From the NCBI GenBank assembly GCA_043228905.1, contig JBHGNT010000017.1, positions 2,666,001-2,730,000 of the forward strand: 64,000 nt of DNA, given 5' to 3'. The translations under genes and the position numbers were made by a program. Positions 1-64,000 of this stretch are shown here, piece after piece. The number at the start of each line of letters is the position of its first letter. Position 1 is the first letter of the stretch. The notes below the pieces were generated by a model. That model did no database searches and had not been told where the DNA came from. It saw only the letters and a program-made list of their open reading frames with translations. The DNA is from Azolla caroliniana. Taxonomy: Eukaryota; Plantae; Polypodiophyta.

Positions 1-330
1 TGTTCGACATCATTCCTAAAACCAGGAATTTGAAGGACAAATCATTGATAGGGACATGACTAATTCACAATCCTAAACCCAGAAAGTCAATGCATCAATC
101 ATTATCTACTTACTTAATATACTTATTGATTGTTTATGTTCCTTAATAATAGTGAATTATGAGACAAAACAATAGAAATTACGGAATTCTAGCAGGACAA
201 GTATATGTTACCATCTACTTTTGTTCTGTTTGTAAGTACATTGCAACCAGAGTTCTAGTGAAGAGGAGATGAGAGAACATGGGCCATTGCGATATATAAT
301 AATGGAGAGATGATACAAAACAGCACTTAC

Positions 331-545
331 AGGATGGGTTTGTCGGGTGGGTTCTGAAGTAATGATTCGAGTCTATCCAAGCAAGTCCCTAGCACAGTGA
401 TCTTGCGCCTTGTAGAAGAGACAAGCTGACCGGGGTCTCCACCAGAAGAGAGGATCGAATCACGCTCCCTGAGCCGATTAGAGATATCATCGGCAAGCTT
501 CATAGCCTCGTCAAACTCTTTTAGCCATGTATCAGATATGGCCAT
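331..545 (-). CDS. SYP51: Syntaxin of plants 5 (SYP51/52-like Qc-SNARE), first coding exon; gene continues beyond the window start
   Basis: MAISDTWLKEFDEAMKLADDI...RRKITVLG..LDRLESLL resembles the SYP51/52 N-terminus. GTAAGT donor begins at 330. Confidence 0.85.
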
Positions 546-558
546 TTCTCACCTGCAC

Positions 559-704
559 CTTCTTCTTCTTCTTCTTCTTCTTCTTCTTCTCCTCCTCCTC
601 CTCCTCCTCCTCCTATAAGCTTGCCACTAGTTATGCATGATTATGGGAGAGGGCAAGGGAGATGGAGGAGCTCGATGCAGAGATGATCTCTCTTCCCCTG
701 TGAT

Positions 705-748
<44 letters not shown>
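559..748. repeat. (CTT)n/(CCT)n and (CT)n microsatellites in the SYP5 5' region
   Basis: Directly visible at ~559-614 and ~708-748. Confidence 0.95.
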
Positions 749-751
<3 letters not shown>

Positions 752-2350
752 GAGAGACTTCTGTTATTTGTATACATTATTTATTTAGTTGCTTAGCCAA
801 AGGGGAAATGGGTGCTCATGTGAGAAACACATGCATGTGTCGAAAATCGACAACTCGGAATGTGTTTTGTTTGCTTTGGGTTTCTCGGACCCAAAACCTA
901 GGATGGGGTTGTCGGCTTCCCGCTCCTGGAACTCGACATGGGTTTCTTCAAGGTCCCTGTTACTACACCATATAGAATTGGAACGAGAACTGTCTTTTGC
1001 TAGGTCCCCATATCGACACAAATCATGCATGCTTTGGAACTAACTCACTCTCTTTTGCCAAATCCCATACTCGGCCATGCATGCTTCAAACACTGGAACC
1101 TTCTTATCCCTCGGACAATGACAATTATCGTTATTATGTTCCCGCTCCTAGAGTTCGTTCGGCTTTTTGTCACCAAGTCAACCTAACACATTTCGGTTTT
1201 GTGTCACCTATCACCTAGGGCATTCATGTTATTAGGATGGACTGAATGTTCATGTCATGTTGTTCCTTACCTATCGATGTCCCAATACCATACTCCATAT
1301 CACACCTTTTTTAACCTAATGGACTAATCATGTATGTGAACATAAACATCTCGTCATGCACAAAGCGCATAAATCTCATCTTATGTCTTGCAATCAGTGA
1401 AATTTTTCTGAAAACCATCACATGCATACTATCAACAATTGTATACATTTAATTACAGTGCACGTAGAGAATATAAGACCCATATTGGAGTTGGATTTGA
1501 AAGGAATGAGTCTACAAGCACTACATTGGTGATAGGAACTAGTTAGTTGCCTTACGTATGGAGACATATGTTAAATGATGAAATGATTAAGTTTTTCAAA
1601 GTTCTAATCTTTGAATATTGGGGAAAGAAGGAGAATTAGGCTATGTTATCATCAACACTATTAAGATTCTAAAGTAAAAGTCTTATATGATGGTTATCTA
1701 GTTGCATTGAATCTTAATGCATGATTAGAAATTCTCTAAGGTAGAATTTGTATGATTCCAAGAGTGCCCACGTTATTATCAATTAGTCCCGCAACCTTTG
1801 TTGTGTGTGATTGTGTAACACCATTTATGGGTAAAGATACTAGAGTCCAGGGACCATGTATATATACATATACTTATCATTGCAAACATAGATATTCTTT
1901 AGTGACATTGTCATTTTCAAGCCCTTTTCCACATTCAATGTTGTTTAGATATTTTATAAAGATTTCATTAAACTAATATTTCAATAACAAACCTGTAGCA
2001 TAATGAACTTTGACATCATCGCCTTTTAAAAAGCAAAGTTGTTGGTTTTCACTTATCAAAATATAACAAGAAGTGTCGATACTAATATTGCAACATTAAA
2101 ATTTAGGATTAGATTAGGATGCTTGCATGGTCTCAAACAAAACATATCATCAATCAAATCATGACTTCTTGAGAGCAAAAGAACACATCCTCAGATCACA
2201 TTGCTCGAAGCGACACACCGGTTGCTATGAAGCTTGTGGGTTGAGAATTAAGTAGACATTTTCAAAGGTGACAATTCTGGGGAACTAAGCATTTGTGTCT
2301 TATCCATGTCCTTCACATGTTGACCCCATCCACAAGGAGGCAAAAGATTT

Positions 2351-2381
<31 letters not shown>

Positions 2382-3957
2382 GCAGTTGTGTGCAAATGAT
2401 GTCTATCAAACGCGAGTTGACATGTCCAGAAATTTGTGCCTAGGCAAGCAACTGCCATGGATAGACCAGTAACACATCTAAAGCTCATTATGAAGACACT
2501 CATTCTTTCACTTAGGTCACTCCTCCTGCGTTTGTCTCAAGAGTATGTAATCTTAACATATCCAGATGCATATAGATGGTTATTGACCAGTTTTAGTGAA
2601 CTGTCATTCTCTCTAGAGGCATTGTGTTTCTTTTGCTCTTCACATTGACTGGAAGCATGGGAAATACCAATTATTCTAAGTCCGGTAAGGAAAGGGTTAA
2701 CGATATCAAAATATATTTCAAACTCCAGATCAAGATGCAATAAGCTCGTTTTAACTCATATTCCAGACTCCAGATCAGAAGAATGGGAATCAAACAAAGA
2801 ACTTATATCACAATCCAAAGAATCCCTAGATTTGATATGGAACTTAGATTTTACCATGAAGAGAATTCAAGAATCTAGGTGCTTGTAGCCTATAGTAGCA
2901 GTTTGATTGCATCATGTTAATGAAGCTAAGGATGTTTCACAAGTTAAAATGCGTCATTTAGATGTTCATATTGTCTGGCATTTGGCACTAAAAATAGTCC
3001 TACTTCTCATGTTTATAGATGCTTCTTCAATTTCACCCATTTCATGCTATCAAATGGTTACAGCTTGCTGTAGAATAAAAATCATTTTACATGACCTAAA
3101 CTGAACTCTCCAATGTATGTACCACAGCTATGAACTTTTGATATTTACATTACTCAGGAATTTGAATAGAACTCTCATGAATATACATAAAATGAACATC
3201 CCAGCTCGTACATCAGTTAGATAAGCGATATAAAAGGGTACAGAATAGGAACATCTCTTACTATTATAAAATTGTTAAATAAAATAATACTTGCCCTATA
3301 AGACATGTTTTGATTTTCACCATAGTATATCAACAGTCGGCACGAGTAAGGACCTTGGGTATACAAGTTCGGGTGGTATGCCATACTTCAATGATTTTTT
3401 TCAAATCGCCAGTCTACTATCTAACTCAATTGCTTATTGAAGTTCTTTGTTTCTTACCTAGAAGGCATAAAATCTACAAGTAGAAGAGAGATGTCGAAGA
3501 AAGATGTAGTATAGCCCTATTAAATAAGTTACTGGATTAACATTGTGAAATTTGTGAGGTCCTCATTACAAAATTTTCTCAAAACCCACACTCCGCACCT
3601 TGATGGTAATTCATCCTGTTGGACATACTTGTAACCCTGGATAAAGGATGAAAAAGGGAGCTCATACAAGTGGATTGTTACACACTTTGGATGTGTGCGT
3701 CGATGCCTTGATATTGGTTTGGTTGTTTCAAACTGTGTTGCAGAATCAATATGACATGAAATATGTCATCATTGCATCCTATTGACGTTATGGAGCTTTT
3801 GCTTGAGAACTTGATTCAATCTCACTCTTGATCTAAAATGAATCAAATTGTGAACAGAGTGAAATGATTTGATGATCGCGGCACCTAATTCTATCCTTAT
3901 GATCAAACTGCCGTGAGCTCCTCCCATAACCTACCTATTTTACTTTTTGATAAAAAC

Positions 3958-6900
3958 TTATCTTTGAGAAGCCTCATAGAAGAGAACTTGTGGCTGTAGA
4001 TGACCTCTGCGACAAGTATCCACTACATCCTCATATGCGCCAATAACCTATTCAAACATTAAAATCATCACAATATTCAAATTTCATCTGGAGAAATCTG
4101 GGCTACATCTGGAGATACATACCTTGACTGTTGTGTCATCGAACATTACCCATCTTCCAATTTCATGGTTGAAAGCAAAACAATGGTAGTGCTGCCCGTA
4201 GTAGCAAATCTAAGGCACAATAAAATCATTATCATCTGACATTGAGAATATGCCAATCATGGAAATGTGTATATGAAGAAAATACCAACCACCGAGACTA
4301 ATCGATGCCTAAACCCACTGTCAAGGCCACAATAAACAATGCCAACATCCATATCAACTGCAATAGCATCCATTGTCGCAGAAATATCTTCAAAACTCTC
4401 CCTGCAATTTTGCCACCCCAAAACTGCAGTAGAAACTATGAAGTTAGAGCCAAATTTATCAAATTTAAGTAAAATAACACAAGGACACAAACCTGTGATA
4501 AAAACATGAGGTGCAGAACGAAGTAGATAGTGGATATAATTCTGCTGACCACATCCACCCATTTCAACATCACATGCCAAGAACTCGTTCATTTCAACGA
4601 GTCTAAGCAGCTCGTCTAACGAGTTTTCTTGATACAGAATCTGATCAAATAACTCAGTTTTTAAGATGTTCATTCATGGATCAATTAGAGACAAACTCGC
4701 ATTTCAATAATCAACACTTTGTTACCTTCGCAGTACGCAAGGAATTCGCATTTATGTTGTGAAAGAAAGTAGTATACTTTAGATGCCTTGATTCCAACCC
4801 ACACTTTGTGCAATTCATTTGCCTAGCAATATCAAGAGCAAAAAGACTGTGAGCAATACAGGGTAAGTTATCGTGGCATTCCCAAAATCCAACTCCACTT
4901 CCAGTATCAGAATCTCCATCCGACAAAACAGAATTGGTTGCAAATGCCTTATGAATGCATTCAAAAACAACTGCAAGAACTTCTGATGCATCATTCATCT
5001 GAGCCTGCATATAACTTGATAAAGTGAGAATACAAAGCCGAAGGTGGCATAATTAAGAAACAAGATGGACTCACAAGCTGATGGTTTACCTCCTGGAAGA
5101 AATCCTTCTGAGAGGATAAATTGCTAAGAGCGATTCTTAATGTTGTTGGTGCAACTATTTCCTTGGTAGAATCTGATGAAGGAGAGTTCAATCCAACAAA
5201 TATCTCCCTCAATGCACATACAACACATGGATCACCCATGTGTACGTGATGAGAGCTTGAATCATCAAGTAGCTCCTCCCGAAATCTTTGCAAATGCCAC
5301 AGTGACTGAAAGACATTAAACATTTCAATCAAGTTGCCTGGATATATCATTTCAGAAAAAAATCATCAAATGATACACATTAAGAATTACAAAGTCACTG
5401 GGTTGATTCAAGTAGAATCAGGTTTGCCATGAAACTTCTTCACTCATATATCTTTGTTCTTGTGCTTGATTATACAGGTATTAAACTTCTTCACCGATTA
5501 TACAGATATTATACAGGTTATTTGTTATTATCACTAAGAAATGGTGCAAAAAGACCTCTCCGTTTCCTAGGTGGGATGTGCTCATTTCCAACTCATGATA
5601 AGGACGCAGGATAGGAATAAAGGGAGAGATATATGGCATCCCATGACCTCTCTGATAGCCCTGGTCTTTGTCTTGTAGTGTCAATATCCACCTCTCTGTT
5701 AATATACTGGAAGCTAGAATAAATAAATAAAATATATAAAAGGCCAAACATTGGGGTACGAGATAAATCCAGACCCAATTGATCACGCTGTAATATTTTC
5801 TGTGCAAATCTTCATGTCCGTAAGGAAGTGCCACCTCAGGATCTCTAAAATCATGTTGCAGTTGGAACAGTGATGGGGTAACGGACAACCTACTTACAAA
5901 ATAGACTTGGCCATCATGGCAAACTCAAATTGAAGCAGTCTCACAACTGAGACCAAAAGGAAGATCAATGCCTATGTGGCATAGTCCAAACAGAGAAATG
6001 AAAAGCAACAACGAGCTGCAAACTTCTTCGAAACTCTAACTGACCTATAAGGCCATCTGTCATCAGAGGAACTAGTAAGTAGACCTCATTAACAAAGCCC
6101 CAAATGTAAAGCAAGAGTTAATAAGAGGAAACGCCTAAAATCGGTTACCAGGAAATTTTAGAATGTTTCTGATTGAAAGTTGCTGTACCCAATTTTCAAA
6201 CTTGCAAAAGCATTAAATGATCTTATGACACAGTACCTTATACATTCTGGAAAGTTTTAATCTCCTACGCTATGAAAACATCATGCATCTTACTTTAATT
6301 AAATTAATTACAATGTAATCGTAGTTCAGGCATGATGATATATAATTTATTATTAATTTTCTTTACAATCACCACCTGTATGACAACGTTCAAGAAGCAA
6401 TTGTATTGACCAATTTCATTTTGAAGACCTTTGCCAACTTCTTCTGAAATGTTTCGTTTCTTCTGAGGAACAATAATATCACTGCTAGTTGACAAGTCTA
6501 TGTCTGAAATTACGGATGAGTATTCTGCAGCATTAGCTACAAACAAACAAGGAAAGTAATGAAGAGGGGCCCAGAAATTAGCAACCAAATCAGAAATATT
6601 TCACAATGATAGTCACCTAGGCTCTGTCGCATAGCTTGTTCTAGGTCTGCTTGGAAACGTTCTTCAGCATCTTGGTCTGCTTTTAGCTGTCTTAATGTAT
6701 GATCTGAGGGATCTGCAGAAATCAATACACACATCCAACATGCATGATTAGCTTTAGTAGCGAGTATAAATAAAGAAAATATATTCTCTCTACTAGAGAG
6801 ATACTATTATAGACAGCAATTTCAGCTTAGCAAGGGAGCTTTTGGCAGACTTCTTCAGAACAGATAAGGAACATTCATGCTGTACAAGAAAACACCCTGG

Positions 6901-9900
6901 CCAAAGTAGGACCACACTGGAATCGCGACTTTTTCCTGCCATCCCAACTAGTGTTTCTCTTCATGTAAGTGGTTATGTTTCTCTCACCAATTGAGAAGAA
7001 TACCCTGTAATCTTCAACTGATTCTGTGCTTCAATTAAAATGCCAGAGAAAAGGGGTAACTTTGCATTGGCTCAAAACCAATCACTGTCCTAGATTATTC
7101 TTTCCTTTTTGCAATTTCATCGGTGTCATAATAGTCTTTTAAAACTTCAGATCCAGGTTTGGTGAAACGTATACCAACCACAGATATTTGTAAACTCTTG
7201 AAAGAGCCACAACAACTAGAGACATTTCTCTTTGTTCATGACACCAAGCAGGACCATGATTCAGTTGTGCATATGTTCTCAAGAACAAGGATGCCATCAT
7301 ATGGCACCAAGCTTGTCCTGTAAACCTTTCCATATGTATTAGATCAAACCCAAATTTGGTATTCAGTTCGAAGTATCAGGCACCAAGTGATTGTTGTGAG
7401 GATTATGGAATGCATGCTTAAGGTTCAAAAACAGATTTAAATCGACTTCCTAGACTTGCATTGGTTCATTCATTTAGAACCTTCTTTATAAACCCAAGTG
7501 CTGCATGGAGACAACTTAAAGGTAGAGAAAGATGAGGTTTGCATAGATTTTAGAGGAGAAGATATGCATAAATATGCTCAAACACTAGACTATAACTTAC
7601 ATGCAGACCAAATGCATGTAGATCACTGTCTAGCTGGCATCACAAATTTTGAGGAAGTAATGGAAAGTATGTACTCTATATCTAGCGGAGCTCGTCAAAT
7701 GGACTGGGTCTTTCATCCCACTACACTCTACCATCACAAAGCATTCATCATAGGTTGTACATTTGCAAAGCTGTATGACACAAATGTACAACCTAGGATG
7801 AATGGCCAAAACAGTTCCAAACTGAAACAGTTCACATCAGACCATCTCACTACCTCCAGGGTCACAATGGAGGAGAATCAACTCAAGGTAGCAACACTTA
7901 CTATATCAAATGAATATCAACTGTGGTAGCAATTTTACTGTTCTTAAAAATTTACATGAGATGAGATCTTCTGGCAGTATTATCCCCTTGCATATTCTAG
8001 TTTTGCTCAAGACATCTAAAAGAGTACTAATTGTCTTCATAACAATTTTTAGGTTGTCACTACCAAACAAAGAGTGCATTATATCATAAAGCTCACAGAG
8101 AAATGGGTTACTCAGGATATATATCAGCCGTTTCTATATGCAAACCCATAAATATGGCAAAGTATGACATCGTTGAGCCTATGTAAAAGAGTTTGGATTT
8201 TACCTCCAGACCACATACAATTACACTAACATGTACTTATGTATCTGCAAAGTTTATTTGATATATCAAATATAGCAACAAGTTTTGTATACAACTTACA
8301 TTCAATTCTTTCAGCATTTACTTCATCCTTCTCGCCATTTTGCTTCCTTTCCATGGTACTGCCTGTAAAAGACATTCAGATATAAGTTCCTGTAGTGCAG
8401 GCATACATACGTTCATTCATAACTTGACTGTCTGCTCACTTGAATTGGTTGTCAGAATGCTGCCTGTTTCAAGAGGTTTAGCTCCTTCAAGTGTGCCATT
8501 ATATTCCGGCACATCATGATCCATCACAGATTTGGTTTGTTCTAACCCAGTAATAAAACTTTGTTCTCCATTCGTATTTATGTGATTATCCTCATGAGAA
8601 GCACGTGACAGCCTCTTTCTCCTATTTTTGCCACTTCTTTTCGATCTGGAAGATCCCGATTCATGAGTTTCAGAGTGAGGCAAAACTACAAGATCATAGG
8701 AACTCGAAGCCATAAGATTGTCGTGATCCGCAAAAACACTACCATCTCCAGTACTGGAAACGTCTTTACAAACATCAATATTCATCAGCACAGAAGAAGA
8801 GGGAAGACTTCCAGCAAGATCACTCTCTTTAATGGATGTGCTGAATATACCTTCACAGTCAATATGTTGTGTGCCTATTTGTATGTCCTCAAAATTTCCT
8901 TGGAGTTGGATTGGAATCTTCATTTCCATTTCAGCATTTTTCTTTCTCAATTCTGCTAGATGCTTTTCTTTTGCTTCCTCTTCTATTCTGCGTTGCAACT
9001 CCAAAGTTTCAGCTAGTTTCCGCTCTTCATCCTCGACTTCAGCCTGCCTCTTCAATTCAGCCTCTACCAATTGCTGTGCTTCATCAAGCTCCCACTCTAA
9101 ACCATCTTCATCAGCATTTTCACTATCCGCAACCAACCTAGTCATAATGAATATAAAATAAATCTAAAACTACAAAAATTGCAAAAATGTTACCAGCAAG
9201 ACTAACAATCTCTATCATCCTTCTTTCATTCTTCTCTTTATAAGATGAAATATACCAGACAATCTATAAACTTTAAAAGGATGTAGCTTTTGGTCTCATT
9301 TTCAGCCCTCTCTCTCTTAACTTGAAATTAGAGCCTCCATTAATTCTTTGTGTTAGCATAACAGATTTTAAGAGAAAACATCATGCATGTCTGTGACTGA
9401 CGGGAAAGCAGAATGCATGAAACACAGCTTCAAACAAGACAACCCTCTAAACTTCCCCAAAACCTGGGAACGAGGAAAGGAACGACATTCTGTAATTTAA
9501 CAATAAAGATGTAGAACTGATTAGGGACCTACCAGGCAGCCTATATACCTACATGGTGCTACTACCATGCAATTAAACAAGTATGCCATATTACAGGTTT
9601 GTTAGGAAGGGAGGTGAGCCTTCTACAGAGATGGGCAGATAATTATTGGTAACCCCCTTCTCAGCCAGGTGCTCTGAGCCTTGAGACAAATAAGTAGGGA
9701 AAATAAAAACCAAAGATAAAATTTGCAGCGGAACTGCAATTGTAAGCACATCTAGGGAGTTGGGAGGTCGAGGAGTTCTTGGATGAACATGATGACATCA
9801 CATACATTGCAGACATAATAGGGCCCAAAGAGAGCACTCCTACAAGACGAGCGAAAATAGGTGAAGTTCGCAGACCGAGACACACCAGACAAACCAGTGT

Positions 9901-12900
9901 GCTCTCTCAATACCACCACCTGAATGTTTGCTTATGTCATGCTCTCGTGCATTATATAGCTACTTGCCCAAAAATCCTTCCAAAATATAGCCTTTGTTTA
10001 CCGGATCTCATTCACTCTCAGCATTCTTATTTGTTTGTGATATTGTTCAAAAGATAATATTTTTATGTGTCTCATTTGTGGAAACATGAAATTTCTTAAG
10101 TACTTAGCAAATGTCACGTGCCTCCAAAAAACAAGCAAGGAGATTTCACAGATAACTCTTAAGATAAAGCCTTATAGAGCCCTCCTTCCTTGATACTATT
10201 CATTGTTTGCCTACTTTTTCATTTCTTAGCCTAAAGGTTTGAAATATAGAATAATGCCCCAACCGTCTAAAGATCTAACACAGTTAACAAGATTCACCAA
10301 GCTTCTTGGCATATGAAAGAATCAAATTATTTATTGCGTACAATAACGGTATATGAAGACTGATCTCGACAACAGATGCAATGAAAGAATACAGGATTCA
10401 TGCATCTCTTTCACATTTCAATCATTATATTTTCCACTCATTGCTTCTAAATTTTCACTCACAAACGTTTTTCTTTCCAAATTCATAAATTGAAAGTATC
10501 TACCTGGTCAAGCTTTGTTGTGGATCACCAGCAGCAGCAGAACCTTGCTGTGAAATATTATCAATGTTTGAAGAATATTTCTATTAGGACAACTGCAAAT
10601 TGAGTAACTCGAAGACTCCTCTTTAGCATGAAAGTGGATTACATACCTTACCATCCTTTGAACGTTTTTGTTCTTTATTCTTTTTTTTGTCCTTCGATTT
10701 TTCCTTAAGAGGTCGGGCTGAATCGGCTAGCTTTTCCACAGTAGTTTTCCCATCTCGAGACAATTCTGCTAGAAAGGCTTCTCTGGCAGCTTCAGACTTC
10801 TGCATTGCATCCTTTTCAGCTGCTTCCTCTAGTTGTGTCTGTGAATCATCATTTATCAAATGGTGTGTAAGCAGATTATACCTTCCATAATTTTATAGCA
10901 GAGAGTTCACAGAATGAAAGCCATGTCAAGACCTTTAGAAAACTTTTGACAAGAGGAAGCATGACAGATCTATAATCAAGGACGGAAGCATTTCCAAGCT
11001 TATGCTCTAATCTCTGTATGGTATCCATAGACCTCAAAATTCTTGCATCCAGCTTGTTTACCTGCCATGGCCACGTCTCTATTCAGCAATGATAGAAAAC
11101 GAAAATAATTCACAGATCAATTGAGAGTACCTCAGATGTGCAACGATCTTTTTTCCATTGGATAGCAAGCTCAATGTGAGAGTCTGGCTGAGGCACAAAA
11201 TCTGGAACCCTCCACGCATCTTCAACCTCCTCATCTGAATCACTCAAATGAGCGGATGTCAGAGTTATGGAGCTATCGTATGGAAATTGGCGTAGATTGA
11301 CAGTCCGTGCATCCCTTAACATGCTGGTTATCACCTCTAACTCTAACTTCTGCTGGGATGATAGCCCAGTTTCTCTACATTCCAAGAGATCTTGTTTCCG
11401 TTTCCTCAGGACTGCATCATGACATGAAAGAACCCCATCCACTTTGGATTCCCTCTTCTTCAGTTCCTCAACACATAGAGCTTCAGCCATATTTACTGCT
11501 GCTTCAACATGGATCTGTTCATGCTTTTTTTCACAAAGGCTTTGGAGAGAGAGAAATTCCTTCTCCATTTCTCTAAAGATTTCTCTACCTTGCTGAGCTC
11601 GGGTCTCTCTATATTGTTTCCAGACAGCCGGTTGATACTCATACTCCGCAGTCCCATAAATCCACGAGAGCTGCATGTCTGCATGAGAAGCCATGCCTCC
11701 GTCTTTCATTGCCATAAGAGGAAGCTGAGGTTCCATCTCATTATTGTAAATATGCTGTTTTACAGTGTTCTCATTTCCAGTACCAAATACACCTTCCTTA
11801 GACTTCCCTATAGTCTCTTTCAACAATCTCTCATCCAAAGACAGTATTGTTGAATCTTCATTCAAGAAAAGTCTGTCCAAAATGACATCCTCCTCATTTT
11901 GTGAACTTTCTGGCAACCCAGTATCAAGTTGTTGATCCAGCCCACATGCATTGGCCAATTCACGTAAATAGCTAAGAACGCGGCGAAGTTGGAGAGATGG
12001 CAAACATCTTACATATAACAAGTTAGTGTTGAATTCATAATGAGCGGGTGAGGCTGGTATGAAGTTTTTAAGCTCATCGTGTGCATATTGCATTATTTTC
12101 TCCATGTGATCCGTGGCTAAGCATTTGTTTCTTAACAAAATACGAAGTAAGTTGTAGATTTTTTGCAAGAGCTTTGTTCTTTCGTCATCATCAGAATAGG
12201 GGAATTCATGACCTTTTGTATCGATATTTATACGTACTACTGTTTTCAGATTCTCACATTTTCCATCAGAGACGATGTTTCGTACCTGTTCCTCCCCTTT
12301 GCCATCTGCATTGTCTGAAGATATAAATTGAGTAGAGTTTCCACCAATATCAAACAATTCTGAATTTGATGGATCACCTGAACACTCTAAAGAGCTATTA
12401 ACTGATGTAGTAACTTCATCACTGAGGCAATCAAAAGGAACAGTGGTTACTGTTGCCTCTTGTTGGCTCTGAGGATTTTCAAGATCAATCTCTGCCTCAT
12501 GAGAACCAATGAGCAACTTCATTGCTAGAAGACCATCAAAGGGCCTGCAATCTTCATCCAATATCTGATCTGCCATGCCATGATCAACCTCAAGAGGAAA
12601 TAGCCTTCTAAGCTTCGTAGGAAGACCTTCAATGTGTTTTTCTGTGATGTGTTCAGCATGTTCTTGGTATTCAGTACATTTTTCGCCACAATTCCAGCAC
12701 ATCCAAAATCTCCATGTTTTCCTCCCTTGAGCAAATTCTAAAGCCTCAGTAAGAAGTTCAGAGTTTACATTTGGTTTCAACGAAGTGAATTGTTGCTTAA
12801 ATACATTCAATGGGATTTCTAACATCTTTTCTCGTTTTTCATGTGAAAGAGAGTTCCAAAAAGGCTTCAAACGCTCGATTTTCTCCTCTACACTTTGCGC

Positions 12901-14604
12901 CTGATTCAGTTTCTTATAGTTCACACCCGCTGACTTTCTGCGTTGAATCCGTCCAGTTCCCTTAGCAGGTTTAGAAGATCCATCATCGGAGTGAGGTGGA
13001 GAACAATCCCTTTTCTGTTGTAATAGCCTAGCAGCTGCAACTCGAACTTCAATGTCTTTCCTTTTCTCCTCTGCAGTTTTTACACTTTTTTTTACTTCAT
13101 GGGGTCTTTTAGGCTGAGAAATACGCTGCTCCATGGGGTCATCCACAAGTTTTCTCATATGGATAAACCGTAGTTTCTCCTCATTCCCCCCTGTTCCAAG
13201 TGTTTTCATCCAGTTTGAAATCGATGCAATATTAGCTTTCTGTACAAGGTTACGAAGCTCCTGTTGTACTAGTTGAATCCGTGCTTCAGCTGTTGTGGAC
13301 TTGTGTTGGCCTTCTTCATGAAGACTCTCTTTTGCAGGATCGACAGGATCTTCAATCTCTAGAGCTCGTTGACACTCTTGAACCACTTCTTCATAGCCCT
13401 TACTATCTGTGGCTGCCTCAAATAGAAGCTGTGCATGAAATTGTGCGTACTCAACTGAGCATGGAGACAATAAGACAGCCTTTTGAGCAGCATCAATGGC
13501 ATCCTTGAGATGCCTCTGCTTAGTGGTTAGGTCTTCAATCATGGAAGCAAGTCTCATACATATGTGACCTCGAATTCTCTGAACCAACGCATTGCCTTCA
13601 TATCGGACACACGCATCTCTTATGAGCCTCAGTGCCTTGTTGCTGTTGCCCCTCCTTAATGCTACAAGGGCCTTCTCGCAGTCGCTCTTCACATTTGAAA
13701 GATCTTCTTGACATGTTTTACTTACGTCCAGACCTTTGCTTATTCCTGGCCCTCCACCATTGCCAGCATGTTCTACCCCATTGGTTCTAACATTTTCCTC
13801 TAGGTTTACACCATTGACTGCAAGAGAAGATAAAGATAAGTTTCTATAATCTGCAGTAAAGTCCACATTTTATCAAAGAAACATATGTAATCACAACTTC
13901 GATAGCTACAAATAACTGTCACTCTCTATATACCAGAAACCCTGTGATTATGGTCTCACAATCTGTCATGATCCTGTGAGGAAAGCTTTCCAGTCTGCAT
14001 TAAGCTCTTGTGCTTCAATAAAATAAACGGAAAATCACAAGTGTAACTGGTAGAAATTCCGATTGATAATGTTTTTACAATCTGCACAAAATTTTAGTGC
14101 TTCTGTAGCAAAATATTCTAGCCTATATCCAGACAAGAATTTGAATCACTTGACATTCAGGTCAGAGTCTACATAGACTGTCAGTCACCAAAGATTCCTA
14201 TTTAAGTGGTTCCAATAAACTGTTCAGCTTGGATCCTGCTCTGAGAGTGGAAGAAAGAAGAACAAAACAACAGCATGAAAAGAAATGTTTTTACAAAAGG
14301 AAGGATCAGGAGCTTGGGAAATGTTCAGGAGAAAAGACCGTGAGATGAAAGGAAGGACAAATCCTTACCTGAAGCAGAAGGTTAATGAACAAACGCCATG
14401 AGATTAGAAAGGAAGGAATAGAGGGGAAGAATAATGCATACCTGAAGCACTATGAGAGAGTTCAACATCGAGAGGAACAAGAGATCTGATGGGTTGGAAC
14501 GAAACAGAATCTGATGGAGGAGGAGGGTGAAGAAACGAGCCATTTGAAGAAGAAATGGAAGAAACGGCTGAACGAGGAGCCGAGGATCGTTTTTTCTGTC
14601 CCAT
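3958..14604 (-). CDS. Ubiquitin carboxyl-terminal hydrolase-related protein (TPR-like DUF627, DUF629/C2H2, C-terminal USP53/54-like UCH domain), about 15 exons
   Basis: Exon 1 MGQKKRSSAPRS (14604-14442, phase 1) splices to 13850-11131. Further exons at about 11061-10933, 10838-10647, ~10545-10504, 9137-~8420, ~8362-8300, ~6713-6617, ~6525-6377 (GLQNEIGQYNCFLNVVIQ), ~5307-5091 (SLWHL), ~5004-4727, ~4640-4493, ~4425-4290, ~4209-4123 (YYGQHYHCF..WVMFDD), and ~4048-3958 (GHLQPQVLFYE, TAA). GT-AG sites seen; some internal boundaries are approximate. Confidence 0.9.
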
Positions 14605-15007
14605 CCACAACAGCGTGAGGAGGCAGATCGCCTCCCATGGATCAGAAACGAGCTGAAAGGTACTGAAATGGAGACCAATACATGGAAAAGGTGTAGTAAT
14701 AATAATAGCAAGAGGAAACCTGCTGGGGCGATATGGGGAGAAGAGGATGAAAAATAAAGCAGGCTAGGGTTTGCGTCTGCACAGACCTTCCTTTTCTTCT
14801 TTCCTGCCTTCCTTCCTGTAATTCTTTCCTTCCTTCCTTCCTTCTCCGCGAAAAAGAAAGCGAAAAGGCTTGCCTGAGAAGGAAGGAAAGAAACTATGGC
14901 GACTCGCGACTGTGAAGAAGTAAGTAAACAGAAGATTAGAGAAGAAGAGACGATTAAATAGGTAGGGCCTGTTTCGTAAATTTTGCATTCACGGTGTTTA
15001 GCTAACC

Positions 15008-15182
15008 TAACCATGGTTAAATTCCAACCTCAACCATGGTTAAGCGCTAGCCTTAACCATGGTCAAATTCCAAAGGTAACCATGGTTAAACACCAGCCCT
15101 TAACCATGGTTCAATTCCAAAGGTAACCATGGTTAAACGCCAGCCCTTAACCATGGTTCAATTCCAAAGGTAACCATGGTTA
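15008..15182. repeat. Tandem array of 8 (near-)palindromic TAACCATGGTTA units at 23-24 bp spacing (47-bp higher-order dimer)
   Basis: Cores start at 15008, 15031, 15054, 15077, 15101, 15124, 15148 and 15171. Spacers alternate between AATTCCAAAGG-like and AACGCCAGCCCT-like. Confidence 0.95.
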
Positions 15183-18100
15183 TGTTCGAACCTGAACCCG
15201 TGTTTACATTATCGCCTCTCTTCCTCATCAAAGCCTCCTCCTTCCTTCCTTTCGCCACTTCTGAGAGAAAATCAATCAGGAGCTCTATTATTATTTATGT
15301 TTTTGACCCCCTCCCTCTCTTCTTCTTATCGATCGATAACCACTTCCCAACTTTTTTTTCCCACCATTCCCCGATGTTCCTTCGTTATGTTCCCATTTCT
15401 CGATGTCGATTGTTTTTGCGGATGAGTGTGATTGTACCCAAGTACTCTCTCGGTCTTTGTCCTTGAGGTTTCCCATGTTTAGGTACTAAATATATCTACT
15501 ACACGTTTTTCTCACATAACCCACCCTTTCATCCTTCGGGGACACACCATCACATGCTCAAACCTCTCGTCTTGTTTGATGTTTATTTCTTTGTTATTGT
15601 TGTTTTTACCTTGTTTCTACATCCCAAAAAAAAAGTCGCCTTGGATATAAAAAAACCTTCTTCTGTCATTTGTGCTTTGTGATTCATATTTCCTATTCAA
15701 AGATGTATGCATATTGTACTTTTCTCCTTCGACAATCAAGGATGTGACAAGTTATTTTAGCCTCTAACCTTGAGCAATGCTCACTCTCTAAACAATAGCT
15801 GAATTCAAGTAAAATACTTTGTTGTTCTCGAGTAAATTTAATTGGTGTTAGCCGCTCCCTAACAAGTGTTTCTTCTAACAAAGTAATATATAAAAATGTT
15901 GCCATGCATGGTTGCCGAACTATACATTGATTGATCCCTCTACATGGCCTCAACCAATTCACATGCTTGAGTGGCATCACGAGTATATTTCATCTTCACG
16001 TAAACCCCTCTTCATTGTTCTGTTAAAATAATGTTGGATTTATGTAAGACTTTATGCATAACTGGTGAGCCCTTCGTTCAAAGGTGTGCTTGCTAAATTG
16101 AATCCACCATTATGTGTTGATCTCTTATTTCTAGTCATGAAAATATCATGATGGTTGTGCTTAAGAAAATCCCAATTTGAAAGCGAGGCATTGCACGTTA
16201 CTCATGACAACTTACACACTTTACAATTTAACATTCTATCTACCTTTTGAGTTGTGATAGAAGATGTCTTATAGCCATGTAAGTTGGTATGTTGGGAGCG
16301 TGGAACCGGTCATCTAAAGTTTCTTGAGTTCGTTGTTGAAAAAATAGGTAAAAGTTTAACATGCATATAATATACAAGTAGTAAATGAAAACATATAAAA
16401 GCAAAGAAAATGCAATGTCTTTATTCGGATGTTATTATTTAGTGCACATTGAACTCCGTTCATAATTTTGGGTTTGTAAGAGTAAAAAATATACCTGAAA
16501 ATAGAAATATATGAAAATTATTCACTAAAACCAATCCAATGGAAGAAAGCTATATGTTTCGTAGAATAATGACCCAAAAACATGAAACATAAATAGTAGA
16601 AAAAAATGGAGAATATGTATGAAGAGTGATTGTGTTGAAAAATGGTTTATCAAATCTAAGTGTTAAATTGTATAATGTATTATTTAATTGTTCAGACACT
16701 CAACTTTACATGAAGGGCCTAAAATAATATTCGTTGAGGATACAATTATTGTTTTGCTAATAAAGCTTTAAACTTGATACAACATGCAATGACTTCTTAA
16801 TTAGCATTTATATTTAGTGCATGCATTCATAAACAAGTTTTTAGTTTCTACATTGAACAAGGATGTAATGTAGGAAGATAGATTGTTAAGTTATGACTCG
16901 TGACAATCAAATGTGAGAGAAAAATGAACAACCAATGTGTGGATTACCTAAACTTACATGCCATGATGTACCCCGTCCTCTCTACATCTTCTTACCATTG
17001 AACTCATTATTCTTGGACCATATCTTTATCTAAAACTAGTTAAATCGCGTCTTTATACTTCATACTATTGTTTTCCTTCATGTTGTATTATTTTTTCATG
17101 CCTTCATGGTAACCGTGGTTGTATTAGATATTGTCTCTTCATTTGGTTTGTCCGATCTTGTGGCATCACAAATGCCCAATGCTTCATAGCCACATTTCAT
17201 CTTCCTTGTAAGTTGTATTATCATTATGAGATATTGTTTAGTATTTCCATCTCATCCATGAGCAGTTTGTCATGACTTAGTCGTCTATACATTGAGCATG
17301 CATTGCATCACATGATTAGGCATTATTTTTTGGCATGTCAAGTCCGTTCATGTTTTATTATCACTTCTAAATTTGTATTTTGATCCATATTTATATGCAC
17401 ATATTTTCTTCATTTGAAAGGAATGGAATACATTCACGAACTACAAGTGACAAAGGTATGTGAATTTTCATCGATGGTTGGCTTGCTTTACATGGCAACT
17501 ATGCACACATTTTCAAATATTTGGTGTTAAAATTGTAGGTCATTTACTTGTCTATATTCCACTAAGACTTGTCATATTAGTTGTCTGTCTTTGGTGAGTC
17601 ATAATAGTACATGCAACAAAGGTACATGAGATTCTTTCGTTAAGACTCGTCAAACTAGTTGTTCTTTATCATGCAAGGGATCAAACAAACTCTAAAACTA
17701 GAATCAAAATATGTAAATACCTAAAATCTCATAAGGTTATCCATTAAGACTTGTCAAACTCATTGTTTCTCATCATCGAATTTCCAAAAAAGAATGTGTT
17801 TGTTGAAAACTAAATACGTCTATGACAACGTTTCCATTGCTACTTCCATCCAACTTTGTAGTGTTGGATGTTGTGATTGAAACTAGATTTATATATTTTT
17901 GGATACATTCAATATATATTTTGTCAAAATATTAAATATAATAATGTTTCTTATAGAATGGGAAATAATTTTTTTAAGACAATGTCAAAATGATTTAAAA
18001 ATATACCCACGCAAGGTTTTACATCCTTTGTTTTGATCTTCATTGGAGGCATTGGTATAATTAGTACAATATTGAACTATTCATGCAACATGGAATAGTG

Positions 18101-20416
18101 ATTGGAATGAGAAAGGAAGAAACACAAGAATATGATTCTAGCCAATGTCAACAAATAATAAAGGTCATGTCAATAACACAGTTCCTAGAGTCTTGGATTT
18201 GATAATAAAGTCAAACTTCAAGTTTAAGGTGATCATAATAAATTGATGTATGATAGTGAAAGGAGGAGTTTCTTGAAGGGAATTGGGGTAACCATAAGTT
18301 AATAAAAACATAAACATCTATAAGAGTTTCCTCCAAAAGTTTCAATCATCACATAACATCCTCATTAAATTGTCGATGACACGATTAAAGCTAATGATCA
18401 TAAGCCATGACATTTAAGTTAAATGATATATAGAATATCTTATTACCATTTCAAACCCTATACAATAGGAATGTCGTGGGACGAGATAGCAAATGAAGAT
18501 GATACATTGTCACCTTCTTATGAGGTCAAAATGGTGGTGTATTCTTGTTGGGAGCACAATTGCAATATGAGGTCGTGCAAAGATAATTCTAAAAAATTTC
18601 ATAAATCATAATTACGTCACTGTAATTGTAAATACTTGACTAATTATGCGGTGTTCAAAACAATTTCATAATGGTTATGTAACAATCCCTTATTTGTTGG
18701 TATGGAGTATTGCATATGATGCATGCACAACTTATCCTTCTCAATGCGGCAAGCTCTTAGAATGGTTGATCACAAGTAGCATAGCAGACTTGAGAACTTG
18801 AAGTCTACATATATCGTCTTTCCACCTAAACTTACTTTCTGCTCTAAGTGAATAACCATTTTTTTTTCCTTCCATTAGTTGTATAAAAAGGGTCATAACA
18901 ACTACAACATACAAAGTTTTTTCCCTCCCATCCCGTCTTGTGAATAACCATATTTCATCAACTATGATTGTGTTAATCTATTCTTTATGCTTAATTGACC
19001 ATTTACACTCGCATGACAAAGTGGATATTAAACCCACACTTTACAATTCCCTTTTTACCACACAATTACATTTTTTGAAAGTTACATGTTTTAGAGACGT
19101 GCAAGGTTAACTATACATAAACACACACACGTACAAATACGGTCATTAGATCATTAAATTAATGAAACTTGCATAAGGACAAAACATTGTGCTTGGGTGT
19201 TCTATATAAAAGGACTTTTTGAGTGTAACATGAAAAAGCACTTTAGCTAGCTAAGGAGGTTTCACATATTGCATTGAGAGTAATTACATATAGCACCCCA
19301 TGTAAAATAACATCACCACATTTGCTCATATTCATTACATCATTATGTGTTTCTAATTTTGAGAATTACATTGAATTCATCATGGCAAGCAAAGCTTTTT
19401 AGCGGAGCATGATGTTACTGCGAGTTGTGTGTTAAGTACTTTAATTTTCATTTTTGCCATGAGAGATGACAAAATAAGACCCTATATAAAACCACCTCAA
19501 CAATGAGAGAAACAAGTGAAAATAGGGGGAACATGTATTATTGAAATTCCATTTCATGATATACTATGTAATCGATATTGGGGGTTCAACCAAAAAAGTT
19601 GTATCGCCCCGACTGTCTTTTCATTGATTCTATATTTATAGCCAAAGTCACCATGATTGATCAAGATGAAGAATTGGGGGCTGAGTACTAATATGGATGG
19701 AGCGAATAGACTCAAATAGGTAAAGAATCTCACATATCTTTGATAAAATGATCAATAATCTCACCACCACCATATTTTGTTAGTAGTGTAAGATGCAACA
19801 CAGAATACAAACGTGTAGAACCTCTAAATAAATCTGTTGAAAATATGTCTCAAACTAAAAACTCAAAACAATTTATAATACTGAAAGTCTCAAAATGATA
19901 CTTTGGCCCATGTAAAGGGTTCATGTTATGTAAGACATATTACTATCCCATATAAAACCTTTCAGCCTCGTGTTGTATTTTACTTAAACATAATGCTGTG
20001 TATATATTATTATTCCACAATGAGAATATTATGAAAAAGGACATCAATGCACCTTGCATTTCTACAAATCTTAAATGATACATTAAAATGCGGCTTAAAT
20101 CAGGACTTGAATGATCTTTCTAATTCAAGGTTCTGATGCCACACTTTAGAGTCTTTAACAAGCATCACTCAGTTTTATGAGAATGGAGGTTCTTGAGGAA
20201 TTTTCTATAAGGGTCGTGTTGCACTACTCTATTATCACCATGTAAAGACAAGTCGTTTTGTCATGGTATGAAGATCAATGAGAAGCTTCTAAATATCATT
20301 GTCTGTATAGAAGCCATAACCTTAATACTTACTGGATTGAAAGTTGTAAAGAAAAGGTAACAATTGGAGGACATGAACCAAAACCATGGACAAGTTTCCT
20401 ATGAACATGTTTCCCA

Positions 20417-21260
20417 CTACATGGTCTGGACCAATTCTCTGAAAATGACTGATACACCCACATGTTCCCTCATTCCTACAAAACAATATATCAACACAAC
20501 ATATGTTGATCATTAAGAACCACATTATATATCAAAACTGTCATATAAACCAGAGAGCACAACGAACCTTTCCGGACAAAATGAAAGTACACTGCGTGAA
20601 GCAGAGTTATTTCACAGCAATGTTTGCTCAACATGAATGGCAGCCTAGCTATATTGAATGAGTTGTCCTACAGAATCATGCAAATCAAGGCATGAGTCAA
20701 GTAGTGCCACAACATCAAGTTCATTCATGACAAACAGAAGGCTTACCATTTGGATCAGTATCAATACCAAGCCCACTGCATGTCAATATTAAACCCTTAA
20801 AACGGTTGAGATACTCCTGTTAAACAATTTAAGTAACCGTTAAAGTGCACAATTTGACACTTTGCCTTTCAATTAATTCACCCTATGCATGACTTGAATT
20901 CAACCTATGATATGCATCAAAGTGTCTTGGGAGCATATTTAAAGATCAAGGAGTCATCGGTCTTACTATTATTGTATATTGACGAATATCGATGTCTGCA
21001 CACATGTCGTATTCAAGACGTTTCACAGGATCACTTAGGACTGCTTCAAATGGTTACAGAACAGTAAGGATAACGATGCGAGAAACAGAATGATCCTTAC
21101 TGGTTTACACTCTGTAGATTACCTCGATATGCCTCGCTGATTTCCTGAAACTTTCTGGTAGCATGATCATCCCCCTTGTGTTTATCTGGATGCCACTTCT
21201 GCAAGGCAAAAATTATAGAATTATGTCATCAGTACACACACACACACAAAGAGCTCTGAC

Positions 21261-21315
<55 letters not shown>

Positions 21316-23271
21316 AATGCGAGTCGCAGATAATTGCTTCTTATTGATTCATCCGAAGCATCATAGTTGACTTCCAGCACCTCATAAAAGTCATCCTGAT
21401 CATTCACAAGTAAATCCAAAATTCAATGCATCTTTCAGAAAACAGAATATTTCCTGGGCATGTAAATTGACGGATTTACAAACATTTAGTTGAATCAAAT
21501 TCTCCGAACGGTTTAGGGCCAGTTTTAATCATTCTTGTAGCAGATCCACTACAGATCATACATGTCGATTGGGGGGGGGGGGGGGGGTTCAATAAACAAA
21601 GGGTTCTCTGATGCTGTCATGTGCACAAAAAATTGCTTTTTTATGAAATAGAGTTGTAGAGTGGGGAATGATCACTGCAGTGAATCTCTGTAATGTGGCG
21701 AGAATAGGCAATTTGACAGAATGCATGGCATTGAATTATTGATTCCATTTTGAAAAGGCCAGGGAAATGGTATCTGAAGCAAACAGTTGGGGGATGCAAA
21801 TTGAACCACTCTGCTTAGAAAAGGTACACCTACTTTAGATAGTTGAAATGTACGTCAAGGTATCATCAAATTGTGCAACAATTCAGTGAAGGGATAAAAG
21901 TCTCATGAGTTTCACCTGGTGAATGGTAGTTTTCCAAACTGCAAACACATATGGGCCAGAATGTATGGTTTAAAGCCTCGAAAATGCTTCTGTGGGATAT
22001 CATTTTGCACCATGAAATCAAGGGGATGAGCTCCATATGGCATACATCACTATCCACTTTATTATCAATACCAGAAAAGTCTAAAGTTCATATATCAAAC
22101 CGTGAAGCTGTCATATCTTAAAACAAGTTACAATGCTGGATTTTATTGATAGAGAAAACTCTAAACTTTTGCAAAAGAACCAATTATTATTATTATTTTC
22201 CCACGTTTAATCACAGCAAATCTGATTTATCAGATAACATTCAACACCCAAAAACGAAAGAACACATGCTACAGATGGAAAGAACTATCAAATTCAAATG
22301 ATCCTCTGTATTCCACATATTCTACCCTTATTTAATGATGCTCCAAATTGTGAGAATAGGTCTCTAATAAAGAGGAGCTGGGAACATATATTTTGCCTTT
22401 ACGTAAACCTAAGCTCAAGTACGGAAGTAACAGAAAAAAGTAGTTAAAAAATCAAAGAAGATCACAGAACCATTGCTCAATGCTGAGAAACAGACAATTT
22501 CTTGGGAGAAAGTAGTCTGCAAATATTGATTGCATTATTCTGAAGCCAAAAGTAAAAATATTTATCTTATGGATTTCTTACATGGTCAGGAAATATGTGA
22601 TTCAGATTTCCTTAAGAATGTCTTTCCTTCCATATAATTGCTGCTCATGGACTTACTCAGAAGAATTGAATGGAAGTTTTCACAGCATCCAGGCAGCTAA
22701 TAAGGGCCACACTGAACAAGGTCATTGACGAAATCCCAAGGCTCACAAAAACCTTATATTCAGGCTACATGCACAGTTTTTATTCAAGTACTATGATTTT
22801 TTGTAGTGATCGGTTAAGTCCAATGCATGAGAGGGATTTGTGATGAGAAAATGCAATTTATATTTGATGTGTAGGAGCCTGTGAATGAACCGGCTGTTCT
22901 ACCAGAAAATACTATATATGCTTCAGCTTGGTATGATTATGTCTCCTGACCATACCAAAATTACCAGTGACACTACTCGTGATAGAACATACATGCTCTT
23001 CTTTGTTTCTTTCTCTGCCTGCCTGCCTGTTTGTCTTTTCATGGCTATGAACTTCACAAAATTCTGGTTTTATGTAGAGAGCTATATAACGGCAAACATT
23101 TGCTGTAACCGGTATCACATTAACCGTACCTAAAGTCTTATCACAATCTCTCTCTTTCTCGACCACTCTCTGTGCAAATAGATATGTGTGGATTCATACC
23201 TTTCGATTCTCTTGCAACTTGTCGAAGACAAATTCATCGTGATCAGATTTGTGTGTGTCCTCCTGGCTCAT
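20417..23271 (-). CDS. Small type-C DnaJ (J-domain) protein
   Basis: Exons 23271-23200 (MSQEDTHK), 21395-21315 ([20 protein letters not shown]), 21198-21123 ([19 protein letters not shown]), ~21040-20967 ([12 protein letters not shown]), and ~20816-20747 ([17 protein letters not shown]). HPD motif intact. Last exon (~20475-20417) is uncertain. Confidence 0.88.
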
Positions 23272-23819
23272 TATCTGCGCAGGCAAATCATGCCCTCCTC
23301 CTCCTCCTCCTCCTCCTCCTCTTCTTCTTCTTCTTCTTATGATGATGATGACGACGATGATGAAGAAGAAAGGAATTCCCTCTTCTTATGAAATTGGTGG
23401 AGAAGAAGAAATTTTCTTTCTCTTTCAGTTGTGCGTGAGAATAGAATGAAAATTGACTGCTTTTTGGATGATGACGATGATGGTGGTGTTCTGTTCTGTT
23501 CTGCTCTGCTCTGTGTCTGCTTCTTTATCTGTGTAAAAAGAAGGAAGGCTCGTTTTTCTTCTTCTTTTTTCCGCAATAAGAATAAAAGCTTTCTTTGTTT
23601 TGGTTTATTGCAAGGCAGAGTAGAATGGAGATGAGATTTGTATGTATATGAAGCTGATGTGGATGTATAGATGGATCAAATGTGTGTGTACATACACATG
23701 CACATACATGGATTACACAAATTTAGACATATCCACTACACACTTAGACCTCGTTCCCATGTTCCCATTATTGCAAATGCTCTCCATTCAAGCTACACCG
23801 CTATAAAATAAATTGATTG

Positions 23820-26800
23820 TGTTGAGCGGCAAGCTCAACTGGAGCTGGATCGGCTGGATAAGCATGAGCCGGGAAGCGAGACGGATCGGTAAGCCATGAG
23901 GAACCGAGCCGGCAAGCAACAGAGCCAGTGAGTTGGGGAGCCGGTTAGCCGGATCCAATCGGTAACCGGAAGCCTAGTATTAGTTTAGACTACTAGGCAA
24001 TTATAGTCTCGCAGTAAGTGTGAGAAGCTCGTGTGAGCATTGAAGTACGTGGTACTTCTGTCAGTCCCACGAGGACTTGTATAAATAGTGCTACCGAGCA
24101 CAGTTGTAAGTGATAGAGTGTTTTATATTTTTTGAATATAGCTTTGAGGTTCTGCTCTCTCTGTCTCTCCCCGTGTACTCTGTGTATTCCCTGATTTCCC
24201 TGTCTTCTAACGCTTCCGCAAGTAATCGTTTTCATGGTATTAGAGCGCGAGGGTTGAGAACCTCCGCAGTCGACAAACGCTTGAAAGCAAACCCTAACAG
24301 ACAGAGAAGTGATGGATAGAGGAATGACTAGCTCGCTCCTTGTAGAGAAACTCGACAGATCCAACTACGCATCTTGGTCGTACAAGATGCACCAGTACTT
24401 GCTTGGGCATGGCTACTGGAGCTTCATCGAAGGAGCCAACGAAACAACACCTGATGCGGCACATAAGGATTTCCCAGTGTGGGAACAATCGACAAGCAGA
24501 GTGATGTACTGCTTCGCGTCCAGTGTCGGAGACCAGCTGCTGAGCCACATCCGAGACGCCAAGACGCCGAAGGAGGCTTGGGGAAACCTGAAGAAGGTTT
24601 TCACCGCAAGCACTACGGCTCGGAAGCTGCAACTCCGACAGGAGTTGAGCAATGTCCGACAGAAGGACATGTCAGTGGCGGATTACACGGCCCGGATAAA
24701 AGAGATCTGTGACTCGCTTGCCTCTATCAATGTTACCGTAGAGGAAGACGAGATGGTACAAGTCTGTCTTGGGGGCCTGGCGTCTAAGTTCAGAGCATTC
24801 CGAACGGCGGTATGTACAAGAGAGAATACGTCATCATTTTTCGACTTACAGTCGATGCTCCTTGTAGAAGAGAACCATGCCGGTGCGTCAACTAGCGCAC
24901 CCACTGACAGCCGGATGCTGTACACGGAGGCAGATCGGTCCCATGGGAGTGGTGGACGAGGCGGGTCGGCATGCAATGGAGGTGGCCGGCAAGAGAAAGA
25001 ACGAAGGCACAGAGAACGTGCCAATAGTAGTTCCGGGACTTCCACAAGCAGGGGGAGTCAAGGCGGTGCCGGAGGCCGACAAGACAAATCTGCAACGGAA
25101 TGTTGGTATTGTGGCAAAGAGGGCCACAGAGAAAGTGAGTGCTGGAGAAAACGCACCGATTCGGACAAATTCGGATCCGGCAAGGCCGGCAAGGATGGCT
25201 GGCAAAGCTTGCACTACGCGAAGGGATCGGGAGGATCCAAGAACGGTAACGGGCCAACCATGGTGATGAAGCACGAGGTGAACTCAATGAAGAAGACCAC
25301 TTCCAAATCGGAGGAAGTGTGGTATGTTGATTTTGGTGTGTCGAACCACATGACGAGCCACAAAGAGTGGTTCTCCTTCTTGGAGAAACCGGATCAACCA
25401 GGTGTAGTCAAAACCGGAGACGACACTCCTCACCCAATCGTGCACGTTGGAGAAGTCCCTTTGAGCCACGTCGGACAGAAGGGGAAGCTGATGAACGTAT
25501 TACACGTTCCGACAATCACGAAGAACCTGGTGTCGGTCGGACAAATCGTCGACCAGGGGATGTAGGCGCGGTTTACGCACCTTGGGTGCTTCATCGAGGA
25601 AGAGGGCCAGATTATTGCGCAAGGGCGTAGAGACGGGAGGATGTTTATCCTCGACATCAATGACTTCAGCACCGCTTTGTTTGCAAAAGGACAGAAGGTC
25701 GAATCGGACATCGACCTGTGGCACAAGCGGATAGGCCACTTCAATTGCCGGAGGCTTCAAGACCTGCAAACGAAACAAGTTGTTTTCGGTTTGCCGAAGT
25801 TTAGCGGCCGGAAGGCCCAAGTATGTGAAGCCTGCCAACTCGGGAAGCAACACCGACTTCCATTCACTACTGAATGTAACCGGAGCCGTAACAAGCTCGA
25901 CCTTATCCATTCGGATGTGTGGGGATTGGCACAGAATGTTAGTCTTGGCGGGAGTCGATATTTCGTCTCCTTCATCGACGACTTTACGCGGCACACATGG
26001 ATCTACCTCATTGAGTGGAAGAGTGAAGTCTTCGAGTGTTTCCGGAGCCTCCAAAGCATGGTGGAACGGGAATCGGCGAGGAAGATCAAATGCCTGTGGT
26101 CGGATGGCTATTCAACAGTTATCTGCAACAAAAGGGAATTCGGCGAGAGTTCAACTACAGATACACACTGCAACAGAACGTTGTTGCCGAAAGGAAGAAC
26201 TGGTCGCTCATTGATGCGGCAAGGGCAATGCTAGAGGAGAAGAGCATGCCCAAATTCTACTGGGCAAAGGCAGTCCAAACGGTTGTCTACATCCAGAACT
26301 GGATCGGTGACAAGGTGTCAGCTCACGAGCTGTATTTCGGGCGGAAGCCGAATTTGAGACACCTTAAGATCTTCGGTAGCATTGCATATGTTCATGTACA
26401 GATGAGAAGCGGAGGAAGCTGGATGCAAAATCGGAAAAATGCATCCTAGTCGGTTATGCTCAAGAGCAAAAGGGTTATAACTGTTATAACCCCCGGACAA
26501 AGCAGGTTTGAGTTAGTCGAGATGTCGAGTTCGATGAATCGGCATTGTGGTACTCCTTACCGACTCCAACTTCCGACTCTGACCCGATGCTGGAGGATGA
26601 GGCCAGTGAGCCTGAACCGGCCCAGGTAGATGATGATGAAGCGTGGACTCAGGATGAGAGTCCGGAATCGTTTCGGTTGAGCGGGCCAAACGAGAGACTG
26701 AGTCAATCTGACCAGTCCAATGAGGAACCGACGAGTAGTGGAGACTCTGCCGTGCACTCCCCGCGCAAGGAACCGAGGAGACGGATCACGTGCAAAGAGA

Positions 26801-29552
26801 AGGGGAAGAAGAAGATGTTGGAATTCGAATCCAGCAACGATGAGTCGGATCGGTGTGCATCTAACTCCGACAAGGAGAAAGGCGGATCTTTGGCAACGAA
26901 GACCAAACCGGCCGAGAAGGGCCTCAAACCGGGTAATGGTGAGTTACGCCGGTCCACCCGCCAGAAGGATCCCGTCAAGCGGTACGGGTACAATGAGTAC
27001 ATGGCGCATCACTATGCGTACATGACTAAGGTGGCGGAAGTGCGTGAGCCGGAGAGCTACGCAAAAGCGGCCAAGGACGCAAATTGGCGTGCCGCTATGG
27101 AGGAAGAAATGCGGGCACTTGATGTCAACAAGACATGGGACCTAGTTGACCCTCCTCGTCGCTGTAAACCGATCAGATGCAAGTGGGTGTACAAGATAAA
27201 GTACAACGCCGATGGTTCAGTTAACCGGTACAAGGCCCCGTTAGTGGCGAAGGGATACGCGCAGGCCCATGGAATCGACTACGACGAGACCTTCGCTCCG
27301 GTAGCGAAGATGACGACGGTTCGTGTGGTGCTGGCGGTTGCTGCAGCAAGGGAGTGGCATCTTCACCAGATGGATGTGAAGAATGTGTTTCTTTAGGGTG
27401 ATCTTGAAGAAGAAGTCTTTATGACTCAGCCCCCCGGCTTTCCATCAGAGATGAACAAGTCGGCGGTATGCCAGCTGAAAGAAGTCGTTGTATGGCCTGA
27501 AGCAAGCCCCTCGAGCTTGGAATGTGAAGATCACGCACCGGCTACGTAAGATGGGGTTTGTGGCCTCCAAGTCCGACTCTTCGTTGTTCATCCGGCAAGG
27601 CTCAACCGGTCTGGTATGTATCCTGCTGTATGTTGATGATTTAGTCATCACCGGACTGGGTCTTTCAGAAGTTAACCGCGTTAAGTCCCAGTTGTCGGAC
27701 GCATTTGAGATGAAGGACCTGGGGGACCTTCATTATTTTCTTGGGATTGAGGCGATCCGAACCCCCAATGGCATATTGCTCTCACAACGACATTACGTCT
27801 TGAATATGTTGTACAAGTTCGGCATGACAGAATGTCGACCTGTCTCCACATCCTTGGACCGGAACAAGAAGCTTTGTCCCAACTCCGGACCGGCTTGCAA
27901 CGAGAAACAATTCCGACAAATTGTCGGAAGCCTTATTTACTTGACTATCACTCGACTTGACATCAGCTATCCGGTCGGAGTGATAAGTCAGTTCATGCAG
28001 AAGCCGACCGTGGAGCAACTTCAGTGCGCGCAACTGATATTGTGATATGTAAGCGGCACGAAGGACCGGGGACTGTTATACCGACGAGGTATAACCGCTG
28101 AGCTAGTCGGCTACACAGATGCCGACTGGGCCAATGATGCGTCGGATCGCAGATCCACTTCCGGTTTTATGTTTTCCCTTGGGAGCGTAGTTGTTGCATG
28201 GAGCAGCAAAAAGCAGCCAATAGTGGCTCTATCAAGCACTGAGGTTGAGTACCGAGGCACGACTGTTGCCACCTGCGAAGCCATTTCGCTTCGGCGATTG
28301 CTGCAAGACTTGCGGATCGAGGTACCGACCCCGATCCCGATTTATTGTGATAACATAAGCAACATGCAGCTCGCCAAGAACCTTGTGTTCCATGCTCGCA
28401 CGAAGCACATAGAAGTGCATTATCACTTTGTGCGTGAGCGGGTCCTGAGCGGTGAAGTTGAACTACGGTATGTTCACACGGATCGGCAAGTTATTGACAT
28501 CTTCACCAAGCCGCTTAGATCAGACAAGTTGCAGCAGTTCACCGAGATGCTTGGTGTTCAGCATCTTGATGTGCCACACTTGAGGGGGAGAACGGGCAAA
28601 GACACCGGAACGGGCAAAGGCAAAGAGACTGTTGTCGACACTGGTAAGGGAAGAACCGGAAGAGGGGGAGACAAGGAGGCTGAAGAAGTTGAGGATGGAA
28701 GCAAGGCCAAGACCCAGACATGGTCTGATGTGGTGAAGGGCTTGGAACTAGAAGACGAATCGGGAGCAACCGATTCAGACAAGAGCTGGAACGAATCGGA
28801 GACAGTCGATTCGGTTCAATAGACAGATTCGGAAGAACCGGATCAAGTCAAGGCTAAGCAGACACGGATGTAGCGGAAGTCGATGCCATCGCGGAGGAAC
28901 TGACGGATCGGCAAGCATCGGAGTCATAGCAGTGAAGGAGCTGAGAGGGGCCTATTCAGCAAACATGCCAACCGAGGAGGTCGAGGTGCGCAAAACAAGA
29001 GGGGTCATGGCAAACAGAACCGAACCGGACGAGGAGCGCGAGCAAGGCGGAATGACGCCAGGAGAAGTCGGTTGGAAGAACTAACTACCATAGAGGCTGA
29101 CACTAGGATCCAACCTCAAGTTGAGCTTGAGGGGGAGTGTTGAGCGGCAAGCTCAACTAGAGCCGGATCGGCTGGATAAGCCTGAGCCGGCAAACGAGAC
29201 GGATCGATAAGCCGTGAGCAACCGAGCCGGCAAGCAACCAAGCCAGTGAGCTGGGGAGCCGGTTAGCCGGATCCAATCGGTAACCGGAAGCCTAGTATTA
29301 GTTTAGACTACTAGGTAATTATGGTCTCGCAGTAAGTGTGAGAAGCTCGTGTGAGCATTGAAGTACGCGGTACTTCTGTCAGTCCCACAAGGACTTTTAT
29401 AAATAGTGCTACCGAGCACAGTTGTAAGTGATAGAGTGTTTTATATTTTTTGAATATAGCTTTGAGGTTCTGCTCTCTCTGTCTCTCCCCGTGTACTCTG
29501 TGTATTCCCTGATTTCCTTGTCTTCTAACGCTTCCGCAAGTAATCGTTTTCA
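23820..29552 (+). mobile_element. Full-length but decayed Ty1/copia LTR retrotransposon
   Basis: 415-bp LTRs at 23820-24234 and 29138-29552 (TG...CA). PBS TGGTATTAGAGC (tRNA-iMet type) at 24235. PPT GAGGGGGAG. Imperfect TSD GATTG/TATTG. Domain order gag (CWYCGKEGHRESEC)-PR-INT (HSDVWG, AERKN)-RT (LYVDD)-RNase H (DADWA), with stops (e.g. 25563, 27394) and frameshifts. Confidence 0.97.
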
Positions 29553-30331
29553 TATTGCTTATGCGTCTTAGATGAATTGATATATATTGCAAGTGAATTT
29601 GTTCTTTATTAAGAGATTTGATCTGATGTCTCAAAGGCTCGAATGAATAAAAAGTATATTGGATTTCCAAATACATGGAGGTATTTATAGATGTTATAGT
29701 GTGCATGCATACTTTTGATAATGTTTAGCGTTCCTAGGTGACATTTGAATGATGGTTATGTTACATGTACAAGGAATATGGCTTTGTGGTTCATTGATGG
29801 TGAGATGGCAACTTAATCATGTTAAAGCATTTAATTACAACATTGGGAACATGTATCAAGCCTTCTATGAAGTGGGTTTGGGAGCACCCTTTTTCTCTAT
29901 ATTAATTGCATGTGAGATTAATCAAAACATGTGGGAACTCTGAAATATCGACCACATGATGCAACAGTAGTGCGTTGTCTCTTAATTGTGAATATAATAC
30001 CAAAATGGACACATGTTTATTCTCTTTCTATCATAGTCAGGATATAGTAAAAAAAGAAAAAGAAAAAGTACAACTAAAGCTCACGCATTGCGTCTCATCA
30101 TGAAATACAAACTCTAGACTAATTTCTAGACACTAGACCTCTCGAAAATGCAAGAGCTTCTCTTTAGCGAGATTGGTAGCTTGTTTTATGACGTTAGAGG
30201 AGGATTGCCACCAAAAATTTGTACAGGCAATCACATCTCTCCCCAATCATATATAAATATACATATATAACTCTAATTCGATGTCTATAATCTAGCAGCA
30301 CATGTTCATAACATGGATCTCATCCCCAATC

Positions 30332-30375
<44 letters not shown>

Positions 30376-30675
30376 TCCCTCTATTTCAATGTCTCTAAGC
30401 CGGTGGTACCGAGTGATAAGGCACATCTCTCCCCAAATCATATGCATAAACACACGCTAGTTCGAAGTCTCTAGTCCCGCACCAAGTCATATACATATAT
30501 GTTGTACGACGTTGTGCTGTGACACTCTTGTCTTGTAGTTGTCACTAACACATTGGGACTGAGGCCCTAGACACATGTCACAAACAGAAGAAAATATGTA
30601 CTGTTAGTAACTCCGAGCCCTTCGAGAATCGATGGGATGGGGTCCATATATGTACATATGGCGAACTAAAAAAAC

Positions 30676-32727
30676 CTAGGGCACGGTTGCAGACATGCCT
30701 GTTCTCTGCACATCCATGTCCTTCTTGTCTTCCTTCCTCTCATCACAGTGCTCAGTGGACAGCTCCGATCTGGTAGCCTCGGGTACCATTATATGCACAC
30801 AAACCTCCCTCATTGATGATGATGATGATGATGATGATGATCGTGATGGTGATGAGGTTGTCTCCTCTCTATGGGCGATGGTGGGCAAGGTTGCAGGAGG
30901 CATGCCTGTACCCTGCACATCCATGCCCTTATCGTCCATTCTATCCTCACAATGCTTAGTGCCCGGCCCTGATTCTGTAAGCTCTGGCATCATTGCATGG
31001 TCACCATCCTTCCCCTTTGATGATAATGGTACCGATGATGATGACCATGATGAAACTGATGACATTGATGATGGTGATGGTGATGGTGGTGCCTCCTCTC
31101 TATGTGTCATGGTGGAACTACCCCTCCACACATCCACCTTGATGAATGCACATAAGAATCCAACACAACCCGACACACCCAATAATGATGTGACAAGATA
31201 TAGGCGAGGCAATGTCCCGAGTCTCATGGTCACGAATACTACCACAATATCGAGGGAGAGATGTGCCAGAAAGACCACGAAAATCTTAACCTGGAAGCCG
31301 CGTTTGCCCAAATGCCCCCCCTCTGACGCATCACTGACCATCGCGTAGAGAGGGCCCATCATCATGCTCATGTATGCAAACACTAGAGAGGTCGGCAATC
31401 TCGTTTTGAGGGTCTTCCCTTTGTCGAACTTATTGTTGTGGAAAAGCGAGAAGAAAAGTGTATATCCTGTGATACATGATGCTATCACCACGAGTGGAAT
31501 TGAGTCTGAGACATGGAACTTGGCTTGCTCTTGGATCGATCTAGTCTTTATGAAGTGTTGTCTTATGTGAACTATAATGTTTGCAAAGGTTAGGCATCGG
31601 ACCATAGTTGCACATAGAGTCACGCCTCCCCCTGTAGTTGCCACTAATACCTTCTCTTTCATGCTGCTCGTTTCTGTGCATGCAACTGATTGTGCCGATG
31701 TGCCCCCATTGTAAGCAGCTGATAGGAGGGAGGCTGCGACCGAGACCTTGAATGTGGTCCACATGCTTGAACGAAACACACCCTCTTGAGTGAGCACAAG
31801 GTAGCCGCAAAATTGTAGAACTAACATGGGAACCCCCTCTAAAGCACTCCCAATGATACAATAGAGCCCATTCACCAATGGACATGTCAAGTCCTTCACA
31901 CTACACATTGAAGAATATCATTTTAAAGATTACTCATAACAATAGATACGACAAGTACACACACGACAATAAGGCAGATAACAATATTAGCTCAATATAT
32001 GCAAGAGAATTTTTAGATATTTTATTTTTTTATAGTGTGAAAGTGGACACTTTCATTCATGTTTTCCAATGGTATTCAACATTACGGATTTTGTAGATAA
32101 TTTGGAGCATAGCTTCCTAGGTGGGAAAGACCTCACTTTCCCTGGGGTTCCATAAAATGTTTCACATGATGAGCTTTAGTTTTCCCACCCCCCATCGACT
32201 CTAATTAGATATGCTCCAGCTCACCTACAAAAATCCTACATCTCTACATTAGATTAATCCACAAAGTATGAATAACCATTGTGAAAATGCAAGTTCAAAA
32301 TGCATAGGAGGGATAAAGAATTATACCCTTGGTAGCTAAAGGTGCACCACACGAGGTTAGCAAGGCGATAGAGATGGATAAGGGGGAGGAAGTAGGCAGC
32401 AAAGAGGGGGTGTAGAACAATATTATCTCGAGTGGCTTTAACTTTGATCTTGAAGAGGAGAGCATTTAGAGAGTGGCAACATGCAAGAATTGCAAGCAAA
32501 GCAAAGAAGTAGCCTGCTAGCTCACTCTTTTGGTGGTGGAGGGTAGCTACCGTAGCCTCATTTAGTGGATTTTGAGTTTTTATTAATGAAGAGAGTTGAA
32601 CGTAACGTGTTGAATATTGCACCAAAACCACCACATTACTCCCAAAGTCGAAGAGATAGGCACCTGCTGAGAACACAATGCTTCCTGTGGCTACAAGCTC
32701 TCTAAGAGTATATAATGGAACCTTCAT
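30676..32727 (-). CDS. Polytopic membrane protein, XK-related (Xkr/CED-8)-like, copy A, about 541 aa
   Basis: Exons 32727-32327 and 31900-30676 splice in frame (GG|T). Many hydrophobic segments. Motifs AYLFDFGSNVVVLVQY, LPLIHLYR, SALEGVPMLVLQ, SVAASLLSAAY, MVRCLTFA. The gene model is well supported; the family call is by eye. Confidence 0.72.
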
Positions 32728-34123
32728 GTTTTTTTCCTTGGTGATCTAGCAATAACCTAGCATGCATATACCCTTATGTAAGCTTAATCATGTTCTTTCT
32801 TAGACCCTATACCAAGTTAACACGTTTCTCATAAAATCTCAAACTTTCCTTGAGCATATTCACTTTTTGAGTGTTCCAATTTCTCTTTATCACGTCTTTA
32901 GATGGCCAACCATTCAAGCGAGCATATCAACCAAAAGGAGAGCCTTGGAAAACAAGCTTCAAACATCTAGTACACTAATAGAATCGTAAAAAAATCAAAC
33001 ATTTGAGTCTACCACTTTTCAAAACACAACTAGAGACCACACATTCTTGCTTTTTAGCCAAAATCTTTGTTATTAATACTCAAGGACAAACACTTCTAGC
33101 ATTGTGGTCACAATCAAGCTAAAAGAAGGGCAATAACTTCATAACATAGAATACAATTGTCAGCATTCCATGTCACAATCTAGCACAATGCATTACCCTT
33201 CCTAGATCTCTCTCTCATGTGTAAAAGTGGAAATTTTGGATTTTTAGTGTTTGATGTGATAGCTTGATGTGTTACGTGACTGATTACTAGTTTTTAGAGT
33301 CTCATATGTCCCGTTTTATATTTGATTTAAAATATAGAAACAATAATAATTTTGAATCGGTATCCTAATGCAAGCGAAAAGAGTTATTTGCCATTAATAT
33401 TATGAACATATTACTAAAAGTGAAAAGGGTGATGGAGGAGTTGAATCATCGTACATTTGGAAACCAGTGAGTAGTTCCCTAGAGTAGGAAAGTGAGTAAT
33501 ATAACAATTTCCTCAAACAGTAAGAAAACTAATTAGTATTATGATGGTATGTAGGTGCGAGTTTAATAATTGTCCTTTAACCGCTATCTTAGGAAGTGCT
33601 TTGATAACTATACGTATGCCTATAGATATTTAGGTTGAATTTACAAGTGAGATACATTGCTTACTTGTAGCCAAATGAGTACTATTGTGGTGCCAACCTT
33701 GTGCTACCACGAGAGTTTTTAAGACACCTCAAGTGAGGCCTCGGTCTTGAAGTAGTATGTATTGTATATTGACCAAAGCAACCGAACTTTGAGTGACATA
33801 ATATACTCAATGATCACCTTTGATTGAGGTAGTTCGTTGTTAAGTATCCATCAACATCTTATCTCTAGTGCTACTACAATTGGGGGATACACTAAAGACT
33901 CCTCTTAGAAGTAGGGCAATTGAACAAGAGAGAGCCATACACTGTAATAGGGTACAAAGGTAATATCTATAAACCATTGTACCCTCCCAAATGTTAAAGG
34001 CACAAAGTTATAATCTAGTTAAATAAGGGAGAAATATAAAGGAACTATAAAACCTTTCAGTAGGGGTTTTCCTTTTAGCATGATTATTAGGCCAAAACTT
34101 AAGTTCTTCTCTCTTCTTCTTCT

Positions 34124-35668
34124 TTTTTTCCAAAATGAAGCTACTTTCCCATTAGTTAGGTAAGATTATTACAAAGAGATTGTACAAGGAGGCTTAAGCA
34201 TAGATCGGGGAATCCCCCTCCGATCAAGTTCTAGAAATTGAGACTAGTTACATCGCCTTTTGGACGGACTACTTAGTGTAAGTACCTACAACACCAACTA
34301 TCCGCATTGAAGGCGTCCGTCCACTTATCACCAGAATGATCAAACCATGCCGCAACACTCCACGATGTTGTTCCTTCCACTTCACAAGCCGCAAGGAGGT
34401 GAGTCACTCTATCCCATACCTTTTGAGCGTGAGGGCAATCCCATAGACAATGCCTCAGAGTCTCAATAGGTGAATGGCAAAGTGGGCAGCCTAATGGGCC
34501 GCCACATTTACCTAGCCATTTGCCAACTGGAACCACATTATGCCCGATTTGCCACCAACAAAACTTTATCTTTTCCGGCAAGTGGAGACGCCAGAAACCC
34601 TTCCAAAAGGTAATGAGCACCTCATCAGGGATGCCCAATGTACGCCAGCCATTGCGTAAGGGGCCGTCTAGCTGCAGTTGAAAAGCCCGACCTAGTTTAG
34701 TGTTGTACTCGAAGAAATGGCAAAATCTGCCATCATGTTTCCACCTGAAATCCCCTGGGTCCCATTCTAGTTCGACGAGGGGACGACAACCATATACCCA
34801 TAACTTCCAATGGGGTTCCACCTTAGCAACATCCGGGTCTGTCTTCCAGATGTTACCAACATGCGCCACCACGCGGATAGGGTGCCAAGAGCCCCTACTC
34901 TGACTCTCCCCAAAAATCTCATCTCTTCCCGATCCGCTCACGCCCTTCAGCGCCTTAACCCTTCCAACCTCATCAAAGAGACCGAACCAAGCATCTTCTC
35001 TCACCTCCCCCATCAGAACCCTATCAACTGCCTCAGCTAGCAATCTCCACATTTTCATGGTTCCCTTGAGGGGAGGGAATGGGACCTCCTGGGCTCCTCC
35101 TAAAGCCACCACGTGTCTCCAATCATCTAAAGAGTGAAGCCCTGTTTGCGCCATCTTTCCCCATGCTAGGCCCTTAAACTGGCCTAACATCATGTTGTCA
35201 CGTGTTCACACCCGAGGGTTCCAAAATAATGGTTGTCTAGACCACTTGGTTAGTGTCTCTGGCGTGTGCTTGACCAATTGATGTCGTACGTGACACCATT
35301 CTCACAAGATGGAGTTCGTGACCCTCTCCTCCGGAAGACAAGCCATCTTGGGTGGGACGCCGCTCATGCAACACCAATTCAAGGAGTCGGGCCAAGGCCT
35401 ACCATACTTGGGAGTCCTTGCCTGCAACCTATTGCGAAGTAGAACCTTCCAACACCCCTTACCTGGCAGGAGGCAGCGAACCACCATTTTGGCTAGCAAT
35501 GCTCAACTCTTCATTAAGGGGTCTATGAGGCCAAGCCCCCCTTTGGCTCGCGGTTGTGTTAACCAATGCCATGACACTCTGGTGGCAGCCATCGGGTTGT
35601 CCTTACCTGACCATATAAACCCCCTGATGGCAGCCTTAACCGCGCGCAATCCTGAAGGGTCCATAATC
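34124..35668 (-). mobile_element. 5'-truncated L1-type LINE (post-RT region and zf-RVT)
   Basis: Translated motifs FIWSG..RVSW..LTQPRAKGGLGLIDP and FWRLHLPEKIKFCWW..CPLCHSPIETLRHCLWDC. Short A-tail (T7 at 34123-34129). Flanking direct repeat CTTCTCTCTTCTTCTTCTTT at 34106 and 35669. Confidence 0.9.
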
Positions 35669-36518
35669 CTTCTCTCTTCTTCTTCTTTCGTATGTATGTT
35701 TATTATTAAAGCAAGATGATAATACAACCCTTGCTATCTCCACTACTTCATTAGTAGCAATATGGCAAGGAAAACCCTCTCAAGTATTGTAATACTAGAT
35801 GACATAACTCTACCTCATCTTGGGACAACGTCCCCATCCAACATAGTTATGAAACTTGGCAAATCGACTTCCCTTTCATCCTATGGAGTTGTTGTGTTAC
35901 CCCATGAAGTCCATCAAACAAGAACCCATTTCTCATGGTTCAATTAAACCACATCCCCAATACCTAAGATAGTCCCTCTCTCTTTCTCCTCTCTCCTTAG
36001 TTAACTTCTTAATTGTAAGTTAAGAGTCAAAGCTTGTACCCGAATAACTTGTATTTATGCTAAGCATGGATTAAGAGAAGCAAATTTGTGTGGATGATTT
36101 GTTGCCAGGTCGCTCTTCTATCAAGTGCACAAGTATGGTAAAGTGTCACATGTTTTAGTATTTAATAAATCTTGTGCAAGTGATCAAGTTGTAAAGTGAC
36201 TTTGGAGTTTGCTTTAGTAGTTCGTATAGTGTAAGTCACTCGAGGATGATTGGCAATCATTGTGGCTTTTCTCACCCACAAAATGGTAGACAATCCAACT
36301 TGTATATATGTGAGTTGTTGTCATCATTATATTAGTGGGGCTTTGACACACACTTGTAATCTTGGCATTTATTAATACGATTATCGTTTTTCCTCTTTTC
36401 CCGATCCGATATTTTTCTTGCCATTGGTTCTTATTAGCAAACTTGCGCATCCATGTCCTTGTGGTCATCATTTTATCTCCAGGGAAGTCTTAGTGCATTA
36501 AACCCATTTTGTAATCTC

Positions 36519-38405
36519 TTATGGTATTATTACATGCACACAAGCCCTCCCCCTTGATGATGATGGTGAGGATGATGTCTCCTTATGTGTAATGGTGGGC
36601 AAAGTTGCAGGCAATGCACGCTCTTTGTCATTCCTTCTCTCCTCACAACGCTCAGTGCACCACTCCCATTTTGTAATATCTTCTGGTATCATTATATGCA
36701 CATAAATCTCCCCCATTGATGAAGAAGACCATGATGGTGATGGTGATGCCTCCTCTGTTTGTGTAGTGATGGAATTACACCTCCTCCACACATCCACCTT
36801 GATGAAGGCCAACAAGAATCCAAAATAACCTGAGACTCCCAAGAGAGAGGCAATGAGATATGGGTGAGGCAACATTCCCAGTCTCATGGTCACAAACACT
36901 ACCCCAATATCCACAGAGAGATGTAACATAGATATAGCCAAAAGCTTGAGTTGAAAGCCACGTTTACCCAAATGGCCCCTCTCGACTGCATCACTAAGTA
37001 TAGCATAGAGAGGACCCATCATCATGCTCATATATGCAAACACCAAAGAGGTTAGCAATCTCGTCTTGAGTGTCTTCTTCCCATTGTTGTCGGGATTATT
37101 GCCGTGAAAAAGCGAGAAGAAAAGTGTATATCCTACAATGCAAGCGCCGATCATCATGAGTGGAATCGAGTCGGAGATATGGAAATTGGCTTGCTCTTGA
37201 ATCGATCTAGTCTTCGAGAAGTGCTCTCTTATGTGAATTATGATGTTTGCGAATGTTAGGCACCGGACCATCGTTGCACATAGAGTCACACCCGCCCCCG
37301 TAGCTCCCACTAATACAATCTCTTTCATGGTGCTCGTCTTCGTGCATGCAACGGATTGTGCCGCGGTACCCCCATTGTAAGCGACCGATAGGAGGGACGC
37401 TATGACTGAGACCTTCAATGTGATCCACATGCTCAAGGGAAACACACCCTCTCGTGTGAGAATCAGATAGCCACAAAATTGTAGAACTAGCATGGGAAGT
37501 CCCTCTAAAGCACTCCCAATCATGCAATAGAGACCGTTCATCAATGGGCATGTCAAGTCCTTCACACTACACATCCAAGACGATCATTTGAGGGCTTACT
37601 TACAAGTTACAACAATAAATATGAGCAAACGAACACAACAATAAGGCACATAACAATATAATTACATCCACATAAAGATGAGAAGTTTTTGGCATTTTTC
37701 TATGTGGGAATGTGCACACTTTACTTTATGGATTTTGCACGCTCAGTGAAGTATAGCTCCCTAGGTGTCTTCAGTGTTGATTTCTTATCCATGTAGGAAA
37801 GACCTCACTTTTCGTTGGGTGTTCATATATTGTTTGATATTTTAGGAGCTTTAGTATTCTCACCTTACATAAACTCTACCTAGATATGCTTCACCAAACC
37901 TAGGAAAATGGTGTTACTATGTTACATTAATCACTATTGAGTGAATTTTGAATACTTGTGAAAAAATGCTAGAGCAAATGCACATGATGGATAAAGAATT
38001 GTACCCTTTGCAACTGAAGGTGCGCCACATGAGGTTAGCAAGGCAGTAAAGATGGAGGAGGGGGAGGAAGTAGGCAGCAAAGATGGGGGCAAGATCAACA
38101 TTACCTGAGGTTGCTTGAAATTTGAGCTTGAAGAGGATAACATTCAAAGAGTGACAACATACAAGGACTGCAAGCAAAGCGAAGAAGTAACCTCCTAGGT
38201 CACTCTGTTGGTGGTGGAGGATAGCTACCTTAACCTCATCTAGTAGATCTTGAGTTTTGATGAATGAAGAGAGTTCAATATAACGTGTTGAATATTGCAC
38301 TAAAACCACTATATTACTTCCGAAGTCAAAGAGATAGGCATTTGCGGACAACACAATGCTTCCTATTGCCAAAACCTCGCTAAGAGTATACACTGGAGCT
38401 TCCAT
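36519..38405 (-). CDS. Polytopic membrane protein, XK-related-like, copy B (tandem paralog), about 482 aa
   Basis: Exons 38405-38005 (401 bp, same length as copy A) and 37566-36519, with the same intron position. Motifs AYLFDFGSNIVVLVQY, SALEGLPMLVLQ, MVRCLTFA. Confidence 0.72.
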
Positions 38406-39219
38406 GTTAATTTCGTTAATGATCTTGTGATGTGCTAGCATGCACATCTTCTTATGTATGCTAAATTATGTTCTCTCATAGAGCTTGTGCCATGTTAACA
38501 CATTTCTCATAAAATATCAAAAGGTTTTATAGAAAACAAGGACCTTTCAAATTTCTCATTACCGCGTCTTTCAAAAAACTCAGGAACAAGGAGAGCCTTG
38601 AAAAATAAGGTTCTTTAATGTTAAAGACGTTTACTATGCATTTTGTATCTTCAAATAACTAGACTTTTAATTTTGCCATTGTTTGAACTTTGGTATAAAG
38701 GAGTGTCAAGGAAATTTGGAGACCAACCGTCAATGCTTTCTAGCTAGTCTTCATATAATCAATGACAATCATTAGTAAGGTCGTGTTCGCAAATGAACTA
38801 AAAGAAGGGAAATAACTTGATAAAACACTAAATAAAGTTGTGGCGCGACATCCGACATTATGCTTCTCTCTCTCTCTCTCTCCACATAGAATGAACCATA
38901 CGTACAATACGTGCATTCACATTTGAGAATGATTCAATCAAACGTGTATGGTAAATCATCTCAAAGTTGGATTGGATTGACTAGGGTCTATATTATATAT
39001 TGATTCACTCTCAATCCTAATAAGTGGACTCTAATCCATTGTGAACCACCAACATAAGTATGGTTGCAATATTTGCATTGTATCACATGCATACTTTTGG
39101 GATGCTTCTTAAGAATCAAGACATCTCTATCATCCTCACTTTAGAACTTTACAAAAAAATGAGTATGAACTATAGAGATTGAATCAAAATATGTCATTAC
39201 AAATTATAATCAAACGTTC

Positions 39220-39860
39220 AAAAACTCATAAAACGAATATTCGAGAATATGAAGAAAACATGACATAGGCAGTAGTAGCATAACAACTTACCACTAGGGT
39301 GACCTAATTTCTAATAACAAAGAAAGAAAGAAAGAAACGATCAAAAACTCATAAAACGTATATTCGAGAATATGAAGAAAACATGACATAGGTAGTAGTA
39401 GCATAACAACTTACCACTAGGGTGACAATTTCTAATAACAAAGAAAGAAAGAAAAAGGAACATGACACTACCATAAAAATTTGCCATGACATAGGCAGTA
39501 GTAGCATAACAACTTACCACTTGGGTGAGCTAATTTCTAATAACAAAGAAAGAAAGAAAAAGACGAAAAAGGAACATGACACTAACATAAAATTTTGCCA
39601 TGACACTAACAAGAGGATATGAGAAAGTTGGGAATTGAACCCAAGACAAAAGTAATAGTAGCACAACAACTTACCACTAGATTGTGCTTAGTTCTAATAA
39701 TAAAGAAATAAAAGAAAAAACCTATTATAACACTAACATAAAATGTTGCTACGACATGGGACTAATGAGAGAGAAAGAGATGAGAATATTGGGAATCGAA
39801 CCCAAGACATAGATTGCAATAGCACGACTCCTTACCGCTAAGGTGAGCGGAACTATAAGT
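39220..39860 (-). repeat. Head-to-tail array of about 5 tRNA-derived (SINE-like) units
   Basis: Recurrent GTAGTAGCATAACAACTTACCACTAGGGTG...TTCTAATAACAAAGAAAG. The best unit (~39785-39855) reads on the - strand TCACCTTAGCGGTAAGG...GGGTTCGATTCCC (A-box-like plus B box). Confidence 0.65.
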
Positions 39861-40196
39861 AATTAATGAAAAAAAGAGAAAAAAATTACTATATATTTTT
39901 CCCATTTCAAACGTGTCCATTTCCAAACGTTTGAATACTTGCACGAACACGAATATTACGTTCTATGCTCCACACTCTACATATAGTACAATTCGTGAGA
40001 TATTCAATGGCATATTAAGAGGGCATGATGACTATGGTGCCATAATTTAAGCACCCTGAAGTTTCAGCTTGTACATGAGTGCACTATTCATAAACACGTT
40101 TTGCTAGGAAGTAGACATATCAAGACCATTTCGTGTATTTAGGTCTTATGGGTCAAGCTTGACCATTCTATGGACGTGAATTTTTTTAAAATTATG

Positions 40197-40232
<36 letters not shown>

Positions 40233-41243
40233 CCTCGTGCCTCACAAGTCCATGTGGAAAAGTTTTAATTTTTAACGTTTGATATGATAGTTTGAATACC
40301 TAAAGGCAAATTATTGAGGCTCACGTGTTCAATTTTATATATGTTTACGTCAAGCAAAAAAGGTTAGGCATACACCTCTTCTCCCATAATAATATTAATA
40401 TTTTTGCAAAAAAAGCAAAAAGGGTCAAGGAATCAAACCTTTGTACTTTAGGAAACCCGTGAATACATCACTAGGGTAAACATGTGCTTCCATAACTACA
40501 TCAGTTTCCAAGAACAACTGGAAAACCAATACATTGTTATGATATACATGTGTGAGTCGAATCATCGACCTTGTAAGGAATTTATGAACATACAACTATG
40601 GTAGCAAGCGCTTCTTTCAACAACTTGAAAATCATTAGGTTATTTAATGCTTTGACAAATTGAAAATAATTACTTCCAAGGACATTTTCAACCAGAGATT
40701 GAAAATGAGGTTTTACTTGGATGTATACATTATATGCTTAGCTTCAACCTCTTTTTGGTTTTATTACAGTTCCCAGAGTTATTATGATTTAATGTTTTTG
40801 TCACTCACTCTCTAGGAACATTTCCTACCAGAGATTGAAATTTGTCCCTGAGCACCATCATCATCTTAAACAAAACTCTCTTTAATATCACAATAGGATT
40901 CTGAACTCTTTTAAAAATCATAAAACAATGATGCTTTATTTCTATGGCCCCAAATGAAAGAAAGACCAAAGCCAGTAATGGCAAAACAAAATCATCCAAT
41001 TTCACTAAACTAACGGCATTATTTCTCTCAATTAACGCTTGGGCGAATCACGATTTACCAAGAATGCCAACCATTCTTTTGAATTACACCAGTATACAAA
41101 TGAATGCTCCATCTCTAGACTATTCTCCATGGAGCTCCTAATGAATGCCTAACTCTGAGGGGCCATTGGAGCAAACAATGTCAATACTCCTAACTTGTCG
41201 AGTAAATAATATATTTTCTCAAGTGAGAAGTAGTAGCCCCCTC

Positions 41244-44200
41244 CTATTCCATAAATGATGGTGGAGGTTCTCGAAGATGTTGTCCACCGATATCAATATC
41301 AAGTTGTAATTCCGTGAATTCTTCCTTCGATGATGGTGGACCAAAGCTCGTGTCAGGCGGCGACGACAATGATGCATTGAAGTTGATGTCCGGAAACACG
41401 CCTGGTGGTCTCTCCTCTGGCTCTATGGCTAATAATTGAGAAGAGTTTCCTATGGCATCTACCCAACCATAATGTGGCTCTGACCTGAAAAGAACAATAA
41501 TATTACGAATCAATATATTGTGCAAGAGTGTAGTCCAAGCATCGGGGGTGTTGGCCTAGTGGTTAAGGCCATTGCCCTATAAACTGTCAGGTTGGGAGTT
41601 CCAATCCTAACTCCAAGAAAGACATACTGATTGATCCCCGAGTAAAAGGAGCTGTGGGTGATTTGCTCTAGTATGTCAGGAGTTCAAGCAATCCAGCCAG
41701 CATTACAAGAAAGACAATGAAACATTTAACAAAGAAAATACTTTCTAAATGGAAATGCTAAACAGATAGTTCGTACTCATAGTAAGTGCCTTCTTCAACA
41801 ACAGTGTCCCATGTCTCACCGCTCGTACTTCGCCCATATTTATGCACACTCCTGCAATGAAAGAAGGCAATGTCAGATCTCTCTCTAATGCATTCAAAGA
41901 TAATAATAAACACCTTTAATACATAGAAAGCAATAAGAGTAAATTAGGGTAACCACATCAATGGAGGAAGATATCTCACCCATTCCCAAAGTGCTCCTCC
42001 CCCCATGTTCTTGACCAGCCTATGAGATATTGCACATTAGAAAATTCATCATGAAATGGGGTGTCCATTAAATACATCAACAACCATCACAAATGGCATT
42101 TTTGGTGGGCTTCGCCTACTTACGTTCGCCTCCTGAGGATGAATGCCATGTTTCTCCTTGTCTTGTGCCCATGCCTGAATAAAACTTTTCCTCCCATTTA
42201 TCTCCCCATTTGGTCTCATCATTAGTCTCGGCCCACTTATCAGTCCTAAATATAAAAATGATACAATTTAAAGGATCTGGCTACACACTCAAAAACATTG
42301 TTTCAATTGCATAAAGTGATTTATCGGAAGTTTGAGCCTGTGAAATAAAAAAATAAATAGCTTGTTATTTCCTAATAAACCTATGTTTAATTTACCATTT
42401 CAAAACAGACCCTCGGCCATCGTATTGTTCACCCCACTTTTCCCACCACGATTGATCATTGAGCCTACCATATTTGTGGGCTCCTTTCTCTGTCCATCCT
42501 TTAGCATTGTACTTCTCCCACCTTTGGATGCATACATTTTTCACATGTCTAATGTATCACACGTCAAGTATTTTTTTCACACATGCCAACCTCTTTTGAG
42601 CAATATATGATGCTTCTTTATGTGGAATGAATGAAAATCATCTGTCTTACCACTTCTCATACCAACCAGCATCACTTCCTGACTTTGCTTGTTTTTGAGC
42701 ACTCTTTTCAATCCTTGCCAAATTACTGTAAAAAGCACTTACACGTTAAAAAGTTTATGTTCATACATATAAACTAGCAGTACAACCAAGGCTCCCCTTG
42801 AATTTGCATTGATTCGACCCTAAGTGTTGATCTTTCAAAAATCCATCTCACATAAAACATTTTCAACCGAGATAATAATGTGCCCCAAAGAGATGCTTAA
42901 CAATTATACATAGCAACGTTAACTAACCTCCATTCATCCTGCCTCAATATCTCTTGCCATGTCTCCCACCAAGTATCCCCTTGAGCATTCCTTCCTGATT
43001 TTTCAGCACCTATATGGATGGGGAGGGAAAGATACATGTACATCGACATCATCTGGACTAAATATATACAATTATCCTCAAAACAAACCAGCCTCATTAA
43101 AAAAACCTTCACTCACCTAATTCCTTATAACCAGTCCAGTCACTCTTCTCCCACCACTGTCTTAAAAAACACATCCATTTGTCACGTCTTTGAATAAATT
43201 AGGGCTATTATTGGTTAGGAGACTATTTGAAGTCATCGATTGGGTTTGTGCGAATATGCATCCTTAATCGAAAAATGCACAAAAGAAGATATAATTTATC
43301 TATAAATTTTGACATACAGCCTCTTTCCATTCGGATGATCCATCAGCATTTCGTCCACCCATAACCGTCCACCGACATCGATATCCATTTTCTCCAAAGT
43401 CTTCACCACTCTCTCTATACCAGGTACTACCATCTTCATTTATACCAGATTCATTGACCTTCTCGTTATTTAAGTTGATGCCCCATTCCTGCTCACTTGC
43501 AATCCCAGTATCTGGTTTAAGCATATGAAGAAATCATCTATGGTCTTAACACGGATCGTAATATATGGCATGAAAAAATACAAATCACAATACATGGGAG
43601 AACGATGTTGGATAAATTGTTTAGAATATAATACCCCTTTTTGGAGGTGTGTCCCGAGATTGTGGCACACAAAATCTTTGTGTTTGTCGAGGCTGGAGAT
43701 TCTCATGTTCGGTAACTCTCCATGGCCTAAAATTAAACATTGACTTACTTATTTGTCCCTTGTTTACTCTCTCCGGCACGTTTACACACACATCTTCCAC
43801 TCATACATGTCCTTGAATTCTTTGTAAACATGTATGAAAGTTCTCTACTCCCTCCTTGTTACTAGTATATCACCAAACATCATCAAAACAAAATCTACAA
43901 CTTCATTTTAATGTTTTGCAATATTTCATCACATCAAAGGCAATCTCCATTTCAAATCCACTAAGTAGTAGCAATGATGTGCTTCGGTACTTCGGTCCCC
44001 TCCTGGATATGCCCTATCGAGTATCATCAATTCATCTAATGAGATAATATTCTTCTGAAATTTCAACCATGAATTTTGGACTTTTGCAATAGACCTTAGA
44101 GATTCTTATCTGGATATATATTACAATGATTATAGTGGTCCAATGGTATACCAATTTATTACTTCATGGCATTTGATGGGCCCTAATAAGCTCAGAATGT

Positions 44201-44747
44201 CAGTTATTTTCTGAAATTTTCATTAATGTTAGCATAAGTCAAATGTATAGTGCCCATGATTTGCTCCCATATGATTTCAAGGCTTCCTCTGTGGTTTACT
44301 AAAGTAGTCGTGTTGACCCTGTTGGAAAGCCATATTTTTAATCTCACTAATTCCACAATATCAGTAGATGATACCGCAGTATGTGGCATTGACCATTGGA
44401 ACTTATGACCAAATGAATGTAAATATGTGACTCTGTGTCCATCTCTTATGAGGTTGTATCGTAAACTTGGGGTCCAATTCAAACAATTTCACTAGATGAT
44501 CGTGGGGAGCCTAGAACATATGACTTTGTCCCCATCGGATAACATACCAATGGAGCTACACCCATTTTGACTCTCTTGTCTCTGTTTCGTCACATTTTGG
44601 CTATACACTAGTTGTAAGCCACGTTTTTATTGCCCCAACACACTTGAGTTAATATTTCACTGGTCACACCAGTTTAGTACACGACCTTGAGTAATGTGAG
44701 GAATGTACCGTACGACCTTCTCGTCTCCATTAGAAAAACTTACCAAC

Positions 44748-44823
<76 letters not shown>

Positions 44824-45857
44824 CTCCATGATGCCTCAGTGCATTAGAAAGAAATAAACATGCCACTTTGGACTGCCTTGCAGATGAATACATGAGGCAT
44901 GATTTTCAAGAGTTCGTACGAGGTTGTACTAGCTTTCAAGAACTCCTGATGAGGAAGAAATCGGTGATGAAACTAGGCATGCTCTTTGCTCAGACTACAG
45001 AACGAAACTCATTGAGTAATGAAAACCGTGAAATTCAGCATCTAGCTTAGCTTTTCATTTCTGCTTATCTTTTTGTTCTACTATTTTAGACCCCCCATCT
45101 ACACAACTGCGAGGGTGTTATCCATGTTTTGCCCCCCACCATGGACATTAATATATCATCACTGTCACAAACAAACATACACGTGTATAATTTCCATGTA
45201 TTATTGCTTTGTCCTTTTTTTCAACACCCCATGGACATGGCACTCGCAGTTATGATTTGATCTCAGAGGATGAGGATAATAGAATCTACAAGTCTCTCAA
45301 ATATATATACAATGAAAAAGAAGAAAAGTGGACATTTTTAAACATGAAGGGAAGCTGCAGTTACCTGAAGTTTATACTCCCCTCCCCTAGACAAGAAAAA
45401 CAGAGTGCACAGTTTCACCAACTGAAGGTAACTACATTTGGCAGAAGTTACAGTTTCCTCTCACATTTAACAAAAAGGTAACTTTCTGCCCCTTCTAAAC
45501 AAGAAGAATAAACCAAACACAAGTGTAAAAATGCAGAATCCAAAGGGAGGTCTTTTTTTTACAGAATTCATTCCAAAACACACACATTCAAACCCACAAG
45601 AAAAAACAAACTCAAAAGGCATACCCTTTACATAAGGAATACATAGAAAAAATACTTTGAGCATACCTGGGTGAGGTTAATGGGTAGGATTGGATAGCAT
45701 TAACACTGAAGAACCGTTTTTCGTTGAGAGTGCAGAGCCCTCTGTTGCTAAATGTGGTGGACCAAAATACATGCGGTTTTTGGAGGTTATTGTTGTGAAG
45801 GGGTGTAAAAGCAAGGCCAGTGAAATGAGATGAGCCCTTCAAGCTCATACCACTCAT
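41244..45857 (-). CDS. ESV1: EARLY STARVATION 1, Trp-rich starch-granule protein
   Basis: Exons encode PQSRDTPPKR|DTGIASEQEWG..GSTWYRESGEDFGENGYRCRW, WWEKSDWTGYKELG, WWETWQE..QDEW, SNLARIEKSAQKQAK, WWEKYNAKGWTEKGAHKYGRL, and EPHYGWVD..ERPPGVFP. Transit-peptide-like exon at 45857-45667. Confidence 0.93.
41544..41715 (+). mobile_element. tRNA-derived SINE in the last ESV1 intron (antisense)
   Basis: GGGGGTGTTGGCCTAGTGGTTAAGG (A box) ... GAGTTCCAATCC (degenerate B box), then an unrelated body and an A-rich end. 3' boundary approximate. Confidence 0.6.
44752..44820. repeat. Long (CT)n microsatellite in ESV1 intron 1; similar AG/CT tracts at ~21263-21312 and ~45985-46022
   Basis: Directly visible. 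Confidence 0.95.
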
Positions 45858-45978
45858 AATGTCTGCATAACACGAGGAACCATCACAATGCTAAGACAGA
45901 TGAGAAAGGGAAGCAATCTGGGGTTCAACCCAGAAGCCTTCATCATATTTATATTCACACAAATGGAAATCTAAAGGT

Positions 45979-46024
<46 letters not shown>

Positions 46025-48099
46025 CAAAAATGTGGCAAAAAGCATAGGCTGACATGGCTATCTATGAGGATCCATTTTTGGGTCCCTTAATGGATAAACT
46101 TTGATGGATAACCTTCCTGACCCCCCATAGAAGAAGAAGAAGAAGAAAAAGAAGAAAGGGGACCCATCCCTAACCAAAGCAAGATCTAAGAGAAGGGGGG
46201 GGGGTACACCACCCACCACAAAGGCATGGTATGGCACACACACACACACACACACACACATATGTATATATTATTGTCTGAATTCGTCATGTTTTCTTTT
46301 CTACTGTATCTTCATAAAATAAGCCCGTACGATCTTAGTCACCTCATGTGGAATTGCTGCAACAAAAGGAAATCTGCCATATGTCTTATCGTACGTATCA
46401 CATACGTTTTCCGTTTCTATCGTATCATCCAAAGAAAATATGCTTGGGCTATATCCTCACTCGCCTTGTAATGCATCTTGAGTGTTGGAAGAAAAAGAGC
46501 ATATGTCCTTATATATATTTGAGATGTTGTGTGGCACTGAATCGTTTGCTTGATAAACTCATTTCCCTCTTAGCAAAACCCATTTCCTCTTACCACTCAC
46601 TCTTTCCATCTCAAACGTACCTCCTAACACAAGCTATGTTGGCATCATCCCAGATGATGCCAACATAGCTTGTGATTCATCGGTGTCCTAAATGCAATGG
46701 ATGTTTTGATAGATAATGATCGCCAGACTTCATTTTCCTTGGCGATTGGTTAGATAGCCTTTAAAGCTCTCTAGTAAGGATGGTATATGATCTTGCTCAA
46801 CCTACATTTGTCGTTATCTCTTATTTTTCATTACACTTTGTATTTCTTTGTTACCACGATGAAATTTTATGTCCCTTAGTCAAATCCCAAGATGAGTTCA
46901 TTACTTCGACAAGCTATCTTCAACATGGGGCATCTATCAACAAACTCCATCCACCCTTGATGATGTGTGTGTATGCAAATGGTATTTGAGCATTGTTTCT
47001 AGAAAGAGTTCCATTTCCTTTTGATATATTGTACTACAACAAAGCTTTAAAAAGGCATTGTTGGAACCTACATAGTATATCAAAAATTTGAAATCAACAT
47101 TACACATCTGAAATATATTAAATGGAATCCAAATGGTTTTTATGTTTGTCTTATTTTAGTTTACAAACAAGGCATTAGTTGATGCATTGCACAACATGAT
47201 ACACCAACTCTTATTCAAATGTATTGGAAAGCTCAAATAAGTGGATTTGTTCCCTTTTATAAGAGAATCACGAGAAAAGATGCATATATGTTAAAGTAAA
47301 AAAATGCTCTAATATATTACAAAAAGACGTCAAACCATTTAAAAAGTAAAAACGCACACACCCCCGCTTACATACCCTAGTTTGTCATTGGAAGTCTAGG
47401 CTTAACAATAACTTTTTGATATGTGCTTCTTCTCATAACAATCCACAAGCTCTTTGGTGAAGCAAATAGAAGTCACAAATCCATTAAGATATAATCCATA
47501 TTATTAACATTGCATCAGTCTATAGGGCGATGTTGTCATTTTAGGAGCAAATCGACTAAGATGATTTATTACTAGAATTAAGAAGAGTTTTTTTATATAC
47601 ATAATTATATCAAATGCGCCGTTAAATCCATCCGAGACTCGAAACTGCAACTTACGGGTACTTTAAAATCACTATATTATTATGTTTTTGTATTATTAAT
47701 TCGATTAGATGCTCGACCAACATGTAAGGGACGCGAATCTAAAAAACTTGGATGATGCATACATACACCTCACATTGCATTGCATTGATTAGCACGTAAT
47801 TTCTTGTTGCACAAGATACATGAAATCCGTTGCGAAACATGACATATCTACTATCTAAGCATCATATGCATGCATACGTACATGCGCATACATATACGTG
47901 GCTACTCTAGTACATATAACATCATATATATTCACACATACACATACATATACATACATACACGTATACGTATATGTATACATCGACCAATTTAATAATG
48001 TGGGTACATGCGTATATGTATAGTGAGTGTACTGCAGCATACGATAAACAATAGGGGATGAGAATTCCCGAATCCCCACCAAAAATGGCGCAATTAATT

Positions 48100-49090
48100 T
48101 ATTGTGTGGAATAAATATAAAGGGGACAAAACGACAGGCCGACGTGGCAAAGGGGATGCCTGCCTGCCACGTCAGTCCCTCTCTCTTTTGAAGCTGAGCC
48201 ACGAGGTGTGGCCGCCGCGCTCTCCGCCACGAATTTTTCCAGACAACGACGGGCCACGCGCCACGTCAGCTGCCACCTCATCCGCCGACGCCCTGTATCC
48301 TCGCCCGCCACGTCATCTCGTCTCCCAGATCACCCAGTAGCCACGTCAGCCCGTCTGGAAAGCCCCACCCACCACCTCTCGTGATATGTTTTCTTTCTCT
48401 TTTTGGATGTTCAAATGATTCGAAGAAGAAAAAGAAGGGCGTCCGTATCTTCATGCCACGTCGTGCCCATGCATACGGTCTTTATTTCTCTTTTGGATAT
48501 TCACATTGATTCGAAGAAGAAAAGAAGGATGTCCGTATCTTTCTGCCACGTCATGCCCATGCATACAGTCTTTATTTCTCTTTTGGATGTTCAAATTGAT
48601 TCAAAGAAGAAAAAAAGGGCGTCCATCCCTTCATGCCACGTCATGCCCATACATATGGTCTTTATTTCTTTTAAGCTAAGGGGCATGTGGATGCACCACG
48701 TAAATTGGACATGTCGAATCGGCACAAGGAATGGACCCAAAATCCAGAGTTCTAACAAAAAACCGAGAGTTCTGGGGCAACATTTCTCTACAACTTCTTT
48801 GCACATGTGATAAGGGGCACATGGATGCACCACATAAATTGGACATGTCGAATTGGCACAAGGAATGGACCCAACATTCAGAGCTCTAACAAAAAACCAA
48901 GAATTTTGGGGCAACATTTCTCTACAACTTCTTCGCACATGTTCTTGACCATAGAAGCTATGGCTTCTTCTTTCGCGTATGTTCTTCACCATAGAAGCTA
49001 TGTCGTCTTCTTTCGCGTATGTGCTCGACCATTGAAGCTATGGCTTCTTCTTAGTGTATGCTCTCGACCACAAAAGCTATGGCTTCTCCT
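48100..49090. repeat. Composite minisatellite block: GC-rich ACGT-box segment, 3 x ~90 bp, 2 x ~132 bp, and 4-5 x ~35 bp; probably a non-autonomous DNA transposon or Helitron interior
   Basis: Units TTTTGGATGTTCAAAT..GCCACGTCATGCCCAT (48400-48670), GGGGCA..AATTGGACATGTCGAAT..CTCTACAACTTCT (48680-48935), and ACCATAGAAGCTATGGCTTCT (48945-49090). Element termini not identified. Confidence 0.8.
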
Positions 49091-49169
49091 TCAAATCCAA
49101 GAGAACCCCCTTGGCTTCTATCCACTTGACCCCATCTCAGATAACGTACTCACTCTCCTCTAGACGTCA

Positions 49170-49232
<63 letters not shown>

Positions 49233-50344
49233 CTGTAAATAATGCCCTTCTTCACGAAAGCAAACAAACACCACCATGACTAACTTACAAGTTACAACAA
49301 AGTATAGAACTCTTCTAGGGATCTAAATACTACTACTACTACAATCTACAGTCACACACACACACACACACACACACATCATGCCCACAGTCACAATATA
49401 ACTTAGAAATATTACACATACTTACTACATTTCATGAGGACATGTCGATTCTTTAGAATAACACCAAAAGTGTATGATGTTCTAGAAGAGGCTACGAATA
49501 ATCTCTAACATCACAACCAATCAATGAACTATCCATGCCTTATGTATATATTCATAGGGAGGTTATAAAGTTAGGCCTCTTCAATCCAATAATGAAAATT
49601 TGGCAAAGTAGGGATAATATGGCTTCAATAAATAAGGCCTAGGAAAGCCACTATACACAAGTTCATGAAGTAGCTATGTCACTTCACTTTAAGGATAAAC
49701 AAGTTTGTAAGACAATTGCATCCCTTCACTTAGAAGTTGAAATGAGCCACATATCACTTGAGGAAAATGGAACAAGAAACCCAATTTGAAGTTAGTCAAT
49801 CAAATTTGACACAACAATTGTAATTCCTTTTTGACAAAAGGAATTTTTTTCAAAAAACTATAGATTGCATGAGAATGATTTCCATCACCATGAAAAAAAG
49901 AAGATCTCGGTTCCCCCCATTCCCACAAGCCATGAGTATTCATACTTCAATCATATAACATAATCTCTCTGGTCGACTATCTTCAATAGGTCAATTGGCC
50001 ATCTTTCGTTGGGTAAGCCAAATTTGCCCGACCAAAGACGAGGAAGGCCATGTGGATCCATGAAGATCCCAATCAACCTTGCATCAAAATAAGATTAGAA
50101 GGGTTCCCATTGCCATGATTCTCCAAAGACACCTTGAGTAGAGAAGAATTTTCCTTATGCAGCTCAACGACCATTTTGTTAATTTGAAAATGCTAAACCA
50201 AAAAGAACTCTACAAAACCAAAAAGATGCATGCAAGTATTTCCAAGAAAAGTTTGATTCTGAATCATGTTTATACCTGCATATTTGCTAATTACGGCAAT
50301 GCCAATATAAACATCATTTAGAATCACGCTTTTCTTGGAAATAT

Positions 50345-50945
50345 CTGCATGTATCTTGGACTGCCATCACAATTGCATGTCTAGCAAGGGTATTATGATG
50401 AGGCCTCGAAATGCTATAGACAAATGCAGGAAGAGGAAGTCTCCCCTGATTCAATAACTTATAATCTTATACTTGATGTTTGAATGCTTGTGGAATTTTA
50501 TGATCTCTTCAAATTGTTGAAGGTTTAGATTTGTTGGTGGTAAGGAAAGGGTTGCATAAAGAAAGATATTATACTTGGTACATTAACCAATGTGTATGAT
50601 AAGTGTGAAGCTACATGTTGTAATGTGGAGTGCATTGATTGCAGAATATGTTGAACATGCACTTGTTGATGAAATCTTCAAATGCTTTAGATAGGTGCAG
50701 AATGAGTATGCCCCTCCAAAATTGGTAACTTAAGTCAGAAATTTAAAAGCTTGTGCTGTTATAAGACCACTTGTCATTGGACTAGAGATATAGGGCATAG
50801 TTTTAAAGCATTGCTCATTGAAAATTCACATGGGGTTTGCCAATACTTTCATTGACATTTATGCATTCACATGGACTTGAAAAAACTCAAGAAGCATTTG
50901 AACAGATCCTAGTGAGGGTTGTGCTACAAACAACACTGATTGCTT
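50345..50945 (+). pseudogene. Decayed PLS-class PPR gene fragment
   Basis: Translated pieces VSWTAI..QGYYDEASKCYRQMQEEEVSPDSITY, VVMWSALIAEYVEH..EIFKCF, LKACA, and ANTFIDIY, with many stops and frameshifts. Confidence 0.8.
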
Positions 50946-51671
50946 AATGGGATTATGTAGCAGTTGGTATGAGATTTGATCTTGGGACTTGGGAGTGAAA
51001 AATAAATCATGAGATACACAAATTTTGTTGGTAGAATGATGTTAGTAGGAAATCCTCAAATATGCATATGTACAGAGAAACCATTGATATCATTATACAA
51101 TGCATGCTCATGTGGTTGAGATACATCTGTGAAAATTCTATTGGTTTTTTTGCCTGCGTGGTCATAGTTTCAAGACACATTTGTGAGGGCACTACTGATT
51201 TTCATATGCGTAATGAAACAACAATGTAAAAACTGTGGATTGCTAGGTTCTCATGGTTGGATGCAGAACAAAGTCATACACTAATTATTCCAATGGGTAA
51301 GATTAAAAACACCTTTAGCGTATAGGCTGCTACAATCCTCATGATTTCAAGAAAGCAAATACTTTGTGGCAGACAAATCATGCTTGTGGTAGAAAAATAG
51401 GCTTACAGGTAGAAACGTTTTTTTGCATCCAAGAAGGGGCGGAAATCAATGCTTGTGATCGTAGCGTCGTTACAAGGAGTGCGAGCGAAATAGCACAACT
51501 ATTGAGATGGTATGCGAAGAGTAAGAAAAGAAATAAAGCAATGATGCAAGTGAAACTAAGGTGAGCAAGATTAGAGGCGAACAAGAGTAAAAGAGAAGGA
51601 GAGAATGAGATGAAAGAAGAAGAGAAGAGTGAGTGAGAAAAAAGAAAAGCTTAAGAAATTTTCATTAGAAA

Positions 51672-51723
51672 GACCTTGTGCAAACTAGTTTCTCTCTAGG
51701 TATAGCTCATCTGTGCCAAGGTC
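51672..51723 (-). ncRNA. Degenerate minimal type I hammerhead ribozyme
   Basis: - strand GACCTTGGCA CAGATGA GCTATACCTAGAGA GAAA CTAGTT TGCACAAGGTC. Stem I is GACCTTG-GCA/TGC-A-CAAGGTC. Core CUGAUGA has one U>A change. Palindromic AACTAGTT stem III; stem II imperfect. Confidence 0.65.
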
Positions 51724-51748
51724 ATTTACAACATGAAGGTAGGTTTAT

Positions 51749-51787
<39 letters not shown>

Positions 51788-52410
51788 GGGGAATCGTGAT
51801 AGGCAAATGATTGATAAGTGGAGGTGGGCTAGAGGGGGGTTATAAGTGTATATGATAAGTGATAAGTGGGGGTGGGCTCTAAGAAGAGGGGGATTATAGG
51901 GGTGGGATATAAAAAGAATATAGTATTAAGTGGGAGTATTTATGGATTTATATTTAGTTTTGACAAGAAGGGAATGAATGGACTTAGACTTAGTCCAACA
52001 TATGAAGGGTTGCGGTAGTTTGGATAGTTGGGGATCAGTGACTAAATCTACATGGAGGTTTTCTAGCATGTCGTGAATTCCTAATCTAGGGATATCTTTT
52101 GTATACCTAAGTTTGAAGATGACAAGTATAAGGGTACTTTTAGGCTTTCTACTAAATACTAGTGATTTCTTAGCGCTAAATAGGACCTTTTTATAATTCT
52201 CTAATATAAAAGAATGGGGATATTAACCTCTCTTAACTAATCTATTAAAAAATAGTTTTTTCATTCGAAGGAAACCTAAGGGGTCACTTTCTCTAATTAG
52301 GTATCGTTTTAGTTCATTAATAATAAAATAACGTTTTAAGTGAAGGGGGTGATCTGATGAGAATGAGAGATATTGGTAGGCGTTTTGGGGCTTTTGGAGA
52401 TACACATTGA
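51672..52410 (-). mobile_element. Penelope-like retroelement 3' fragment (RT thumb and C-terminus, then 3' UTR/pLTR)
   Basis: LQKPQNAYQYLSFSSDHPLHLKRYFIINELKRY..FFNRLVKRG*YP..PFICWTKSKSIHSLLVK..* (final stop 51926-51928) resembles the PLE RT C-terminal region. A hammerhead-like motif lies downstream on the same strand. Confidence 0.78.
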
Positions 52411-52457
52411 TGTTTTTTTGTGACGCTAAATCAGATATTGTTGATTATTTAAGGTCC

Positions 52458-53774
52458 CAGGGATAAAGCTTGAATATTTTCCACTAGGAGAGGATATGAT
52501 ATTACAAAATGAGGCTTATAGAGCTTTACATTGTAGTGTCCGGAGTACTGGTATATGTGATCTTTAAAAGTAAATAGGTTTAATTCATTTGCATAAGTTT
52601 GTTGGTTTCTTGCCATTCTATTGCTTTTATAGGATTTATATGTAAATAATGGAACTCAACAAGTAGTGCCAACTATATTTTGTGGATGAATCTTAACTTG
52701 TTTTATCAGAGTGTCTTGTCTATTTCTTCTTTCCAATGTTAGATTTGAGGTTTAGGGTTTACGAATTGATAGGATTAGCTTCATGAACATTGCACAAGCC
52801 AATATAGTTGATGCACAAATTGTGATTGGCAATCTTCTTGATGTTCACAAATTTATGCTTAATACTGGTTCTAATGACTTATTTTCTTAGAAAGTTGTAT
52901 TTGTGATTTTAATGACAACATGTGAAGAGCTCATATGGTTCAGATCTTATAGAGGAGATAGAGAAAACAATAGCCCTAAGGAGAGGGGGCATGATTTTGA
53001 GTCTTTGACAATAGCCCTAGTGTAAGGAACAAATCCAGAGATGACAGATCACAGTGGCAGAACACCTTTGGTAATTTCTTTGACATATCTGTAACGATGT
53101 ATATATAACAGATGGATCTTCTTATTGAGATAGACATTTTAAAAATTTGTTCAACACATTGTAGTAGCTAATGGCCATTTGGAATGTGTTCACATTTTGC
53201 TTGAATATGGTGCTAATCCAAACAGACGAGGCATGTCTCTCTCCCTCTCCCATAATTTGTTGACAATGTGAATCTCCATAATGTGCAGAAAACTAATTGA
53301 GTTAGCATATGTTGCAAATAATGAAAATAGTGTTCCCCTATGGGAGGCAATTAAGGCACGCCATCCAGTAGTAGCACAATTTCTATGGGAGAACAATGCA
53401 AATTTGAACTCCGAAGAAGATGGAGAACTCTTGTACAATACAATCCAAAAAGGGGATATAGAGGGATTTTTGCAATTGCTCAAATATGGAGCAAAGATCA
53501 GCTTTGTAAAGCAGCTACAGAACTTGATAAAATTGCAATATGCTATTTCAAAGCATTTGCCTCAATTCATTGGCATCCTTGGACATAAAGGCATCAAATT
53601 GGATGACTTTTCTGACTCATCCACCCAGCTGAGCCTGGAGGGTCTTCATATGCTATTTGATAAGCTATCTCCACCATTTAACATGCATTCATGCACAAAA
53701 ACAGGCGAAGAATCTATATTAAACGAAGGGCATGGAGAAGGTCAATACGAAGTTGAATTATTAGTTATACCAAA
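52458..53774 (+). pseudogene. Shaker-type K+ channel (AKT1-like) pseudogene fragment: CNBD and ankyrin repeats
   Basis: IKLEYFPLGEDMILQNEA, LRIDRISFMNIAQANIVDAQIVIGNLL, DHSGRTPL|HIVVANGHLECVHILLEYGANPN, SVPLWEAIKARH..LLKYGA. Frameshifted; no transmembrane/pore region recognised. Confidence 0.85.
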
Positions 53775-54006
53775 TGTTGAGGTATAAACATATGAGAGTG
53801 TAACATGCGTCTCGTTTATGCTCGATTATTATGAGGTAACGGTCGAATAAAAGACCACACAAAAAACAGACACAATGGTACAAAATAGATGACCCAAGAT
53901 TTAATGTGGAAAAACCCTCAATGAGGGAAACAACCACGGGACAAAATCCAAAATAATCCACTATCAACAAAGAGGATACAACACAAATACAAGCTCCTCT
54001 AGATAC
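53775..54006 (-). mobile_element. LTR-like remnant interrupting the AKT1-like sequence and itself cut by the Gypsy element
   Basis: Begins TGTTGAGG where AKT homology stops. Contains GATTTAATGTGGAAAAACCCTC..AACCACGGG, reminiscent of plant copia LTRs in reverse orientation. The other end is not in the window. Confidence 0.4.
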
Positions 54007-55085
54007 TGTCACGGATGGAAAATATGCACAAGAGAGTAGAAGATAATCAAAGGGATGAAATGATTAATTGAAAGACTTCGTAACTGGTATTGTTCACCTT
54101 GAATTCCTTCAAGGTGAACTCAACTATTTATAGTACACGACATGCATACTTGTTGCATGCATGTGAATCTGCAATAGAGCATGTAGGTACGCATGCATGT
54201 GCCAAGTGTAAATACTACAAGGGAGCAACTATGCACATGATGCTAGCTAAAAACTATATATGATTGTATACTAGATATGTTGGTTAACCTATAACACTTG
54301 ATTATAACATGGTCATGTCAAGAGTTCGAATCTTGACATTATCCCCCCTCCTACACCGCCTTCCCAAATTAGGCGTTGTTTTGTGGGGATATCGATGAAG
54401 AAAATCTTGGACCACCTCTGGGGCATTTTGTAAATTTTCCGGTGGTTCCCATGTGGCATTGGACATGAGGTAACCCTTCCACAAGACGAGGTATTGCCAG
54501 TGTCAACGGTGCCAACGTGAGTCAACGATTTGGTCGACCTCGTATTCTTCCCCTGTCATGAATTGCATAGGTGGTGGTGGTGGGGCCTGACGTCCTGGGA
54601 GTTGTGAAGCATAATGGGGTTCAAGGAGGGAGACATGAATTTAAACTTCGTGAATTCGGAAGTGGGATGGAAGGGCGAGCCAGAAGGCGACATGATTGAT
54701 GCACTCGATGATACATAATGGTCCCAACTTCTTGTAATCAACTTCTTGTAATCAAGATGTGCCGGCGTAACAACCAAACCATGTCTCCGATGACAAAGTG
54801 GGGAGTGGCAGATTGAAGGCAATCAGCCTGCTTCTTGTATCGTTCACTAACGAGACTAAGCTCCAAGGATAAATCATGATGTAGCTCTTCTAAAACGCAG
54901 GCACGATCCTTTGCTGAAGGGTTCACGGAAGTGGTAGGGAGGGAAATGTTGAAACGAGGATGTAAACCATAGTTTGCAAAGAAGGGAGTGATGCCCGTTG
55001 ATGAATGGAGAGAATTATTGTAGGCGAATTCATTGAATGAAAGTAAGTTGACCCAATCATCTTGTTGGTAACTAACCTAGCACCG
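54007..55085 (-). mobile_element. Ty3/Gypsy chromovirus 3' part: integrase C-terminus, chromodomain, PPT and 3' LTR
   Basis: YQQDDWVNLL..EFAYNNS.HSSTGITPFFANYG; chromodomain EYEVDQIVDSR..YLVLWKGY..ATWEPPENL; PPT GGAGGGGGGATAA; LTR 54338-54007 with TGTCA...TGACA ends. Confidence 0.9.
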
Positions 55086-57419
55086 GTTGACGTGCTTCAT
55101 TTGCCTGACGGGCATGAAAGCCAATTCCGACATAGAGTTATGGCACAAGTGGATTGGCCATATAAATCTCCAAAAGCTCAAGGCAATGCAATCGAAAGGA
55201 GTCGTCATCAGGCTCCCGACATTCACAGAGAAAGAGATTGAAGGCGTGTGTGCCGCTTGCCAATTCGGCAAGCAACATTGGCACCCATTTCCGAAGGAGC
55301 GGAATGTGAGCAAAGGCGTACTCGACGTAATTCATTCCAATGTATGGGGTCCGGCTCAAACAACGACATTCAGTGGAAGCCGATACTACGTGACCTTCAT
55401 TGACGACTTCTCTAGGCACACTTGGATCTACTCGATGCGGCAAAAGAGCGAAGTGTTCGGACACTTCCAAAAATTGAAGAATGAAGTCGAGAAAGCCACG
55501 GGCCGACATGTACGATATCTTCGGTCGGATGGAGGCAAGGAGTACTTCTCTGACGAATTTTCGGCGTTTCTACGGAAAGAAGGAATACGGCGAGAGTTTT
55601 CGTGTCGACATACTTCGCAACAAAACGGAGTGGCCGAACGCAAGAATCGGCACATCCTTGAAGTGGCACGAACTATGCTTAACGAAAAGCACATGCCGAA
55701 ATCGTATTGGGCAGAAGCAGCTAACACAACCGTCTATCTCGTGAATCGGTGTACGACATTAGGTGTGCACGAACTTACTCCACACGAGAAGTTCTTCGGA
55801 AAGAAGCCGGACCTATCGCATGTTCGGATATTCGGTTCCATTGCGTATGTGCACATCCCCGATGAGAAGCGTCAAAAACTCGACCCGAAGTCGGAGAAAT
55901 GTATCCTCGTAGGATACTCACTGGAGCAAAAGGCGTACAAGTGCTACAACCCCTCAACTCGAAAATCTCACGTAAGTCGAGACATCATTTTCGACGAGTC
56001 CGATCCTGGTATGCACCAGAGACAACTTCGACTTCGATTCCACTCGACCTGGATTCCGTCGAAATAGAGATAGAAACTGAAGATCTCATCACGTGCATAT
56101 TCGAAGAAAGTTTGATCACGACCCGACTGAGCGGACCACAAGAGCCTTTGAGCGATCAAAGCACATCTCGGCCGAGTCCGAAGATGGACAAAGGGAAGGC
56201 GAAAATGCCAGAGTATGAAGACGATCACTTCGACGACAACGAATCAACTCACTCCCTCGATAGTGAGTTCAAAGGCCTTGAGATGCGGAGAAATGGAGCG
56301 GAGAAAGCTTTAGTATCTGCAAATGAGAAGCTCCACCGATCCACCCGTGAAAAGAACCCCGTAAGCCGATTCGGCTACAACGATTATATGGCATACCATT
56401 ACGCCTTTATGATGAAGGTCGCAACAGTACGGGAGCCGGAAACCTTTTCCGAAGCCGCGAAGGACCCACGATAGATTGAAGCAATGAACGAGGAGATGCG
56501 TGCACTACGCAAGAACGACAGATGGGATATCGTTCCTCACTCATCGCACAAGAAGGCGATAGGCTGCAGATGGATCTACAAGGTGAAGTATAATGCCGAT
56601 GGCTCTGTCAATCGCTACAAAGCTCGACTTGTAGCGAAAGGATACACGCAAACACATGGAGTCGACTATGAAGAGACCTTTGTCCCGGTGGCAAAGATGA
56701 CGACGGTGTGGACCGTGATCGCACTTGCAGCGGCAAAAGGGTGGCACCTCCACCAAATGGATATCAAGAACGCCTTTCTTCAAGGCGAATTAGACAAGGA
56801 GGTGTACATGGTACAACCACCCGGCTTTGAATCACGCATTCATCCAAAAGCCGTTGTCGTGAAGAATTTCGGCCAGAGGCGGAAACTGGGAAACATTGTC
56901 TACATCGGCGGGGTGCAGCGTGTGTACGCACCCATGTACATTTGGTGTGAATATTGAGGGTGCCTTTATGGCGCCGAAGAGTAGTCAAGTCGGGACAGAC
57001 GATCCCATGTAAGTCGGGATTTATCCCACATTGTAACGCATCCCTCTCCTTGTTCTATAAAAGGAAGGGAACACCCTATGGGAAAGGGTTGCCCATTTTG
57101 CATTAGAGGGTATACCGTTAGGTTTAGAGTTAGTTTCTTCTTCTTCTTCTTCTCCTTCGTGTTCGCTTAGGGTTTGCTTCAGCTCATCTACTGCGCAAGA
57201 CCCCGCTCGACGCGACGAGCCCGTGAGCTCCCCGACGGCGGCTTGGTAGTTGACGACTACTGTAACCTGCCTCGGAACGGCTCGAAGCCGGGAATGTATT
57301 CTTTTTTTTTATATACATATATATGTTTGCGTCTGTCTGTGTATATTCGCGTCTTCGATGGTGTCGGGTGCTTCCCCTTTCCTGCACTTCCTGTACTTAA
57401 GGGTGTGAGTCGGGTTGGC

Positions 57420-57458
<39 letters not shown>

Positions 57459-57482
57459 TGAGTGTGCGTGAGTCGGTGTTAA

Positions 57483-57517
<35 letters not shown>

Positions 57518-60500
57518 TCGGTTGCTTCCGGTGTGCTTCTGGGATGCCCCGGAAACGGTGAAGCACGACTCCCTAAGCTCCATCACTCCCTAGTCGAAGA
57601 CCCCCGTGGTCCCGCCTTTCTCCACGCACGCGCGTAACAACGCGACATCTTTGGTGAACCCGACGTGAAAGGCGGCAAGGGAGGATGGAGTCGGAAGACG
57701 ACGACCTTGCGGAGATGGTGGCCGAAGTGGTGTTGGAGTCGGCACGAGTGGTGATGAGGCGAGAAGCACCGCAACAAGCGGTTGAGCGAGTGGTCGAAAG
57801 AGTCGGCCGTTTCAACGGGGACAAAGTCCCATCTTACTTGGAAGCCTACAACGCAGAAATGGAGGAGCATGGCATAGACGAGGCGTTGAGGTTGGAGTTC
57901 TTCTGTCGGGTCGTGGCTGTCCGGATGCATGTGGAAATAAAGGAGCTCCGTGAGGCTCATAGTTCGTGGGGGGCCTTCGAAGAGGCGCTCCTGAAGGCAT
58001 ACGGAGGACGGCGGAAGAGCCGGGGATGACATGACTTTGACCAGTGGGTAGCATCGGCAAAGACCCACCGGGGCACGACCAAGGCGTTCCGAGAGTTCGA
58101 GCGACGGCTTGCTCGGCTCCCGAAGCGGGAACAAGGTTTGGTGGGGGCGGACAAAGTCCTTTTGTTCGTCAGGTCGATCGACCGAGCGGAACGGGAAGCC
58201 ATCGGAATTGAGCTCGAAGACGATGATGGAGCGAATGGGCTTACGGAGGACTGGTCGAAGGTCGGAAGGGTGTGCCAATGGCTAGATGATGAGCGAGCTG
58301 AGAAGGCTAAGAGGAAGGTACGCGACGGCTTGCCATCACAGCGGGAAGAGGCCGAACAACAAAGAGAGTCAGCAAGGCTCGGCGTTGGGGCTAGGATTGC
58401 GGAGGCGTACGCAGCTCTCGAGGCGAGGCTCGAGGAAGAGGAAAGACGGAGGCCGCAAGCCGAGACTGAGGAGACGGACTTGCCCTACACGGCGGTGGAA
58501 GATCGGTACGACGGTACCACGGGAGAGGGTGCGGAACAAAACGCCCTCTCGACTTGCAGAGATAGAACGGCCAAGGATGAGGCCGAGATACTGATCGCGG
58601 AACCGGAACGCTGGGACCAGCGGTTTCGGGCGTGTCAGCCCGAGATCCCGGTCATTGGAGAAGCAAGCCCAGACGGGGCTTGCGCAATCGGTAAGAAGAC
58701 GACCGCCGACCACGAAGAGTCGGTGGCTACGGACAAGGGCGTAAAACGGACGGGCGATTCCTTGTGTCCTCCCACACTTGCTCCAGAGACGATGGCAGTC
58801 GGGCCCGAGTGCCCACGTGAGTTCCAAGTGGAGGAAGGCGGTGGCGATAGACCAAGAATCACTGGCGAGACGATACGGGGAAGGAACGGACGAAAGCCCA
58901 CAGACCCGATTCCGGAGAACTCGGCATTCGGGCCCGTATGCCCATGTAAGACCGAGGAGATGGATGGCGGTACCGAGGAGTCCTGGCATGATGCCAGCGA
59001 AGTCGGATGGGGAACGGCCTGTGAGGAGGCCGAGGACGAACGCGGCATGAGGAGATCGGCATTCCGATACGGGTGGAGCGTAATTCGGTCGTGGATCGTT
59101 TGATCGGGGCCAGATTCGGCATGAAAGTGCCGATACGGAAGGGGGTGCGGGACGAGCCGCCCTCTTTTACATGGGGAGAAAGACCGACCGGGCGAAGGTC
59201 GAGATTTGGAAAGAGAATGAAAGCCGGTCCTATGGGATTCCTTACACTGATCCGGCTGTAGGCCCGAGTGCCGGCATGAGTCCTATAAGAGAGATCGGTG
59301 GCGACAGGAGAACGAGACTTGGCAATCCGGAGAAGGACGAACGGACCTGGACGAGAACCGGGCGGAGTGGACTCCCAGATGACCATTCCGGGAGGGAGGA
59401 AGAGAGGAGGCCTACGAAGAGGCCGAGGACACAGTACGTCGGTACCACAGGAGAGGGTGCGGAGTAAACTGCCCTCTCGGCATGCGGAAAGGGACGACCC
59501 GGGACAGGGTCAAGAAGGCGACGAACGCCCAAGGAGGATCCTTCACACCGGTTCTAGAGACTTCGGTAGTCGGCAACGCGGTCGACGTGAGACCAAGATA
59601 CTGACGGTGGCGGTGAGGTGACGAAGGCAAGGGCTACGGATGGGCGGTCTACGGAGGATCCTTCACACCGGTTCTAGAGACTTCGGCAGTCGGCAACACG
59701 GTCGACGTAAGACTAAGATACTGACGGTGGCGGCGAGGTGACGAAGGCAATGGGCGTAAGGAAGTCCGGTCCTACGGGATCCCCACACCGGTTCCGGAGA
59801 CTCCGGCTGTTTTGCCAACGTGGCAACGTAAGACCGAGGGAGAAGGAAGGTGGCGGTGGGAAACGGGACCCGACTACGCGGAAGACACGAGGAGAGTCTG
59901 AGAGTGACTCAAACAAAAAGCCACCCGAATTTCGGCAAGCATAGAAATGGAGTCCGGTCCTATGGGACCCTCACACCAGTTCCGGAGACTCCGACTGTTC
60001 TGCCAACGTGGCAACGTGAGACTGAGAGAGAAGGTTGGTGGCAGCAGGGAACGAGACCCGACCACACGAGGTTTCGGAAGGAGCCGGTAGGGGCAAACAC
60101 GGGGAGGTGTGTCGGGCCGGAAACGCACACCTGGGACGGGATAAGAGTCTCGCAAGTGGCCATCGCGGGCCGGATCAAAGCGTGACTACGGGACGACGTT
60201 CGGCGCAGGCGGTGCCGAACAATGGGAGCGAAAAATAACGGCACAAGAGAGGTGCCGGGAACGAGGTGACAAGTGCTTAGTGGACTGCACAGGGTCAGAG
60301 TCAGGGGATGGCAAGAGAGGCCGGAGGAGGATCCTCCACACTCGCTTCGTAGATCTCGGTAGCTCCGTCGAGCTAGCGAAGACTGACACGGCAAGCCCGG
60401 GGTGACAAGCCGGTGGGGGCGAGGGGACGACGACAAGCGGAAGACTCAGGACCTATTGCTGCAGCACGAAGACGGGAAGGGCCAAGCGGGCTACTACGGG

Positions 60501-63480
60501 GTGTTCCTCGGATGCAAAGGACACCGGTACGCGGGTAAGCGGCGATGCGCGATTAGGCCGGAAAGGGATCTTCCACGCTATTCCGGAGACCATGGCGGTT
60601 CGAGCCGACTGGACGATGTAAGACCATGGAGAAGGAAGGTGGTGGCGGAAGGACGAAGGCAACGCGAAACACCATCGGTACATCACGATTGGACAACGGA
60701 GGCCAAGCGGGCCACTATGGGCATGCCTCGAGCGGAGGACATCGGGCATACGGCGGGAAGGGGGGCGTTCATACGGCCGAACAAGGGCCAACGGAAGTAC
60801 GCGTACTACGGAGATCGCGACAGAGGACCCATCGACGGGTCGAACGAGCCTACAGGGAGGCGAGCGTGACGGAAGACTCGAAGCCGACGGATCAAACCGG
60901 CAACGAGCCGAGATGCGGATCACGGGAGACCGGTTTCTCACCGGCCGAAATCTCTCACCCTTCAACCAAATTTGGCAAGTACCGGTGGACGTGCAGTTAG
61001 GTGGGGGCGGATGTCGTGAAGAATTTCGGCCAGAGGCGGAAACCGAGAAACATTGTCTACATCGGCGGGGTGCAGCGTGTGTACGCACCCATGTACATTT
61101 GGTGTGAATATGGAGGGCACCTTTATGGCGCCGAAGAGTAGTCAAGTCGGGACAGACGATCCCATGTAAGTCGGGATTTATCCCACATTGTAATGCATCC
61201 CTCTCCTTGTTCTATAAAAGGAAGGGAACACCCTATGGGAAAGGGTTGCCCATTTTGCATTAGAGGGTATACCGTTAGGTTTAGAGTTAGTTTCTTCTTC
61301 TTCTTCTTCTCCTTCGTGTTTGCTTAGGGTTTGCTTCAGCTCATCTACTGCGCAAGACCCCGCTCGGCGCGACGAGCCTGTGAGCTCCCCGACGGCGGCT
61401 TGGTAGTTGACGACTATTGTAACCTGCCTCGGAATGGCTTGAAGCCGGGAATGTATTCTTTTTTTTTATATACATATATACGTTTGCGTCTGTCTGTGTA
61501 TATTCGCGTCTTCGTTGGTGTCGGGTGCTTCCCCTTTCCTGCACTTCCTGTACTTAAGGGTGTGAGTCGGGTTGGCCTGTGTGTGTGTGTGTGTGTGTGT
61601 GAGTGAGTGTGCGCGAGTCGGTGTTAAGCGCTCTCTCTCTCTCTCTCTCTCTCCCTTCGGTTGCTTCCGGTGTGCTTCTGGGATGCCCCGGAAACGGTGA
61701 AGCACGACTCCCTACGCTCCATCACTCCCTAGTCCAAGACCCCCGTGGTCCCGCCTTTCTCCACGCACGCGTGTAACAACGCGACACTGTATGCCAACTC
61801 AAGAAGCCTCTCTATGGCCTCAAGCAAGACTACGTGCTTGGCACTCGAAGATTACACAATATCTTCATCAAATCGGCTTTCGAATGTCGAAATCCGACAA
61901 CTCCCTCTACATACGACACGACTCTAGAAGCTTAATTGTCATCATCCTATACGTGGATGATCTGGTCATTGGAGGTGAAACTCTAGTCGACATCAACAAG
62001 GTCAAGTCCCTCCTCTCTGGAAAATTCGAGATGACGGACATGAAGGAGCTCCATTACTTCCTTGGCATCGAAGTAATTCGGATTCCAACCGGCATTATGA
62101 TCTCTCAACGGCACTACATCCTCAACTTGTTATACAAGTTCAAGATGATTGAGTGCAAATCAATTGCTACGCCTCTCGATCGAAACCTGAAACTAGATGT
62201 TGACTCCGCCACAAACGAGTGCGATCCAACTCAATATCGACAACTGATCAGGAGTCTCATCTATCTCATGATCACTCGACCCGACCTTAGCTATCCAGTC
62301 GGACTCCTCAGCCAATTCATGCAAAAACCACGCGACATTCACTTGTATTGCGCTAAGCGATTACGTTACGTGAGCAACACAATGGATTACGACGTTCTCT
62401 ACGCATTGGCCAGACCAATACGACTCGAAGGGTACACAGACGCGGATTGGGCAGGCTACAAAGCTGATCGACGATCGACCTCCGGATTTGTTTTCTCCCT
62501 CGGCAGTGGAGCGATTTCATGGAGTAGCAAGAAGCAGCCTACCGTCGCCCTTTCGAGTACGAAGGCGGAATACAGGAGCGCAACCGTAGCTGCATGTGAA
62601 GCCATATGGCTCAAGAGGATTTTGAAGGATCTGGGCGTTCCCATCAAGGATCCGACTCCCTTTTTCTGCGACAACATGAGTAGTATTTATCTAGTTCGGA
62701 ACCTGGTGTTCCACGCACGCACGAAGCATATCGAAGTGCACTATCACTTCATTCTGGAGCGTGTTCAAGACAGAGATGTCGACCTTCAACACATCAATAC
62801 AAATCTTCAAATGGCCGACATCTTCATGAAGGTCCTAGGAGCCGACAAGCTTCGACAATTCATGTCAGACCTTGGATTGACGATCCCTGACTTGCCAAGC
62901 TTGAGGGGGAGTACAAGCGAGAATCGTATACCGTCCGAACCGGGTATGAGTCGAAGCTGACATCCACCGAAAGGAACTGACTTGAGTTGAGCTTGAGGGG
63001 GCGTGTTGAGAATCAAGCTCAACATAGCACAACGGGTGAACACACCTTTTGAGAATCTATGATTACTCAAAGGTCAAGAGTCACACCACTACTCTCTACA
63101 CATTAACTATGTGTCATAGAATCATATTCTATGACACATAACTAATGAGTTACATATTTCCCCATGACTATGAGTCTTCACATTCCCCAAGAGAGAGAGT
63201 GGTGGTTGTAAAGTTAATGAAGAGAGAGGGTGACTCTATATAATGCACCCTCCTCATACTTCATACTAAGTCAGTTGTGACTCCTTGTTATGCTACATTT
63301 TGTAAATCTCATTCTACTTGTGAAATATACACCTTCTTCTTGGGTATTCTATTTTCCTATCATTTATCTATCTAGAGTTCTCTTTTCTCTCCACTCTTCT
63401 TCTCTCACACATATACGCACATAACACACATCTATTCCGCTACACAAGAATCACCATTGATTCTTTATAATAAGCTATCA
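55086..63480 (+). mobile_element. 5'-truncated Ty1/copia element inserted in the Gypsy integrase and split by a nested element
   Basis: INT (55087-56067: LRSDGGKEY, NGVAERKN), RT start (56484-56854), RT/RNase H (61791-62960: LYVDD, DADWA), PPT GAGGGGGCG, 3' LTR 63004-~63480. 5' LTR, gag and PR are missing. Confidence 0.92.
56855..61786 (+). mobile_element. Non-autonomous Gypsy-like LTR element (gag-only, tRNA-Trp PBS, 4-bp TSD)
   Basis: LTRs 56855-57647 and 61012-61786 (TGTCG...CGACA). PBS TGGTGAACCCGACGTGAA at 57652-57669. PPT-like AGGTGGGGGCGGA. TSD CCGT/CTGT. Frameshifted gag-like ORF (VGRFNGDKVPSYLEAY..WGAFEEALLKAY). No RT or INT recognised. Confidence 0.92.
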
Positions 63481-64000
63481 AGTGCATAGAGATAGAGGCC
63501 CAGGGACGATTGGGGCATGGAAGTGGTTGGAGTAAGCCGTATGACCAATGATGATCGGCTTTGGAGCGAGCACAAACCTCACAACTCTTGATGTATTCTT
63601 TGACCAACTTCCATGTTGTGGCCACCAGTACCCTCGAGAGATTAGCTCTAGGGTTTTTGCGACCCCCGAAATGACCCGCAAGTGGGTCATCCTAGCATTC
63701 CCGCAACACTCGGGTGCGACACGGGCCCTTTGGGATGTATAAGAGATGATCTCGGAATAGCAAACCATCTTGTATAGTGAAGTGGTGAAGGTCCTTCCTT
63801 TTGGTCTCCTTGGAGGGGTTTTGCAGACTATCTCAAATCTTGTTGGCGAACGCATCAGTCGTGGATGCATCGGTGATCTGTTGGAGTAATGAATCATCCT
63901 GCAACATACAAGTGGCAAAAAGATGCAATTGGTCAGGTTTCAACAAACATCTAGATTGTTGAGCATAAGTGGCATCCCTAGGGTGGAGTGCAAGGTTGGC
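63481..64000 (-). mobile_element. Continuation of the Gypsy chromovirus: integrase H2C2 region; element extends beyond the window
   Basis: DDPLAGHF-GVAKTLELISRGYWWP-WKLVKEYIKSCEVCARSK..GLLQPLPCPNRPWASISM, frameshifted. Confidence 0.9.

Follow-up and report, generated by a model that had tools for sequence, protein, structure and literature searches.

Tandem genes for predicted XK/Xkr-fold proteins in the fern Azolla caroliniana and their relatives in other vascular plants

The XK-related (Xkr/CED-8) family of membrane proteins, Pfam PF09815 and TCDB 2.A.112, includes phospholipid scramblases. Its conservation is stated to run 'from nematodes to humans' (PMC12334663). A pair of neighboring genes in Azolla caroliniana (GCA_043228905.1, contig JBHGNT010000017.1), interpreted from sequence alone as XK/Xkr-like scramblases, raises the question of whether plants possess members of this family and what they may do. 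The window analyzed here is the 64,000-nt stretch from position 2,666,001 to 2,730,000 of this contig. A literature search found no study of a plant XK protein, in line with the sequence-only reading, which knew of no characterized plant member. The surprise is tempered because databases automatically label the Ginkgo protein and one Adiantum paralog (GOP47_0020682, UniRef name 'XK-related protein') as XK-related.

Gene models rebuilt from the window contain no internal stops and bear out the proposal of two spliced genes, both on the minus strand. Gene 1 encodes 541 aa. Exon 1 (32327..32727, 401 nt) contains TM1 with D27/N31, TM2 and the re-entrant helices with R121. It is followed by a 426-nt GT..AG intron in phase 2 (31901..32326) and by exon 2 (30676..31900), which spans TM3 (with E155) to TM8 and a disordered Ser-rich tail of ~150 aa (pLDDT < 50 and 21% Ser in the model of exon 2). 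Gene 2 encodes 482 aa and consists of exon 1 (38005..38405, 401 nt), which bears R121C and G22N, a 438-nt GT..AG intron (37567..38004) at the position matching that of gene 1, and exon 2 (36519..37566), with TM3 to TM8 and a shorter tail of ~90 aa. The two introns are ~75% identical. Exon 1 had been described as identical between the copies, which holds for its length but not for its sequence (69% amino acid identity, 134 codons). Hydropathy analysis (KD >= 1.3, window 19) yields 9 hydrophobic segments for gene 1 and 10 for gene 2, within the range of about 8-10 given earlier. All motifs quoted earlier are present in gene 1. The terminal G-C-x-GF-L motif is restricted to gene 1 (GYFGFL in gene 2) and is not a family hallmark as had been assumed, because XKR8 is the only member of the aligned human family that it resembles.

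Family membership is supported by fold, language-model features, a plant-family profile and a Pfam match of the Ginkgo homolog. The structural comparison used AlphaFold models of gene 1 exon 2 and of P0004, a full-length fern homolog with 56% identity to gene 1 across 385 columns, and XKR8, XKR4 and XKR9 were the only clear matches. Among 48,161 chains, the P0004 model matched XKR8 with a Z-score of 25.4 (311 aligned residues, rmsd 3.4), XKR4 with 23.0 and XKR9 with 21.4, the next match scoring 7.8. The top four Foldseek rows were all XKR proteins (probability 1.0, E 0.007-0.02), with no row at E <= 0.001. The exon 2 model gave Z-scores of 18.0 for XKR4, 17.2 for XKR8 and 14.4 for XKR9, followed by 8.7. 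The proteins are thus predicted to adopt the XK fold, with two repeats of four TM helices and re-entrant inter-helices. Atlas features of gene 2 exon 2 match XK-related clusters at 0.89-0.90. The low-confidence Atlas model of P0003 (pLDDT 0.56) has no XK structural neighbor (best TM 0.36 by query), unlike the higher-confidence model made here. A known plant membrane family was considered as a better match; none was found in the Pfam scans of homologs or the structure comparison.

At the sequence level, the putative membership is transitive, via relatives. None of the four ORF pieces of the two window proteins matched PF09815 or any other Pfam family, and a single one of the 29 homologs scanned, Ginkgo P0012, passed the PF09815 gathering cut-off (25.1 vs 24.8 bits), with four further homologs matching below it. 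The window proteins score ~205 bits with a profile built from six distant plant relatives. With the plant-family profile A4, human XKR4 was the sole PDB match (E 0.0024), aligned over TM1 and TM3. XKR4 was weak in the corresponding searches with A2, A5 and A7 and clear with A4 alone, and the PDB searches with A1, A5 and P0012 gave chance-level matches such as designed helical proteins and HCA receptors. The TM3 motif FLE-x-APQL-x-LQ is present as ALEGVPMLVLQ, which aligns with XKR4 304-350. Its E, P, L and final Q are kept. At the Q of APQ, the fern clade has M and most other plant rows have Q.

Uncharacterized homologs occur in Adiantum (GOP47_0022657, GOP47_0021746, GOP47_0020682), Ceratopteris (KP509_08G012500 and 08G015700-016000), Selaginella (LOC9651110/LOC9660796) and Ginkgo (Gb_00561). 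The near fern clade is 51-57% identical to the window proteins, the other plant homologs 25-29%. Fragments ending at the same residue imply that the homologs share the exon 1/exon 2 boundary. Compared with them, the window lineage sits on a long branch (0.62), has lost E at 142 and differs by a five-residue insertion after TM2 and by its tail. The underlying tree comprises 15 plant rows and no outgroup, short exon-1 fragments and near-duplicates being left out, and is uninformative on origin. At limited sensitivity, no named relative was found in flowering plants, mosses, animals, prokaryotes or viruses. A search with the distant-member profile recovered just two of that profile's own members among 8000 candidates and is silent on absence from mosses, algae, conifers or angiosperms, and low-sensitivity searches of phages, viral contigs, prokaryote genomes and BFVD (E <= 0.001) retrieved no relatives.

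The sequence-only reading left open whether the genes were anciently retained or horizontally acquired. The family predates the split of lycophytes, ferns and seed plants, and recent transfer into this genome is unsupported; the intron and the plant neighborhood exclude both this and contamination. Most likely, the vascular-plant ancestor had the family, which then grew within the ferns through tandem duplication. Transfer from a giant virus, protist or oomycete into early vascular plants, instead of green-algal descent, appears rather unlikely. It would fit the restriction of the named matches among the 10 representatives to ferns, a lycophyte and Ginkgo, and XK-related clusters do occur in Oomycota, but no non-plant sequence was retrieved as a possible donor. 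Moreover, the plant paralogs are mutually just 25-29% identical, and algal or moss orthologs could therefore fall under the detection limit.

Among the characterized proteins, XKR8 in complex with basigin (PDB 7DCE, 8XEJ) is the best overall structural match. The plant proteins have equivalents of its D26 and E141 and, probably, of R98 (gene 1), R214 and D295. In contrast to XKR8 and rat XKR9 (7P14, 7P16), they lack counterparts of D30 (replaced by N), K134, E137 and D129 according to a by-eye alignment comparison, and no position could be assigned to the W45 gate. The caspase-cut C-terminal helix is also missing, the plant tail being disordered and Ser-rich. Plants are not known to have a basigin-type partner. 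Human XKR4 (PDB 9BOJ) and C. elegans CED-8 resemble the plant proteins in predicted fold. The TM1 motif Y-x-x-D-x-x-x-[D/N] and the TM3 motif LE-x-x-P-x-L-x-LQ align, as does R-x-x-TFA in TM5 by eye, and XKR4 likewise lacks the E137 acid. In contrast, overall identity is only 12-13%, the second TM1 acid is N and APQ is VPM in the plant proteins, which have a longer loop after TM1 and lack the C-terminal YY..HP motif. The caspase site DxxD[GSA] occurs in neither window protein, which by this sequence criterion would place them outside the apoptotic Xkr subfamily (XKR4/8/9, CED-8). The VPS13A partner XK (XKR1) belongs to the same fold family and shares the SLLS-x-x-Y motif in TM4, the lack of a caspase site and a reduced acidic set. 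A link to VPS13, raised by the sequence-only reading, gains no support via an XK-type interface, because the VPS13A-binding beta-hairpin is missing from both plant models, which have no strands.

Two of the three vestibule acids of XKR4 (D125/D129/E313) are kept in the plant proteins as D27 and E155. The acid at position 27 is found in all 13 plant rows having a residue there and E155 in 15/15, and the XKR4 D129 equivalent is N31 in 13/13. R235 occurs in 13 of 15 rows and D351 in 12 of 14. Both are lost in the same two rows, and since these are sisters the joint loss represents one event. By motif, position and this joint loss in one clade, R235 and D351 may correspond to the R214-D295 pair of XKR8. 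R121 fits XKR8 R98 in gene 1 and is C in gene 2, and neither copy has an acid at the XKR8 D129 position.

The two genes are regarded as tandem duplicates coding for eight-helix membrane proteins of predicted XK/Xkr fold that, with moderate confidence, would act as ATP-independent phospholipid scramblases and would not require a caspase cut. D27, N31 and E155, the presumed equivalents of XKR4 D125/D129/E313 and XKR8 D26/D30/E141, would line a polar vestibule or groove in the N-terminal repeat, where lipid head groups may cross as the membrane thins locally, a mechanism proposed for XKR4 and XK. The R235-D351 pair would stabilize the C-terminal repeat like R214-D295 in XKR8, and the Ser-rich tail could be a regulatory part, possibly via phosphorylation. 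A shared fold alone is no demonstration of function, and few XK members are proven scramblases. A genuine XK fold that has lost most or all scrambling, serving instead as an anchor for a partner in the cytosolic pocket or moving another solute, is less probable but credible. K134A, E137A and D30A each impair mouse Xkr8 in cells (PMC8500837), and the plant proteins lack the first two residues and the D129 equivalent, carry N for D30 in 13/13 rows and, in the fern clade, M for Q145. Purified Xkr8 and Xkr9 show no liposome activity (PMC12334663), and the pocket has been proposed as a general partner-binding site of XK proteins (bioRxiv 10.64898/2026.01.07.698282). Against such a loss, D27 and E155 are kept in the lycophyte, ferns and Ginkgo at ~25% overall identity, and XK and XKR4 scramble without several of the same residues. 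Judged from the alignment of the human family, human XK has neither the D30 nor the E141 acid, yet scrambles. Scrambling by XKR4 falls only 1.3-2.5-fold with D129N, which mimics plant N31, and full-length XKR4, CED-8 and XK need no caspase cleavage to scramble in liposomes (PMC12334663).

It is improbable that the pair adds little function, with gene 2 a decaying duplicate and the output of gene 1 throttled by a stop-containing exon. Position 121 is R or K in 12 of 13 rows and C in gene 2, and the close gene-2-like copies P0025 and L001 have R; G22N likewise affects a site otherwise conserved within the fern clade. The terminal branch of gene 2 has a dN/dS of ~0.46 (0.033/0.072). However, its frame is intact, dN/dS between gene 2 and the related locus L001 is 0.31 (p 5e-7), and the two copies have comparable numbers of private changes at conserved columns (11 vs 8 of 189). 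The RNA check confirmed transcription and splicing of gene 1, with contigs from runs X1 and X7 covering exon 1 at 99%+ identity and with both donor and acceptor used in spliced contigs, but the sole contig bridging both exons (run X7) includes a cryptic 93-nt cassette exon from the intron (32132..32224, minus strand) that leads to a stop at codon 135. A contig of run X5 has a joint similar to this cassette joint. Contigs of run X1 end exactly at 32327 and begin at 31901, from which, together with the homologs, we infer the direct exon 1-exon 2 joint; these ends fit a direct splice coexisting with the cassette form. Exon 1 and most of exon 2 of gene 2 are uncovered in runs X1, X2 and X7, which is no evidence of silence because these runs were picked using gene 1. 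A conserved 'poison exon' was also considered and rejected: the three parts of the intron are equally alike between the copies (73%, 75% and 76%), and the splice sites are altered at both ends in L001.

Under the preferred reading as scramblases, the vascular-plant branch is a candidate source of lipid scrambling in plants. This unstudied XK/Xkr branch is predicted from the models to be present in ferns, a clubmoss and Ginkgo, and Ceratopteris is a transformable model fern. The branch also offers a natural experiment on the Xkr mechanism, with two of three vestibule acids, a D129N-type change throughout and neither a caspase site nor a VPS13A hairpin, the two known means of activation. A highly tentative extension is that a caspase-independent XK scramblase, possibly of giant-virus or protist source, persists in those vascular plants whose sperm swim (lycophytes, ferns, Ginkgo) but has been lost from flowering plants, and that it exposes phosphatidylserine (PS) in gamete fusion or programmed cell death. 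If true, this would supply a plant PS-exposure enzyme not described so far. The swimming-sperm lineage pattern reflects solely which named matches were found.

The proposed local duplication is supported by a unit at 31075-32843 and 36732-38521 that is 78% identical between the copies, and Ceratopteris, too, has tandem copies. A tblastn search within the window found no copies beyond genes 1 and 2. Between the copies, dN/dS is 0.27 over 392 codons (Fisher p 1e-17); the reading frames are therefore not due to chance, and both genes are under purifying selection. A LINE-like retroelement fragment (34273..35719, no strand assigned) sits between the copies, outside both genes. Its ORF at 34273-35205 matches zf-RVT (PF13966, E 9e-11), and repeat depth is high at 33842-36179.

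The tandem pair is real and under selection. Two minus-strand genes are separated by about 3.8 kb, a stretch that contains a LINE-like fragment. Gene 1 comprises a first exon of 401 nt (32727-32327), a phase-2 GT..AG intron of 426 nt and a long exon 2 (31900-30676); gene 2 comprises a first exon of 401 nt (38405-38005), a phase-2 GT..AG intron of 438 nt and a long exon 2 (37566-36519). As the sequence-only reading had described, both spliced products (541 and 482 aa) are free of internal stops; they contain 9 and 10 hydrophobic segments, respectively. The membrane cores are 75% identical, and the dN/dS check between the copies gave a ratio of 0.27 (dN 0.14, dS 0.51; Fisher p 1e-17, 392 codons), which is not near 1. 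The gene 1 tail (30676-31100, minus strand) carries an internal duplication of a poly-Ser block together with a VHIM(V/I)PE unit, present in two copies; the gene 2 tail (36519-36790, minus strand) has a shortened form of it. A gene-2-like copy at the related locus L001 (699-2482; 87% nucleotide identity) has an in-frame 11-residue deletion downstream of TM3 and a shorter frame of 415 aa, and retains R121.

The pair almost certainly belongs to the XK family. In the proposed PF09815 check, a Ginkgo relative narrowly passed the cut-off and four more of the 29 homologs scanned match below it; a Pfam scan of four ORF pieces of the window genes gave no domain match. A profile of six plant members retrieved human XKR4 as its sole match in the PDB (E 0.0024, TM1 and TM3 aligned), and UniRef gives one Adiantum paralog the name 'XK-related protein'. 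By language-model protein features (Atlas), a homolog was placed near XK-related clusters at 0.92, and gene 2 exon 2 less strongly (0.90, where the recognition value was low). The match of predicted folds is the decisive test. The full-length model of the fern homolog P0004 (pLDDT 74, pTM 0.73) aligned 300-311 residues with XKR8 (Z 25.4), XKR4 (23.0) and XKR9 (21.4), with the next chain at 7.8, and the window's own exon 2 model reached Z 18.0, 17.2 and 14.4 against XKR proteins (next 8.7). Foldseek with the P0004 model placed XKR structures at all of the first four ranks, though at E values of only 0.007-0.02. The XK-like identity first read from motifs is thus upheld by fold, XKR4 profile and the Ginkgo match. 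In a separate fold search of viral models (BFVD) with the fern model, which gave no relative at E <= 0.001, row 6 was the Sylvanvirus protein A0A3G5AIM6 (probability 0.98, but E 0.038, TM 0.31, rmsd 36), which possibly carries a partial XK-like fold, a match unconvincing as it stands.

Among named homologs, those of Adiantum and Ceratopteris come closest, sharing 49-56% of residues across exon 2, which makes a fern the most likely source of the window. With gene 2 exon 2 as the query, phmmer returned 10 proteins at E <= 0.001 from 1.84 billion representatives, six of them named (two each from Adiantum nelumboides and A. capillus-veneris, one each from Ginkgo and Selaginella); the searches ran near the detection limit, so mosses, algae, conifers and flowering plants may hold undetected members. 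A tree built on 15 plant rows groups the two window genes with one further copy (support 99/100) inside a near fern clade; among the deeper paralogs, at 25-29% identity, are further genes of Adiantum as well as those of Selaginella and Ginkgo. Since these deep paralogs are shared, the XK branch is older than the split between lycophytes and ferns plus seed plants. The tree, having no outgroup, does not choose between descent with loss and ancient transfer. The local duplication that had been proposed is seen in the window, and tandem duplication recurs in ferns: copies also lie side by side in Ceratopteris, at 08G012400-012500 and at 08G015700-016000. The pair belongs to an as yet uncharacterised XK branch of vascular plants. 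No study of a plant XK protein was found in the literature, as judged on abstract openings with subscription journals mostly outside the scope; InterPro and TCDB taxon lists may already include plant members. The literature consulted included PMC10243564, PMC5199145 and PMC9333335.

Residues were mapped by eye between the plant alignment and the human family alignment in the PMC8500837 supplement. Two vestibule acids are kept: D27 (XKR8 D26, XKR4 D125) is acidic in 13/13 plant rows and E155 (XKR8 E141, XKR4 E313) in 15/15, while two partial Ceratopteris copies outside the 15-row alignment have G at 155. The third (XKR8 D30, XKR4 D129) is N in 13/13 rows, and XKR8 K134 and E137 have no plant equivalents. 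An attenuated, scaffold-like XK protein is the main rival reading, a possible but less probable one: D30A, K134A and E137A each strongly impair Xkr8 in cells (PMC8500837), and the acid partner of R121 in the R98 bridge is missing from both copies. On the other side, XKR4 D129N lowers scrambling only 1.3-2.5-fold (PMC12334663), and the alignment in PMC8500837 has XKR4 without E137, as in the plants, and XK without both D30 and E141. R235 and D351 are compatible with the XKR8 R214-D295 bridge in the by-eye alignment; R121 is compatible with XKR8 R98 in gene 1 and is C in gene 2. Unlike caspase-switched Xkr proteins, neither protein contains a caspase motif, and unlike XK with VPS13A, the models show no VPS13A-type beta-hairpin on inspection, leaving the suggested VPS13 link unsupported by an XK-type interface. 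According to PMC12334663, full-length XKR4, CED-8 and XK need no cleavage to scramble lipids in liposomes. Together with the residue pattern and the missing motif and hairpin, this makes a putative caspase-independent scramblase of the XKR4/CED-8/XK type the likely reading. The proposed route for such proteins is thinning or a TM1-TM4 groove (PMC12334663; bioRxiv 10.64898/2026.01.07.698282). The disordered Ser-rich tail would probably be the regulatory part of the putative scramblase, as suggested by the phosphorylation of Xkr8.

Parts of gene 1 are present in seven RNA runs. Contigs of runs X1 and X7, which carry identical variants and possibly form a single data set, cover its exons at 99%+ identity. 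A single X7 contig spans both exons by way of a middle exon of 93 nt (32224-32132), whose joints are canonical and which introduces a stop at codon 135. In X5, from a related organism, 31900 is joined to ~32117, and a loose X6 contig end is compatible with an acceptor lying 11 nt upstream of that; whichever of the four combinations of these sites is used, an early stop results. The X1 contigs stop exactly at 32327 and start at 31901, as expected where a direct splice and another form branch, which points to direct exon 1-exon 2 splicing; the direct junction is present in every full-length homolog. The cassette shows no special conservation against the gene 2 intron and L001, and the best reading is a cryptic exon. 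The cassette's acceptor is immediately followed by a donor-like GTGAG (32224-32219, minus strand), a recursive splice site layout that is absent from gene 2 and L001.

The neighbourhood is plant-like, with a DUF627/DUF629 gene and copia elements. The 919-aa ORF at 11110-13869 (minus strand) matches DUF627 (E 5e-21) and DUF629 (E 5e-72), and its flanking ORFs (8417-9163 and 14382-15029) may be extra exons of the same gene (8417-15029, minus strand). A full-length-looking Ty1/copia element at 23819-29553 (plus strand) has 417-nt LTRs that are 96% identical, and broken gag, integrase and RT frames. A second copia-type element (55081-62960, plus strand) contains a nested element with a GC-rich interior, bounded by 793-nt direct repeats (56855-57647 and 61012-61786, 95%). 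A 171-aa ORF at 53272-53787 (plus strand) has a translation that looks ankyrin-like by eye.
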